Below are positions 1-50,213 of a DNA stretch of 50,213 nt, in pieces. The DNA is taken from positions 1 to 50,213 of the forward strand of contig JBDKRC010000277.1 of assembly GCA_039683575.1 (NCBI GenBank), read 5' to 3'. A program made the position numbers and the translations under genes. The notes beneath the pieces were generated by a model. That model did no database searches, was not told the origin of the DNA, and saw nothing but the letters and a program-made list of their open reading frames with translations. The stretch comes from Armatimonadia bacterium. Lineage in GTDB: Bacteria; Armatimonadota; Zipacnadia; Zipacnadales; UBA11051. Within the stretch, counting starts at the first letter, position 1, and each line of letters begins with the position of its first letter.

Positions 1-124
1 CCTCCCAACCAAGGGCGCACAAGCCGACAGGCCACCAACCCGCCTCCGACCACCCCTGGCGCAAGTCCTACAAAGGGACATTTCTAGCTGGCAGATAGAG
101 GGACATTTCTACTTTGCGTTGACA
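1..124 (+). mobile_element. Right end of an IS1202/ISNCY-type insertion sequence (truncated by window start)
   Basis: 13-bp subterminal direct repeat AGGGACATTTCTA at 74-86 and 99-111, ending in ...TTGACA at 124 (5'-TGT on the minus strand). It directly follows a transposase-like C-terminus. Confidence 0.8.
3..98 (+). CDS. C-terminal fragment of an ISNCY/IS1202-family transposase (partial)
   Basis: Frame 3 reads SQPRAHKPTGHQPASDHPWRKSYKGTFLAGR*. The P-x-x-D-H-P-W-R tail is characteristic of these transposases, and the stop lies inside the terminal repeats. Confidence 0.75.
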   Translation, partial: SQPRAHKPTGHQPASDHPWRKSYKGTFLAGR

Positions 125-225
125 GGCAAAACCATTGTCAGGTCGCCCGTAGGCTGACGAAGGTCCCTGCGCCATGCTGGCGAAGTGGTCATTGTCAGGC
201 ATCTCAGCTCTCGGAGGGTAGTCCC

Positions 226-1050
226 GTGACAACTCAGGAGTTCAAAGATATCGCGCAGGGCATGGGAGTTGACCTTGTGGGTGTGGCGCCCGTTGAGCGG
301 TTCGCGCTCTTCGCCCCTGAAGCCAGCCCGCTGGCCATCCAGCCCCAGACGCGTTCGGTCATCGTGCTCGGCTTCGTCATTCCGCGCGGGTCGTTGCAGG
401 GGATGGAAAACGGCACGGCCGGGTACACGCTCGGAACGGGTATCCCTGGCGCGGTTGCCCTGGAGACCACATACCTGCTCTGTCGGCGACTGGAGTCCGC
501 GGGTTGGGAAGCTACGCCCGTGTTCCAGCAAGCCGGTGATATGCGCGGACAGGGCGTACGCGTGAGCCCTGACAAGCCGGAACCGAACGTGATCCTCGAG
601 TTCGACTATGCCGCCCATGCCGCGGGCTTGGGCGAAGTGGGGCGTGGTAAGTGGCTGCTCACGCCCGAGTTCGGTCCGCGGCAGATGCTGACGATCATTC
701 TCACCGATGCCGAGTTGGAGCCGGACGCGCCCTTCTCCGGCAGCGTCTGCGACGAGTGTGGCGCCTGCGCCAAGGCTTGCCCGTCGCGGGCTCTGGACAC
801 GACCTCACTGCATCGCGCTCCGTTGTGCGAGGGGGAAGCCGGCTGGTACCCCCTGCACATCGAAAGCTGCCGCGTCTGCAAGACAGGGACGACCCGGCTG
901 CCCTACTCCACCGGCTCGGAGCCCTTCCGCCTCGGAGCGGCCTGCGGACGGGCCTGCGTCGCCCATCTCGAAGACAACGGCAAGCTGACCCGCAAGTTCG
1001 CCTCGCCGTTCCGCCCGGCGGCCGCGTGCGCGCGGAAAGAGGAGGCGTGA
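226..1050 (+). CDS. QueG/reductive-dehalogenase-like 4Fe-4S (putative corrinoid) protein, copy 1
   Basis: GTG start with GGAGG RBS. DLVGVA...RSVIV N-terminus, AAGLGEVG...TPEFGPRQ...ILTDAELEPD core, CDECGACAKACP ferredoxin motif, then CRVC and CGRAC. Confidence 0.8.
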   Translation: MTTQEFKDIAQGMGVDLVGVAPVERFALFAPEASPLAIQPQTRSVIVLGFVIPRGSLQGMENGTAGYTLGTGIPGAVALETTYLLCRRLESAGWEATPVFQQAGDMRGQGVRVSPDKPEPNVILEFDYAAHAAGLGEVGRGKWLLTPEFGPRQMLTIILTDAELEPDAPFSGSVCDECGACAKACPSRALDTTSLHRAPLCEGEAGWYPLHIESCRVCKTGTTRLPYSTGSEPFRLGAACGRACVAHLEDNGKLTRKFASPFRPAAACARKEEA

Positions 1051-1056
1051 GCCCCC

Positions 1057-2127
1057 GTGCTGACCAAAGAAGCCCTGCGCGACTACGCATACAATGTCGT
1101 GAATGTCGACAAGCTTGGCGTGGCCAATATTGAGCGGTTTGATAGCGCGCCGCCGGACATGCATCCTCGCAACATCATGCCGAAGGCCCGCTCCGTGGTG
1201 GTCTTCCTCAAGCGCATCTTGCGCGGGACGTGCCGCGGCGTCGACGAGGGTACCCACTGGCCCTCCTATCACATCTACAGCTACGCTGGTCTCAACCACA
1301 TGCTGGGCGTCGCCAACTACCGCCTGGCGCGTTTCATCGAGCAGCAGGGGTTCGACGCCACCTCGCTGTCCGCAATCGCCACCAGCCGGGAATTTGGTCC
1401 GGCCGCCCCACCGCCAGCGCCCGGTCTCCCTGCGCGGGAGGTGGTTGTCCAGCATCGCATCGCCGCAACCCTCGCGGGTCTTGGCGAAATGGGCTGGTCG
1501 AAGGTATTCATGACCCGCGAATTCGGGCCCCGGCAGCGCCTGGGCGTGCTGCTCACCGATGCCGAACTGGAGCCCGATCCGATTGAGACTGGCGTACTGT
1601 GTGACCGCTGTAAGCGCTGTGTAGCCGAATGCCCCGCCGGAGCCATTGATCGCGACAAATCCGTCTCCATCGAGGTGGAAGGGCACCGGCTGGAGTGGAA
1701 CGACCTGGATCTGGGCAAATGCAAGCTTACACACTTCGGGCTCAACAAGCGCAGCGGGCCCTTCTTTGCCAAGCGCTTCCCCGGCGTCCGCATGACAGTT
1801 GCCGAGCAGGAGGTAACCTGGCTGGAAGCGTGGGACCTGGGGCGGGCAATGTTCCCGACCATGCCGGCCCTGCAAGCCCTCTCAGCGCACCCTGTGGCCG
1901 CCTGTGGCGCACGCGGCTGCATTGTGGGCTGCATGAAGCATGTGGAGAAGCAGGGGACGGTCGAGAACAGCTTCAATACCCGCCCCGTGTTCAGCGAAGA
2001 TGAGCCCTGGCGCCTTGACGACGAACCTTCGCACCACTTTGCGGATCATAAGGGGTTGGTCTACGACCCCGAGGCGCCGCCTGCCTCTGAGACGCCGAAG
2101 GCGCGGGATGATGAAGGCTGGTATTGA
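1057..2127 (+). CDS. QueG/reductive-dehalogenase-like 4Fe-4S (putative corrinoid) protein, copy 2
   Basis: Starts 6 bp after copy 1. HRIAATLAGLGEMG...TREFGPRQRL...LTDAELEPD core, CDRCKRCVAECP motif and a C-terminal CGARGCIVGC. Confidence 0.8.
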   Translation: MLTKEALRDYAYNVVNVDKLGVANIERFDSAPPDMHPRNIMPKARSVVVFLKRILRGTCRGVDEGTHWPSYHIYSYAGLNHMLGVANYRLARFIEQQGFDATSLSAIATSREFGPAAPPPAPGLPAREVVVQHRIAATLAGLGEMGWSKVFMTREFGPRQRLGVLLTDAELEPDPIETGVLCDRCKRCVAECPAGAIDRDKSVSIEVEGHRLEWNDLDLGKCKLTHFGLNKRSGPFFAKRFPGVRMTVAEQEVTWLEAWDLGRAMFPTMPALQALSAHPVAACGARGCIVGCMKHVEKQGTVENSFNTRPVFSEDEPWRLDDEPSHHFADHKGLVYDPEAPPASETPKARDDEGWY

Positions 2128-2171
2128 GAGACTGACCGGGGGCGAGCCAATCACAGCGGGAGACTATCACG

Positions 2172-3536
2172 ATGTACAGTATTCGTCCGCGCAACCTGTA
2201 TGCACTGGATTGGGCGCTGGAAGATGAGCGCAACGTTCGCCGGCTGGAGCGCTTGGTCGCTGGCCTGAAGCGCCAGATGTCAGAAGTGCAGGTGATTACC
2301 GCCGAACAGTTGCCGCAGGCGATCCGCGACAGCGGCTGGATCGGCGAAGTGCGCCAGGGGGCCTACCAGGATGTCAGCGATCCTGACTTCCTCTTCACGG
2401 CCTTCAAGTGGCTCACCCCCGAGCAGCGCTCGGAAGTAGCCAAGACCGAACTGTTCCAGCAGTGCGTGGACGCGCACGCGTCCTACGGTGACTGCAAACA
2501 ATGGTTCACTGGCGGCCGGATACTGGCCATGCTGGGGGCGGCCCCGTTCTTCCACTACGAGCAGCGCGCCGAATGGAATCGCGCCCATGTGTGCTGGAGC
2601 TTGCACGACCTGCATTCCGCCTGGGGCTGCGCCCACCGCTGCTCATACTGCCAGCGTGGCTCGGTCTATGTGGTTAACCTCAATGTTGAGGAGTTCGTGG
2701 ACAGGGTGGGCGATTTCATCGACCAGACGCCCTGGCAGAAGACCTTCCGCTACGATGTAGAGCAGGACGTCTTTACCATCGAGCCAGAGTATGGCGCTTG
2801 TGAGATGCTGGTACGGGACTTCGCCCAGCGTGACGACCGCTACCTGATCCTCTTCACCAAAAGCGCCAACACCGACTTCCTCCTGCCGCTTGAGCACAAC
2901 GGCCACACGATGATGCTCTGGACGCTCTCCTCCCACACCGTGAGTCGCCGCTATGAGGCCCTGACAGGGACGATGGAAGAGCGCATCGAGGCCGCTCGGC
3001 GCTGCCAGGAGGCCGGGTACACGGTGCGCTTCAAGCTCAAGCCCATCATCCCGATCAAGAACTGGCGAGAAGAGACAACCCAGATGCTGGAGCTTCTGTA
3101 CTCACGGGTGAAGCCGGACAATCTGAGCATGGAAATGGTATTCGTCGACAGTGTCGCCGAGATGAACGACACGATGGGGCGCGATAGCCTCGATCCCGCC
3201 TTCGTTGCAGCCGCTGAGCAGGCGGAGGCGGAGCGGGGAGACTGCTGGGACAAAGAGATTGACGGAGAGAAGCCGTTCCCCTTCGAGGTGAAGGCCGAAC
3301 TCTATCGCTACGTCATCTCAGAATCCCGGCGCCTTAGCCCTGACACTCCGATAACGCTCTGTGCTGAGAACATGCGGATGTGGGAAGAACTCGGGGATCT
3401 TCTCGACGGGAAGCCCTGGAACTACCCCTGCAACTGTGGCCCACACTGCACTCCGCAGCGGCAGCGCATCACGGAAGTGCAAGGCCCGGATGCCGAGCGT
3501 ATCTGCCGCGCGGTCGCCAATGGTGGCGTCCGCTGA
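2172..3536 (+). CDS. Radical SAM protein, spore photoproduct lyase (SplB)-like family
   Basis: CAHRCSYC (CxxxCxxC), FTKSAN and WTLS...YE...TMEERIEAA...GY.V...PII segments typical of SPL-like enzymes. Extra C-terminal CNCGPHC. GGGAG RBS. Confidence 0.8.
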   Translation: MYSIRPRNLYALDWALEDERNVRRLERLVAGLKRQMSEVQVITAEQLPQAIRDSGWIGEVRQGAYQDVSDPDFLFTAFKWLTPEQRSEVAKTELFQQCVDAHASYGDCKQWFTGGRILAMLGAAPFFHYEQRAEWNRAHVCWSLHDLHSAWGCAHRCSYCQRGSVYVVNLNVEEFVDRVGDFIDQTPWQKTFRYDVEQDVFTIEPEYGACEMLVRDFAQRDDRYLILFTKSANTDFLLPLEHNGHTMMLWTLSSHTVSRRYEALTGTMEERIEAARRCQEAGYTVRFKLKPIIPIKNWREETTQMLELLYSRVKPDNLSMEMVFVDSVAEMNDTMGRDSLDPAFVAAAEQAEAERGDCWDKEIDGEKPFPFEVKAELYRYVISESRRLSPDTPITLCAENMRMWEELGDLLDGKPWNYPCNCGPHCTPQRQRITEVQGPDAERICRAVANGGVR

Positions 3537-3597
3537 CTCACGACCCCGCAAGACTGTGCTCTGACGCTACAACTCCTCTGCAAGGGTGGGTTGCCGG

Positions 3598-6444
3598 ATG
3601 AAGCAGTTCCTGCTGAGCATTGTGGCCGTAACACTGGCGGTATCGGTTGCATTCGCACAGACTGACATCCTCACCACGCCCGCGCCGAGTACTGGCAAAG
3701 TGGCCTCTTTCGAGACCGAGGCCGATAGCCAGTTCGTGCTGCAGGGGGGCGTCAGCGGCACGCGAGTGAAAGAACACGCCACGGATGGAGAGTGGGCCCT
3801 GCGGGTGCTGGCAAAGGGTTCCGACCAGCCCAGTTGGCCCGCACTCTGGCTATACCCCAAGACTGAGCCCAACTGGAGCGCCCGCGAGCTCCTGGTCATG
3901 GATATCTTCCTCGAGACCCCCGACAGCGTTGAGTTCGGCGCTCAGCTTTGCGCTCTGGACCGCAAGGACGCGGTGACGGCGTCGCTGGGACGCCTGCAGC
4001 CCGGCTGGAACAAGGGCATCACGCTGTGCCTGCAGGATTTCGGCTGGGACCTTACCCGCATCGCCAACCTCGCGCTGTATCTGGGCTCCCCGAAGAAGGA
4101 CGTGATCTACACTATCGACAACGTCCGCTGGGAGAGGCTGCCACAGGCTTCCGGGGGCTGGATCAGCGTGAGCGAACTCGGAGCCTCTGGCTCGGTATTC
4201 GAGACCACCGCCAGCGCCACGGCCGGCTCGAACCAGATCACTGTGGCCGACGCCGGTGACCTGCAGGTCGGTCAGCAGATCACAGTCTCAAAGTGCAACA
4301 TCCGGTACCTGCGGCCGACGCAGTATGGCCCCGGCGAACCCTACTCGACTTCGAAGCCCCTTGGTGACGCTCTGGAGATGCGTGGCTATGACGGCAGCGG
4401 AGGCAGTTGGCTGGCCTACATCCTCGAGATAGATGGCACCGACCCGGTCACCTTCCGCTGGAAGGGAGACCTCGCCAAGCAGTGGGACGGCACGAGAGTG
4501 CCCGTCACCTACGACTGGCAGAAGCTCAGCGGCGGAACCGAGGTGCGCTTCAAGCAGCAGGAGTGGAAGAAGGGGCAGATGGTGACCTTCTCGGCCCGCG
4601 ATCAGTTGGTCAGCACTATCGAGAAGATCGATGGCAAAGTCATCACCCTGGCTGACGCTGCTAACCGCACAGTCACCGACGCGGTCGTCCGACACACCGA
4701 TCGCGAAGCAGTGCAGAAGGCGATCAACCTCGCTCTCAAGCGCAAGTGCAACGTCTTCTTCCCATCGGGGCATTACCGGATACCCGGCGGCCTGCGGGTC
4801 ATGAACGCCTCAGCCATACGGCTTGAAGGCGCTGACGCCGCCACCACCGTCCTCGACATCAGCGACGGGGAAGGTTCCTGTTTCGGCCTCCAGCGGGGGA
4901 CGGAAGTGACGATTCGCAACTTCACGATGGTTGGCCATACCGGGTTGGCAGAGGCTCCTCTGTCCTTCACCACCTCGACGGGCTATGGATACTGGCCCAA
5001 CGGCCTCAAAGGCTGCAATGCGGTGGGCATGTCAGGTACGGAACGGGTTCTGATCGAAAACGTGCATGTCAGCCGCATGGCCAATGAGGCCTTCTATGCC
5101 CAGGGGCCCGCGCGCGCTGGCAAGACAGAGCCCCCACAGTATCAGAAGTCACTCACGTACCTGCGCTGCAGCGTCACAGACTGCGCCGCCAATGCCTTCA
5201 ACAACAACGACCGGGCGGAAAACACCAGCATCCTGTACTGCCGCGTGGATGGCGCCGGTTGGCATGCTGCCGAGATGCCGGCACGCTTCCTGCGGGTCAT
5301 CGGCTCATATTTCCGCAACACTGGCGCGATTACCGTCGGTGATATGAGCCATCGCTACGAGGACCTGAACGAACTGGGCTGCGGGCAGGCCTTCATCTGC
5401 GACAACGTCTTCGAGGGTATCGGTCGCTGCGGCGGCATCGCCGTCAACCACGGGTCCTCGCAGGTAGTCATCTCCGGCAACCTCTTCATCAACTTCAATG
5501 GCAACGCGATAACGGTCTCCAGCGCCACCGTGCGCCCCACGTTGCCGTGGTTCAAGCCAGATGCGCCGCTGGAGTGGGGCTCCTACCCTTCGCGGAGCGC
5601 CGTCATCACCGACAACATCATCGACATGACCTATCCCGCCCAAAACGGAGCATACCGTGTCGGGATCAACGTTGATGCCTCCGAAGTCACCATAGCCAAC
5701 AACCAAGTCTATGTCCGCGGAGAGGCTGATCCACGGGTGACGGGGATCAGGCTGCGTGAGCCGGCGCTGCATCTGACCGTCCATGACAATCTCGTGCGTA
5801 ACTGTGGCGCGGGGCTGCTGACAGGCCGGGCCACCTCACGCGTCACGCAGGTAGTTGACGCCACAACCTTCATGGAAGCTTCTCTGCCGCTGGAGTGGCG
5901 CTATACGCACCAGTACCAGGGCTGGAACGTTCTCTGGACCAGCGGTGGCAAGGTAGTCGGCACCTCGATCATAGACAGCTATGACCCGGCCACGCTGCTA
6001 TTCAAGCTCAAGACGCCGCGTGAGATGAAGGTGGGGGATACCTTTGAGATATGCCCGCCGGGGGCGGCCAACTGGAGCATCCACAGCAACACCATCACCG
6101 GTTGCACCAATCCGGTCGTGCTCGACAACTATGGCAGCGTGACGAACTGCTTCTCTGACAACCAGATCAGCCGCGGTGGGGCCATCGGCGTCAAGCAGGC
6201 AATAAGCGTCCAGGGACTATACGAACTCAGGGGGAACCAGATCACGGGGTTTGACGAAGCCGGCTGCGCGGCTCTGCTGCTGGGGCCCGACAGGCAGGGG
6301 AAGCCACTAACGAATCGTTACCGCAACAACTTCATAAGCGGCTGTGCCGTAGGAGTAGCCGAAAGCGTGCCGGGCTTGTGGGACGCCTCAACACGCGAGG
6401 GCAATGTGTTCACCGACTGCGGAGGCAAGGCGCCCCAGGACTAG
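3598..6444 (+). CDS. Secreted right-handed beta-helix (pectin lyase-like) protein with N-terminal CBM-like domain
   Basis: Signal peptide MKQFLLSIVAVTLAVSVAFA, N-terminal beta-sandwich ending YTIDNVRW, DREAVQKAI...VFFPSGHYRI beta-helix cap, and many I.(D/G/N)N repeats. ATG 3598 chosen over the ORF-track start. Confidence 0.75.
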   Translation: MKQFLLSIVAVTLAVSVAFAQTDILTTPAPSTGKVASFETEADSQFVLQGGVSGTRVKEHATDGEWALRVLAKGSDQPSWPALWLYPKTEPNWSARELLVMDIFLETPDSVEFGAQLCALDRKDAVTASLGRLQPGWNKGITLCLQDFGWDLTRIANLALYLGSPKKDVIYTIDNVRWERLPQASGGWISVSELGASGSVFETTASATAGSNQITVADAGDLQVGQQITVSKCNIRYLRPTQYGPGEPYSTSKPLGDALEMRGYDGSGGSWLAYILEIDGTDPVTFRWKGDLAKQWDGTRVPVTYDWQKLSGGTEVRFKQQEWKKGQMVTFSARDQLVSTIEKIDGKVITLADAANRTVTDAVVRHTDREAVQKAINLALKRKCNVFFPSGHYRIPGGLRVMNASAIRLEGADAATTVLDISDGEGSCFGLQRGTEVTIRNFTMVGHTGLAEAPLSFTTSTGYGYWPNGLKGCNAVGMSGTERVLIENVHVSRMANEAFYAQGPARAGKTEPPQYQKSLTYLRCSVTDCAANAFNNNDRAENTSILYCRVDGAGWHAAEMPARFLRVIGSYFRNTGAITVGDMSHRYEDLNELGCGQAFICDNVFEGIGRCGGIAVNHGSSQVVISGNLFINFNGNAITVSSATVRPTLPWFKPDAPLEWGSYPSRSAVITDNIIDMTYPAQNGAYRVGINVDASEVTIANNQVYVRGEADPRVTGIRLREPALHLTVHDNLVRNCGAGLLTGRATSRVTQVVDATTFMEASLPLEWRYTHQYQGWNVLWTSGGKVVGTSIIDSYDPATLLFKLKTPREMKVGDTFEICPPGAANWSIHSNTITGCTNPVVLDNYGSVTNCFSDNQISRGGAIGVKQAISVQGLYELRGNQITGFDEAGCAALLLGPDRQGKPLTNRYRNNFISGCAVGVAESVPGLWDASTREGNVFTDCGGKAPQD

Positions 6445-7628
6445 GCGCTCGCGACGCGCACGTTGGTGACTGTGACGTCCCGGACGAACTCCGGTCCGGG
6501 TACGATGGTGATCGCCTCTCCGGCGATGTCGTGGCGGATAACATTGCTGATGATCGAGTCGCACAGCGACCCGCCGATCATGATCGTGTGCTCGGAGCGG
6601 CTGATCACGTTGTTTACGATGAACCGGCTGGTGCTCCCTAAGGGAGCCACGCCACCCCCGTAGTGGTGATCCCCGATCTTGACCGCTGCCCGGCAACGCA
6701 TGTCCGACGGCGAGGTATCAATCAGCCCGTCGAGCAAGATGTCGTGCATCTGCACGCCGGGTGTGTTCAGGAACCTGACAATGTGGTGGCCGCCCCGGCA
6801 ATAGCCCCTGACGTTCCTGATGATGACGTGCCGGATGGCGTCCAGCCCCTCGCCCCGGTCCTGAGTGCAGCTGATCATCGTGGACTTCAGCCCGCCGGCA
6901 GGAGCGCCGTTGAGGTTCGGGATAGCCGTGAGAGCAATGAGATCGTCGCCGCTGTAGCCGCTGATATTCTCGATCAGGATGTCGTGACAGCCGAGCCGCA
7001 GGTCAACCCCATCCTGGTTCAGGATCGTCTGTTTCTCGCCGTCAATCGCCTTTGTTCCGCTGGAAGCGAAGTCAAGGTCGCGCACAACTCCATGTGCACA
7101 ACGCTCCAGCGAGATCCCCCAGCAGTGTGAGTCCTTCATCGAGAGGTTCTTGAGGCTGAAGCCCTCGACGAACGCCATCAGAATCCCGATATTCCGCCAA
7201 TCCCCGGTTTGACTCTGCCCCTCAACCCCGGCATCCGTGCCATACGTGTTCTCACCGAGTGTCTTGCCCCCGTCACCGGTGGCACGCGGGCGGTCTGCAC
7301 CCTCGAGCAGCACGTTGCCGACTCCGTAGATGCGGATGCCGCTCAGTGGCTCTATCTCGGTAATGCCCGCCCCGCAGTTGGCGCTGCGGATCATGTTGTC
7401 GCGACACTGGTCCGAGAGCTTGAGATGGCAGTTGTCGAGTTCCAGAACGGTGTCACCCGGCACAAGGATCGCCGAATCGAGCAGCCAGAGGTCTCGTTCG
7501 CCTCCGGAGCAGTTGTGACGGGGGATCACAATGCGCTTGCCAGTGCCCGCGGCGGCCTGCAGCGCCTGGTTTATGCGCTCCACATCAGAGCCCTGGAAGT
7601 CGTTGGGGGTCAGGAACTGGGCGTCCAA
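6441..7628 (-). CDS. GH28-like (polygalacturonase-type) beta-helix glycoside hydrolase, no signal peptide
   Basis: DVERINQAL cap, and NQDG / SGDD / GGHH / AVKIG resembling the GH28 NTD, DD, GHG and RIK motifs. TTG start at 7628 follows an AGGAGA RBS just after the activase stop. Confidence 0.7.
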   Translation of the reverse strand: MDAQFLTPNDFQGSDVERINQALQAAAGTGKRIVIPRHNCSGGERDLWLLDSAILVPGDTVLELDNCHLKLSDQCRDNMIRSANCGAGITEIEPLSGIRIYGVGNVLLEGADRPRATGDGGKTLGENTYGTDAGVEGQSQTGDWRNIGILMAFVEGFSLKNLSMKDSHCWGISLERCAHGVVRDLDFASSGTKAIDGEKQTILNQDGVDLRLGCHDILIENISGYSGDDLIALTAIPNLNGAPAGGLKSTMISCTQDRGEGLDAIRHVIIRNVRGYCRGGHHIVRFLNTPGVQMHDILLDGLIDTSPSDMRCRAAVKIGDHHYGGGVAPLGSTSRFIVNNVISRSEHTIMIGGSLCDSIISNVIRHDIAGEAITIVPGPEFVRDVTVTNVRVASA

Positions 7629-7647
7629 GGTAAGTCTCCTTGTACTC

Positions 7648-8538
7648 TTATGTGACATGAAGACCGAAGCCTTGCAGGATGGCCTTCGCGTTGTCGATTG
7701 TGGCAGCATCCGGCGGCTGGACATCGTCCATGGGATACGGCCGACCGATTGTCTCGTACTTCGACCGCGCCAGATGGTACGGCAGCAGCCTAACCCCAAC
7801 AATGTTGTTGAGATCGTTCAGGAGCTGCCCAATGGCGGCCATGCTGTCTGTGTCCGCATTGAAGCCCGGGATGGTCGGTATGCGGATCTCAATCGGTACG
7901 CCGCAACCCGACAAGCGCTTGAGGTTGTCGAGTATTTTGCCGTTCGAACTGCCCGTGTGTGCCCGGTGTACCGCCTCGTCCATGTGCTTTAGGTCGTACA
8001 GAAACAGGTCAGTATGGGGCAGAACAGTCTCGAAGCACTCCCATCCCACCGCCCCTGAGGTGTCCATGGCGCAGTGTATGCCGCTCTGTCGCAGAATGCC
8101 GAAGACCTCGGCGCAAAACGGCGCTTGCAGGAGCGGCTCCCCCCCCGAGATGGTGCAGCCGCCGCCGGACTTGGTATAGAAGGTCGCATCCTCCAGCACT
8201 GCTGCCGCTACCTCCTCGGCGGTCATCTCGCTGCCATAGTGCCGAAGCGCCCCCGGCAGGCAAGCCTCAACGCATTTGCCGCAAGCCTTACAGAGGCCGC
8301 GGTTGAGCCTGTGGCTGCCCCCGTCGAAGGTATGTGCCCCAACGGGACAAGCTTCGGCGCACTTCCCGCATCCGACGCATTTACGCTTCACGAACCCGAT
8401 CTCGGGCCTAGGTGATATGCTCTCGGGGTTGTGACACCACCGGCATTGCAGGGCGCAGCCCTTGAGGAAAGCCGTCGTCCTAATGCCTGGGCCGTCGTGG
8501 ACGGACAGACGTGTGAGCTCCAGCAGACGCCCTGTCAT
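7648..8538 (-). CDS. Glycyl-radical enzyme activating enzyme (radical SAM, with ferredoxin insert)
   Basis: HDGPGIRT..FLKGCALQCRWCHNPES, two CxxCxxCxxxC motifs, GGGCTISGGEPLLQ, DTSG, YDLK, LLPYH. Start overlaps the GRE stop (alternative GTG at 8541). Confidence 0.95.
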   Translation of the reverse strand: MTGRLLELTRLSVHDGPGIRTTAFLKGCALQCRWCHNPESISPRPEIGFVKRKCVGCGKCAEACPVGAHTFDGGSHRLNRGLCKACGKCVEACLPGALRHYGSEMTAEEVAAAVLEDATFYTKSGGGCTISGGEPLLQAPFCAEVFGILRQSGIHCAMDTSGAVGWECFETVLPHTDLFLYDLKHMDEAVHRAHTGSSNGKILDNLKRLSGCGVPIEIRIPTIPGFNADTDSMAAIGQLLNDLNNIVGVRLLPYHLARSKYETIGRPYPMDDVQPPDAATIDNAKAILQGFGLHVT

Positions 8539-10583
8539 CACGCCACCTCGGCCTTGGTGATGAACATTTGCTGCTCTTCTGGAGCGAGATCCACGAAGCG
8601 TACATTCCAGCCGCAGACCCTAACCTGAAGGTTGGCGTACTTCTCCGGAGTGCACTGCGCCTCACGCAGCAGGTCCGCATCGAAGACGTTGAACTGGATG
8701 GCCATCCCGCCCTGCGCAAAGTGGCTGCGGATGATCGAGCAGATCGTCGGGATGCCTGCAGAGCCCGTGACGACGCTGGGATGCAGCATGATGTCCAGCA
8801 CGGTCCCATTGGGGAACTGGGCCAGGTCCAGCGTGGTGACGGAGTTGATAAGCGAGGTAACGCCCTTGCTGTCCATCCCAATCGTCGCCCCGGTGTTGAT
8901 GGTCAAGGGTTGCCCGGCCAAGCGTCCATCCGGCAAGGCCCCCGTGTTCCTGCCAAAAGCCTTCGCTGTGTCGGTGATGCCATACAATGCTGCCTGGAAG
9001 ACCCCACCACGGGCGTTCGGCTCGTGGTTGAGGCGCTTGCCCAGGAAGTTGGTGATCTCTACAGCCAGATCATCCACGCGGGCATCGTTGTTGCCCCACT
9101 TCGGGACGCGATGTTGCGCAATCAGTCGCAGGCCCTCGTAGCCTTCCCAGTTGGCTGCCAGAGCAGCCCTGAGGTCTGCGAGGGTGCAGCGCTGCTCCTC
9201 GAAGACAATTTGCCTGACAGCCGCCAGCGAATCTGCCGCGTTGGCGAGCCCCACACAACAGCAGCCACTGGTGTTGTACTTGGCCCCAGCCTGCGATACA
9301 TCAAGGCCCCGTTCAATGCACGAATCCATGGTGCCCGAGAGCAGCGGGGACGGGCTCACCTGCGGCCACAGGCGCTCGTCCCGCCGCACCCTATCAATGG
9401 CGCGGGCGATTTGTGCGTCGAGGGTTCCGATATACGCCGCCATCAAGTCCTCGAAGGAGCCATAGTCTCCCGAAGCCAGGGCTATCTCAACTGCCTTCGC
9501 CAGATTCAGCCCGGCCGCTCCGGAGCAGTTAAGCTCCTTACCCATCACGGCGGGCTCATAGCAGCCGATCAGTATATAGTCCTTAGCGTCCTCCAACGTC
9601 TTCCCATTCTGGCGCAGCATCTCAACCTGCGCAGTGTCGTTGACCGTTACAATCCCGGTGCAGCCGGCCAGGATGCAGCCGGCGACTTCGTCCATGAAGT
9701 CCTGTGGCGTCTGCTCCCCCAGCCGCACATGCAGCTTGGGGTCCACAATCTGCATCTCGCGGTAGACCTCAAAAGCGAGGTATGACAGCTCGTTGACCTC
9801 GGGCCCGAAGAGAAACGGCTTTCCATAGAGCTTGCCCCGGGTCCTGGCAAAGAACTTCACCCAGAAGTACTTCAGAAGCTCTTTGGCATGGTCGCGCGTG
9901 AGCCGTCCGGCCTTCAGGTCAGCGACATAGAAGTTGCCGTAGAGTTGGTCAAATCTGCCCATCGAGCGGACACAGTAGCCGCCTTCCATCTCCTGCAACT
10001 CGTGGTAGAGGTACGCCAGTTGCAGTGCCTCGTGGAAGGTCTGCGGCGGGCGCTGTGCCAGGGCGGCCAGCGCCGCATTGCCCTGCGCCTCGGCGAGACG
10101 CTTGGCGAGGATGATGGCGCCGTCATAGACCATCGCCACGGCCTGATAGAAGTCGCCAGAGCGCCCTGCAGCGCGATCTCGTAGGCCCGTGAAGCCGTGC
10201 TGGAGCAGGCTCCTCCAGTCCGGGCAGATGTGGCCCACGTCCAGTTGCCCGGTCCAAGCCCCCAAAATGGCCTGTGGCTCGTCCTTGAATTCTCGGCCCT
10301 CTTCCTCACGCCGCCATTCCTCGCGCAGCGTGATGAGCAGGTTGTGATGCTCCAGCTTGTCGGCGAAGTAGTCATCCGGCTCGACGGCAAGGCGTGCCTT
10401 GGAGCAAAGCAGATGAAACAGCCAGGCCCGGGTCAGGATACGCGGCTCGTCCGGATTCTCAGCGCGGTGCTCATCTAGCTCGGCGACAAGCTCGTCTTTC
10501 GAGAGCCCGGAGGCGGGATCGAACTGCACGTCCAGATACTGCCGCTCTAACTGCTTGCGAACCTCATCGAATGGCCTAAGCAT
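8538..10583 (-). CDS. Glycyl radical enzyme (PFL superfamily, eliminase-like), 681 aa
   Basis: SMGRFDQ, Cys loop IGCYEP, PKWGN, GALPDGR.AG.PL, QFNV...LREAQ..PEKY.NLQVRVCGW glycyl loop. ATG 10583 has a GGAGG RBS. Confidence 0.93.
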   Translation of the reverse strand: MLRPFDEVRKQLERQYLDVQFDPASGLSKDELVAELDEHRAENPDEPRILTRAWLFHLLCSKARLAVEPDDYFADKLEHHNLLITLREEWRREEEGREFKDEPQAILGAWTGQLDVGHICPDWRSLLQHGFTGLRDRAAGRSGDFYQAVAMVYDGAIILAKRLAEAQGNAALAALAQRPPQTFHEALQLAYLYHELQEMEGGYCVRSMGRFDQLYGNFYVADLKAGRLTRDHAKELLKYFWVKFFARTRGKLYGKPFLFGPEVNELSYLAFEVYREMQIVDPKLHVRLGEQTPQDFMDEVAGCILAGCTGIVTVNDTAQVEMLRQNGKTLEDAKDYILIGCYEPAVMGKELNCSGAAGLNLAKAVEIALASGDYGSFEDLMAAYIGTLDAQIARAIDRVRRDERLWPQVSPSPLLSGTMDSCIERGLDVSQAGAKYNTSGCCCVGLANAADSLAAVRQIVFEEQRCTLADLRAALAANWEGYEGLRLIAQHRVPKWGNNDARVDDLAVEITNFLGKRLNHEPNARGGVFQAALYGITDTAKAFGRNTGALPDGRLAGQPLTINTGATIGMDSKGVTSLINSVTTLDLAQFPNGTVLDIMLHPSVVTGSAGIPTICSIIRSHFAQGGMAIQFNVFDADLLREAQCTPEKYANLQVRVCGWNVRFVDLAPEEQQMFITKAEVA

Positions 10584-11580
10584 GGTACGCCTCCGCGATT
10601 TCGTCCATCCTGCGGTCAAACTGCTCATCCACTACCTGGAACTCCGGGTTGTCCCAGTAGAATTGTATCGTGCGCTTGATCCCCTCGGCAAAACGCGTCG
10701 TGCAGACGAACTCAGGGACCGCCGCGCGGATCTTGCTGTTGTCATAGACGCTGTTGCTGGCGAACGAGATGAGCTTTTCGCCGAAATCCCCGCCCAGTTC
10801 GAACCCGAGGTCGTGCGCAGGCACGTGGCAGAGGTTCGGTTTGGTGCCCAGCGCATCCCCAACCAGCTCAGCCACCCGGTTCCAGGTCAGGAATTCATCC
10901 GAGGTGATATGAAAAGCCTCGCCGAACGCCGCCGGGTTACCACAGAGCCCCACGAAGGCCTTGGCGAAGTCTTCAGTGTGGGTGACGGTGCACAGCGCGT
11001 TGCCGTCATCATGCATGAGCAACGGCTTGCCCTGCAGGATGCGGTTGGCGATAGTCCAGGAGTAAGTCTGGTGGGGTGGCCCGACTGGATGCAGGATGCG
11101 GAGCTTGTTGTACGTGAAGGCCGGCCGCACGATGGTATAGTCCAGACCGCTGCTTTCGTGCTCCGCCTGTAAGCGTCGCTCGCACAGTATCTTGTTGCGG
11201 CCATACGACCACACCGTATTGCCGACCATGGTCTTGTCTTCAGTGATGATCTCGCACTGCGACCTCGTCCGGTAGACCGCCCCCGAGGAGATGAAGATAT
11301 ACTGGCCGCAGCGGTCCCGAAACAGCCCCAGGTTGCTCTCCAGTTGGTCCACTCCATAGCACAGGAAGTCCGCCACAACGTCGAAAGTCATGCCCTCGAG
11401 CTTCTGACGCAGCTCTTCCGGCTTGCCGACGTCACCCTGAATGCAGCGCGCTCCCTCGGGCACGAACATGGGGCGGTTGCCGCGGTTGAGCAGGTATAGC
11501 TCAATATCGCTATTCTGCGCGGCCAACGCGGCGATGTCGCCGCCAATACAGCCGGTTCCGCCCAGCAGCAGTACTCTCAT
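10576..11580 (-). CDS. NAD-dependent epimerase/dehydratase (extended/atypical SDR)
   Basis: GGTGCIG Rossmann motif, FISSGAVY, YGRNK (YxxxK), TIVRP..TY. The stop overlaps the GRE start. Confidence 0.9.
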   Translation of the reverse strand: MRVLLLGGTGCIGGDIAALAAQNSDIELYLLNRGNRPMFVPEGARCIQGDVGKPEELRQKLEGMTFDVVADFLCYGVDQLESNLGLFRDRCGQYIFISSGAVYRTRSQCEIITEDKTMVGNTVWSYGRNKILCERRLQAEHESSGLDYTIVRPAFTYNKLRILHPVGPPHQTYSWTIANRILQGKPLLMHDDGNALCTVTHTEDFAKAFVGLCGNPAAFGEAFHITSDEFLTWNRVAELVGDALGTKPNLCHVPAHDLGFELGGDFGEKLISFASNSVYDNSKIRAAVPEFVCTTRFAEGIKRTIQFYWDNPEFQVVDEQFDRRMDEIAEAYHA

Positions 11581-11582
11581 GG

Positions 11583-12587
11583 TCACTTCTCCCACAACAC
11601 AGGTTCGACATGCCCGCTCTCGATGGAGCGGAAGATCGCGTCAGTGATGATCTCGGTCCTGACGGCGCTTTCCAGCGCACACACCGGCTCTCTACCCGTC
11701 AGCAGGGCCTCAACATAGTCCTGAACCATGGGCAGATGGCAGTTCGGTGCCGTATGCGCCTCGATCTGCTGTGTACCGGCCGGGGTGGACTTGATGACCG
11801 GCCCGTTGCCGTGTGGCGGCCACTCATGCCAAGAAATGCGTCCCTCGGAGCCAAATAGCTCCAGCTCATGCCGGGTCCCCGGGGAAGTGCAGTTGAAGAT
11901 GATGGTGAAGATCTGGCCACCCGGGAACAACAGGGCCACCGTGGCGATCTCCTCCACGTCATTCATGACCGCTTTGTTCAGGACGCTCGCCTGCGCCATG
12001 ACGCCGGAGGGCATCCCAAAGAAGTTCTGGGCGATGTCTATCAGGTAGAAGCCCAGTTCCTTGATACGGCTGCAGCCAAGCTCCTGGCGGATGGGGCTGT
12101 TGCCGGGGTTGTAGTAGGGGGTGGAGTAGAGCGCCCAGCCGCCTGTCAGCTTCCCGATCTCGCCCTGTTTCAGCATGGCCTCGGTGATCTTGTACTGCTC
12201 GGACAGCCGCCGGTAGTTCGAGCAGCTTGTCACGCGGTCAGACCGACGGGCGGCCTCCAGAAGACGCAGGCACTCCGCGCCGTTGAGCCCCAGCGGTTTC
12301 TCGCAAAGCAGGTGCTTGCCAGCCTCGAGAGCGGCCAGACTCAGCTCAATGTGAGTGCTCTGCGGTGTTGCGATATAGACGGCATCGGCTCCGCTCTGCG
12401 CCAGCGCCATGGCATAGTCCGTGTAGACCTTCCCCCCACCGAGGCGCCCGGCCAGTTCGGTTGCGCGCTCCTGGCTGAGATCGCAAACAGCGATCAGCTC
12501 CGAGTTGTCTGTCTCAACGAGGGCGGGTCCCGCGCGCCTGGACGCGATGTCTCCGGCCCCGATCAGTAGCCACTTGACCTTAGTCAT
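11583..12587 (-). CDS. Gfo/Idh/MocA family oxidoreductase
   Basis: IGAGDIA, DAVYIATP..TH, GKHLLCEKP, ELFGSEG. Confidence 0.92.
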   Translation of the reverse strand: MTKVKWLLIGAGDIASRRAGPALVETDNSELIAVCDLSQERATELAGRLGGGKVYTDYAMALAQSGADAVYIATPQSTHIELSLAALEAGKHLLCEKPLGLNGAECLRLLEAARRSDRVTSCSNYRRLSEQYKITEAMLKQGEIGKLTGGWALYSTPYYNPGNSPIRQELGCSRIKELGFYLIDIAQNFFGMPSGVMAQASVLNKAVMNDVEEIATVALLFPGGQIFTIIFNCTSPGTRHELELFGSEGRISWHEWPPHGNGPVIKSTPAGTQQIEAHTAPNCHLPMVQDYVEALLTGREPVCALESAVRTEIITDAIFRSIESGHVEPVLWEK

Positions 12588-12689
12588 GTTACCCCTACGT
12601 AGTCTGTCTCGTCGTCATGCTGTGCTCGTTTCGCCAGCCCCAACATCGGTGCGGTAGACTTCAACGCCGTTCGCCAAAGGCCCTTCGAG

Positions 12690-12714
12690 ATATCCCGGGA
12701 TATTCCGGGTTATT
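12690..12714. promoter_or_regulatory. Putative operator: perfect 14-bp palindrome overlapping a 10-bp tandem repeat
   Basis: ATATCCCGGGATAT (12690-12703), with CCGGGATATT/CCGGGTTATT at 12695-12714, in the divergent intergenic region. Confidence 0.45.
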
Positions 12715-12728
12715 ACCGCGCCCTTGGG

Positions 12729-12757
12729 AGGACAATGGGACCCGGTAGGAGTATACT
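12729..12757 (+). promoter_or_regulatory. Putative sigma70-type promoter for the sugar catabolism operon
   Basis: AGGACA-17 bp-TATACT, about 70 bp upstream of the AGGAGG RBS and start at 12829. Confidence 0.5.
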
Positions 12758-12828
12758 AATCGCCGGTCCCTGGTGCCGCTGCCCCTGTCAGTCACCAGTT
12801 GAACCGCTCGTGATGTGTACAGGAGGTC

Positions 12829-14277
12829 GTGATGGCAGTCTCCGTGAAGCTTGGTTTTGTGCCGTCCTATCGGCGCTGGAACGATTGGACGGAGAAGATG
12901 CGTACCGATAGCCTGCGGGAGCTTGCGAAGCTCGCCGGGGTGCAGATTGTTGCTCCGCAGATCGCGCCGCCGGAGGCCGCACCCGATTCCATCACTGGGG
13001 CGACGGCGTATGGCGCTATCCACACCCTTGATGAGGCCGAGGCCGTGGCAGACTACTTCGCTCGGGAGCGGGTAGACGGCCTGATCCTCTGCCCTCTGGA
13101 CTTTGGCGATGAGCGTTCGGCCACCAAGATCGCGGAGAAGCTTCGGGTGCCGGTGCTGCTGTACGCCACCAAGGAGCCGCCTGGGGCCGCTGGCCCCGGC
13201 ATGTTGCGGCTGTCCGACTCCTATTGCGGCAACCTCTCCATGGCCGCCGGCCTGCATCGCCGCAAACTGGCATTCCGCTTCGCCGGGGTCTTCTTCCCTG
13301 ATGAAGCAGGCCTGCGCGCGGAGTTGGAGGCCTTCGCCAGCGCTGTCGCCGTGGTCAAGGGCCTGCAGAGCGCTCGCATCGGCCAGGTCGGCGTGCGGCC
13401 ACAGACCTTTGAGACTGTCGCGTATGACGAGATCGCCATGGCCCGCAAGTTCGGCCAGAACGTGATCTATAGCAACCTGATTGACATTCTCACCGAAGCT
13501 CGCGCCCTGGCGGATGACGATTCCGCTGTCCAGGACATCCTGGCCGACATCAGGCGTAAGGTACCCACTATCACGGTGGCGGATGATTACCAGCTCAAGG
13601 CAGCGAAGCTGGAAGCGGCGCTGGCGGCTTTCTGGCAGCGCAACGGCCTATCGGCCCTCACCATGCAGTGCTGGCACAGCATTCAGCTTGAGTATGGCAT
13701 CTCGCTGTGCGCGCTGTTCGGCCGCCTGACCGGCCGGCACCTGCTCACCGCCTGCGAGGCCGACGTCATGGGCGCTCTTTCGATGCTGAGCCAGTACCAG
13801 GCGTCCTTCGGGCAAGACCTGCCGCACTTCATCGACTGGACGATCCAGCACCGCGAGAACCCCAACCGCCTGCTGGCGTGGCACTGCGGCAACGCCCCCA
13901 CCTGCCTCGCACGCGAGGCTGGGGACGTAGCCCTGCGCTCCCGCAAGGACATGGCCGGAACCGAGCCGGTACCCACCGGCGACCCGCAGGCGGGCCTGTA
14001 CCAGTTCCCGGTCAAGCCCGGCCCGGTCACCTTCTGCCGTCTGGCCGAGTATGACGGCGACTGGAAGATGCTGATTGCCCGTGGGGAGGTCGTGCCTTCC
14101 GAGGAGACCCTCGCCGGCACGTGGGCCTGGGTTGAGGTCAGCGACCATCAACGTCTCTACCGCACTCTCGTGGAGCAGGGCTTTGTGCATCACGCCAGCA
14201 TGATCCACGGCGATCAGGTAGCGGCTCTCTCGCGCGCGTGCCAGTTCCTCGACATTGCGCCAACCATTGTGGAGTAG
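12829..14277 (+). CDS. L-fucose/L-arabinose isomerase family protein
   Basis: DFGDE, DSYCG, QCW, ACEAD, FIDW, WHCG, GPVTFCRL, GFVHH metal-site motifs. AGGAGG RBS (ATG 12832 is an alternative start). Confidence 0.88.
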   Translation: MMAVSVKLGFVPSYRRWNDWTEKMRTDSLRELAKLAGVQIVAPQIAPPEAAPDSITGATAYGAIHTLDEAEAVADYFARERVDGLILCPLDFGDERSATKIAEKLRVPVLLYATKEPPGAAGPGMLRLSDSYCGNLSMAAGLHRRKLAFRFAGVFFPDEAGLRAELEAFASAVAVVKGLQSARIGQVGVRPQTFETVAYDEIAMARKFGQNVIYSNLIDILTEARALADDDSAVQDILADIRRKVPTITVADDYQLKAAKLEAALAAFWQRNGLSALTMQCWHSIQLEYGISLCALFGRLTGRHLLTACEADVMGALSMLSQYQASFGQDLPHFIDWTIQHRENPNRLLAWHCGNAPTCLAREAGDVALRSRKDMAGTEPVPTGDPQAGLYQFPVKPGPVTFCRLAEYDGDWKMLIARGEVVPSEETLAGTWAWVEVSDHQRLYRTLVEQGFVHHASMIHGDQVAALSRACQFLDIAPTIVE

Positions 14278-14287
14278 TGATTTGACG

Positions 14288-15226
14288 ATGACGAAACTAG
14301 ATATAGTCGGGCTGGGCCTGTCCACGCTCGACGTGCTGATGCGACTGGGCGACATGCCCACCTGGGACAGCCCGCGGGGGATTACTGACTTCGGCCTCGA
14401 TGGCGGCGGCCCCGTAGGCACTGCCTGCGTGGCCGCGGCGCGATTGGGAGCCCGTGTCGGCTACGTTGGCACCGTTGGCAACGACCTCGTCGCAGAGCTC
14501 AAGACGAAATTCCTGGCAGACTACGGTGTTGACCTCAGCCGCCTCGTGCCCACAGACGGGCCAGAGACGCAGGTGGTGGGGGTCTATGTGCACGAAGAGA
14601 CAGGGGAGCGGATGTTCTCTGTGCTTCAGGGCCTGCGCACAACCGTCCTGCCCGTGGAGGCTCTGGACCGGTCGTACGTCACCTCGGCTCAATTCCTGCA
14701 CCTGGATGGCTTCTACCACGATTCTGCCGTGCAGGCCGCCCAGTGGGTGCACGAGGCCGGTGGGCGCGTTTGCATCGACTGCAGGCGCACCGATGACCTT
14801 GAGGTTCCGGCGCAGACCATCGAACTGCTCTCCTATGTCGACATCCTGGTGTGCGGCTCGGGCTTCTGCCGGGCCTTGACCGGGATGGAGGACATCTGGG
14901 CCGCTGGCCCGGCCGCGAGGGCCTTCGGGCCAGACGTTGTCGTGGAGACACAGGGGGAGACCGGCAGCTTCAGCTTCAGCGGCGACCGACAGTTCCATAC
15001 CCCGGCCTTCGACGTCGAGGTGCTCGACACCACCGGGGCGGGCGATGTCTTCCATGGCGCCTACCTCGTAGCCCTGCTGCACGGATGGGACCTGCCCCTT
15101 GCGGCACAGTTCGCGTCCGCCGCCTCGGCTCTGAAGTGCTCGAAGCTCGGCGGAAGGCGCGGCATTCCCGAATTCGACGAGACAATGCAGTTCCTGCGGC
15201 ACCGGGGGATTCAGATCCCCACGTAG
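14288..15226 (+). CDS. PfkB/ribokinase family carbohydrate kinase
   Basis: GGGPVGTACVAAARLG...GTVGND (PfkB signature 1) and DTTGAGDVFHGA (signature 2). Confidence 0.93.
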   Translation: MTKLDIVGLGLSTLDVLMRLGDMPTWDSPRGITDFGLDGGGPVGTACVAAARLGARVGYVGTVGNDLVAELKTKFLADYGVDLSRLVPTDGPETQVVGVYVHEETGERMFSVLQGLRTTVLPVEALDRSYVTSAQFLHLDGFYHDSAVQAAQWVHEAGGRVCIDCRRTDDLEVPAQTIELLSYVDILVCGSGFCRALTGMEDIWAAGPAARAFGPDVVVETQGETGSFSFSGDRQFHTPAFDVEVLDTTGAGDVFHGAYLVALLHGWDLPLAAQFASAASALKCSKLGGRRGIPEFDETMQFLRHRGIQIPT

Positions 15227-15309
15227 AGCTCAGTTGACGCGTGGTAGGCATGCTCCGCATGCCGGACCCAGTATCCGCAGTAAACCATGTACACCGAGGC
15301 GACAGGATC

Positions 15310-16440
15310 ATGAAGATCACAGATGTGAAGGCCCTTCCAGTCAAAGGACGCCACTGGCCACGTTTCCCCATGGTGTTCATTGAAGTCTACACCGATGAAG
15401 GTGTCGTCGGGGTAGGTGAGGCGCTAGCGTTCCAGGCTACCGGAGTGCTGGACTCAGTGGCACAGATCGGCGAGTGGCTGCGCGACGAGAACCCGCTGCA
15501 GATCGAGCGCCTGTGGGAGCGTTGCTTCCGGCGGGGAGCCGCCATGGCGGCGCTCAGTGGCATTGAAATCGCCCTGTGGGACATCGTCGGCCAGGTAGCC
15601 GGGTTGCCGGTCTACCAGCTTCTCGGCGGGCAGTGTCACGATCGGGTGCGGGTCTATGCCGATGGGTTCTTCCGAGGTGCCGATCCGACCCCGGAAGCCT
15701 ATGGCGCGAAAGCCGAAGAAGCCGTTGCAAAGGGCTTCACAGCGCTGAAGCTGGACATTGACGATTTCCTGTACCTCGGCGAGCGCCCCGCCCTGATCCG
15801 GTGTCACGGCGCCGACCTGGGCAGGCATATCACCAACGCTGAGATCCGGCAGGTAGAGGCCAGCGTTGCCACCATCCGCCAGCGCCTGGGCCCTGATGTA
15901 GACCTCGCCCTCGATTGCCACTGGGCCTTCGACGTCCCCTCCGGCCTGCGTCTGGGGCGGGCGCTTGAGCCTCACAACCTGATGTGGATTGAGGACCCCA
16001 CGCCCTCGGCCAGCGCTCCGGCGCTGGCGAAGCTCGCGAGCGAGTTGCCGATGCCGCTGTGCCTCGGTGAGGCCCTGGCTACCCGCTTTGGGTTCCGCGA
16101 GATCCTGGAGCGCCAGGCTGCCAGCATCATCATGCCTGACGTGGCCAGCAGTGGCGGTATCCTCGAGACCAAGAAGATCGCCGCGCTCGCAGACACCTAC
16201 TACGTCCCGATGGCCCCGCACGACATGGTAGGCCCCATCGCCACCGCCGCCACGCTGCAGCTTTGCTTCTCGATCCCGAACCTGCTGGTTGTGGAGCACC
16301 AGATGACCGACGTGGCGTGGCGCCACGAGCTTACCGACCAGCCGCTTCTGGTAGAGGACGGCTACTTCGACCTTCCGACCCGTCCCGGGCTCGGAATGGC
16401 CCTCAACCACGACGCCGTGCGCAAGTACCGCGCTGACTAG
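15310..16440 (+). CDS. Mandelate racemase/enolase superfamily acid-sugar dehydratase (galactonate dehydratase-like)
   Basis: MKITDV, TDEGVVGVGE, SGIEIALWDI.G...GLPVYQLLGG, KLD, DCH, WIEDP, GE, MPD, APH, PTRPGLG. Confidence 0.9.
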   Translation: MKITDVKALPVKGRHWPRFPMVFIEVYTDEGVVGVGEALAFQATGVLDSVAQIGEWLRDENPLQIERLWERCFRRGAAMAALSGIEIALWDIVGQVAGLPVYQLLGGQCHDRVRVYADGFFRGADPTPEAYGAKAEEAVAKGFTALKLDIDDFLYLGERPALIRCHGADLGRHITNAEIRQVEASVATIRQRLGPDVDLALDCHWAFDVPSGLRLGRALEPHNLMWIEDPTPSASAPALAKLASELPMPLCLGEALATRFGFREILERQAASIIMPDVASSGGILETKKIAALADTYYVPMAPHDMVGPIATAATLQLCFSIPNLLVVEHQMTDVAWRHELTDQPLLVEDGYFDLPTRPGLGMALNHDAVRKYRAD

Positions 16441-16463
16441 GCGCTTGAACGAAGGGATAACCC

Positions 16464-17894
16464 ATGCCTGACGATATCATTCCGCTGATTGTGAACGGTC
16501 AGCCAGTCATCACCGGGCAGAGCTTTGCGGTGATTGATCCCGCCACTGAGGAGACCATCGCGGAAGTGGCCAATGCTGACGAGAAAACCATGGAGGCGGC
16601 ACTCGTCGCCGCTCAGGCCGCCGGCGGTCCCTGGGCGCAAACCCCGGTTGGGGAGCGCAAAGCCGCCATCCTGCGCTACATCGCTCTGCTGGAGCGCGAC
16701 CGGGAGCGCTTGGCGGACCTGCTGGTGCGCGAGGCCGGCAAGCCTTACGACACCGCTTCCTATGAAGTGACCTGCCTCATAGGCTCCGTGCGGTACTTCC
16801 TGGAGGAGGCCGACCGGCTGCGTCAGGACGTTATCCCCGATCCGACCGGGCGTTTCCTGCACTACACCCTCCGCCAGCCACTCGGCGTCGTGGTAGGCTT
16901 TCTGGCCTGGAACTACCCCCTGCTGAACCTGGGCGACACGCTGGGCCCGGTCCTGGCTTCTGGCTGCACGGCGGTCATCAAGCCCTCCCAGCACACTCCG
17001 CTGGCTACTCTGGCCGCTACTGAGCTACTGGCTGAAGCCGGTATCCCTGCCGGTGTAGTCAACACCATCGCCTGCAATGCCCGGGCAACGGCCAACTACC
17101 TGCTCCAAAGCCCCGTGCCCTCGCTGATCACCATGATCGGTTCCACCGCCTCCGGCGTGAAGCTCATGGCCACGGCGGCGACCACCATCAAACACTTCTC
17201 CCTGGAACTGGGCGGCAACGCCCCGGCAATTGTCTACCCCGATGCCGATCTGGACGACGCGGCCCAGCGGATTGTCAACCTCAAGTTCAGCAACGCCGGA
17301 CAGGTCTGCGTAGCGCCCAATCGCGCCCTTGTGCATGCCGACATCTACGAGCAGTTCCTGACCATCGCTGCCGGGAAGGCCCGCGCCTTCAAGCTCGGTA
17401 GTGGCAAGGCCGACGGCCCGCTGATGGGGCCGATGATGACGCCACAGGCTCGCGATTGCGTGCTGGGGCTCGTGGCTGGGGCAGTGGAAGAGGGCGCCAA
17501 AGTGGTCTGTGGCGGCGCCAGGCCCGAGCAGCCCGCCCGCGGGTACTTCCTCCAGCCGACCATCCTGCGCGACGTCCGCCAGGACATGAAGATCGCCCGG
17601 CAGGAGATCTTCGGGCCACTGCTGCCCGTAATCCGCTACACGGACGACGACGATGTCATCGCCATGGCCAATGATACCTCCTACGGTCTGGCCGCCTACG
17701 TGTTCACAACGGACCTCAGCACCGCCCTCCGTGCGGGCGACCGCCTGGAAGCCGGCAGCGTGTGTGTTAACGAGCCTCACTTCGGGGTGCACCTGCCCCA
17801 CAGTGGCCTCAAGCAAAGTGGCGTCGGCCTCGACCGCTCGCCCTACAGCCTCGAAGAGTACCTCACCCTCAAGCGCGTGAGCATTCGCAAGTAG
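16464..17894 (+). CDS. NAD(P)-dependent aldehyde dehydrogenase (SSADH/lactaldehyde DH-like)
   Basis: WNYP, IKPS, IGST..G, LELGGNAP (catalytic Glu), NAGQVC (catalytic Cys), EIFGP, YGLAAY. Confidence 0.95.
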   Translation: MPDDIIPLIVNGQPVITGQSFAVIDPATEETIAEVANADEKTMEAALVAAQAAGGPWAQTPVGERKAAILRYIALLERDRERLADLLVREAGKPYDTASYEVTCLIGSVRYFLEEADRLRQDVIPDPTGRFLHYTLRQPLGVVVGFLAWNYPLLNLGDTLGPVLASGCTAVIKPSQHTPLATLAATELLAEAGIPAGVVNTIACNARATANYLLQSPVPSLITMIGSTASGVKLMATAATTIKHFSLELGGNAPAIVYPDADLDDAAQRIVNLKFSNAGQVCVAPNRALVHADIYEQFLTIAAGKARAFKLGSGKADGPLMGPMMTPQARDCVLGLVAGAVEEGAKVVCGGARPEQPARGYFLQPTILRDVRQDMKIARQEIFGPLLPVIRYTDDDDVIAMANDTSYGLAAYVFTTDLSTALRAGDRLEAGSVCVNEPHFGVHLPHSGLKQSGVGLDRSPYSLEEYLTLKRVSIRK

Positions 17895-17908
17895 CCAGGA
17901 GCATTGAC

Positions 17909-18904
17909 ATGAGCAAGATTGGTTTCGGCGTAATTGGCTGTGGCCGTATCAGCGAGAGCCACCTGCAGGGGCTCTCCAAGCTCCCGGACGCACAATTGGT
18001 GGCCGCGGCGGACATCAACATCGAGTCAGCGCAGCGCCAGGCGGAGAAGTACGGAGCCTCAAAGTGGATGGCTGACTACCACGAGCTTCTGGCCATGCCG
18101 GAGGTCGAGGCCGTCATCGTGTGCGTGCCCACCTTCCTGCATGCCGATGTGGTCTGCGCAGCGGCAGCGGCGGGTAAGCACGTGCTGTGCGAAAAGCCCA
18201 TCGCCATGAAAATGGAGGACGCCGTCCGCATGACCGACGCGTGCGCGGCCGCAGACGTCCGCTTCGGCCTTGGCTTCGTCCGCCAGTTCTCGACCGAGTG
18301 GCTGAAGATGCGCGAGATCATCACCTCCGGGCGCATCGGGCGCCCGGTCCTCTGGCGTCACGCCTGCGCCATCCGCGTTCCATTCCTGCGCTGGTTTGTG
18401 GACCGGGAGAAGGGCGGCGGCCCCTTCATTGACGGCCTGATTCACGATTACGACTTCGCCCTGTCGACCTTTGGCGACGCCGAGTGGGCGATGGGCAGCC
18501 TGATGACCTTCAGCGAGCACTCCACCGCTCTCGACACCGGCAGCGCCATCGTCCATTTCAAGTCCGGCGATGAGATCGTGCGCAGTTGGTCGTGGGGCCT
18601 CCCTGGCCCGAGCTGCAATTCCGCCGCCTGGCAGGATGTCATCGGCCCGGGCGGGGCCATTCGCTTCCCCAAGGCCGACGAAGGCGCCAACCTGTTCGTC
18701 ATCAATGGTGACGGCAGCGAAGAAGCCGTGCCCTACGAGCCCGCCGGTGGCCAGGAGTGGTTTGACCGCCAGATCGCTCACTTTGTGGACTGTGTGAAGG
18801 AAGGCAAAGAGCCTCTGGCCACAGGCGCGCACGGCATCAAGGCCCTGGAGATCGCCCTGGCGGTCCTGCAGGCAGGGGAGACCCACCAACTGGTCACGAT
18901 CTAG
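17909..18904 (+). CDS. Gfo/Idh/MocA family oxidoreductase
   Basis: GVIGCGRI, GKHVLCEKP, GGGPFIDGLIHDYD. Confidence 0.92.
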   Translation: MSKIGFGVIGCGRISESHLQGLSKLPDAQLVAAADINIESAQRQAEKYGASKWMADYHELLAMPEVEAVIVCVPTFLHADVVCAAAAAGKHVLCEKPIAMKMEDAVRMTDACAAADVRFGLGFVRQFSTEWLKMREIITSGRIGRPVLWRHACAIRVPFLRWFVDREKGGGPFIDGLIHDYDFALSTFGDAEWAMGSLMTFSEHSTALDTGSAIVHFKSGDEIVRSWSWGLPGPSCNSAAWQDVIGPGGAIRFPKADEGANLFVINGDGSEEAVPYEPAGGQEWFDRQIAHFVDCVKEGKEPLATGAHGIKALEIALAVLQAGETHQLVTI

Positions 18905-18945
18905 CGCTGGCCAGTGTCCCTGATTTCAGAAAGAAGACACCTGAC

Positions 18946-19842
18946 ATGCCATTCGACTTCGATCTCGCCCGGTTCATCCCGTTCCGTGATCAGGAAGCCT
19001 GCGCGCGAGTGCGGGCCATCCGCCGGGAGGACCTCACAAACCACCCCAATCCTGAGTTCCGCGTTCGCGTGATTGAGGAGGCGGATGACTTCTTCCTCGC
19101 CTTTGCGCTGGACATGATCCAGCGCATCAAGGCCGCTGCCGAGGAGGGCCGCCCCTTTGTGGCGATTCTGCCCTGTGGTCCCATGGCGCAGTATGACAAG
19201 GCCGCCGCGATCATCAATGAGCTGCGCCTCCCCATGGGGCATGTCCATACCTTCAACATGGACGAGTTCGCCGACCAGGACGGCAATTCGGCTCCAGCCG
19301 ACTGGAAGGGCTCCTTCCAGTACGCCATGTGGAACCGCTTCTTCTCGAAGATTGATGAAGACCTCCGCCCGCCGGTTGAGCAGATTCACTTCCCCTCCTC
19401 CGCCAACATTGCCGGCTATGGCCGGCAGATTGCAGATCTGGGCGGGGCCGAAGTCTGCTACGGAGGCATCGGCTGGTGCGGTCATGTCGCCTTCTGGGAA
19501 GCCCATCTTGGCGATGAGTTTGCGAGCCTCGACGAGTTCTGTCAGGCTTCGGGACGCGTGGTCGAACTGCATCCCATGACCATCATGCAGACGGCTCTGC
19601 ATCATGGTGGCGACTGGTCAGCCGTGCCACCAAAGGCCGTCACCATAGGCCCGGCGGAGATTCTCGCCTGCAGACTCCGCTCGTTCTGGCTGAATGTGAA
19701 CCTTGCCGGGGTGAGTTGGCAGCGTTTCATCGGGCGCCTCGTCGCCTTCGGACCCGTCAATCAGTGGGTACCCGGCAGCATCCTCCAGCTTGCCCCCACC
19801 GACTACACGCTTGTCGGCGCTGTTGCTGAAAACCTCGAGTAA
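18946..19842 (+). CDS. NagB/glucosamine-6-phosphate deaminase-isomerase-like protein
   Basis: ILPCGP, FNMDEF, SF.YAM, YGGIGWCGHVAFWE, VPPKAVTIG, VPGSILQ. Confidence 0.8.
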   Translation: MPFDFDLARFIPFRDQEACARVRAIRREDLTNHPNPEFRVRVIEEADDFFLAFALDMIQRIKAAAEEGRPFVAILPCGPMAQYDKAAAIINELRLPMGHVHTFNMDEFADQDGNSAPADWKGSFQYAMWNRFFSKIDEDLRPPVEQIHFPSSANIAGYGRQIADLGGAEVCYGGIGWCGHVAFWEAHLGDEFASLDEFCQASGRVVELHPMTIMQTALHHGGDWSAVPPKAVTIGPAEILACRLRSFWLNVNLAGVSWQRFIGRLVAFGPVNQWVPGSILQLAPTDYTLVGAVAENLE

Positions 19843-19895
19843 TCTCAACTGCGTGGCGTGACCTAAGCGCCATTTCACAGAGGGAGAATAGGGCT

Positions 19896-20912
19896 ATGAA
19901 CGGCAGCACCATCAGAATTGGTATCATCGGTTGCGGTATGATTACCCAGCGCAGTCATGCCCCCAGCTACGCCGCGATTCCGAACGTGGCGATCACTGCA
20001 CTCTGCGACCTGCTTCCCGAGCGAATGGCCAAAGTGCGCGACGAACATGCGCCCGACGCGGCGCTGTTCACCGACTACCACGAACTGCTGCAATCCGGGC
20101 TTGTGGATGCAGTCTCCGTCGCCACGCCCGTCTACCTGCACTGCCCCATGACGCTGGCGGCGCTGCAGGCAGGCTGTCACGTCCTGTGCGAGAAGCCTAT
20201 GGGCATGTCGCAGGTCGAGACGGCCCAGATGGTGGCGGCCGCCAAAGCCGCCGGCAAAGTCCTCCAGATCAACCTCTCCCGCCGCTATGACTCCTTCTAC
20301 CAGACCGTCGCCCGGCTTGTCGCCGAAGGCCGTACCGGGCAGCCGCGCCACCTCCGTGCCATCCGCGTGCATACCACCGCCCCCGACCAGGGCTGGTCGC
20401 CGGGCGCGGCGTGGTTCGTCACCCGCAGTCAGGGCGGGGGCATCGTGGGCGATATCGGGGTGCACGTAGGCGACATGATGCAGTGGTTCTTTGGCGAGGT
20501 GGAGAGCATCAGCGCGCTCACCTGCACGCGCCGCCCGGACATCGACGTAGTGGACAACGCCACCGCGCTCTTCCGCTTCAGCAACGGGGCAACCGGCGTC
20601 CTCGAGCTAAGCTGGACCAGTCCCGTCAACCACATGAGCTTCGAGATCCACGGCAGCGAGGGCGTGCTGCAGGCCGGGGCCCCCGGCGACGGGCTGCAGA
20701 TTCGGACTCGCGATGGCGAGACCGTCACGATCCCTCCCGAACAGTTTGACCCCAAGGGCAACAACAGTTTCCAGTGCTTTGCCGAAGCAGTGGCGGGCGT
20801 GGAGCCCACGCCTGTTCCCGGCGAGACTGGCCACGCCATCCAACTGGTGCTCGACGCCATCCTGGCCTCGGGCGCACAGGGCGGGGCGCCGGTTCGGGTT
20901 GGGGGGGCATAG
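19896..20912 (+). CDS. Gfo/Idh/MocA family oxidoreductase
   Basis: GIIGCG.I, DAVSVATP..LH, HVLCEKP, GGGIVGDIGVHVGD, EIHGSEG. Confidence 0.92.
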   Translation: MNGSTIRIGIIGCGMITQRSHAPSYAAIPNVAITALCDLLPERMAKVRDEHAPDAALFTDYHELLQSGLVDAVSVATPVYLHCPMTLAALQAGCHVLCEKPMGMSQVETAQMVAAAKAAGKVLQINLSRRYDSFYQTVARLVAEGRTGQPRHLRAIRVHTTAPDQGWSPGAAWFVTRSQGGGIVGDIGVHVGDMMQWFFGEVESISALTCTRRPDIDVVDNATALFRFSNGATGVLELSWTSPVNHMSFEIHGSEGVLQAGAPGDGLQIRTRDGETVTIPPEQFDPKGNNSFQCFAEAVAGVEPTPVPGETGHAIQLVLDAILASGAQGGAPVRVGGA

Positions 20913-20980
20913 CAGAGCTTCAGGGCCTTCGCGGCCTGAACGATAGCTCTCTATCAGGAGCATACCAAACAGGTGGTACC

Positions 20981-22732
20981 ATGGCAGCAGGTAATCGGAC
21001 CGCACTTGTAATCCTTGACAGCCGCAAAGGCGCCGAACGGCGTAGCGCCGATCTTACCGTCTTCGCGGCCCTCGATCATTTCGGGGTGGCCTGGGAGGTC
21101 CTCGATGGCGGGGACTACATGGGTACGATCCCGGCGTACATAGCGCCCCGCGCGCTGTATATCGTTGCGCATGATGGCGCGGCGGAGTGGCTCAAGCCGG
21201 AGACGGCCCAGCAGATCGCTGATGCCATCGGCAGCGGTGCCGGGCTCGTCAGCTTCGACCGCCAGGTCCAGCAATGGCCGGCAGCACTGCGCGCCCTCCT
21301 GCCCGCAGACCTTGGCGAGACGCGCACAGGCGCCCTGCGCTTCGCCAATGACGCGTCCTTCATCACTTTCGGTCACAAAGCCGGAGAGGAACTGGAGCTA
21401 GGTGAGGAGATCGCCGCCCTCGCTCTGCCCACGGCTGAGGGTTGGGAGCCGCTGTTGACTGACGCAAAGGGGCAGGCCCTGGTGGCCTCGCGGTTGGCAG
21501 CACAGGGCCGTGTGGTGCTCTTCGGCACCGGGGAGCAGCTTTGGGCCGAGGGTGTCTACGGCCACGTGCGTGGCATTGACGGCCTGATGTGGCGCTCTCT
21601 GGTCTGGGCCGCCGCCAAGCCCTTCCCGATGCGCTGCATCCCGCCCTTTGTCACGGCGCGCATGGACGACTGCAACGGCACGTACAACGCCTTTGACTAT
21701 GTCAAAGTCATGAACCGCTATGGCATCGGCCCGAATCTGGGGCTCTTCATAGACGAGATGGGGCCGACGGACTGGGCTGCGGCCAGGCGCCTCTATGACG
21801 CAGGTGGCGCGGACTTCTCCATGCACGCCTTTCGTGATGACTTCTACATGTCTCGACCGGACTACAAGCCCTACGCGGTCCTCGCCGACAAGCCGGACCT
21901 GTCAGATGGCGGCAAGGAAACGCTGTTCGAGGGGCTGTCGCTCGACCACTACACCGGCCTCGACCTGCCGCTGGAGACCATTCAACGCAATTTCAGGCGC
22001 ATGGACGACGCCTTCGCAAAGGCTGGCATCCGCCACAGTCGCGTGCTCAATGCGCACTTTGGCGAAGTCGGCTGGCCGGCCGTGCCGCTCTTTTTGGAGC
22101 GCGGGGTGGACATGCCCTGCAACAACTCCGCCCTTGGCCAGCTTTACAGCAACCAGCCGGTCTGGCGTCCGCGCCCCTATCCGATCCGCGGGGCTACCGG
22201 TCGCCACGGCCTGACCATTGATCGCTGTCCCCAGCATCCTGGAATGACCATCGTCGCCATGAACGTGTCGCATGCGGGCAAGACGCACATGACCATAGAC
22301 ATTCTCAGCGGTCGTGTGCCCTTCATCGGGGAATCTGAGACCCCGAAGCTGGCCGAAGCCGCACAGGCCGGGGCAGACAACATCAAGTTGGGCGTCGATG
22401 CCCTGGCCTGGGGGCTGCTGTTCACCCACGAGGAGCGCATCAACGCCATCAGCCTCGAGGACTGGGAGACTGTGGTGAACTCGATTGTCGGCCAGCTTGA
22501 TGGCTGGGATGTGCAATACGCCGAGCGCGAGTATGTCGGCACCATCTGCAAGCGCCTGTTTGACTCCCGGCTCGTCAGGGCCAACCTGACGGAGCAGGGC
22601 CTGCACTGTGAGCTGTGCGGGCAGACGGACGGCCCCTCACCGCTGACGGTGTGGGGAAATGACGGCAATGGCTGCGTGCGCCGTGTGATCGACGTTGATC
22701 CGATAAGCGGCTATGCCGCCCTGACGATATAA
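20981..22732 (+). CDS. Hypothetical two-domain protein: GATase1/ThuA-like N-terminus plus NodB/CE4-like deacetylase fold
   Basis: Long ORF inside the operon. The N-terminal half ends GRVVLFG...LMWRSLVWAA; the C-terminal half has ARMDD, SMHAF, NAHFG and FTHE. The fold call is inference. Confidence 0.55.
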   Translation: MAAGNRTALVILDSRKGAERRSADLTVFAALDHFGVAWEVLDGGDYMGTIPAYIAPRALYIVAHDGAAEWLKPETAQQIADAIGSGAGLVSFDRQVQQWPAALRALLPADLGETRTGALRFANDASFITFGHKAGEELELGEEIAALALPTAEGWEPLLTDAKGQALVASRLAAQGRVVLFGTGEQLWAEGVYGHVRGIDGLMWRSLVWAAAKPFPMRCIPPFVTARMDDCNGTYNAFDYVKVMNRYGIGPNLGLFIDEMGPTDWAAARRLYDAGGADFSMHAFRDDFYMSRPDYKPYAVLADKPDLSDGGKETLFEGLSLDHYTGLDLPLETIQRNFRRMDDAFAKAGIRHSRVLNAHFGEVGWPAVPLFLERGVDMPCNNSALGQLYSNQPVWRPRPYPIRGATGRHGLTIDRCPQHPGMTIVAMNVSHAGKTHMTIDILSGRVPFIGESETPKLAEAAQAGADNIKLGVDALAWGLLFTHEERINAISLEDWETVVNSIVGQLDGWDVQYAEREYVGTICKRLFDSRLVRANLTEQGLHCELCGQTDGPSPLTVWGNDGNGCVRRVIDVDPISGYAALTI

Positions 22733-22810
22733 GAGCACCACACTGGCAAGGACTCGAAAGCTGGTCTCTGACAGGCCCTCACATTCATACAGAAACGAGG
22801 CAGACGTGAT

Positions 22811-24265
22811 ATGAGCACCAAAATCCAGGTCGGTTGGTCACAGAGAGACATCACGCCGAAGGGCGCGGTCTCCCTGCGCGGGCAGTTCAACCTGCGCATC
22901 GCCACGCGGGTCCAGGATCCGCTCACAATGTCGGCTCTGGCTCTGCAGAGCGGCGACGAACACGCCGTCATCGTCTCCATGGATTCCTGCGCCGTAGATA
23001 TGGAAGTCCTCACCGGCGCACGGGAGGCACTGGCCGAACGCCTTCCTGAACTCGATCCGCACAAACTCATCGTCAGCGCCACTCACACCCACACAGCGCC
23101 GTTTGGCGGCGGGGTAGGCTGGCAGAAGGATGAGGACTACCAGGACGCGATCAAGGCGCGATACCCCGACTATATGCCAATAGCCGACTACAGCGCGCTG
23201 CTGACCGAAGCGCTCGTGGCTGTCGTCTGCGAGGCTTGGGAGCGGCGCACGGAGGGGTATCTGGGTTGGGGATATTCACACGCCGTGATCGGCGAGAACC
23301 GCCGGGTGCGGTACTTCGACGACAGCGCGAAGATGTACGGTAGCACGAGCGTGCCCGAGTTCTCCCACATCGAGGGCCACGTAGACCATAGCGTGAACTT
23401 GCTGTTCACCTACGACGCCAGTCAGAAGCTGACCGGGGTGCTGGTGAACCTCGCCTGCCCCTCGCAGGCCAGTGAAAGCGGGCAGGACTTTGTCTCGGCG
23501 GACTACTGGCATGATACGCGAGAGGAACTGCGCCGGCGCTATGGCAGCGACCTGTTTGTCCTGCCACAGTGCTCGGCTGCAGGAGACCAGAGCCCGCACC
23601 GGCTGATTGCCAAGGCGGCCGAGGACCGCATGTTGCAGCTCAAGTACGGCGGCGGCGTCGGCCGTCCCCTCAATGCCGCCCTGCGCACCGACATCGCTCT
23701 CCGCCTTGCCGCCGCGGTAGACGATGCCGAACCCGCCGCCCGCAAGGACCTCCACAACGAGGCTATCGTCAAGCACGAGAGCCGCACGCTCGATTTGGAG
23801 CATTGGAAGGTGACTGACGCGGAATACGCCACGCTCAAGGAGCAGATCACCGACGCCGAGAAGCAACTGGCCGAACTTGGCGACGACACTGACGTCCTGA
23901 GCAGCCAGTACACGTCCTTGCGCTCCCACATCGCGTGGTGCCAGCGCGCCGTGGACCGCTACGAGAACCCGGTTGCCACCTTGCCGAGCGAGATGAACGT
24001 CCTGCGGCTGGGCGGCATCGCCTTCGTCACCGCGCCGTTCGAGTACTATCTGGACTATGGCGACCGGATCAAGGGCCGCTCCCCGGCACTGCAGACCTTC
24101 ATCGTGCAGCTAACGGCCGGCGGCTCGTATCTCGCCACCGACCGCGCCGCTCAGGGCCTCAGCTACGGCGCCGTCCCCGCAAGCTGCCGGGTATCGCCCA
24201 CCGGAGGGCAGCAGCTTGTGGATGCGGCAGTGAGCACCCTTCAGGGCATGTTCGCCTCCGAGTAA
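22811..24265 (+). CDS. Neutral/alkaline ceramidase-like metallo-amidohydrolase
   Basis: VGWSQRDITP, DPL.M.ALAL, SATHTHTAP, NRR, NLACP, SADY, AAGDQ, PFEYY..YG..IK.RSP. Confidence 0.8.
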   Translation: MSTKIQVGWSQRDITPKGAVSLRGQFNLRIATRVQDPLTMSALALQSGDEHAVIVSMDSCAVDMEVLTGAREALAERLPELDPHKLIVSATHTHTAPFGGGVGWQKDEDYQDAIKARYPDYMPIADYSALLTEALVAVVCEAWERRTEGYLGWGYSHAVIGENRRVRYFDDSAKMYGSTSVPEFSHIEGHVDHSVNLLFTYDASQKLTGVLVNLACPSQASESGQDFVSADYWHDTREELRRRYGSDLFVLPQCSAAGDQSPHRLIAKAAEDRMLQLKYGGGVGRPLNAALRTDIALRLAAAVDDAEPAARKDLHNEAIVKHESRTLDLEHWKVTDAEYATLKEQITDAEKQLAELGDDTDVLSSQYTSLRSHIAWCQRAVDRYENPVATLPSEMNVLRLGGIAFVTAPFEYYLDYGDRIKGRSPALQTFIVQLTAGGSYLATDRAAQGLSYGAVPASCRVSPTGGQQLVDAAVSTLQGMFASE

Positions 24266-24268
24266 CTC

Positions 24269-25747
24269 TCAGTCCATGTCAAGTGGCCAGATCGGGTGCC
24301 GCAGATTGTGGTACTCGTATCTGGCCACATCCGGATTGTGTATCCCTGGCGTATCCAAATCGAAGATGCGCTTGGCCAGCGGTCCATAGTGCGCCCGGAA
24401 GTGCACAGCCGATTTCAGCCCTATCAGCAGCCTCTCGGTGGGTTCGATCCCCAGAGAACGCAGCGCCTGCGCGTCATAGGGCTGCACCCGCCGCTCAGTA
24501 AGCACTATCTCCACTTCGCCGACCACGAACACCGCCGTCCGCCCCATCGCCACCGGCAGCCCTGTGAACATCGGCCCCTCGTTGACGTAGTTGCCATCAG
24601 ACAGCAGCGCCACGGTGCCCGTGAGCGTCAGCGGCGCCCCATGCCGGTCATCCGTCTTGCCACCGATGGTCAAAGTGGCCTGATTGCCGGTGCCGGCGTC
24701 CCAGGCCGCGGCGACGGCCTCCGGGTCGGCGATGATTGCCACCGTTGAGCGCGGAACCTGCGCCTCGATAAGCGCCTGCAGCATCACAGTCCCGTCACAC
24801 GGCGCCCCGCCGCCGGGATTGTCCGAGCCATCTGCCAGGATGACGGGGCCGCCATTCTTCAGAGCCCAATCAATGGCTTCCGACAGCGGCGTCAGCCGCA
24901 GCCGGAAGTCTTCCCTCCGCCCCCAGACCTCCGCCGCCAGTTCCTTTGCTGTCTTGGCTGCCAGCGCCTCATCGCCGTCGGCGGTCACCACCATGGCAGC
25001 GCCCGTGCAGGCTGCATCGGCGAAGGGGAAGCCACCTGCGAAAGTGATGCAGATGATGCCAGGTTGTTGCTCGCGCTCGTGTACCAGCGCCATCAGGTCC
25101 TGCATGGGCGATAGGAGCGTACACTGGCGAGGCGGGCCCATCAGCATCGGGATCTGCGACAGGGCGCTCACAGGATGCGTGCGGCCATTGCAGGCGTCGC
25201 TGATGACCTGCAACGCCTCCTGACCGCGCTCAAAGCTATCCACATGGGGATACGTGTCGTAGCCGATCAGGGACGTGGCATGCTTCACCATCTCAGGGCT
25301 GATGTTGGCATGCAGGTCAAGTGTTGACACAATCGGCAGAGCAGGCCCCACAACCTCCCGCACGCGGCGGAGCACTTCCCCCTCAGCGTCCGAGTAGTCC
25401 TCGGTCACCATGGCCCCGTGCAATTCAAGCAGGACGCCGTCAACCGGCCCCGCCTCCTCCAGGAGCTTGAGCAGCTTGCCCACAATGGTCTCAAAGGCCG
25501 ATTGCTCGATGATGCCGGAGGGCTGGGGGAAGGTCCACAGCAGCGGCACCAGCTCAATATCCGGCGCGGCCTCGGCTGCGGCGATGAACCCGCCGCTGCA
25601 GACGGATGTGCCTCGAAGTATGCGAAGCATCTCCTCGCCAACCATGAGGCCGGGGAAGCCTCCGGAGCGCTCAAAGTCGGCCAGCGTCGTCAGTCCGTCG
25701 GCGAAAGTGTTGGTTTCATGCAGAAATCCAGCTATAGCGATACGCAT
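24269..25747 (-). CDS. M81 family metallopeptidase (MlrC-like)
   Basis: HETNTF, LHGAMV, DAEG, LDLHAN, YDTYPHVD, DNPGGG, KSAVHFRA. Confidence 0.93.
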   Translation of the reverse strand: MRIAIAGFLHETNTFADGLTTLADFERSGGFPGLMVGEEMLRILRGTSVCSGGFIAAAEAAPDIELVPLLWTFPQPSGIIEQSAFETIVGKLLKLLEEAGPVDGVLLELHGAMVTEDYSDAEGEVLRRVREVVGPALPIVSTLDLHANISPEMVKHATSLIGYDTYPHVDSFERGQEALQVISDACNGRTHPVSALSQIPMLMGPPRQCTLLSPMQDLMALVHEREQQPGIICITFAGGFPFADAACTGAAMVVTADGDEALAAKTAKELAAEVWGRREDFRLRLTPLSEAIDWALKNGGPVILADGSDNPGGGAPCDGTVMLQALIEAQVPRSTVAIIADPEAVAAAWDAGTGNQATLTIGGKTDDRHGAPLTLTGTVALLSDGNYVNEGPMFTGLPVAMGRTAVFVVGEVEIVLTERRVQPYDAQALRSLGIEPTERLLIGLKSAVHFRAHYGPLAKRIFDLDTPGIHNPDVARYEYHNLRHPIWPLDMD

Positions 25748-25807
25748 GGGTGATCCTTTCGGCTGTCTCTGTCACTCGTTACTCGGTTGGTGTCACGTCT
25801 CTCTCAC

Positions 25808-26794
25808 TTACCGCAGGCGAACCTTCAGGCCGACGCCAGCAGCCTTGGCCCTTTGGTAGACCTGTCCGGCCACGTACACATCGTGTGCTCCCAAGCCTAC
25901 CAGCACCGCCATGATGCGCTCCTTAGGGCTGGTGCGGCCGGGCTTCAGGCCAGCCGCAATGTCGCCCAGTTCGGCTGCGATGCTGCCTTCCGCGATCTGC
26001 CCGGCCCCCACCAGTGGCTTGAGTTCGCCCCGATGCTCGGCCTGTCCCCAGCAATCCACTATGATCTTGTCTGAATTCAGGATAGCTTGGTCTTCCGTCT
26101 GCTGGTATGAGCCCATGGCCAGCGTCAGGCATCCCTCAGTGATCCACTCCGCCTTGACGAACGGCTCATGCGCTGTCGTGAGCAGCACCACGACGTCCGC
26201 GTCAGATACCGCCTCCTCGACCGTTGCGGCGCTGCTGACGGGAACGCTGTACTTCTCCTGCATCTCGGTGCAGAACGCCAGTCGCCGCTCTTCGGATATG
26301 TCCGCGACGGCGAGCCGCGCCGCAGGAAACACCTCATGCAAGCAAGTCGCTGCCGTCTTCCCTTGCGCCCCGGCGCCGATCAGGGCGATCTTCTCAGTGC
26401 CTTCCCGGGCCAGGTACTTCGCGGCGATAGCGGCTGAGGCTCCGGTTCGCCAGTCCGAGATGTAGATCCCATCCATCAGCGCCAACGTCTCCCCGGTCTC
26501 CGGGTCCGTCAGTACGACAATGCCCATGATGTAGGGCAACCCCTTGGCGGGATTGCTCCCATAGCCTCCAACCCACTTCAAACCGCCCACGTTGCAGGAG
26601 GGAAGGTAGGCGGGCATGGCATTCGCCCATGACGCATGGCCGCTGCGCGACATGTCGAGGTTGACCTTGGGCGGCATGACCACGTTGCCGTTGCCCCACT
26701 CCTGGAACACCGTATCCACCATGCCGATGACTTCCCGGTGCGGCAAAAGCGCGGCTACGTCCTGATCTGACAGAATACGAGTCTCTGTATTCAC
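25808..26794 (-). CDS. Ornithine cyclodeaminase/mu-crystallin family protein (imine reductase/alanine dehydrogenase-like)
   Basis: NAMPAY, GLKWV....NP.KGLP, RTGASAA, IGAGAQG, GLGAHD. GTG start with GAGGA RBS. Confidence 0.92.
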   Translation of the reverse strand: MNTETRILSDQDVAALLPHREVIGMVDTVFQEWGNGNVVMPPKVNLDMSRSGHASWANAMPAYLPSCNVGGLKWVGGYGSNPAKGLPYIMGIVVLTDPETGETLALMDGIYISDWRTGASAAIAAKYLAREGTEKIALIGAGAQGKTAATCLHEVFPAARLAVADISEERRLAFCTEMQEKYSVPVSSAATVEEAVSDADVVVLLTTAHEPFVKAEWITEGCLTLAMGSYQQTEDQAILNSDKIIVDCWGQAEHRGELKPLVGAGQIAEGSIAAELGDIAAGLKPGRTSPKERIMAVLVGLGAHDVYVAGQVYQRAKAAGVGLKVRLR

Positions 26795-27185
26795 GGCGAT
26801 TCCTCATTCAAGCTTCATCATGGTGCCTGTGCGGTAGTCCCGCGCACGATTGTCTTTGCGACATCCGGACCACCATCACCTCCCCGGCGTAGGCCTTGCT
26901 CCCCGGATAGGCACGACGCCTGCAGCGCCCTAAGATCGTTATATTGAGCCAAATGGGCCCCTCCCCCTACTCGATGCGTCTGCGTCCACTAGAGCGCCGT
27001 AAGAACCCCGTAGTGCGGCATTCCGTCAGAGGGGCGGAGGTCGCGAGCCAAGGAGGCAGGACGGCGGTCAGGGAGTCGAGACGCTCGAACGATTGATCAA
27101 ATGGCACGCCGGGGAGGATGAGCAGGCTGAAAGGAGAAGTCAGTCCTTAGCCACAGTACTCGCCTGGTCTAGGAGCAAGCATCAC

Positions 27186-30100
27186 ATGATGAAGAGAAGA
27201 GACTTGCGCCTCGCGTTGATAGCCCTCGCGGCGCTCATGCCAGTTTCGCTTGCACTGGCCGCCGATCCCATCCCCGGCAATCTCCTGACAAATCCCGGCT
27301 TCGAGCAAGCCGAGGTCGGCTTTCCTGTAGGTTGGCGGACCTTCGACGAGAAAGCCAAAGGTCTCGTTGCCCTGGACCGGCAGGAAGTCTTCGCAGGGAC
27401 CTACTCCCTGCGTGTGACCGGCGACCCCGCCGAAGCGTGGCTGCCGCTCTTCTCCGGTGGAATCAAAACGGAGCCAAACGGCGAATACACCCTTGGCTGC
27501 TTCAGCAAGAGTGCGATCAAGTCCGGCACGCAGATACTCTTCGCCCTCCGTGAGATCACCGCTGATGGCCAGTCGATACGCTTCAGCCAGGTGCCGATCC
27601 CGCTGCAGGGAGAATGGGCTTTCCATAGCCAGAAGCTCAAGCTGACCGAGAAGACTGCGTCGGTGCAGGTCTTCATCGTGTTGCAGAAGTGTGATGGCAA
27701 GGTCTGGTTCGACGATCTGGTTCTGGTGAAGGGCGATCTGCCCAATCTGGAGGCACTGCGGGCTCGCAAGAAGCAGCCGGCCACAGGCCCAGCCGCGCAG
27801 GAATTGCCTCTGTATACCAACATCCTGCCCAACGCCGGCCTCGAGAGCCTGGTCAATGACCAGCCGCAGCAGTGGACCTTCGTGGGCGCTGGTGACCAGC
27901 AGGGCGCCGCCGATCAGGCCTGCCGGTTCGCCGGCAAGACCTCCTTCCGCCAGACACATGGCAGTGGCGGCCTGCCTGCCAGCTACCTTCATCCGAGCAA
28001 CGCGATCAAGCTCGAGCCCAACAATACCTACCGCCTCTCTGCCTGGGTACGCACCTCACCCGGCGCCCGGAGCGCCTGGACCTCGATTCCCAAGGCCCGT
28101 CGGCAGCGAGTAGAGGGGGCCTGCCTGCAACTGATCTTCCTTGACGAGAAAGGGGAGAGCGTGACGGAGGCCTGGAGCGCTGCCGTGCAGACCGATGGCC
28201 AGTGGCAGCCGCTGGCGGTAGTTGGTATTGCCCCCGGTAACACAGTCTCCGCCGACATACGGCTCTACCACGGCGACTTGCGCGGCAGTTCATGGTTCGA
28301 CAGCCCGCGGCTAGAGCGAGTTGAGGATGCGGAAGACCTGCAGCCCCTCTGGGCGTTGCCCACCGACCAACTCGACACCGGCAGTCTGCCCCCAACCTGG
28401 CAAATGACCGGCAAAGCGGCCGCATCACTCGTCGCCGACGGAACCAGCAGGCAGTACTCTGTCGCCCTCCGCAATGGCGCAGCGGCTGTTAGCGAGCTTG
28501 TTCTGCCGCCGGTTGACGCCTCGTTTCCCGGCAGCTTCCGGATCTCGGGCGAGGCCCGTCAGGTTGCAGGTGAGGGCATAGTGAAGCTGGTTATGTCCTC
28601 GCTCAGTGCCGATGGCACGGTACTGGCGCGACAGGAGCAGCCTCTGGCGCTGACGGCGGACTGGGCCAACTTCATCGCCGACTACACACCCGAGCCAATG
28701 GCAGCCACATTCACCGTCGCGGTGGCCCTCTCCGGCGACGGCACGGCGGTAGACCTGCGCCAGCCAGTGGTGCAGAGGACCTCTCGCTCTAATCTCGCCG
28801 AATACGCTGCTCAGACCCTGAAACCGTCTGCCTCAGCGACGGCCGCCGCCGCCGCGCCGCCGAAGCTGCAGTTCGCGCCCTACAAGGGTCTGCCAACGCT
28901 TTCAGTCAATGGCGAGCGCCTGTCACCGACTCAGTACTGGTATGCAGATCCGCCCAAAGCCACTGAGATCGAAGCCTGCCGCCGCGCGGGTCTGATCCAG
29001 ACCCTGACTTTGGCAGACATTGACTGGTCCACAGACCCGCCGGGGATAGACTGGACCGCGTTCGACGCCCAAGTTCATGAAGTACTGAAGGGCGCTCCGC
29101 AGGCGTGGCTCATGCTCTGCTCCGACACGACCGCCGAGCATGGGAAGGTCTCGTGGGTGCGCAGTCACCCGGACCAGGCCTATGTGAATGACCTGAGCCA
29201 GGAGAACGTGAAGAGCTACAGTGGGGAGAGCCGCGCGTTCCCCTCCTTCGCCTCGACCAAGTGGCTCGACGATGTAAATCGCATGCTGGTCATGGTGATC
29301 AAGCACGTGCAGGCGTCCGATTACGCCTCCCGCGTCATTGGCTATCAGCTATCGGGCTACGAATGGTTCCAGTGGGAGTGGAGTTCGACCAGGATGGACG
29401 CTAGCAGCCACATGCGCGACGCCTTCCGGCGCTGGTTGAAGGCCAAGTACGGCACTACCGAAAGCCTCCAGAAAGCCTGGGGCAAGCCTGGCACCACTTT
29501 CGAGACTGTGCAGTTGCCCACAACCGCCGAGCGACGCCAGACTGTTGATGGAGTCTTTCGCGACCCCGTCGCACAGCGCCATGTCACCGACTTCTCACGT
29601 TTCTATAACGAATTGATAGCCGACGTGCTCATCAGCCAGGCGCGGACGGTCAAGCAGACGGCCGGGCCAGAGACGCTGGTCTCATGTTTCTATGGATATG
29701 ACTTGCAGATGTTCGATGGTCTGACCCGCGAAAGCTCCGCCCACCTGGCCGTGCGCAAGCTGCTGGACTCGAAGCTTATCGAGCTGCCCGGTGCTCCCAC
29801 CGACGGCTACCTGTATGAACGCGGAATCGGCGGCACCGGCGGTTTCATGACCTTGACGGGCACCTACCCCCTGCACGGGGCGCTGTACATGGACCAGCCC
29901 GATTTCCGCACCCACTGGTCGCCCCAAGATGTCGAGCGTACCGCTACCACGATAGATGACGTGAACATATTCCGGCGCGAATTTGCCCTGGCGTTGACGA
30001 ACGGTGTGCCGATCCAATACCTGGATTTCTCGCGAGACTGGACTATTGGGGATCCCCGACTGGTTGAAGAATTGCGGCGCTTTACCGAGATTGAGCGGTT

Positions 30101-30995
30101 CGCTCTGACGCTGGACCGCACCGCGCCCGCCGAGGGCATGGCGGTGGTCTTCAGCGAGGAGACCGCGGATTTCATCGGTACCGACCGCACCCTTTTCGAC
30201 GGTGGGCTGATCTACCACCAGCGACCGCTGCTATACCGTGGCGGCATGCCGCACCGGTACTTCCTGCTCAGCGACCTCGCCGACCCCGCTTTGCCTGATT
30301 ACCGGGTGTGGGTCTTCCCGAACGCCTTCCGCTTGACGGCCGAGGAACGCGCCCTCATCCAGCGCAAGTGCATGCGCAACGGTAACGTGGTGGTATTCTG
30401 CTATGCTCCGGGGATTGTGGACGAAAAGAGCGTCGCCACGGCCAACATGGAGCGTCTGCTGGGGTTCAAGCTGGAGAAGCTGACGGAGCCGCGCTACGCG
30501 AAGGTGAAGATTGCGCCGACTGCCGCCTGCCCCTGGCTGAAGGACAGCAACGGGCTCACGTACGGGCAAGGCCTGTGGTCGCCGCTGTACGCCGCTGTTG
30601 ATCCCACTGTGCAGGTGCTGGGCAAGTACGCCGAAAGCGACAAGCCGGGGCTGGTGTGGAAAGACTTCGGGAGCTACAAGGTGGTTTATTCCGGCGCGCC
30701 GCTGCTGCCCCCGGACCTGTGGCGCGACCTGGGGCGGCTGGCCGGTGCCAATATCTACTGCGAAACCAATGATGCAGTGTACGCTGACGGCAACTTCATC
30801 GGTCTCCATGCCCGCACGCCCGGCCTCAAACGCCTCAATCTGCCGCGCCGCGCTGATGTCTATGACCTGGTTCACCGCAAGGTGATTGCGCGTGGCGTGA
30901 CCAGCATCGAGCTAAAGATGAAGGGCTTCGACACCGCCCTCTTCTATATCGGCGACGCCGCGAAGGCCGAGGCCTTCTTCAGCCGGGGCGACTAG
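27186..30995 (+). CDS. Secreted multidomain protein: CBM4/9-like repeats plus GH42 (beta-galactosidase)-like catalytic and trimerisation domains
   Basis: Signal peptide, NLLTNPGFE...VWFDDL and NILPNAGLE...WFDS beta-sandwich repeats, FRRWLKAKYGTTESLQKAWG GH42-type segment, C-terminal GATase-like region. AGGAG RBS. Confidence 0.78.
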   Translation: MMKRRDLRLALIALAALMPVSLALAADPIPGNLLTNPGFEQAEVGFPVGWRTFDEKAKGLVALDRQEVFAGTYSLRVTGDPAEAWLPLFSGGIKTEPNGEYTLGCFSKSAIKSGTQILFALREITADGQSIRFSQVPIPLQGEWAFHSQKLKLTEKTASVQVFIVLQKCDGKVWFDDLVLVKGDLPNLEALRARKKQPATGPAAQELPLYTNILPNAGLESLVNDQPQQWTFVGAGDQQGAADQACRFAGKTSFRQTHGSGGLPASYLHPSNAIKLEPNNTYRLSAWVRTSPGARSAWTSIPKARRQRVEGACLQLIFLDEKGESVTEAWSAAVQTDGQWQPLAVVGIAPGNTVSADIRLYHGDLRGSSWFDSPRLERVEDAEDLQPLWALPTDQLDTGSLPPTWQMTGKAAASLVADGTSRQYSVALRNGAAAVSELVLPPVDASFPGSFRISGEARQVAGEGIVKLVMSSLSADGTVLARQEQPLALTADWANFIADYTPEPMAATFTVAVALSGDGTAVDLRQPVVQRTSRSNLAEYAAQTLKPSASATAAAAAPPKLQFAPYKGLPTLSVNGERLSPTQYWYADPPKATEIEACRRAGLIQTLTLADIDWSTDPPGIDWTAFDAQVHEVLKGAPQAWLMLCSDTTAEHGKVSWVRSHPDQAYVNDLSQENVKSYSGESRAFPSFASTKWLDDVNRMLVMVIKHVQASDYASRVIGYQLSGYEWFQWEWSSTRMDASSHMRDAFRRWLKAKYGTTESLQKAWGKPGTTFETVQLPTTAERRQTVDGVFRDPVAQRHVTDFSRFYNELIADVLISQARTVKQTAGPETLVSCFYGYDLQMFDGLTRESSAHLAVRKLLDSKLIELPGAPTDGYLYERGIGGTGGFMTLTGTYPLHGALYMDQPDFRTHWSPQDVERTATTIDDVNIFRREFALALTNGVPIQYLDFSRDWTIGDPRLVEELRRFTEIERFALTLDRTAPAEGMAVVFSEETADFIGTDRTLFDGGLIYHQRPLLYRGGMPHRYFLLSDLADPALPDYRVWVFPNAFRLTAEERALIQRKCMRNGNVVVFCYAPGIVDEKSVATANMERLLGFKLEKLTEPRYAKVKIAPTAACPWLKDSNGLTYGQGLWSPLYAAVDPTVQVLGKYAESDKPGLVWKDFGSYKVVYSGAPLLPPDLWRDLGRLAGANIYCETNDAVYADGNFIGLHARTPGLKRLNLPRRADVYDLVHRKVIARGVTSIELKMKGFDTALFYIGDAAKAEAFFSRGD

Positions 30996-31852
30996 GAGGA
31001 AGCCCTCGCTTCTCTCTGCTGCGCCAGTAGCTGCTCCATCAGTTCCCGGATCACTTCGGTGGAGTTGAGCGGCGCACACGGGTTGTCAATTGGCGTCACA
31101 GTCCCGTCCGGGTTCATGTGCACTGCCCCATATCGAGCAGGCCGCCCTGTCCCGTTCAGCAACTCCTCGTACGCGTCGCCGCTGTTGTAGTGCCAGAATT
31201 CGTACGGATAGGTTACGAAGCCGTGCCTGGCAAACAGTGCGGTGATCTCCTGGCGATTCCGCTGAGCGGTCTCGGAGACGAACGGAGAGGCCATCGGCGT
31301 GCACTCCGATATCTGCACATATGTCACGCCACGATCAACCTCCTCGCCGTTGTCTCGTTGGAACACGCTGACGTCCATGGCGCTGCCGGACATGTGCGTG
31401 CCCACCTTGGGGCTGCTTGCCACCAGCGCCCCTATGCGGCGGCACAGCAGTTCCACCGGCGGCTGCTCCTCCCCGCACTCCCACTGCACCAGGCGCAGGA
31501 CGGTCGTGAGCAGGCTCTTGCTCACGCCTGAAGCTTGCTGCATGGCCACAGTGCGGTAGGCGTCCTCCACCTTCAGCACCCACCCGCGCGCGTTCATCTC
31601 GGCGGCAACAGCCACAAAACGCGGTATCAGCCCCTTCCGCAGGTAGAACTGGCGCGGCATCCCGTGCAGGTGTGGCTGGTCGGTGAAGGCCACCTCAACC
31701 CCTGCTGCAGCGGCAGCCTCCGCGAGCGGCGCCATCGGCTCCCCGCACTCCTCCACCGGATAGGCGGCGATCTGTGCCATGAACTCGTCTGCTTCGTCCA
31801 TACTCGTGGTCCAGAAAGCGCGGCGGGCAGCGTCATCGGCTGGTGTCGTCAT
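30992..31852 (-). CDS. D-alanyl-D-alanine dipeptidase, M15D (VanX/DdpX) family
   Basis: DAYRT...Q, THMSGSAMD (HxxGxAxD Zn ligands), YPYEFWHY (ExxH). AGGAG RBS. Confidence 0.85.
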   Translation of the reverse strand: MTTPADDAARRAFWTTSMDEADEFMAQIAAYPVEECGEPMAPLAEAAAAAGVEVAFTDQPHLHGMPRQFYLRKGLIPRFVAVAAEMNARGWVLKVEDAYRTVAMQQASGVSKSLLTTVLRLVQWECGEEQPPVELLCRRIGALVASSPKVGTHMSGSAMDVSVFQRDNGEEVDRGVTYVQISECTPMASPFVSETAQRNRQEITALFARHGFVTYPYEFWHYNSGDAYEELLNGTGRPARYGAVHMNPDGTVTPIDNPCAPLNSTEVIRELMEQLLAQQREARASS

Positions 31853-32030
31853 TTGGGCCTCTCCTGAGTGCTGATTCTCGGGAACATCCTAAGCCGTGCA
31901 GCCTCTACCACTGCAGGGCTGCGGTCGGCCAATGAGGAAGGGAAGATCGCACGCCCTCCCTTCTACAAATGGACTGCCCTGCCCTGCTGGGGCGCCAAGC
32001 CCGCGCGCACTTCCAATGGTGAGAGATAAC

Positions 32031-35000
32031 ATGCACAGGTGGATACTGATGGTCTCGTTGATGACAGCCGGCCTCGCCGCTCAAGCCCAAGCCCTTACCC
32101 CCGGTCCACTTGAGTTTGTGATGAGTGAGACCGCCGGGGTTGCCGGCCCACGTGTGGCCACCGTGAGCGTCCCCTTTGCCAGGGGCGAGGTTGCCGCACT
32201 GCCGGGCGTGTCGGTGACGGGGAAGACGGGAACCCTCCCTGCCCAATGCCGCGTGCTGCACCTGCATCCTGATGGCTCCGTGCGGCGGGCGCTGGTGCGG
32301 TTTGTGTGGACCCCGCAGGCGAAGCAGAGCGAGACCTTCAAGCTCAATGTGCTGGCCAGCCCACCAAAGACACCCGCGCAGATCGGCGAGGCCAAGTCCG
32401 ACTCGTTCTCCCTCAAAGCCGGTACCAGAATCGTGCGGACGGAGGGTATGGGGCTGGTCATAGCAAGGGACGGCAAGGACGAGTGCCGCATCAGCTTCCG
32501 TGGTGTCGAGTTCCCACAGCGGTTCCTGGGGCCGGAGGTACGAGTGATCGAAGATGGGCCATGCTTCTCGTGGGTCAGTCTCACCTACTACGGCGGGTAC
32601 TGGAACGTCTACGCCGAAGTGCAGGCGGACGCAACCGGGCAGGTGCGCGTGGTTGAGCGCCTCCGCCGAACCTATGCAGGCGCGGTTCCCATCCCCCTGT
32701 TCGGGGCTGAAGTCAGCGGACTCCCTGCCGGATTGACCACCGACAAGCCCCAGACGCTGCCGTATGCCGCCACGGTGGCCGACGGCCCGCGCCAGTTTCA
32801 GTTTGGTGCAACCACGATCGCCCTGCCAGACGGTCCACAGATCAGGCAGGGACGGGCCAGTGTGGACGCCGCAGAAGACGGCTCCCGTCTTACCATCGTT
32901 CGCGACGCCTCGCTCGATCAGACCGTCGCGGAAGAACACAAACAGTTCCGCGAGGGACAGGAGCGAGCCGTGGAGTTGTTGCTGCCGCCTGCCCCCAACC
33001 CCCTCACCTGCGCAGCCGAGATCGCCCCCCAGCGCCGCTGTGTGGCCGTACTCGGTAAGTCACTGGTCTCATATGGCAAGCTGCAGCGGGTCCGGGAACT
33101 GAACACTGACCACGCGCTGAAGCTGGCCTGCCGCGACGGCGACCAGTGGGGTGACCTGACGGTCTCGGTCAGCCGGACCGCCCCCAAGTGGTCGATCACC
33201 GGCCTCACCCGCATAGACACGGGCTTGGACATGCTCGAAGACTACTACCGTGGCGGGGATCCCCGGCTGCGTGACTTGACCGTAAATTGGGCCGAAAACT
33301 GGGTCAGCCTCAAGCAGTACCACGGCTGGGACATGAACTCCTACGGTGGCGAGCGCTACACCATGGGCGCCTGGGACGCGATCTCCTCGTTCATCCAAAA
33401 GGGCATTCTGATGGTGGCCTACGCCTACGAGGAGACTGGCGATCCTCGCTACAAGGAAGCGGCGCTCAGCTTCGCCGACCGCATCGTCGAGCAGCTCAAA
33501 ACGCGGTGGTTCGTGGCTGGAACCAACGTAGCGCCCACGGCAATTGGTGGCGACGCCAACATCCGGCCTGCGTACCTGGGCCGCGACCTGGTGCTGATGT
33601 ACCGCTGGACTGGCGATCAGCGCTATCTGGAGGCAGCCAAGAGCATCCTCCATGGCCTCGCAGCCCTGCGCACCAGCGGCTATGGGTTGCTGCGCGAGGG
33701 CTACAGCGACCCCTACTCCCCGTTCGAGCGGCTCGTTACGGGAACCGATCTCGGAGTCACCGAAGACAACTCCGACCACCTCAAGCCCTACATCCTGGAA
33801 TATCTGGTGGAGGGGGCGCAGTATGTCTATGAGGAGACCAAAGACCCGGTAGCGCGGGAGACTATGGTCACGCTCAGCGACTTCATGCTAGGGGCCATGC
33901 AGGATGGGGGCTTTTGGAACTACGCGCAGCGGCATGCGGCCGAGGGCAACAGCATTGGCCACATGACAATCGAGATCGCCAACGGGCTGCTGAAGAGCTA
34001 CGCGCTGACGGGGGACAAGCGCTACCGGGACGCGGCCTTCATGTCATACCACTACCTCATCAAGGCCTTCGACACGTACGGCACAACCCTGGACGGCGTG
34101 GTTCCGCCGACCGACCGCAAGTACTTCTACCCCGGTGACCACTGCAGCCTGGACTTCTACCGGGGCAATGTCGGGCTCGACAATATCAGTCGCGACCCGA
34201 CCGCCTACCTGTTCACCGCCATGGATCGCATGCTGCGGATCGACCCGGAAGCGGACGAGTTCCTGCTGGCGCCGCCGACCCACCCACGCCACAAGTGGCT
34301 GATCGAACAGGTCCCGCTGGGCGGGCTTGAGGTAGTCCACGAAATCGGCCACAACTGGATCGCCCGGATAGACCTCGGCCGCGATGGAGACAGCGAGACC
34401 GGTGGCAAGTCCGATCTGGTGCTGCTGGAGGATGGCAAGCCCCTCGGTCCGGGGCACTCGCTGCACCAGTCGATCCGCGATGAAGGCCAGGGCCGGTACA
34501 GCCACTGGACGCGCAACTCGCTGTACTTCTCCACGGGCGACAATTCCGACCCGCTGACCAATGGGCGCAAGTACACGTGGTACTTCGGCTCTGCTGGCCA
34601 GATCCCGCCAGCCGGTCAGCAGCAGACCATACCGACGATCAACACTGCCTTCGGCAATCGCAAGTCACACCTCTCAGTGGCGATCTACGAGCGCGGCCTG
34701 CAGGCCGAGCGCGAGAAGCGCTACGAAGATGCCATCGCGGTCTGGGAGGACGTCCTCAAGCAGTGGCCCGACTGCGCACCGGAGCTATACCGGCAGATTG
34801 GGCTATGGGAAGCCGCGGGCACGCCAGACCAGATGCTCGCCACCTGCAGGCGGTTTCTGAAGACCTTCCCAACTCACGACCGCGCCCCCGAGGTCCGGAT
34901 GAAGCTGGTGACGTGGCTGCTGGCCCACGAGCAGAGGAACGAGGCGCAGGAGCTTCTGGCTGAACTGGCAAAGAGCGCTCCGGGAACCCCGTGGGGTGAA

Positions 35001-35555
35001 GAAGCAGCAGTGCGCCTGTGGCGCGAATGCGGCATCGGTGACGCCCCGGCGACGCTGATCCGCGCCGCTAAGGGCACCGCGCCTCAGCCGCTGACGGCCC
35101 TGCGGGCAGCGGATGGCCTCAAGTCGGAGGTTGCCCCGCAGATCGGTGCCGCGTATGACGACACCAACCTGTATCTCAAGCTCGTCCTGCCAGGGGCGCC
35201 GGCCGGCGCCGGTGAGAAGCTGTCTCTCTTCTTGGACCCGACGGGGACGATGACAAGCTACCAGGTGTATGCGGTGAGCCAGGATGGCACCACAACCGAG
35301 CGGCCCGCGATGTGGCACAATCGCCTGCAGGGCTTCGTGCCCGGTCAGGGCTGGCAGGTGAAAGTGACACAGGGGGATGGCTGGATTGCGGACGTGACGA
35401 TCCCCTTCAGCAAGCTGGGCTTCAGGCCAGAACCAGGCCGCCACACCTGGCGCCTCGGCTACCGCTGGGACAGTACCCGGGGCACGATGCTATGGCGACC
35501 CGCGATGCCGTGGTATGTGCGACCGCATGACTGCGGCTGGGTCGTGTTTCAGTGA
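32031..35555 (+). CDS. Secreted mosaic protein: YetA/PL26-like N-terminus, alpha/alpha-toroid, small His-rich module, TPR region, CBM9-like C-terminus
   Basis: Signal peptide MHRWILMVSLMTAGLAAQAQA, SVPFARG...PAQCRVL..HPDGSVR, repeated Y..TGD.RY..AA helices, TPR-like RYEDAIAVWE..LKQWP, AAYDDTNLYL...W.ADVTIPFSKLG. Confidence 0.7.
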   Translation: MHRWILMVSLMTAGLAAQAQALTPGPLEFVMSETAGVAGPRVATVSVPFARGEVAALPGVSVTGKTGTLPAQCRVLHLHPDGSVRRALVRFVWTPQAKQSETFKLNVLASPPKTPAQIGEAKSDSFSLKAGTRIVRTEGMGLVIARDGKDECRISFRGVEFPQRFLGPEVRVIEDGPCFSWVSLTYYGGYWNVYAEVQADATGQVRVVERLRRTYAGAVPIPLFGAEVSGLPAGLTTDKPQTLPYAATVADGPRQFQFGATTIALPDGPQIRQGRASVDAAEDGSRLTIVRDASLDQTVAEEHKQFREGQERAVELLLPPAPNPLTCAAEIAPQRRCVAVLGKSLVSYGKLQRVRELNTDHALKLACRDGDQWGDLTVSVSRTAPKWSITGLTRIDTGLDMLEDYYRGGDPRLRDLTVNWAENWVSLKQYHGWDMNSYGGERYTMGAWDAISSFIQKGILMVAYAYEETGDPRYKEAALSFADRIVEQLKTRWFVAGTNVAPTAIGGDANIRPAYLGRDLVLMYRWTGDQRYLEAAKSILHGLAALRTSGYGLLREGYSDPYSPFERLVTGTDLGVTEDNSDHLKPYILEYLVEGAQYVYEETKDPVARETMVTLSDFMLGAMQDGGFWNYAQRHAAEGNSIGHMTIEIANGLLKSYALTGDKRYRDAAFMSYHYLIKAFDTYGTTLDGVVPPTDRKYFYPGDHCSLDFYRGNVGLDNISRDPTAYLFTAMDRMLRIDPEADEFLLAPPTHPRHKWLIEQVPLGGLEVVHEIGHNWIARIDLGRDGDSETGGKSDLVLLEDGKPLGPGHSLHQSIRDEGQGRYSHWTRNSLYFSTGDNSDPLTNGRKYTWYFGSAGQIPPAGQQQTIPTINTAFGNRKSHLSVAIYERGLQAEREKRYEDAIAVWEDVLKQWPDCAPELYRQIGLWEAAGTPDQMLATCRRFLKTFPTHDRAPEVRMKLVTWLLAHEQRNEAQELLAELAKSAPGTPWGEEAAVRLWRECGIGDAPATLIRAAKGTAPQPLTALRAADGLKSEVAPQIGAAYDDTNLYLKLVLPGAPAGAGEKLSLFLDPTGTMTSYQVYAVSQDGTTTERPAMWHNRLQGFVPGQGWQVKVTQGDGWIADVTIPFSKLGFRPEPGRHTWRLGYRWDSTRGTMLWRPAMPWYVRPHDCGWVVFQ

Positions 35556-35679
35556 CAAGGCCGCAGTTGCGGCAACCTGTCGGCGCTTGTCTGGAGGCAT
35601 GCAAAGGCACCGCCTCGTCGGTTTGGCCGACGGCCGGATGATGGCCTACAAGCTGCCATAGAGGCTTCCCATGGCGCGC

Positions 35680-36456
35680 TCAGGGCCGGTACGACCACAG
35701 CCTCAGGTGTCGTGCCAGGCCGTTCACGGCCACCGCGGCGATGTACCCCGGGGCGGGATACAGGGAATGAAGGCTGTAGTGTTCTTGCTTGTCGTCTGCC
35801 GGCAAGGCGCCAACCTCGAGCTTCTGGCCCACCAGGCGCGGTTCCGCTGCCTCTAGTGATACCTCGACCGAAAACCCGTCCAGGGCGGTTCCGAGGCCTA
35901 CTCCAGTCAGTTTGAGCAGAGCCTCCTTGCGCGTCCAGCACGCAAAGAAGCTCTCCAGGCGCTCGGTCTCCGGCAGCGCCGCCAGGATGGCTTTCTCCCT
36001 GGGCGAGAAGAGTTGCTCCGCCACCCGCAGCCAGTTCGGGTCCTCGCGGATGAGCTCGGTATCCACCCCAACCTCGCAGCCGGAGGTAACTGCCAGCAGG
36101 GCCACCGACTCGCTGTGAGAGAGGTTGAACGCCATGGACTCCCCGCTGTCAGCCAGGACCGGCTTGCCGTGCAGCCCGGCGGTCAGGGGCACCTTGCCCG
36201 GCAGGCAGTTCAGATACCCGGCGAGGACATCTCTCAAGAAGGCCTGGGCCAGGATGTAGCGCGTGCGGTCTCTGGCGTGGCGAAGCCGTGCCGCGACCTG
36301 CGCAGGACCCGGCGATAGCCACCCCTGTACCCGGCGCACGTCCTCCGCCTCGCTCCGCAGCACCGACGCCCATACATGAATCTCGTCGGGCTTGGGGCGC
36401 CGTGGCGCCGGTCCCTCGGGCCAATACAGTACTGGCCCACATTCAGTGCTGCCCAT
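35680..36456 (-). CDS. 4'-phosphopantetheinyl transferase (Sfp type)
   Basis: HGKP, FNLSHS, VGVDTE, FFACWTRKEALLKLTGVGL. The start overlaps the NRPS stop. Confidence 0.95.
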   Translation of the reverse strand: MGSTECGPVLYWPEGPAPRRPKPDEIHVWASVLRSEAEDVRRVQGWLSPGPAQVAARLRHARDRTRYILAQAFLRDVLAGYLNCLPGKVPLTAGLHGKPVLADSGESMAFNLSHSESVALLAVTSGCEVGVDTELIREDPNWLRVAEQLFSPREKAILAALPETERLESFFACWTRKEALLKLTGVGLGTALDGFSVEVSLEAAEPRLVGQKLEVGALPADDKQEHYSLHSLYPAPGYIAAVAVNGLARHLRLWSYRP

Positions 36457-39400
36457 CCAACGCCTCCAGGTGCTTGGACACATGGTCCGCCAGGGTCTCG
36501 ACGAAGGGGCTATGCATCATTCGCCCATGTATCCCCCGAACCGGGACCACCTCGACCCGGCCCTTCACAAGCTTGTTCCAGTCCATCGTCGGGTCGTGGG
36601 TGCAGAAGATGCTCTGCTGACGTGAACGGAACACCACCACGTCTCCCTCATATGGTTGCGGCTCATTGGCCCGGATGATGGCATCCAACCTGCGCCAGCG
36701 TTCCGGCTGATTCGAGGGGTCAGGCATCTCGGAACGTGGTTGGTAACCCATCCGCATGGCCAGCTCACGCAGCCGGTTCCGCCACTCGTGCCGTCGCTCG
36801 TGAGCAGTGAGGTACCTGTCATAGGCAAATGAGAATGGCAGGTCGGCCAGAGCCTGCAGCGGGTGGCGGACCGCGAGCAGGCCACGTGGACGGCGGTATG
36901 CCTCCAGGTCCACCGGGAAGTCTACCAGTCCCACGAAACCGACCTCTCGGCCCTGTGCTCGCAGTTGCCGGGCCATTTCGTAGGCCACCTTGGCGGCCTG
37001 CGAGTATCCCAGCAGGTGGTAGGGGCCCTCGGGCTGCAACTCCGTTAGCGAGCGCACGTAGCCCTTTGCGAGCGACACCAGAGTCACCTCGGGGTCGTCC
37101 AGACCGTCCTCCGGAGCTCGGACACCATAGACGGGGCGGTCGGGAGTGAGGTGTTTCGACATCAGAACGTAGCAGAAGACCTCCCCCGTCTCATGGTGGG
37201 CGCAAAAGAGGGACGGTCGCTGGCCCTCCGGCCTTATGGGCACGAGGCAGTGGGAATCCAGCAGCCCCTCCTCGGCGATGAGCGCCTGGGCGAAACGCCG
37301 GATCGTTGGGGCCCGGAACAGCAGGGGCAGTGGCGGCGCGTATCCCGTCTGCTCCCGCAGGCGCGCGAACAGCCGCGCTGCCAGTAGCGAGTGCCCCCCC
37401 AGCGTAAAGAAGCTATCATCCAGCCCGACCTGCTCGACCTCCAGCGTTTCGGCCCATAGCCCCTGAAGCTGACGCTCAAGCCGCGTCCCGCCGTCATCCG
37501 CGACACAGACCTTGGCGGAGGTAACCTCCGGAGCCGGTAAGGCATCGGTATCCAGCTTGCCGCTGGGGCGCAGCGGCAGCGCCTCCAGGAACGTGATGAA
37601 GGAGGGCAGCATGAACTCCGGTAGCCGCTGCCGCAGGTGTTCGCGCAAATCCTCGGCGGTCGCCTCGGCTGCGGGCGAAAGCGCCACGTAAGCCGCCAAC
37701 GTAGGCCCCCCAGGCGCCTCCTGCCACACGATCACTCCCGCCTGCTGAACCGCCGGGTGCTCCTGCAGCGCCGCCTGCACCTCCTCCAACTCGACCCGGC
37801 AGCCCCTGACCTTCACCTGCGAGTCTGCGCGTCCCAGGAAATGCAGGCTGCCGTCAGGGTTGTACTTCACGAAGTCGCCGGTGCGGTACATCCGGGCTCC
37901 CGGCATCTTGCGGAAGGGATCAGGGAGGAAGCGCTCGCTCATGAGATCCGGGCGGTTCAGGTACCCTCTGGCCACTCCCACTCCTCCGATGTACAACTCC
38001 CCGCGACTACCCAGGGGCACAGGGTTCCGGTGTTTGTCGAGAACGTAGAGCTGCGTGTTGGCCACAGCCCGTCCGATGGTTGGGTGCTCCTCACACTCGC
38101 GCGGTAGCAGGTCTGAAGTTGAGACTACTGTCGTTTCGGTCGGGCCGTATTGATTTACCACCCGCTGCACGCCTGCGGCGTACAGTCGGCGTACCAGAGA
38201 GCCAGGCGCGCACTCGCCGCCCAGGATGACTGTGTGTAGGGTCTTGGGCAGTGCGCCCTGGCGCAGCAGTTCGATCAAGGCCGACGGCACGGCATCGATC
38301 AGCGTCACGGGACGTTTTGGCGGTCTGAAGATCAGGTCCAGCAGACTCTCGGGTATGATCAGGCACCCGCCCATGCTCAGAGCCACGAAGACCAGCCACG
38401 GCCCAACATCGAAGGAGATCGAGGTAGTGTGCAGCGTGCCCGCCACGACTTCCGGCGAGTAGATGACCTCGCGCATGCCGCTCAGCAGTGACACGCAGCC
38501 GCGGTGAGGCACGGCCACGCCCTTGGGCTTGCCAGTAGACCCCGAGGTATACGTGACGTATGCGATCTGGTCGGGATGGAAGCTCGGTCGCACCGGCGGG
38601 TGCCCTGGCGGCAGATTCCAGCTCTCCGGCTCAGGCACCAGGACCTTCACGCCGTCTGGAAGCACGCAATCCGGCGGTAGCCCGGTGGAGGAGACTACCA
38701 CCTTGGCCCCGGCATCCTCGACCATGAAGGCCAGGCGGTCGCCGGGGAAGGCCGGGTCAAGTGGCAGGCATGCGCCGCCGGCCTTGAGCGTGGCCATGAA
38801 GGACACCGGCAGATCAAGGGTCCGTGTCACGTGCAATCCGACCGGATCATCCGGTTTCACCCCCAACTCTACCAGTCGGGCCGCCAGAGCCTCTGACCGC
38901 TGATCCAACTCCTCATAGGTCAGCGTGTCGTCCCCGCAGGACGCCGCGGCGGCCCGTGGAGTCCGCCGCGCCTGTTCCCTAAACAGGTCGTGAACCCCCA
39001 GGTGCGCCGGATACGCATGATCCGTCGCGTTGAACTCAACCAGCAGTTGGTGGCGTTCGGCCGGAGTCAGCAACGGCAACTCGGAGACCCGCCGCTCCGG
39101 GTCCTGGGCGATCCCTGCCAGCAGAACCTCGTAGTGTCTCATCAGGCGCCGGATCGTGCCTTCGGCGAACAGGTTGCGGTTGTAGTCAACCCTGGCTTCG
39201 AAACCACCGTCGGCCTCGGCCAGTTCGATGGTCAGGTCAAACAGCGCAGGGTAGTAGGGAGCCGGAACGGGAAGCCATTGCAGTCCCCCCGCCTGCGCGT
39301 CCGCCTGTGGTAGGTGCGCCAGTTGGAGCAGCACCTGAAATAGCGGAGAACGGCTGGTATCGCGGCTGACGCCCAGTTCCTGGACCAGATGCTCGAAAGG

Positions 39401-40456
39401 CATTTCCTGGTGCGCAATTGCCTGAAGTGATCTCTGGCGTTGTCGCTCCAGAAACTCGCTGAAAGTGGGATCTCCGCTGAAGTCTGCCCGCAGCACGAGC
39501 ATGTTAATGAACGGCCCTATCAGAGGCTCGAGTTCCACATGCGTTCGCCCGGCCACTGGAAACCCGATGGTGAGGTCATCCTGGTCCGTATGGCGGTGCA
39601 GCAGCACCTGCAGGGCTGCTGCAAGCGTGGTGAAGAGGGTAGTGCGGCGGGCGCGGCTGAAGCTTTTGACGGCTGATATCAGTTCCTGGGGCATGCAATA
39701 CCGCACTCGCGCCCCGTCGAAAGTCTGCTCCATGGAGCGGGGGTAGTCCGTCGGCAGCTCCAGGGGCGCCACTCCTTCCAGTTCGTCACGCCAAAACGAC
39801 ATCAAACGATCCCGCATCTCCCCGCCGACTCTCTCGCGTTGCCAGACCGCGAAATCCGAGTACTGTATCGGCATTACCGGCAGATCTGGTGGCCTGTTCT
39901 GCACCGCCGCCTCGTACAGTTCCCCCATATCTCGCATCAATACGGAACGAGACCAGCCATCCCAGCACGTGTGATGCAGAGCCACCAGCAGCAGATGCTC
40001 ATCAGGCTGCAGTTTGACCAGTTCGGCCCGCATTGGGGGATGGGTCAGGTCAAAAGGCGCGCGGGTCGCGCTTTCGGCCAGCATCATCGCTCGTTGCTCC
40101 CGCTCTTCGCAGGGCAGCGATGTCAAATCGGTGACGGGTAGATCGATAGGGGAGAAGGGCTGGACCACCTGAAGCAATCCACCAGCACTGCTCTCGAATC
40201 TGGTGCGCAACATCTCGTGTCGCTCTCGAACCTGATTGAAAGCCGTTTCCAGCGCCGGCAGATTGAGGGGGCCCTTGAGCCGTGTGAACGCCGTACAGTT
40301 GTACAGGCAACTCCCGGCATCGTACTGGCTCATGAACCAGAGCCGTTCCTGGCTAGACGATGCAGGCGCTGTCGCGATCGCCTCCGGCCGCCGAGGAATC
40401 TGCATTCTAGACGGTTCTACCGCAACTTGCCCCGCCTGTTGTGCTTGGATCGTCAT
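36443..40456 (-). CDS. Non-ribosomal peptide synthetase module C-A-PCP-TE
   Basis: C: SQERLWF, RHEMLRT, HHTCWDGWS. A: YTSGSTGKPKG, NQYGPTE, GELYIGG.GVARGY, YRTGD, SGKLD. PCP: FFTLGGHSLLA. TE: GPYHLLGYSQA and a C-terminal His (GIHG). Confidence 0.96.
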   Translation of the reverse strand: MTIQAQQAGQVAVEPSRMQIPRRPEAIATAPASSSQERLWFMSQYDAGSCLYNCTAFTRLKGPLNLPALETAFNQVRERHEMLRTRFESSAGGLLQVVQPFSPIDLPVTDLTSLPCEEREQRAMMLAESATRAPFDLTHPPMRAELVKLQPDEHLLLVALHHTCWDGWSRSVLMRDMGELYEAAVQNRPPDLPVMPIQYSDFAVWQRERVGGEMRDRLMSFWRDELEGVAPLELPTDYPRSMEQTFDGARVRYCMPQELISAVKSFSRARRTTLFTTLAAALQVLLHRHTDQDDLTIGFPVAGRTHVELEPLIGPFINMLVLRADFSGDPTFSEFLERQRQRSLQAIAHQEMPFEHLVQELGVSRDTSRSPLFQVLLQLAHLPQADAQAGGLQWLPVPAPYYPALFDLTIELAEADGGFEARVDYNRNLFAEGTIRRLMRHYEVLLAGIAQDPERRVSELPLLTPAERHQLLVEFNATDHAYPAHLGVHDLFREQARRTPRAAAASCGDDTLTYEELDQRSEALAARLVELGVKPDDPVGLHVTRTLDLPVSFMATLKAGGACLPLDPAFPGDRLAFMVEDAGAKVVVSSTGLPPDCVLPDGVKVLVPEPESWNLPPGHPPVRPSFHPDQIAYVTYTSGSTGKPKGVAVPHRGCVSLLSGMREVIYSPEVVAGTLHTTSISFDVGPWLVFVALSMGGCLIIPESLLDLIFRPPKRPVTLIDAVPSALIELLRQGALPKTLHTVILGGECAPGSLVRRLYAAGVQRVVNQYGPTETTVVSTSDLLPRECEEHPTIGRAVANTQLYVLDKHRNPVPLGSRGELYIGGVGVARGYLNRPDLMSERFLPDPFRKMPGARMYRTGDFVKYNPDGSLHFLGRADSQVKVRGCRVELEEVQAALQEHPAVQQAGVIVWQEAPGGPTLAAYVALSPAAEATAEDLREHLRQRLPEFMLPSFITFLEALPLRPSGKLDTDALPAPEVTSAKVCVADDGGTRLERQLQGLWAETLEVEQVGLDDSFFTLGGHSLLAARLFARLREQTGYAPPLPLLFRAPTIRRFAQALIAEEGLLDSHCLVPIRPEGQRPSLFCAHHETGEVFCYVLMSKHLTPDRPVYGVRAPEDGLDDPEVTLVSLAKGYVRSLTELQPEGPYHLLGYSQAAKVAYEMARQLRAQGREVGFVGLVDFPVDLEAYRRPRGLLAVRHPLQALADLPFSFAYDRYLTAHERRHEWRNRLRELAMRMGYQPRSEMPDPSNQPERWRRLDAIIRANEPQPYEGDVVVFRSRQQSIFCTHDPTMDWNKLVKGRVEVVPVRGIHGRMMHSPFVETLADHVSKHLEALDGQH

Positions 40457-42213
40457 GCCTTCACCGCACTCGCCTGAACCAACGCCGCTTGCTCTGCGAC
40501 GGTTGGCCGGTCAAAGAACTCGATCACAGACAAATCCTGCTCAAATGCCACTCTGGCCCGTGCGATGACGCGTGCTGCCAGTAGTGAATCTCCCCCGAGT
40601 TCCAGAAAGTCTTCATTCACCCCGACAAGCTCGAGGCCAAGCACCTCAGCCCAGATGTCCGCCAGGACCGCCTCTGTCTCGGTGCGTGGCGCTACATACT
40701 CCGTCCGTGCCGCCTGCTGCTTCCGGTCCACGGCGCCAAGCCCCAGCCTCTCAGCCAGACCGATTCGCTCCAGTTTCCCAGTAGCGCTGCGCGGCAGTTC
40801 ATCCAGGAACACGATGCGCCGAGGCACTTTGAAGTCTGCCAGCCGTTCGGCTACTGCCAGCCTCAGCGACAATTCATCCACCTGGACGCCCTCGCGTGGC
40901 ACCACTGCTGCGCCCACGTCCTCGCCCAGAATCGGATCCGGTATGGCGAAAGTCACGGCCTCAGCGACCGCGGGATGCCTCAGCAAAGCGTCGTCCACCT
41001 CGCAGGGCGAGATCTTCTCGCCGCCGCGGTTGATCATCTCCTTGAGGCGCCCGCACACAAACAGGTAGCCCTCCTCGTCCAGATACCCCTCGTCTCCGGT
41101 CCGCAGCCACCCGTCGCGGAACACGCTCGCGTTGGCCTCGGGGTTGCCCTCGTAGCCGGACATGACGTTCTCGCCACGGATGACGATCTCGCCGATCTGC
41201 CCCGGCGGCAGGATCTCGCCCTGCTCGCCCATGGTAGCGATCGCGGTCCCGATAGGTTGCCCTACGGAGCCTGGTTTGTGTTTCGCCCCGGGCAAATGGC
41301 CCGCTGAGGTGCTGGCCTCCGTCAGGCCATAGAAGTCCAGGACCGGAACACCCCACGTCTGCTCCATCTCAGCCATAGTTGGCGTCGGCATGGGCGCTGA
41401 GGCAGAACGTATGAATCGAAAGGGGCGCGCCGCCACCACCTGCGGATAGCGCGCTGCCTGTCTCAGGATCGCCTGGTGCACGGTCGGAGAGGCCGTGTAC
41501 CACGTTGGCCTCAGTTCCTGCACCCAGCCGAAGAACTCCGGAGCGCTAAACGCCGTGCAGGCTATGCCTCCGCCGGCAAACAGTGACCCGAGAAGAACCG
41601 CTATCCCATGCATATGGAACAATGGCATAACACAGAGGCAAAGGTCGGCTGGCGTCAATGCCATAGAGGACGCCTTGTTCTCGGCCACAGCCAGGAGATT
41701 GCGGTGCCTGAGCGGCACAAGCCGGGGGCGGTCGGTAGTGCCGGAGGTGTGCAACAGCACCGCGATGTCGTCCGATCCCGCCTCCAGCGGCATGCGATAC
41801 CCGCCTCCCTGATCATCCGGTCGTAGGTCGCCTACCTCAGATACCTCGATTCCCAACTCGTCTGCCGCCTCGCGCACCGCATCCCCAACCCCCATCCCGG
41901 TGATCACTCTCCTGGCCTTCACGTCTGACAGGTAGAACAGAAACTCCTCCCGGCGGTAGCGCGGGTTCAGCGGTGCGCATCCGAAGGCCGCGGACACTGC
42001 CAGGATTGCCACCGTCAGTTCAGGGCCATCGGGAAGCACCACCGCCACTCGCTCCCCTGCCTGCAGCCCCGTCCTCGCCAGCGTGCCCGCCAGGAGTTCA
42101 GCTCGCTCCAGCAGTTCAGCATAGGACAGGGGCGCCTGCCCCGGCGCGGCAATAGCGAGCGCTTCCGGCCGCACCGACGCCTGCTCTCGCAAGATGTCCC
42201 CGATGTTCTTCAT
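40453..42213 (-). CDS. Acyl-AMP ligase (oxalate--CoA ligase-like) fused to a carrier protein; NRPS loading didomain
   Basis: LHTSGTTDRPR.VPL.H.NL, MPLFHMHG, PTWYTASPTVHQ, FIRSASAP, INRGGEKISP.EVD, TGKL, PCP FLELGGDSLLA. ATGA overlap with the NRPS; GGAGG RBS. Confidence 0.9.
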   Translation of the reverse strand: MKNIGDILREQASVRPEALAIAAPGQAPLSYAELLERAELLAGTLARTGLQAGERVAVVLPDGPELTVAILAVSAAFGCAPLNPRYRREEFLFYLSDVKARRVITGMGVGDAVREAADELGIEVSEVGDLRPDDQGGGYRMPLEAGSDDIAVLLHTSGTTDRPRLVPLRHRNLLAVAENKASSMALTPADLCLCVMPLFHMHGIAVLLGSLFAGGGIACTAFSAPEFFGWVQELRPTWYTASPTVHQAILRQAARYPQVVAARPFRFIRSASAPMPTPTMAEMEQTWGVPVLDFYGLTEASTSAGHLPGAKHKPGSVGQPIGTAIATMGEQGEILPPGQIGEIVIRGENVMSGYEGNPEANASVFRDGWLRTGDEGYLDEEGYLFVCGRLKEMINRGGEKISPCEVDDALLRHPAVAEAVTFAIPDPILGEDVGAAVVPREGVQVDELSLRLAVAERLADFKVPRRIVFLDELPRSATGKLERIGLAERLGLGAVDRKQQAARTEYVAPRTETEAVLADIWAEVLGLELVGVNEDFLELGGDSLLAARVIARARVAFEQDLSVIEFFDRPTVAEQAALVQASAVKA

Positions 42214-42246
42214 GCTCACACCTCCTCTCCCCTTGCTGTTACGACA

Positions 42247-42417
42247 TCAGCACGGCATCGGCGGGCGGTAGATCCAGTTCCATGCCGACATGGAACCCGC
42301 GCTCATGCCTCTCCGCATACAACCTTGCTGCTGCATGAGAGTATCCTCCGTCAGCCGCGCAGGTGCGGGGCCAGGCTTCTGACCCACGTCATGAGCAACC
42401 CCGGTCGCTACGCTCAT
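42247..42417 (-). CDS. Putative 56-aa small protein upstream of the NRPS operon
   Basis: ATG preceded by GAGGAAGAGGGA. Same strand as the A-PCP gene and ends 33 bp before its start. No recognisable family. Confidence 0.3.
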   Translation of the reverse strand: MSVATGVAHDVGQKPGPAPARLTEDTLMQQQGCMRRGMSAGSMSAWNWIYRPPMPC

Positions 42418-42988
42418 TCCCTCTTCCTCGGTGAGCAGAATCGTGCCCAAAGCGAACCACGTTGGGCGCCAGCATACTAGTGTAGCGCTGACAGTGGTTC
42501 CAGCTCCGGGCTGTTGATGGAAAAATACAAACCTCTGGTGGCCTCAGTCAGGCAGGGGCGCAGGGCGGGGATGGGTGCGGACGGGGACGCAAGCAGGGGG
42601 AAGACTCCAAGCAGGCCGGTGTCGGCGCTGGCTGTGCGTAGCAGGTCAGCCCGACAGTTAGTGCGAGGTTCGTGTGCGTCTGTGGAGGTAATTCCTGGCA
42701 AATCGCGCTGCATCCCGCGAACTCCCACGCCAAAAAACCGACCACCCTCCGACTCACTCAAGATGACGCCTTGGGAAGAGGATTGTTCGTGCTACGGCCC
42801 TCGGGCGCCATCGCAGGCCCCGCAACAGCGACGGCTCACCCACAATTGATCTTTCCCGGCGCAAACGCCGTCATAGTACCGCAACGGCTCTGCGTATGCC
42901 GGGGGGCAGCCGCTTGGCCGTGCGGGAGTTGATGGGTCTGAACTGGGTACAATTGTCATTCTGGGTTGGGGTAGGAGTTGGTGGCGGC

Positions 42989-45676
42989 ATGGTGGTGTTG
43001 CGGGAAGCTGGGGCGTACGTTGCCGCCGCCCTCACCTCTGTCGGGCCTGGTCTTGGCTTACTGATACTGGCTGCAGTGGTATTCGCCGCGGCGGGGGCGC
43101 TTGGCACCCGCCGAAAAGTTGCTCCTCGGCTCCACCTGGGTCCCTCAGCCGCTCTTCCTGTGACCACTCACGGCAAATTCCTCCGCCTTGGAGGCGAACA
43201 GTTCCTGATGCGGGGCGTCACGTACGGTCCCTTCGCTCCCGGTAGGGACGCTGCCGAGATAGTCGACGAGGACCTGGCCGCAATTGTGGCCTGCGGGATG
43301 AATACCGTCCGCACCTACAGCGTCCCCTCCCGCTCCTTTCTCGACGCGGCGTGGCGGCATGGTCTGCGCGTCATGGTGGGCCTGGCGTGGGAGCAGCACA
43401 TCGCCTTTCTTGACGACAGGCGGACCCCCGGGCGTATCCGCAAGCAAGTGCGTGCCGACGTGCAGTCCTGCGCGGGTCACCCGGCCGTGCTATGCTATGT
43501 CATTGGCAACGAGATCCCAACCTCGGTCGTACGCTGGCATGGGGCCCGGCGCGTAGAGCGCTTCTTGCAGGGGCTGTGCCGAATTGTGCGTGCAGTTGAC
43601 CCCGGTGCACTTGTTACCTACGTGAACTATCCCTCCACCGAGTACCTGCAGTTGGACTTCGTGGACTTCCTGTGCTTCAACGTCTATCTTGAGACGCAGG
43701 AGAAGCTCTCGGCATACCTGGCCCGCCTCCAGATCCTCGCCGGCGACCGCCCTCTGGTCATGGGGGAGATCGGCGTGGATAGCCGGCGCCATGGCGAAAC
43801 CGAACAGGCCGGCATGCTCGACTGGCAGGTCCGCACGGCCTTCGAAGCCGGCTGTGCGGGGGTATGCGTATTCGCCTGGACGGACGAGTGGTACCGTGGC
43901 GGTCACAGCATTGATGACTGGGACTTCGGCCTGACCGACCGTCAGCGCCGTCCCAAGCTCGCCCTCAAGTCAGTCTCCGAGGCCTTCTCCGAAGCCCCCT
44001 TCCTGCCCGGCTTCCCCTGGCCCAGTGTCTCCGTGATCGTCTGCGCCTACAACGCCGAAAAGACCATGCGCGAGTGCTGCGAGGGGCTTATGGCCCTCGA
44101 CTACCCGGACTACGAGGTCATCGTGGTCAATGACGGATCAACCGACGGTACCCGGTCCATCGCCGAGCAGTTCGATTGCCGCCTGATCAGCATCGAGAAC
44201 CAGGGCCTGAGCAATGCCCGCAACATCGGTCTCGACGCCGCTCGCGGAGATATAGTGGCCTATATCGACAGTGACGCCTACCCCGACCGGCGCTGGCTAC
44301 AGTACCTGGTTGCCGCCTTTTCCGATCCCGCCTGTGCCGCGGTGGGAGGGCCCAATCTCACTCCAGAGGACGAAACTGAGCTGGCCCACTGCGTCGGCGG
44401 CGCCCCCGGCGGGCCCATCCACATTCTTCTCTCCGATTCAGAAGCGGAGCACATCCCGGGCTGCAACATGGCCTTCCGCCGGGGGATCCTGTCCGGCATC
44501 GGAGGCTTTGACCCCCAATTCCGCATCGCGGGGGATGACGTCGACGTCTGTTGGCGTCTGCGGGATGCCGGCTGGAAGCTGGGCTTCAGCCCCAGCGCCC
44601 TGGTCTGGCACCACCCCCGTGGCTCCATCCGCGCCTATTGGAACCAACAGCGCCGCTACGGTGAAGCCGAGGCGATGTTGCAGCGGAAGTGGCCAGCCAA
44701 GTACAGCCGCTTTGGCCATCCAGCCTGGCAGGGCCGCCTGTACTGCGACACCCATCGCCGCCGCCTGTCCTGGTCCCCGTGGCGCGTCTACCATGGTATA
44801 TGGGGCAGCGCGCCCTTCCAGGCGCTCTACGCGCCCGAACACGGCTCGCTGCGGATGCTGACCCTGATGCCGGAGTGGTACCTGGTCGTATTCGCCCTGT
44901 TCATGCTGTCCCTGATGGGCTTCGCATGGCGCCCATTGTTCCTCTTCGTGCCAGCCCTGCTGTTGGCGCTGGCCATTCCGGTGGCTGATGCGGCTGCCGG
45001 CATGCCGCGTATGGCCCAACGCAGCGGCGGCGCCCCTCCACAGCGCTGGCACTGGCGCCTTCTGGCCGCCTCTCTCCACTTGCTGCAGCCCTTGGCACGC
45101 CTGATAGGCCGCCTGCAAAGGGGAGCGGTACCGTGGGGCTGGCGTTCAATGTCGGGCTTTACCTGGCCTAAGGCCATGCAGTTCACGCTCTGGAGCGAGG
45201 GCTGGCAGGACCCCACCGCGTGGGTCTCCGCAGTCGAACGCGCCCTCAAGGCCAAAGGCTTAACCGTGCTTTGCGGGGGCGACTACGACCGCTGGGACCT
45301 CGAGGTCACTGGCGGCGTATTCGGCTCGGCCCGCGCCCGCGTCCTGGTCGAAGAGCATGGTGCGGGCCGCCAACTGCTGAGAGTCCGTGCCTGGCCGCTG
45401 CGCGCTTCGTCAGTGGCCGGCCTCGTACTGCTGTGCCTTGCCATCCCGGCCAACCTCGCCGCACTCAGCGGTGCCTGGACCGCCGCCTTCATGCTCTTGG
45501 TGGTCGCGGTGCTGCTCGCCGTGATCATGGCGCAACAATCGGCCTTTGCCCTGGCTGCCATCCGCGACGCCCTTGAGAGCCTGCGGGGCGAGAGCACCAC
45601 ATCTCAGACAGTCACCTACACTACGAAGCCGGGGAGGGAAGATGTCGAAGCACGCCTTGGTCATGGGGTGGTTTAG
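42989..45676 (+). CDS. Glycoside hydrolase (clan GH-A TIM barrel) - GT2 glycosyltransferase fusion with membrane helices
   Basis: RGVTYGPF, GMNTVRTY, IGNE (acid/base), MGEIG (nucleophile), FAWTDEW. GT2: VIVCAYNA, NDGSTD, YIDSD, GDDVD, QQRRY. Hydrophobic helices at both ends. Start codon uncertain. Confidence 0.88.
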   Translation: MVVLREAGAYVAAALTSVGPGLGLLILAAVVFAAAGALGTRRKVAPRLHLGPSAALPVTTHGKFLRLGGEQFLMRGVTYGPFAPGRDAAEIVDEDLAAIVACGMNTVRTYSVPSRSFLDAAWRHGLRVMVGLAWEQHIAFLDDRRTPGRIRKQVRADVQSCAGHPAVLCYVIGNEIPTSVVRWHGARRVERFLQGLCRIVRAVDPGALVTYVNYPSTEYLQLDFVDFLCFNVYLETQEKLSAYLARLQILAGDRPLVMGEIGVDSRRHGETEQAGMLDWQVRTAFEAGCAGVCVFAWTDEWYRGGHSIDDWDFGLTDRQRRPKLALKSVSEAFSEAPFLPGFPWPSVSVIVCAYNAEKTMRECCEGLMALDYPDYEVIVVNDGSTDGTRSIAEQFDCRLISIENQGLSNARNIGLDAARGDIVAYIDSDAYPDRRWLQYLVAAFSDPACAAVGGPNLTPEDETELAHCVGGAPGGPIHILLSDSEAEHIPGCNMAFRRGILSGIGGFDPQFRIAGDDVDVCWRLRDAGWKLGFSPSALVWHHPRGSIRAYWNQQRRYGEAEAMLQRKWPAKYSRFGHPAWQGRLYCDTHRRRLSWSPWRVYHGIWGSAPFQALYAPEHGSLRMLTLMPEWYLVVFALFMLSLMGFAWRPLFLFVPALLLALAIPVADAAAGMPRMAQRSGGAPPQRWHWRLLAASLHLLQPLARLIGRLQRGAVPWGWRSMSGFTWPKAMQFTLWSEGWQDPTAWVSAVERALKAKGLTVLCGGDYDRWDLEVTGGVFGSARARVLVEEHGAGRQLLRVRAWPLRASSVAGLVLLCLAIPANLAALSGAWTAAFMLLVVAVLLAVIMAQQSAFALAAIRDALESLRGESTTSQTVTYTTKPGREDVEARLGHGVV

Positions 45677-46565
45677 TTTCGAGCTGATGGGCGCAACCGC
45701 CGGTGATGTCATCGCCAAAGACGTGGCCTGCGACTGGTTGCGGTCGGCAGGTTTCGCGCCTGAGGTAGCGATGGTCAGCCCCGGTGCCGCCGGGGAGATC
45801 GCCACCGCCGACGTTGTGCCGGAAGACTATGACACCCTGCTCTTCGTCTGCGGCCCTATCGGGGATGGTCCCCCGCTGAACGAGTTCCTGGACCGTTTCC
45901 CCCATGTCCGCAAGTTCGCACTCAACGTCACGCTACTGCAACGCCGCGCTGACTGGAACCCCTTTGTGGCGATCGTCGAGAGGGACAGCCACGACCGTGT
46001 GAATCCCGACATCACCTTCGCTGCCCCCAACTCGGCCGTTCCCGTCGTGGGTCTCATCTATGTTGGCCCGCAGGAGGAATACCCCACACACCGCCACGAC
46101 CTCGCCGAGCAAGCCTTCACCGCTGCTCTTCGGGGCCGCGACATTGCCGCAATGCCTATAGACACCAGATTGGATGTCAACAAATACGGTCTCACCAGTC
46201 CCGGCCAGGTAGAGGCGGCCATCGCCAAGATGGACGCCATACTCACCACCCGCCTCCATGGCGCAGTCCTGGCGCTCCGCCGCCATGTGCCGCCGGTAGT
46301 CATAGACTCCATACCCGGCGGAACCAAGGTACTCGCCCAGATGGAGCGGATCGGGTGGCCCCTGGTCTTCCATACCGGCGACCTCGACTTCGCCAGGGTC
46401 TCCGCCGCTCTCGATTTCGCCCTGACGCCGGAAGCGCGGGAGTTGGCCGCCCAATGCGCCAGTAAGGCGGCTGAAGCGACCGCTGCCCTGCGGCGTGAGC
46501 TACTCGAGGCAATGGCTGCCGAAACACCCGCACCCCATACGGAGATGGCGCATGCACATAAGTGA
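45642..46565 (+). CDS. Polysaccharide pyruvyl transferase-like protein
   Basis: GWFSF..GATAGD, VERD, PDI, ILTTRLHGAVLAL...VP. GGAGGG RBS; overlaps the upstream stop. Confidence 0.75.
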   Translation: MSKHALVMGWFSFELMGATAGDVIAKDVACDWLRSAGFAPEVAMVSPGAAGEIATADVVPEDYDTLLFVCGPIGDGPPLNEFLDRFPHVRKFALNVTLLQRRADWNPFVAIVERDSHDRVNPDITFAAPNSAVPVVGLIYVGPQEEYPTHRHDLAEQAFTAALRGRDIAAMPIDTRLDVNKYGLTSPGQVEAAIAKMDAILTTRLHGAVLALRRHVPPVVIDSIPGGTKVLAQMERIGWPLVFHTGDLDFARVSAALDFALTPEARELAAQCASKAAEATAALRRELLEAMAAETPAPHTEMAHAHK

Positions 46566-48021
46566 CCTTCAAACTCGGGTCGAGGCTGGACGCGCCCGGG
46601 TCGAAGCATGGGTTACCTGGGAAGACGCGGCCAGGGAGCCTCTTCGTCTGTTCGTCGAGACCGACGCGCGGTTCGCCGATGCCCTCTGGGCCGACCCCAA
46701 TGGTCTGGCAGTAGCGGCTCTCCTGCCAGCCTGGCACGCAGGCGAGCGTCGCCTCCTGGTAGACGGTACTCTCTGTCCCATACTCCGCGATAATCTCAAA
46801 GCCGCTTGCGAAACCCTTCGCGCCTGGTATCCCGAATCGGGTCCGCCGCCCGCTCTGGAAACCTCGCAAGGCTTCAAACCGCGTTACCCGGCCCAAGGGC
46901 AGGCCGTCTCCTTCCTCTCCGGGGGCATCGATTCGCTGGCTACCCTCCGCTCAAACAAACTGTGCCTGCCTCCCGACCACCCCGGGGCCATCCGCGCGTC
47001 AATCCTCGTGGACGTGATACGGGAGCCCGGCCTGAGCGAAGAAGAGACCGCTCGCCAACACGCAAAGAGAGTGGCGGTCAGCTCGGCGGTCGCAGCGGAG
47101 GCCGGCATCGAGGCTATCTCCGTCAAGACGAACCTCCTGCAGCTCGATCACGACGGCTGGTTCTTCAGCTTCAGGTGGCACGGAGCCGTGTTTGCGGCCA
47201 CATCTCATCTGCTTGGTAAGCGCTTCGCCAAGGCCTACATCGCCTCAAGCTACACTCCCGCTCTTCTGCACCCTTGGGGATCACATCCCCTACTTGATCC
47301 CTACTACAGCGCCGGTAACGTCCAGATTGAGCACCATGGCCTGCATATGTCCCGCTTTGAGAAAGTTGAGCTGGTCGCGGACTGGCCCGTCGCTCTGCAG
47401 AATATCCTTGTCTGTCAGGGCCAGGACAGTGGCGCGACCAACTGCGGAGCCTGCGAGAAATGCGTCAGGACCATGACTGCCCTAGTGGCTTACGGCAAAC
47501 TACAGGAGTGCCATGCCTTCCCGCTTGATGATGTGTCTCCCGAACTCCTGCATACCGTCCAGGAATATGAGATGATCTGGAGTGAGCACAATATCGCCTT
47601 CTATGAGGAGATGATACCGGCGCTCACCGACCGCGGGCGGGATGACTTGGTTGAGGTAATCCAGGGCTTCCGGCTGTGGCTCGCGAGCAAGCAAGAGAGC
47701 AGGGGGCTGACACCGGGGCTGCTCGCCCACTCGCTGCCTATTGGGGCTCACGCTGCACTGGTGGATCGGGGCCACCCCGGCTGCTTCGCCCAACCCGAGC
47801 GCAGCGGCCGTTACTGGGGCATGCCGTCCGACGACCTCACTGCCGTACGCGAACTCGAGGCCCTGCGGGAATCCGGAGCCGACTACCTCGTATTTGGTCC
47901 CGAGACCTTCTGGTGGCTGGACTACTACGCACAACTCGGCGCGCACCTGCGCTCAAAGTACAAGTGCATCCAGCAGGACAAGCGCTGTCAGGTCTTTGAC
48001 CTGCGCGTCGCGCCGGATTGA
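46552..48021 (+). CDS. PP-loop (N-type ATP pyrophosphatase)-like protein with Cys4 motif and appended C-terminal module
   Basis: FLSGGIDS, WGSHPLLDP, SRFEKV, VC...NCGACEKCVRT. GGAG RBS; overlaps the upstream stop. Confidence 0.65.
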   Translation: MHISDLQTRVEAGRARVEAWVTWEDAAREPLRLFVETDARFADALWADPNGLAVAALLPAWHAGERRLLVDGTLCPILRDNLKAACETLRAWYPESGPPPALETSQGFKPRYPAQGQAVSFLSGGIDSLATLRSNKLCLPPDHPGAIRASILVDVIREPGLSEEETARQHAKRVAVSSAVAAEAGIEAISVKTNLLQLDHDGWFFSFRWHGAVFAATSHLLGKRFAKAYIASSYTPALLHPWGSHPLLDPYYSAGNVQIEHHGLHMSRFEKVELVADWPVALQNILVCQGQDSGATNCGACEKCVRTMTALVAYGKLQECHAFPLDDVSPELLHTVQEYEMIWSEHNIAFYEEMIPALTDRGRDDLVEVIQGFRLWLASKQESRGLTPGLLAHSLPIGAHAALVDRGHPGCFAQPERSGRYWGMPSDDLTAVRELEALRESGADYLVFGPETFWWLDYYAQLGAHLRSKYKCIQQDKRCQVFDLRVAPD

Positions 48022-48053
48022 ACGCTCTACCAATCTCCTCCAAAGGCGGCACT

Positions 48054-49235
48054 ATGGCGCAGTCTTCAGGCAAAATCGTCGTCCTCGGCATGATGGGGCG
48101 CTGTCCCTTCGGCGGCCAGACCTGGCTGTATCTCAACTGGCTCCGGGGCTTGCAGCACCTCGGCTTTGACGTGTGGTATGTGGAAGACGACACCGTCTGG
48201 CCCTTCGACCCCGAGCGCAACGAGATCACCGACGACTGCGCCTACGCGGTGCGCCATATCGCCGACTGCATGGCGCGCATCGGCCTGGGTGGCAAGTGGG
48301 CCTTTCGCCTCGCCGACCGCACCGGCGCGTGCTGGGGGCTGACCGCCGACGAGCTGAACGATCTATACCGTTCCTGTGATGCGCTGCTCAACATCGTAGG
48401 CGCCACCGACCTTCGTGACGAACACATGGCCGCCCCGCTCCGTGCCTACGTCGAGACCGATCCGGTGACAGCCGAACTGCGCCTCGCCAACGGTGACGAA
48501 CACACCCGCCTGGCCTTTGCTGCTCACGACCTCATCTTCACCTATGGCGAAAACTACGGGGCCCCCGACTGCGGCGTGCCCCTGAACGGCCTCGAAAGCC
48601 TCTACCGGCCCACCCGCCAACCCATTGACCTCGACCTCTGGCCGTCGGCCTACGACGAGAACTGCACGGCCTTCACTACCATCGGCAACTACCGCCAAAA
48701 CGGCGCTGACGTCCAGTACGCTGGCGAGACCTACCACTGGAGCAAGCACCACGAGTGGGAGCGGTTCATGGCCCTGCCTGGTCTCACCTCGCAGCCCTTC
48801 CACGTTGCCATGAGGGTAGACGAACCCGACGACCTGCGCCAGTTGGAGGCCAACGGCTGGTCCATAGCCTCACCGGTCGCAATGTCCCTGGACATCTTCG
48901 GCGCGTACCCCGCCTTTATCCGCAACTCGCGAGCCGAGTGGACCGTCGCCAAGGACCAGAATATCCGTCTGCGCAGCGGGTGGTTCAGCGAGCGCGATGT
49001 CTGCTACCTCGCCTCCGGCAAACCAGTCATCGCCCAAGACACCGGCTTTGGCAACATCCTCCCCACTGGCGAGGGCCTGTTCTCCTTTTCCACCATGGAC
49101 GAGGTACTGGCCGCCGTGGACGCCATCAACAGCGACTACCGCCGCCACTGCCACGCCGCGCGGGCCCTGGCGGAGGAGTACTTCGACTGCCGCAAGCTAG
49201 CGGCAAAGCTGGTCGCTGAACTGGGACTGACCTGA
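48054..49235 (+). CDS. Putative glycosyltransferase (GT-B-like, uncharacterised family)
   Basis: GGQTWLYLNWLRGLQHLGFDVWYVE, TDP, YGENYG, LRSGWFSER..CYLASGKPVIAQDTGF, Y.RHC.AARALAEEYFD. Confidence 0.7.
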   Translation: MAQSSGKIVVLGMMGRCPFGGQTWLYLNWLRGLQHLGFDVWYVEDDTVWPFDPERNEITDDCAYAVRHIADCMARIGLGGKWAFRLADRTGACWGLTADELNDLYRSCDALLNIVGATDLRDEHMAAPLRAYVETDPVTAELRLANGDEHTRLAFAAHDLIFTYGENYGAPDCGVPLNGLESLYRPTRQPIDLDLWPSAYDENCTAFTTIGNYRQNGADVQYAGETYHWSKHHEWERFMALPGLTSQPFHVAMRVDEPDDLRQLEANGWSIASPVAMSLDIFGAYPAFIRNSRAEWTVAKDQNIRLRSGWFSERDVCYLASGKPVIAQDTGFGNILPTGEGLFSFSTMDEVLAAVDAINSDYRRHCHAARALAEEYFDCRKLAAKLVAELGLT

Positions 49236-49250
49236 TCGGAGCCACCGCTC

Positions 49251-49967
49251 ATGCCGAAGTTCCTCATCTTCAATGCCGATGATTTCGGCGCCTCCACCGG
49301 CGTCAACCGCGGCATCATCGAAGCCCACTCGCGCGGTGTGGTGACCAGCACCAGCCTGACGGTCACCGGCCACGCGGTCGCCGACGCCATAGCCCTCAGC
49401 CGCGACTACCCCGAACTCGCCATCGGCCTGCACTGGGATGTGCTGGGCGAAGACGAGAGGCAGTTCGACACCAGCGACCTCGGGGCCGTCCGCGACGAAT
49501 TCCACCGCCAGTCGGACGACTTCCAGCACCTCCTGGGCCGCCTGCCCACTCACGTCGACTCCCACCGCCATCTCCATCTCGAAGAGCATCTGACGCCACT
49601 CTTCCGCGAGCTCGTGCGCCCCCTGGGGGTGCCACTGCGCGGCGACGGGCAAGTTCGCTTTGTGGGCGGCTTCTATGCTCAATGGGAGTGGATGGTCACC
49701 AACCTCGAGTATGTGAGCGTTCCGTTTCTCAAGCGCATGCTGGCCGAGGAGGTGGGGGAGGGCTGGACGGAGTTCTCATGTCATCCGGGGTACCCGTCCC
49801 CGGACTATCAGGCCGTCTACCTCCGCGAGCGCGAGACCGAAGTGCAGACCCTGACTGACCCCGCCATTCAGGATGCCCTGCGGGTCTTGGACATTCAGCT
49901 CGTCAGCTACGCTGACTGGGCCAGACTGGCCGTGCCTTCTCCCTCGCCCGCCGCCGCCGAACCCTGA
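49251..49967 (+). CDS. ChbG/HpnK/YdjC family carbohydrate deacetylase
   Basis: IFNADDFG, VNRGI..AH..GVVTSTS, IGLH, PTHVDSHRH, EFSCHPG, RETE...LTDP. Confidence 0.92.
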   Translation: MPKFLIFNADDFGASTGVNRGIIEAHSRGVVTSTSLTVTGHAVADAIALSRDYPELAIGLHWDVLGEDERQFDTSDLGAVRDEFHRQSDDFQHLLGRLPTHVDSHRHLHLEEHLTPLFRELVRPLGVPLRGDGQVRFVGGFYAQWEWMVTNLEYVSVPFLKRMLAEEVGEGWTEFSCHPGYPSPDYQAVYLRERETEVQTLTDPAIQDALRVLDIQLVSYADWARLAVPSPSPAAAEP

Positions 49968-50047
49968 TCTGCGCGCAGGCGTCAGGGAGCCTGCAACCAA
50001 GACGAATAAGCACAATGATGGTTGTGACGAAGCAAAGGAGTATCACG

Positions 50048-50101
50048 ATGCGCAGGGGTTTCACGCTTATTGAGCTACTGGTGGTCATTGCGATCATGTA
50101 G
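50048..50101 (+). pseudogene. Truncated prepilin-type N-terminal cleavage/methylation domain gene
   Basis: AAGGAG RBS, then MRRGFTLIELLVVIAIM*. The G|FTLIE motif is perfect, but the frame stops after 17 codons, mid hydrophobic helix. Confidence 0.8.
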
Positions 50102-50213
50102 CCGCTGAACAACCGGCCCTTCTCGTGCGTTGAAGTTCAGCTTTGACTTTCGGAATCTGCTTTTTTGCCGGATTTTGGCTCCAGAAGCCCTCTACAGCCC
50201 GTTTCGCGCCCCT
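50098..50213. mobile_element. Probable terminus of an IS5-family-like element inserted in the prepilin gene (truncated by window end)
   Basis: GTAGCCGCTGAACAAC starts exactly where prepilin similarity breaks. G-N8-GAACAA matches the register of IS5-group inverted repeats as I recall them, and the downstream sequence is less GC-rich. Confidence 0.5.

Follow-up and report, generated by a model that had tools for sequence, protein, structure and literature searches.

Which reaction would be carried out by a short glycyl radical enzyme (GRE) whose gene is flanked by those of two sugar oxidoreductases and of its own activase? GREs give anaerobes access to chemistry for which oxygen or B12 would otherwise be required, and newly assigned GRE functions (choline, hydroxyproline, isethionate, anhydroglucitol) have each opened a piece of anaerobic metabolism. 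The locus that raises the question lies in a 50,213-nucleotide stretch of DNA from an Armatimonadia bacterium (hereafter the window), where overlapping genes encode, in this order, a Gfo/Idh/MocA-family protein (Gfo), an extended SDR, the GRE, a three-cluster activase and a beta-helix, glycosidase-like protein (Table 1). Between the Gfo stop and the SDR start the overlap is 13 nt, between the GRE stop and the activase start it is 4 nt, and from an in-frame ATG at 7658 the beta-helix gene would share 11 nt with the end of the activase gene. On the other side of the divergent intergenic region, an AGGAGG box precedes the ATG at 12833 of a fucose-isomerase-like gene on the + strand.

The GRE gene is a stop-free ORF whose translation we call P0001. 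An alternative ATG at 10628 would give a protein of 696 aa, but the overlap with the SDR gene upstream would then be 52 nt, as against 8 nt from 10583, which makes 10583 the likelier start. Pfam matches to the PFL-like domain (PF02901, E = 2e-100) and to Gly_radical (PF01228, E = 7.5e-21) show that this is no chance ORF. The 681-aa GRE that a first-pass annotation had described, with IGCYEP and RVCGW loops and a shortened KPFLFGPEVNELSY segment, has all of these elements at the computed coordinates.

Table 1. Features of the GRE operon and its surroundings in the window.
Feature	Position	Strand	Basis
Divergent intergenic region, 245 bp, separating the GRE operon from a sugar-acid operon on the + strand	12588..12832	.	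Gfo ATG at 12587 (-)
Gfo/Idh/MocA-family NAD(P) sugar oxidoreductase, first operon gene	11583..12587	-	Pfam GFO_IDH_MocA 7.8e-24 and C-terminal domains
Extended SDR, epimerase/dehydratase fold	10576..11595	-	Pfam Epimerase 6.1e-16
GRE, GCYE/RVCGWN clade, 681 aa	8538..10583	-	Pfam, AF2 model, Foldseek
Codon of His118, proposed general acid	10230..10232	-	Alignment to glycerol dehydratase His164
Shortened beta3 region KPFLFGPEVNELSY, residues 255-268	9780..9821	-	Alignment
Cys loop IGCYEP, residues 339-344, with Cys341 and Glu343 of CXE	9552..9569	-	Alignment to IGCVEP
Glycyl radical loop RVCGW, residues 655-659, predicted radical site Gly658	8607..8621	-	Pfam Gly_radical covers 568-664
GRE-activating radical SAM enzyme with two-cluster ferredoxin insert	7648..8541	-	TIGR02494, Cys motifs
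Beta-helix, weakly GH28-like protein, probably fifth operon gene	6441..7658	-	Start = Met49 of long ORF

A dedicated, ferredoxin-containing activase had also been proposed, and the adjoining gene bears this out. Its product scores 323.3 bits against TIGR02494 (cut-off 174.35) and carries three cluster motifs, C29x3C33x2C36 and, in the ferredoxin part, C55x2C58x2C61x3C65 and C84x2C87x2C90x3C94; against the PflA-type model TIGR02493 it reaches 188 bits, below the cut-off of 232. An activase gene lies directly downstream of the GRE in 18 of the 24 core loci with enough flank, and is missing there in six.

The AF2 model of the GRE (pLDDT 92.5, pTM 0.92) has the barrel fold of about 30 solved eliminases, isomerases and X-succinate synthases (Foldseek TMq 0.81-0.88), to which its identity is merely 19-27%. 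Glycerol, propanediol and hydroxyproline dehydratases, CutC, PflD and YbiW all match with TMq of 0.84-0.88, the best hit being glycerol dehydratase (1r8w, E = 4.7e-43, TMq 0.85, 27% identity). With both Pfam domains, this fold, the Gly and Cys loops and a cognate activase, sequence and model place the protein in the PFL-like division of the GRE superfamily; the radical itself is predicted. No NCBIfam equivalog cut-off was reached by the GRE, and all scores were far under: the equivalogs for HypD, CutC, HpfG, HpsG and the indoleacetate and hydroxyphenylacetate decarboxylases gave 181-283 bits against cut-offs of 1000-1150 (HpfG 283 vs. 1000, HypD 279 vs. 1100, CutC 247 vs. 1050). HpfG, HypD and CutC share the fold, the Cys and Glu of the Cys loop (CXE) and the activase type at 23-26% identity. 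The best sequence match among solved structures is Archaeoglobus fulgidus PFL2 (2f3o, E = 1.6e-76), which has a GCVE-type CXE loop and, in its RVAGW Gly loop, the same Trp. It differs in its length of 776 aa, in aligning only from query residue 177 onward (26% identity by Foldseek) and in having Asp after the Cys loop, and the function of PFL2 is itself unsettled (2026 review, section 7).

Among the 149 best matches from a set of representatives clustered at 50% identity, 117 carry GCYE (median 725 aa), and 102 have both GCYE and R[VIL]CGW. The GCYE sequences form one group with a support of 99 in a FastTree phylogeny, with PflD, YbiW, HpfG-type enzymes and PflB outside it. We define this grouping here as the GCYE/RVCGWN short-GRE clade; it is recognised by its Cys loop (GCYE), its Gly loop (R[VL]CGWN), an xVR[ST]xG motif in beta2 and several deletions in loops, and P0001 has GCYE, R[VIL]xGW, the beta2 Arg-Ser/Thr pair and the deletions after residues 68 and 249. 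The low equivalog scores, the low identities and the clade support together uphold the first-pass view of an uncharacterised GRE outside the characterised clusters: the protein belongs to a large uncharacterised clade, a distinct branch of a known superfamily. A literature search found no paper on the GCYE clade, and a 2026 review describes whole GRE clades as still without experimental validation.

Is the small size of the protein a property of the family? Among the 120 best homologues listed (60-94% identity), nearly all are 680-699 aa long, and this, together with the mapped deletions, establishes that the shortness is real and conserved. Compared with E. coli PflD, E. coli YbiW and a canonical PFL2-type GRE, residues are missing after positions 68 (37-39 aa), 103 (6), 139 (5-14), 171 (18), 249 (11), 260 (7-10) and 372 (2-19). 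Relative to PflD, YbiW and L065, the KPFLFGPEVNELSY beta3 region is preceded by a loss of 11 residues and followed by one of 7-10, and within this region K255, F257 and G260 are invariant across 57 family sequences. The contrast first drawn with eliminases of about 790 aa or longer was too sharp, since some CXE-type GREs are shorter; E. coli PflD, at 765 aa, is also shorter than usual GREs.

All characterised GRE eliminases and isomerases keep CXE, whose Glu bonds the substrate hydroxyl (2026 review). In an HMMER alignment IGCYEP pairs with IGCVEP of glycerol dehydratase, so that Cys341 and Glu343 correspond to Cys433 and Glu435; both are invariant in 57/57 family sequences, and Tyr342 is at least 90% conserved. 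RVCGW fits what we take to be the usual glycyl-loop pattern, RVxG[FWY], with R655, G658 and W659 again invariant in 57/57 and C657 at least 90% conserved. To call these loops non-canonical, as had been done, was an overstatement: GCYEP and RVCGW are markers of the clade and no departure in mechanism. His118 pairs with His164 of glycerol dehydratase (DVGHICPDW against GVGHVSVDY in the HMMER alignment to 1r8w), the residue that protonates the leaving hydroxyl in that enzyme (2026 review, section 5.6); it is invariant in 57/57 family sequences and occurs in PflD and YbiW, not in PflB. After the Cys loop, Ser354-Gly355 stands where glycerol dehydratase and PflD have His-Asp and YbiW, a sugar-phosphate enzyme, has Thr-Gly. 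As read from alignments, the replacement of His-Asp by Ser-Gly may point to a larger, sugar-sized pocket.

What, then, could the enzyme do? The reading we tentatively prefer, at a little short of an even chance, is that the enzyme uses CXE-type radical chemistry to cleave a C-O bond in a neutral substrate derived from a sugar, with redox steps by the Gfo and SDR. The fold, the full set of catalytic motifs, the activase, the operon, the clade and the carbohydrate setting are established here, whereas the type of reaction, the substrate and the sequence of the redox steps are inferred. The neighbouring three-cluster radical SAM activase would take a hydrogen from Gly658, and the radical would be handed on to Cys341, whose thiyl radical would abstract a carbinol hydrogen from a substrate that is neutral and of sugar size (candidates being a monosaccharide, an anhydro- or deoxy-sugar, a cyclitol or an alditol). 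Deprotonation of the hydroxyl by Glu343 would give a ketyl radical, and the adjacent C-O bond would then cleave; our first choice is that a hydroxyl leaves as water, protonated by His118. The resulting alpha-keto radical would regain hydrogen from Cys341 to yield a deoxy-keto sugar, and the Gfo-type and extended-SDR oxidoreductases would move keto and hydroxyl groups around the ring, so as to set up the correct epimer or to reduce the product.

The two partners fit redox chemistry on sugars. The Gfo reached no NCBIfam equivalog (best iolG, 109 bits vs. a cut-off of 355), and its closest solved structures are the glycoside 3-oxidase DgpA (8e-24), a sugar 3-ketoreductase (1.4e-20) and inositol 2-dehydrogenase; these nearest relatives work on sugars, at hydroxyls or ketones of the ring. 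In the SDR, GGTGxI, S103/S104 and Y131xxxK135 are conserved in 14/14 aligned orthologues, and its AF2 model (pLDDT 82.5) best matches nucleotide-sugar 4-epimerases, 4,6-dehydratases and decarboxylases such as ArnA (Foldseek TM 0.61-0.73, 14-22% identity). Among 21 informative core loci, defined by at least 2.1 kb of sequence upstream of the GRE, the order Gfo-SDR-GRE on one strand recurs in 12; the SDR alone is present in one, and both genes are absent beside the GRE in eight. In seven of those eight that were examined, the candidate active-site columns are identical or near-identical in six and differ at several positions in one (L020). The partnership is thus frequent and not obligatory in cis, given eight loci without either gene in which the active-site columns are mostly kept. 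Of the earlier proposal of a sugar or polyol eliminase coupled to Gfo and SDR enzymes, the linkage stands, and the assignment as an eliminase is not separable from that of an isomerase: CXE and the His are common to dehydratases and to the ring-opening PflD and YbiW, so as aligned these residues do not distinguish dehydration from ether cleavage.

An isomerase of the PflD/YbiW type is the alternative that survives best, although we consider it unlikely. Here hydrogen would be abstracted at the carbinol beside the ring oxygen, and the ring C-O ether of a 1,5-anhydro-alditol or similar anhydro-sugar would break to give a 1-deoxy-ketose; the Gfo would be an anhydrofructose reductase, with Gfo and SDR interconverting C2 epimers. 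PflD and YbiW (8id0, 8yjo, 8id7), 1,5-anhydro-hexitol-6-phosphate C-O lyases, likewise act on carbohydrates, among labelled GREs the PflD-equivalog proteins come closest (32-33% identity over residues 117-679), and YbiW resembles P0001 in having Thr-Gly, here Ser-Gly, in place of His-Asp. The Gfo does match 1,5-anhydro-D-fructose reductases (2glx, 1.2e-16; 4koa, 7e-14), but is closer to DgpA and the 3-ketoreductases. Against the PflD-type equivalog NF007437 the GRE scores 280.4 bits with a cut-off of 1109, which six of 37 GREs from loci L050-L079 pass as a control. Both E. coli enzymes lie outside the GCYE clade in the tree and lack the two deletions, after residues 68 and 249, that its members share. 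Genes for a PTS, a sugar phosphatase and an Fsa aldolase, which adjoin pflD and ybiW in E. coli, are absent from the window and the related loci.

The wider context of the GRE is carbohydrate. Core loci with the Gfo-SDR-GRE order carry the labels Armatimonadota, Verrucomicrobiota, Planctomycetota, Lentisphaerota and WS1 (at least five phyla), AraC regulators occur in 16 loci, and the neighbours include GH78, GH29, GH39, GH42, GH2, GH3, GH32, GH130 and melibiase. The glycoside hydrolases vary by locus, so no single glycan or sugar emerges, and transporter, kinase and aldolase genes show no consistent linkage to the GRE. Among seven long proteins of the wider clade that were scanned, six have an N-terminal Pfam domain, five of these being carbohydrate-active (GH78-like, GH2/mannosidase, AXE1 twice, SASA esterase) and the sixth a 3-keto-disaccharide-hydrolase domain. 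Some distant members thus appear to be fused to rhamnosidase, GH2 or esterase domains, fusions known as database predictions alone; a 'longer' search found none. In the window, the beta-helix protein matches Glyco_hydro_28 at 3.4e-4, under the curated cut-off, is probably cytoplasmic, with no signal peptide on inspection of its N-terminus, and has no conserved counterpart beside the GRE in other loci.

Could the GRE then be a radical glycoside lyase? The thiyl would take H2 of a glycoside and the ketyl would expel the C1 aglycone or sugar, leaving a 1,5-anhydro-ketose to be reduced by Gfo and SDR, and the clade would be a radical counterpart of carbohydrate-active enzyme families. This is the same beta-scission that the 2026 review gives for YbiW and PflD, with an exocyclic instead of the ring oxygen leaving. 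The many different glycoside hydrolases beside the GRE, the diversity of a clade with GCYE in so many representatives at 50% clustering, the apparent fusions to GH78-like, GH2-like and esterase domains and the probably cytoplasmic beta-helix protein coupled to the operon would all suit it. Nevertheless we regard it as improbable. Such a reaction would be without precedent, and the fusions are predictions from database entries. Candidate pocket residues of the core family also stay constant while the glycosidase neighbours change, which a common small product fits better than a specific glycoside.

A small-diol dehydratase, acting on glycerol, 1,2-propanediol or ethylene glycol as end products of fucose or rhamnose breakdown, is very unlikely. 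The two best Foldseek matches are glycerol dehydratase (C. butyricum, 1r8w) and 1,2-propanediol dehydratase (R. inulinivorans, 5i2g; E = 3.2e-41), with the same ten-stranded barrel (TMq 0.85-0.86), the conserved Cys, Glu and His and a three-cluster activase, and GH78 and GH29 genes adjoin the GRE in two loci. P0001 is only 24-27% identical to these enzymes and about 105-160 residues shorter, has Tyr for Val inside CXE, Ser-Gly for His-Asp and RVCGWN for RVAGYS, and falls in a separate clade. Val205 and Gly355 occupy the positions of Ser282 and Asp447, which we take to be substrate-binding residues of glycerol dehydratase, so that the His164 equivalent is kept and the other two are replaced. 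The partner enzymes are sugar-ring oxidoreductases rather than those of a diol pathway or microcompartment: a Pfam scan of 43 window ORFs found no shell family, in agreement with the first-pass annotation, and no CoA-acylating aldehyde dehydrogenase or 1,3-propanediol dehydrogenase was found among them.

A pyruvate or 2-ketoacid formate-lyase, as source and cluster names of relatives would have it ('pyruvate formate lyase family protein', 'formate C-acetyltransferase'), is scarcely credible, given 95.3 bits against TIGR01255 (cut-off 994), no Cys-Cys pair (PflB Cys418 aligns to Gly340, followed by Cys341), Arg and Ser in PflB at positions 118 and 343, and an activase of the three-cluster rather than the PflA type. 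For the clade, the labels 'pyruvate formate-lyase' and 'formate C-acetyltransferase' are almost certainly wrong.

One of the largest uncharacterised GRE clades seen here is represented in the window by an operon that is both clean and complete, and the clade brings clear sequence markers, a confident structural model, defined partners and, in phyla that have been little studied, a link to the breakdown of polysaccharides. A broader and more doubtful idea is that the GCYE clade as a whole is a radical counterpart of carbohydrate-active enzymes, consisting of cytoplasmic GREs for oxygen-free cleavage of sugar C-O bonds with subclades tuned to different sugars; these would perform deoxygenation, ether or even glycosidic cleavage, some of them joined in one protein with the glycosidase or esterase that supplies their substrate. 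On that view Gfo-SDR-GRE-activase would be a new anaerobic sugar-deoxygenation pathway common to Armatimonadota and the Planctomycetota-Verrucomicrobiota-Lentisphaerota group. Should the substrate be a sugar, radical C-O cleavage would extend well past the two E. coli anhydro-sugar enzymes, and could explain the fermentation of sugars that have no known anaerobic route in these bacteria.

The 681-residue glycyl radical enzyme (GRE) of the window, our query, matched the PFL-like (E = 2e-100) and Gly_radical (E = 7.5e-21) Pfam families, and the open reading frame (ORF) is therefore a real GRE. A start at 10628 would give 696 aa but would run 52 nt into the upstream gene, against 8 nt for a start at 10583, and the latter was therefore kept. 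The landmarks named in the first-pass annotation, IGCYEP, RVCGW and KPFLFGPEVNELSY, were all found in the translation. Its ferredoxin-containing activase was confirmed by the TIGR02494 match together with the cluster motifs CX3CX2C and two CX2CX2CX3C, and its statement that microcompartment genes are lacking agrees with a Pfam scan of 43 window ORFs, which gave no match to shell families. Consecutive minus-strand genes of the operon all overlap, GRE and activase by 4 nt. The query is thus predicted, almost with certainty, to be a functional GRE with its own activase.

Features of the GRE operon and its surroundings (window coordinates)
Feature	Position	Strand	Residues	Remarks
GRE ORF	8538-10583	-		stop-free translation, 681 aa
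IGCYEP	9552-9569		339-344	computed from GRE translation
RVCGW	8607-8621		655-659	computed from GRE translation
KPFLFGPEVNELSY	9780-9821		255-268	computed from GRE translation
GRE activase	7648-8541	-		directly downstream of GRE; TIGR02494 323 bits, cut-off 174
Beta-helix, weakly GH28-like protein	probable start ATG 7658	-		11-nt overlap with activase end
Extended short-chain dehydrogenase/reductase (SDR)	10576-11595	-		8-nt overlap with GRE
Gfo/Idh/MocA oxidoreductase (Gfo)	11583-12587	-		13-nt overlap with SDR
Divergent intergenic region	12588-12832			245 bp, between GRE operon and plus-strand cluster

The divergent plus-strand cluster (12833-20912), whose first gene starts at ATG 12833 behind an AGGAGG box, encodes a fucose-isomerase-like protein (141 bits with the SftI model, cut-off 700), a PfkB kinase, a galactonate-dehydratase-like member of the enolase superfamily, an aldehyde dehydrogenase, two Gfo oxidoreductases and a 298-aa protein without a Pfam match, and looks like a sugar or sugar-acid route. 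A 198-aa minus-strand ORF (12661-13257) was taken as spurious because it lacks a family assignment and overlaps the gene for the isomerase-like protein. Elsewhere, the window holds a reductive-dehalogenase/QueG-like Fe-S protein, whose 61.6 bits with TIGR02486 fall short of the cut-off, and after it a 454-aa spore-photoproduct-lyase-like radical SAM protein (1057-3536, plus strand); an M81/MlrC-type metallopeptidase adjoining an ornithine cyclodeaminase/mu-crystallin family protein (24269-26794, minus strand); and a small non-ribosomal peptide synthetase of A-T (588 aa) and C-A-T-TE (1337 aa) proteins, the latter gene followed by a 4'-phosphopantetheinyl transferase (35680-42219, minus strand). 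Three very large plus-strand proteins of 952-1300 aa (3586-6444, 27093-30995 and 31896-35555) resemble carbohydrate-active families only weakly (beta-helix; CBM4_9 with a GH42-like part; GH127-like), which fits a glycan-degrading organism having many unclassified enzymes.

The query lies outside every characterized GRE cluster, as the first-pass annotation had supposed. It reached none of the NCBIfam equivalogs scored (HpfG, PflD type, HypD, CutC, HpsG, indoleacetate and hydroxyphenylacetate decarboxylases, and PFL), with 95-283 bits against cut-offs of 994-1150, and its best model, the broad subfamily TIGR01774, gave 363 bits (cut-off 678). By sequence, the solved structure nearest to the query was A. 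fulgidus PFL2 (E = 1.6e-76), whose own function is undefined, followed by glycerol dehydratase and PflD. In Foldseek, a confident AlphaFold2 model built from a 57-sequence alignment (pLDDT 92.5, pTM 0.92) matched practically every solved GRE eliminase, isomerase and X-succinate synthase (TMq 0.81-0.88), and hydroxyphenylacetate decarboxylase and choline-free CutC less closely (0.73-0.77), at only 19-27% identity to solved GREs. The best Foldseek match was glycerol dehydratase (E = 4.7e-43, 27% identity).

A word-indexed homologue search with the query gave 479 matches, the best 120 of which share 60-94% identity, are nearly all 680-699 aa long and bear generic names only; names in the protein Atlas were likewise just generic. 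Labels among these 120 were Armatimonadota, Planctomycetota, Verrucomicrobia, Lentisphaerae, WS1 and Bacteroidota; the closest relative among the matches listed (94%) is labelled Armatimonadia. An exhaustive search of 50%-identity representatives returned 5803 matches (E up to 1e-3). In the 149 best of these, the query's own representative excluded, GCYE and R[VIL]xGW each occurred in 117, and GCYE together with R[VIL]CGW in 102; GCYE proteins shorter than 800 aa span 652-774 aa (median 725, n = 97). We then built a FastTree phylogeny (181 rows, 729 columns; E. coli PflB as root) from the query, 30 of 49 family loci, 135 of the 149 representatives (at least 640 aa; those over 900 aa trimmed to the last 760 residues) and 15 canonical GREs, NCBIfam-labelled or from E. 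coli. All 133 GCYE rows and nine variants formed a single clade of 142 tips (support 99), with the query's core family as a 20-tip clade (support 100). Outside the 142-tip clade fell E. coli PflD and YbiW, four PflD-equivalog and three HpfG-equivalog proteins, along with another 26 GREs lacking GCYE, 5 of them from loci and 21 from the representatives. These labels derive from NCBIfam cut-offs applied to the 37 GREs of genomic loci L050-L079, six of which passed the PflD-type cut-off and 17 that of HpfG. As this is one quick build with sampling skewed toward the query, its deeper branching order should not be over-read. The Glu of the Cys-X-Glu (CXE) motif is gone from some subclades within the GCYE clade (homologues P0184, P0218, P0232, P0251 and P0240), which have GCWD, GCYN, GCFN or GCNN loops and retain R..GWN, suggesting that the chemistry may be different there.

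According to a June 2026 review (PMC13450708), CXE is kept in all characterized eliminases (glycerol, propanediol, DHPS, hydroxyproline and N-methyl-hydroxyproline dehydratases, CutC, IslA/IseG and HpsG) and in all isomerases (HplG, YbiW, PflD); its Glu bonds the substrate hydroxyl, and His164 of glycerol dehydratase donates a proton to the leaving hydroxyl. The query's C341-Y342-E343 aligns to glycerol dehydratase C433-V-E435, and its DVGH118ICPDW to GVGH164VSVDY. C341, E343, H118, G658 and W659 are invariant in 57/57 family sequences, and Y342 and C657 are at least 90% conserved. The loops had been called non-canonical; because the CXE and His align with glycerol dehydratase and are invariant in the family, GCYEP and RVCGW are instead variants within the canonical pattern, which mark the clade but signal no different mechanism. 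Residues near the pocket, assigned by alignment rather than from model coordinates, do differ: glycerol dehydratase and PflD have His-Asp after the Cys loop where the query has Ser354-Gly355 and YbiW, a sugar-phosphate binder, has Thr-Gly; beta2 carries VRSMG in place of HS[IV]S; and D597 and M599 stand for canonical Asn and Lys. Asp447, Ser282 and Tyr640 of glycerol dehydratase are residues that we take to have roles near the pocket. Arg206 was left out as an anion-binding residue, since strand alternation may orient its side chain off the pocket. Two core-family GREs of 67-72% identity (locus L020, 9874-11931; locus L024, 3290-5329) have GCCEP replacing GCYEP, the extra Cys following the catalytic one, whereas PFL has one before it; both have His at the Gln530 position.

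Compared with PflD, YbiW and one canonical PFL2-type GRE, the query has deletions after residues 68 (37-39 aa), 103 (6), 139 (5-14), 171 (18), 249 (11), 260 (7-10) and 372 (2-19). Those after 68 and 249 are common to distant clade members at loci L037 and L044; those after 171 and 260 were not found in these two.

Scanning GTDB species genomes yielded 79 loci, 27 of them in the core family (at least 59% identity) and 21 of those with at least 2.1 kb of upstream sequence. The proposed coupling to Gfo and SDR held in part: the one-strand order Gfo, SDR, GRE occurred in 12 of these 21, SDR alone in one and neither gene in eight. The 12 are labelled Armatimonadota, Verrucomicrobiota, Planctomycetota, Lentisphaerota/Victivallales and WS1. 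The activase lies directly downstream of the GRE in 18/24 loci with at least 0.9 kb of downstream sequence. Candidate pocket columns are nearly identical with or without adjoining Gfo/SDR, the GCCEP sub-branch excepted, which suggests that the core family shares one function. One 5.69-Mb Victivallales contig carries two core-family paralogues (L012 and L013; 63% and 60% identity), each with an AraC regulator and activase and neither with adjacent Gfo/SDR.

The nearest relatives of the Gfo protein are DgpA glycoside 3-oxidases (8e-24), a sugar 3-ketoreductase, inositol 2-dehydrogenases and 1,5-anhydrofructose reductases. The SDR keeps its Ser/Tyr/Lys catalytic residues in 14/14 orthologues, and its model (pLDDT 82.5) resembles nucleotide-sugar 4-epimerases, 4,6-dehydratases and decarboxylases (TM 0.61-0.73, 14-22% identity). 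From these relatives and this fold, both partners look like enzymes oxidizing or reducing sugar ring positions. Other genes near the GRE include divergent AraC regulators (16 loci), GH130 (six loci, up to three copies), one or a few cases each of GH78, GH29, GH39, GH42, GH2, GH3, GH32 and melibiase-like enzymes, and beta-helix proteins, a sulfatase, an esterase, a gluconolactonase-like protein and an SSF transporter. The window's plus-strand operon was rejected as part of the GRE pathway: its genes are not beside the GRE in core loci, and among such genes an enolase-family one alone turned up near a GRE, at two distant Chloroflexota loci. Chloroflexota loci L043, L044 and L049 belong to a distant subclade (41-42% identity, ~741 aa, RVTGWS) with DHDPS-family aldolase-like, PNPOx-like, alpha/beta hydrolase, GDPD, amidohydrolase and enolase-superfamily neighbours, a different context that is possibly sugar-acid related.

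Seven long proteins of the wider clade align over the full query length at 33-41% identity, and six have an N-terminal Pfam domain. These predicted fusions, known from database predictions, each form one polypeptide of 941-1533 aa whose C-terminal part is the GRE domain. Five of the N-terminal domains are carbohydrate-active: GH78-like six-hairpin (P0155), GH2 with mannosidase Ig domains (P0210), acetyl-xylan esterase AXE1 (P0230, P0252) and SASA esterase (P0228); P0208 has a 3-keto-disaccharide-hydrolase domain. The Pfam scan gave no N-terminal match for P0260, the seventh. P0155 falls in a 32-tip clade containing the query. A search for 'longer' homologues found no fused forms, weak evidence by the nature of that search, and the literature searched gave no description of GRE-glycosidase fusions. 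The 1025-aa ORF of locus L042, whose N-terminus has no Pfam match and shows no relation to the P0228 SASA domain, was not counted because it is probably an over-extended ORF call.

The CXE and His, the widened pocket, the sugar-ring oxidoreductase partners and the glycan-degradation context point to radical C-O cleavage, with a neutral compound of about sugar size as the probable substrate. We tentatively favour dehydration, giving a deoxy-keto sugar, at somewhat less than an even chance. What weakens this C-O cleavage picture most is that the glycosidase neighbours vary and that downstream pathway genes are missing. Ether cleavage as in PflD and YbiW, which also keep CXE and fall outside the GCYE clade, is unlikely. 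Glycosidic cleavage is improbable, and small-diol dehydration very improbable, glycerol dehydratase being the best structural match yet carrying the His-Asp that the query replaces. PFL chemistry, the reading of public labels, is next to negligible, the PFL equivalog cut-off lying far above the query's score.

The text of a Kiritimatiellia synteny preprint contains no mention of glycyl, radical, formate lyase, Gfo or GH130, and the full-text literature searched and the June 2026 review describe no characterized member of the clade. The review notes that whole GRE clades are still experimentally untested (PMC13450708). What is new is a large and separate clade of GREs whose operon module is conserved; for the query, dehydration of a sugar-sized substrate would be the favoured reaction.

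Follow-up and report, generated by a model that had tools for sequence, protein, structure and literature searches.

A three-gene operon on the minus strand (35680-42213, ~6.5 kb) of the 50,213-nucleotide stretch of DNA analysed here (the window) encodes a mini-NRPS together with a dedicated PPTase. In the explanation that fits best in full, and which we consider likely though by no means secure, the three genes form an intact nonribosomal assembly line of an Armatimonadia-type bacterium. As judged by sequence comparison, its loading module appears to be a derived, divergent member of a large, apparently undescribed clade of oxalate-CoA-ligase-like NRPS starters, and the acid that it loads is probably a small one other than oxalate.

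Organization of the operon and its flanks

The ORF list, Pfam and NCBIfam assign the gene order as A-PCP (gene 1), C-A-PCP-TE (gene 2) and an Sfp/HetI-type PPTase (gene 3), all overlapping, which confirms what an earlier note on this DNA had described. On the minus strand the ORF list holds 40453..42219 (588 aa from a GTG), 36443..40456 (1337 aa) and 35680..36483 (267 aa). None of the three frames is interrupted, and the overlaps amount to 4 nt between genes 1 and 2 and 41 nt between genes 2 and 3. The frame of gene 1 is open from the GTG at 42219, and its likely start is an ATG at 42213 with a GGAGG ribosome binding site 7 nt upstream, giving a protein of 586 aa. This start is also where the earlier note let the operon end, and 586 aa is the length of P0004, a 97% identical twin of the loader from an Armatimonadia MAG. 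The features are:

42214..42895, no strand: divergent intergenic region of 682 bp between the operon and a GT2 gene, presumed promoter region (element searches)
40453..42213, minus strand: gene 1 (P0001), loader didomain composed of an oxalate-CoA-ligase-like A domain and a PCP (ORF list, Pfam, PDB)
40774..42192, minus strand: loader adenylation (ANL) domain, residues 10-482 (Pfam AMP-binding 10-356, AMP-binding_C 407-482)
41308..41313, minus strand: two-residue deletion between S303 and T304, removing the equivalent of AtAAE3 His319 (5ie0 and family alignments)
40477..40668, minus strand: PCP1, residues 518-581, attachment motif GGDSL (Pfam PP-binding E 1e-13; translation)
36443..40456, minus strand: gene 2 (P0002, 1337 aa), elongation/termination module C-A-PCP-TE (Pfam, NCBIfam, orthologue P0137)
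39041..40372, minus strand: condensation domain, residues 29-472, active-site motif HHTCWDG (Pfam, PDB matches)
37556..38983, minus strand: amino-acid A domain, residues 492-967, code DVWDIGQVVK (TIGR01733, code columns)
37280..37471, minus strand: PCP2, residues 996-1059, motif GGHSL (Pfam PP-binding E 2.3e-13; translation)
36446..37213, minus strand: TE domain, residues 1082-1337, nucleophile motif GYSQA and the His of a C-terminal GIHG (Pfam Thioesterase, PDB)
35680..36483, minus strand: gene 3 (P0003, 267 aa), Sfp/HetI-type 4'-phosphopantetheinyl transferase (Pfam ACPS, 3.1e-16; AASDHPPT_N)

Tailoring and export genes are absent from the operon itself, as had been stated before. The operon is flanked by a glycoside-hydrolase-like gene, convergent with it, and by a divergent locus of GT2, pyruvyl-transferase, YdjC-like and weakly GT-like genes. 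The earlier description as self-contained holds for the operon as such but not for its setting, which adjoins a glycan-synthesis locus; L009, a relative from Calothrix, even lies within such a locus. A transporter or acid-supply gene linked to the operon was not found in the window. A search for related loci found nothing close to the window, 52% being the highest identity.

In the intergenic region 42214..42895 neither a sigma-70-like site nor a terminator nor an Rfam match at E<=1 was detected, and it contains only short ORFs, none with a Pfam match. One of these (42247-42450) was considered as an MbtH-like protein and was discarded for lack of a Pfam match. The terminator scan gave a single terminator-like match, located inside gene 2, which is fewer than expected from shuffled sequence. 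Supply of diaminopropionate by the OCD/mu-crystallin gene at 25808-26794 was likewise rejected: its score for the SbnB family, 182 bits, falls short of the cut-off (327), a partner resembling SbnA was not found, and 9 kb with two unrelated genes separate it from the operon.

The loading domain resembles oxalyl-CoA synthetases

Gene 1 matched Pfam AMP-binding (E 7.7e-65), AMP-binding_C and PP-binding with scores far beyond chance, and the catalytic motifs of its ANL domain are in place (TSGTT P-loop with K166R, YGLTE, TGD, GRLKEMINRGGEKI and GK482). Its best three PDB matches in phmmer were all oxalate-CoA ligases, 5ie0 (E 3.9e-110), 6qjz (2.5e-106) and 8aff (4.3e-94). AtAAE3 (372 bits), LsOCS (360) and Pcs60 (319) scored above every other ANL structure, as compared with 229 for MatB, 222 for FadD13 and 148 for DhbE. 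When the AlphaFold model of the loader (pLDDT 87.2) was searched with Foldseek, 5ie2/5ie3/5ie0 and 6qjz were found at the top and 8aff at rank 6. The kinship to oxalyl-CoA synthetases claimed in the earlier note is thus upheld by sequence and by predicted fold, and the five motifs that it had quoted are all present in the translation (LHTSGTTDRPR, PLFHMHG, TWYTASPTVHQ, FIRSASA and TEAST).

With AtAAE3 (5ie0/5ie2/5ie3), LsOCS (6qjz) and Pcs60p (8aff) the loader shares 34-40% identity and is colinear over ~485 residues; the P-loop, PLFHxHG, TWYTAxPTxHQ, FIRSxSA, the equivalent of Ser289 and the catalytic Lys are common to all. An Asp235-type residue, as would bind an alpha-amino group, is missing from the loader, and the enzymes closest to it are ligases of short-chain di-acids. 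The oxalyl-CoA synthetases are stand-alone enzymes that make a CoA thioester. The loader instead carries a fused PCP, and its acyl group is predicted to pass to an NRPS.

The oxalate pocket is remodelled in the loader

In AtAAE3 oxalate is contacted by Ser289, His319 and Lys500, and His319 is reported to be conserved only among oxalyl-CoA synthetases (excerpts of PMC8905533). The Ser contact is kept in the loader, in which S274 (FIRSASA) aligns to Ser289, and K482 (TGKLER), the catalytic Lys of motif A10, is the equivalent of Lys500. The loss of the His in TEAST, which the earlier note had pointed out, was confirmed by the alignment to AAE3, where TEATHL faces TEAS-- and a two-residue gap falls on His319. 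Residues V215, C288 and M314 of AtAAE3 are Met, Ala and Leu in the loader.

In an alignment of 121 family members, the oxalate-contacting His is kept in 112, the window loader being one of the nine without it, and the equivalent of Ser289 is part of an RS[SC]S motif that is conserved. The consensus pocket of the family reads FHIHG / RS[SC]S / YGMTEA[AS]HQM, as against FHMHG / RSAS / YGLTEAS--TS in the window loader, which corresponds to three pocket-lining changes (I203M, S/C273A and M299L). The window loader deviates at 26 of 199 conserved columns, compared with 2-10 in typical members. Its P-loop carries Arg at a Lys that is otherwise invariant in the family (K166R), and Q484 is Glu (Q484E). 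The deletion was found again in the independent twin P0004, and the sister protein P0007 resembles the window loader in M203, the RSAS motif and the loss of the His. The His-less relatives P0001, P0007 and P0008 have no single new motif in common. In the AlphaFold model the deletion loop has a pLDDT of 85-88.

The earlier note had cautioned that the acid may differ because the His is missing, and the deletion, the pocket changes and the extent of deviation bear this out. Since the His319 equivalent is deleted and residues 203, 273 and 299 have changed, another C2-C4 acid of the glycolate, glyoxylate, pyruvate, lactate or malonate class would be more likely than oxalate. K166R, Q484E and the 26 deviations could reflect relaxed constraint instead of a new specificity.

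The loader may still activate oxalate, so that the product would be an N-oxalyl amino acid, as the earlier note had primarily proposed. We regard this as rather unlikely, although every one of the closest enzymes of solved structure is an oxalyl-CoA synthetase, the pocket remains small and the tree places the loader amid those of the His type, P0005 and P0006 being in its fully supported clade. Since two of the three oxalate contacts (Ser274 and Lys482) remain, oxalate is still a conceivable substrate. What weighs against it is the loss of precisely the contact that the excerpts of PMC8905533 describe as exclusive to oxalyl-CoA synthetases, together with the three further pocket changes and the deviating columns. 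Moreover, no Oxc-like or ICL-like oxalate gene was found in the 50-kb window.

PCP-fused loaders form a widespread clade

AAE3-like ligases had been taken to be normally stand-alone. This does not hold in bacteria, nor is a loader of this type exceptional: a PCP (PP-binding) is present in all of the best 120 homologues of the loader. Among 80 species-level loci sampled, 78 A domains were recovered, of which 37 are PCP-fused, and an NRPS C domain follows the loader in 24 of the 37 loci examined by Pfam. Such domains are widespread across phyla. A 105-row tree placed the window loader with P0005 to P0008 in a 100%-supported clade inside the PCP-fused diversity.

The layout of a loader followed by C-A-PCP-TE recurs in L009 (Calothrix), L016 (Bryobacterales) and L072 (Chloroflexia), which have the same didomain, from the same clade, and related first C domains; a PPTase adjoins the loader in L005 and L013. 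Most clade members appear to keep the oxalate pocket (FHIHG / RS[SC]S / TEA[AS]HQM, whereas the window loader has FHMHG / RSAS / TEAS--TS), an equation of the His-type pocket with oxalate that rests on plant enzymes. In line with oxalate as the substrate of the family, Oxc-like (oxalyl-CoA-decarboxylase-like) TPP enzymes directly follow His-type loaders in L027, L028, L055, L067 and L019, and PEP-mutase/ICL-family genes lie beside loaders in L010, L023 and L067. The first-module codes of the clade loci, which we take to be Ser-like, Gly-like, Ala-like and a Lys-like group, differ from that of the window.

Text searches of the literature found no description of an oxalate-loading NRPS or of such loaders, and those for a biochemically tested bacterial oxalyl-CoA synthetase gave passing mentions only. 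Of the papers found, PMC11730586 concerns formyl-ACP formed via a folate enzyme and PMC12751119 only mentions beta-ODAP.

Elongation, release and carrier activation

Gene 2 matched Pfam Condensation (1.4e-101), AMP-binding (2.7e-77), AMP-binding_C, PP-binding and Thioesterase (3e-20), and its scores, like that of ACPS in gene 3, are also far beyond chance. Its NCBIfam matches are EntF, MxcG and SolG-type NRPS, all under their cut-offs (EntF 439 bits, cut-off 2400). P0137 is a colinear orthologue of gene 2 with 61% identity. The C domain scored 289 bits with Txo2, 278 with Txo1 and 234 with TycC, which we take to be elongation domains, as against 68 with RzmA and 43 with CDA-C1, presumably starter domains. 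By these scores it resembles the ordinary peptide-elongating type and not the lipo-starter C domains. Together with the first C domains of L005, L022 and L072 it forms a group (support 97). A dedicated C subtype after loaders is not claimed, as the C domains form no one clade (10 label changes, shuffled mean 14).

The A domain of gene 2 exceeds the cut-off of TIGR01733 (393 bits, cut-off 317). Its code DVWDIGQVVK, read from code columns that were validated on related loci yielding textbook codes, starts with D (Asp235 equivalent) and ends with K (Lys517 equivalent). P0137 has DVWDIGQVAK, identical at 9 of 10 positions. A text search for the string 'DVWDIG' returned only unrelated plant papers.

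The Ser of the TE sits in GYSQA, not GxSxG, and the same motif was found in the TE of P0137. The Pfam Thioesterase match covers the first 103 of 226 profile positions, and PDB matches comprise 7crn, the EntF TE and the Pks13 TE, the last of which aligns full-length. The best NCBIfam match of gene 3 is HetI (141 bits, under the cut-off of 370).

Proposed pathway and fate of the product

From its family membership, the PPTase of gene 3 is expected to convert both carrier domains to the holo form. The ANL domain of gene 1 would then adenylate a carboxylic acid, presumably a small one, and thioesterify it onto its own PCP. The A domain of gene 2 would load one amino acid onto PCP2, the elongation-type C domain would form the amide bond, and the TE would release the N-acyl amino acid by hydrolysis or transfer. 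An N-acyl amino acid is likely as the simplest product of this architecture, with acid, amino acid and release chemistry all predicted. The earlier proposal of a single amino acid carrying an oxalyl or other small acyl group therefore stands in its general form, with oxalate as the less likely acid.

The product may be free or glycan-attached, the latter because a polysaccharide locus adjoins the operon. As the operon abuts this locus and its relative L009 lies inside one, release as a free N-acyl amino acid is one possible fate among others. In the explicit form of this idea, an N-acyl-aminoacyl unit would be transferred as a decoration onto a sugar or polysaccharide of the neighbouring locus, made up of GT2, pyruvyl-transferase, YdjC-like and weak GT-like genes divergent to the operon. 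L009, with the same layout, lies amid four GT4, one GT2, two FkbM methyltransferases and a flippase-like gene. The loaders of L017, L021 and L023 are paired or fused with hexapeptide acyltransferases, and a DegT aminotransferase and an epimerase occur in L010 and L004, respectively. Such sugar-type neighbours were found in 6 of 37 loci, but the other 31 showed no such link. In the window the relation is one of adjacency on opposite strands, the TE is like ordinary NRPS and PKS thioesterases, and neither an acceptor nor a transferase was identified. We therefore consider glycan decoration improbable as the specific role of the operon.

Could the loader instead be decaying, leaving the operon with partial function or none? 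Such a view would fit K166R in the P-loop, Q484E, the deletion, the 26 deviating columns and the non-standard TE motif, but we judge it very improbable. The three frames are open and every other catalytic motif is intact, twins of 97-98% identity carry the same features, and the structure model is confident, also at the deletion loop. The code and the TE motif of the partner module are kept at 61% identity, and together these observations suggest function over decay.

Comparison with known systems

Enterobactin assembly by EntE/EntB/EntF/EntD follows the same logic as the preferred reading of a small-acid loader, with an acid-activating ANL domain and a carrier, a single C-A-PCP-TE module and a dedicated PPTase, and EntF is among both the NCBIfam and the PDB matches of the window genes. 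In enterobactin the acid is aryl and is activated by an A domain of the DhbE/EntE type (148 bits here, against 372 for AAE3), and no sign of a counterpart to trilactone formation was seen in the window. Activation of a long-chain fatty acid or an aryl acid by the window loader, which would give a lipo-amino acid or an aryl-amino acid in the manner of lipopeptide or enterobactin initiation, is suggested by this gene order, by EntF among the TE matches and by the best NCBIfam name of the loader (NF004511, 'FadD7 family fatty acid-CoA ligase', 382 bits), yet it is the least credible of the alternatives, as the FadD7 score is far under its cut-off of 650 and the name is annotation only, FadD13 and DhbE score far below AAE3, the AAE3 alignment is colinear with no large insertion, and lipo-starter C domains reach 43-68 bits against 289.

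Linear gramicidin LgrA caps the first amino acid of its NRPS with a very small acyl group, as the window system would do, and LgrA domains are high-scoring PDB matches for both window A domains. LgrA formylates by a folate-dependent F domain, unlike the window system, in which an ANL ligase is predicted to load the acid onto its own PCP. In the plant beta-ODAP route an AAE3-type enzyme also supplies a small acyl group for an N-acyl amino acid (excerpts of PMC8905533 and PMC9485241). The plant route proceeds through free oxalyl-CoA and a BAHD acyltransferase, whereas the window system would use a carrier-bound acyl group and a C domain.

Implications

A wider reading, which we put forward tentatively, places the operon in an undescribed class of NRPS that start from oxalate, or from a C2-C4 acid akin to it, bound to a carrier. 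In this class the fold of oxalate ligases would have been taken up as a starter in many phyla, some lines would have added an Oxc-like enzyme, and the window would represent a line with a retooled pocket, a new N-acyl amino acid and possibly glycan decoration. The product would be new because both the retooled pocket and a code that matches none of the assignable ones set it apart. Where a clade line has an Oxc-like enzyme, this could turn oxalyl-S-PCP into a donor of formyl groups. N-oxalyl amino acids would be the products of some lines with a single module, among which L016, given its Gly-like code, may be an N-oxalylglycine synthetase.

The usual starters of NRPS are amino acids, fatty acids, aryl acids and the formyl group. 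A starter module with the oxalate-ligase fold would extend this range to very small, highly polar acids. N-oxalyl amino acids are 2-oxoglutarate mimics and metal chelators; N-oxalylglycine, reported in plants, is a standard inhibitor of 2-oxoglutarate oxygenases. A bacterial enzymatic route to such compounds would therefore be of interest to enzymologists and chemical biologists. As a small, natural pocket variant of its family, the window operon is a convenient test case for the determinants of acid specificity. If its product decorates a glycan, the operon would link NRPS chemistry to polysaccharide modification.

Architecture of the operon

Overlapping genes for an A-PCP didomain (the loader), a C-A-PCP-TE protein and a PPTase had been described in the earlier note, and this arrangement was confirmed by the ORF list and by Pfam (E-values over the operon domains 1e-13 to 1e-101). 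The three ORFs overlap one another and all lie on the minus strand:

40453..42219, minus strand: gene 1 ORF, the loader (AMP-binding, AMP-binding_C, PP-binding)
36443..40456, minus strand: gene 2 ORF (Condensation, AMP-binding, AMP-binding_C, PP-binding, Thioesterase)
35680..36483, minus strand: gene 3 ORF (ACPS, AASDHPPT_N)

An ATG at 42213 is preceded by GGAGG 7 nt upstream, and a start there gives a loader of 586 aa. Since this is also the length of its 97% identical twin from an Armatimonadia MAG, the operon limits proposed before, 35680-42213, proved exact. All five motifs that had been quoted for the loader were found in its translation. The active-site motifs HHTCWDG, GGDSL and GGHSL were read in the translations as well, and the TE of gene 2 carries GYSQA and a C-terminal His. 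Among NCBIfam models, the amino-acid A domain of gene 2 scored above the TIGR01733 cut-off (393 vs 317 bits), and the gene 3 protein received the name HetI-like at 141 bits, below the cut-off of 370. G+C content is 63-66% over the operon plus its flanks. As an acyl-primed single-module NRPS, the operon would follow a logic like that of enterobactin EntE/B/F/D. In a literature text search of partial coverage, no description of NRPS loaders of the oxalate type came up.

The loader is related to oxalate-CoA ligases but lacks the pocket histidine

In phmmer searches of the PDB, the first three matches of the loader were oxalate-CoA ligases (5ie0, AtAAE3, 372 bits; 6qjz, LsOCS, 360; 8aff, Pcs60p, 319), and other ANL structures scored lower (MatB 229, FadD13 222, MenE 202, DhbE 148 bits). 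An AlphaFold model was built from 24 sequences (pLDDT 87.2 overall, 85-88 over residues 291-310). With this model, Foldseek ranked the AtAAE3 structures 5ie2, 5ie3 and 5ie0 (39-40% identity) together with 6qjz (target TM 0.86) at positions 1-4, and Pcs60p (34% identity) at position 6. The best NCBIfam name of the loader, FadD7 family, was rejected because its 382 bits lie below the cut-off of 650.

Passages of PMC8905533 that cite the AtAAE3 structure report a pocket lining of Val215-His216, Cys288-Ser289, Ala313-Met314, His319 and Lys500, in which Ser289, His319 and Lys500 contact oxalate. These residues were mapped via the PDB alignment of the loader to AtAAE3. The window's loader has Met203-His204, Ala273-Ser274, Gly298-Leu299 and Lys482 at the corresponding positions, Gly at the Ala313 position being the usual bacterial state, and shows a two-residue gap at the position of His319. 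The earlier interpretation of this NRPS as primed by an oxalate-ligase-like domain is partly supported. The closest kin were identified correctly; AtAAE3-type ligases are stand-alone enzymes with a pocket His, and the window's loader, judged by sequence, falls outside them because it is PCP-fused and the His is missing.

TEA-x-H is kept in 112 of 121 aligned sequences of the loader family. The deletion at the His is confined to the window's loader and its twin, and seven further sequences depart from TEA-x-H in other ways. Of 199 columns with a conservation of 90% or more, the window's loader deviates at 26, compared with 2-10 in seven typical members, and 30 and 21 in the His-less metagenome relatives P0007 and P0008, respectively. 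Two of the 26, K166R in the P-loop and Q484E, affect positions that are invariant in the other members compared. As the remaining catalytic motifs are intact and the twin is in the same state, we read the pocket as remodelled rather than decayed, though constraint on the loader could have been relaxed.

Distribution and phylogeny of the loader family

PP-binding was present in all of the best 120 homologues among 5.8 billion proteins, and a few of these homologues have a fused TE or C domain. Apart from the twin, they are 47-60% identical to the loader, and their sources include Cyanobacteria, Acidobacteriota, Gemmatimonadota, Chloroflexota and Rhodothermaceae. Scanning a single genome for each species yielded at least 594 relatives, from which 80 loci were kept, the nearest with 52% identity. 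A domains were recovered from 78 of these: 37 are PCP-fused, one (L018) is split by a frame break, and 40 are stand-alone ligases of about 505-555 aa, mostly from Pseudomonadota (three called ORFs reach further upstream). FHIHG, RS[SC]S and YGMTEA[AS]HQM are common to all 41 stand-alone rows, L018 counted here, and to 33 of the 37 fused loaders. One locus (L057:9971-13927) encodes two loader didomains in tandem.

In a FastTree phylogeny of 105 A domains, the window's loader was sister to P0007 (support 96), with which it shares Met203, RSAS and the absence of the His, followed by P0008 (88). The relatives P0005 and P0006, which keep the equivalent of His319 (His-type), then join to form a 100% clade within the fused diversity. 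P0005 and P0007 are each recorded on a single contig of 8506 bp, which the two probably share.

Partner modules

The C domain of gene 2 scored highest with Txo2 (289 bits), Txo1 (278) and TycC (234), which we take to be elongation-type structures, and only 68 and 43 bits with presumed starter C domains. By sequence it is thus nearest to the elongation type and far from starter C domains. It grouped with the first C domains of loci L005, L022 and L072 (support 97); as a class, the C domains that come first after loaders formed no single clade in the tree.

Specificity codes were read from columns that give textbook-looking codes in related loci. The code of the gene 2 A domain, DVWDIGQVVK, was compared with 233 A domains of the 120 proteins that scored best: it was identical in the twin, matched at 9/10 positions in P0137, and at no more than 7/10 in all others. 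P0137 is a colinear C-A-PCP-TE protein, 61% identical to gene 2, with GYSQA kept. By analogy with other codes, Asp278 and Gln322 might point to a small polar or basic side chain.

The survey of partners, in which Pfam was run on each loader and on the genes beside it on the same strand, covered 37 of 38 loci, L043 being left out because its loader ORF was uncalled. An NRPS C domain is fused to or follows the loader in 24 loci, with a TPP enzyme in between in three of them (L028, L055, L067). A further locus, L027, ends within such a TPP gene. Six loci (L007, L012, L013, L014, L026, L045) encode A-PCP-TE proteins; these are stand-alone, of 844-896 aa, with a His-type pocket and no adjoining C domain. 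The other six have hexapeptide acyltransferases (L017, L021, L023), a LanB-N-like protein (L003), AT and KS (L080) or no partner (L011). At L003:4179-10353 the A-PCP loader is followed by non-NRPS partners, a lantibiotic-dehydratase N-terminal-domain protein and a gamma-glutamyltranspeptidase. A formyltransferase-like domain (Formyl_trans_N/C) is inserted between C and A of the first post-loader module at L001:11932-16953 and L010:9917-17641.

A loader with exactly one C-A-PCP-TE was found as a single protein in L009 (1906 aa) and L016 (1893 aa) and as two genes in L072; L005 has an additional C domain and a PPTase upstream. The codes of first modules that follow His-type loaders differ between loci. 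That of L031 is presumably Ala-like, a code seen also behind two loaders without the His (L020 and L073), and those of five loci form a presumably Lys-like group. The L009 protein (Calothrix; A-PCP-C-A-PCP-TE) has the presumably Ser-like code DVWHFSLIEK; the stretch in which it lies, L009:4950-20397, also holds four GT4, one GT2, two FkbM-type methyltransferase genes and a flippase-like gene. The L016 protein (L016:9971-15649, A-PCP-C-A-PCP-TE) combines a His-type loader with DILQLGCIWK, presumably a Gly-like code, and is a candidate N-oxalylglycine synthetase. Its neighbours are a LysR regulator and homocitrate-synthase, IPMDH and aconitase-like genes.

Genomic surroundings

On one side the operon converges with a giant GH127-like gene. 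Divergent from it on the other side are genes for a GT2 that resembles MftF/EpsD at scores below cut-offs, a pyruvyl transferase, a YdjC-like protein and two proteins without Pfam matches, one of which has a weak GT-like hit. The rest of the window encodes sugar catabolism. Since the L009 loader gene lies inside a glycan locus and sugar-type neighbours occur in 6/37 loci, a role of the window's operon in glycan decoration is conceivable.

Further features were observed in the window:

42214-42895: unusually long intergenic stretch (682 bp) upstream of the operon; neither an Rfam match nor a recognisable promoter, and short ORFs only, without family matches
27093-35555: two giant proteins (1300 and 1219 aa), matched only weakly by CBM_4_9/GH42 and GH127
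30992-31852, minus strand: M15 D-Ala-D-Ala-dipeptidase-like gene between those giant genes
24269-26794, minus strand: MlrC-like M81 peptidase gene adjoining an ornithine-cyclodeaminase/mu-crystallin family gene (best NCBIfam match archaeal-type alanine dehydrogenase; SbnB-family score below cut-off)
7648-10628, minus strand: PFL-like glycyl-radical enzyme (696 aa) and radical-SAM activase (297 aa)

The glycyl-radical pair is flanked by epimerase, GFO/IDH/MocA, fucose-isomerase-like, PfkB kinase, enolase-superfamily and aldehyde dehydrogenase genes, and together these probably form an anaerobic sugar or sugar-acid pathway.

Possibly oxalate-linked neighbours of the loader family

Two kinds of genes were found next to loaders in other loci:

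L027:2274-3827, L028:11779-13416, L055:11855-13597, L067:6409-8178, L019:1494-3014: oxalyl-CoA-decarboxylase-like TPP enzymes, directly downstream of His-type A-PCP loaders and before NRPS modules
L010:8979-9824, L023:4882-5736 and 8502-9341, L067:3469-4467: PrpB-like PEP-mutase/ICL-family genes adjoining loaders, below the PrpB cut-off

The five TPP enzymes are all homologous to one another (E-values 1e-92 to 1e-142). For those of L028, L055 and L067, oxalyl-CoA decarboxylase was the best match (302-342 bits, short of its cut-off of 557), and for that of L027 the second-best. A possible substrate of these TPP enzymes is an oxalyl group bound to the carrier, which they might for instance turn into a formyl donor. 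TPP domains were also seen fused into an A-PCP-TE protein (L015:5323-9978). The PEP-mutase/ICL superfamily includes oxaloacetate acetylhydrolase, and the PrpB-like genes may encode oxalate-forming enzymes of the oxaloacetate hydrolase type. Oxaloacetate acetylhydrolase is named as a microbial source of oxalate in PMC9485241. Taken together, the TPP and PEP-mutase neighbours and the conserved pocket suggest that oxalate is likely the acid of the loader family at large.
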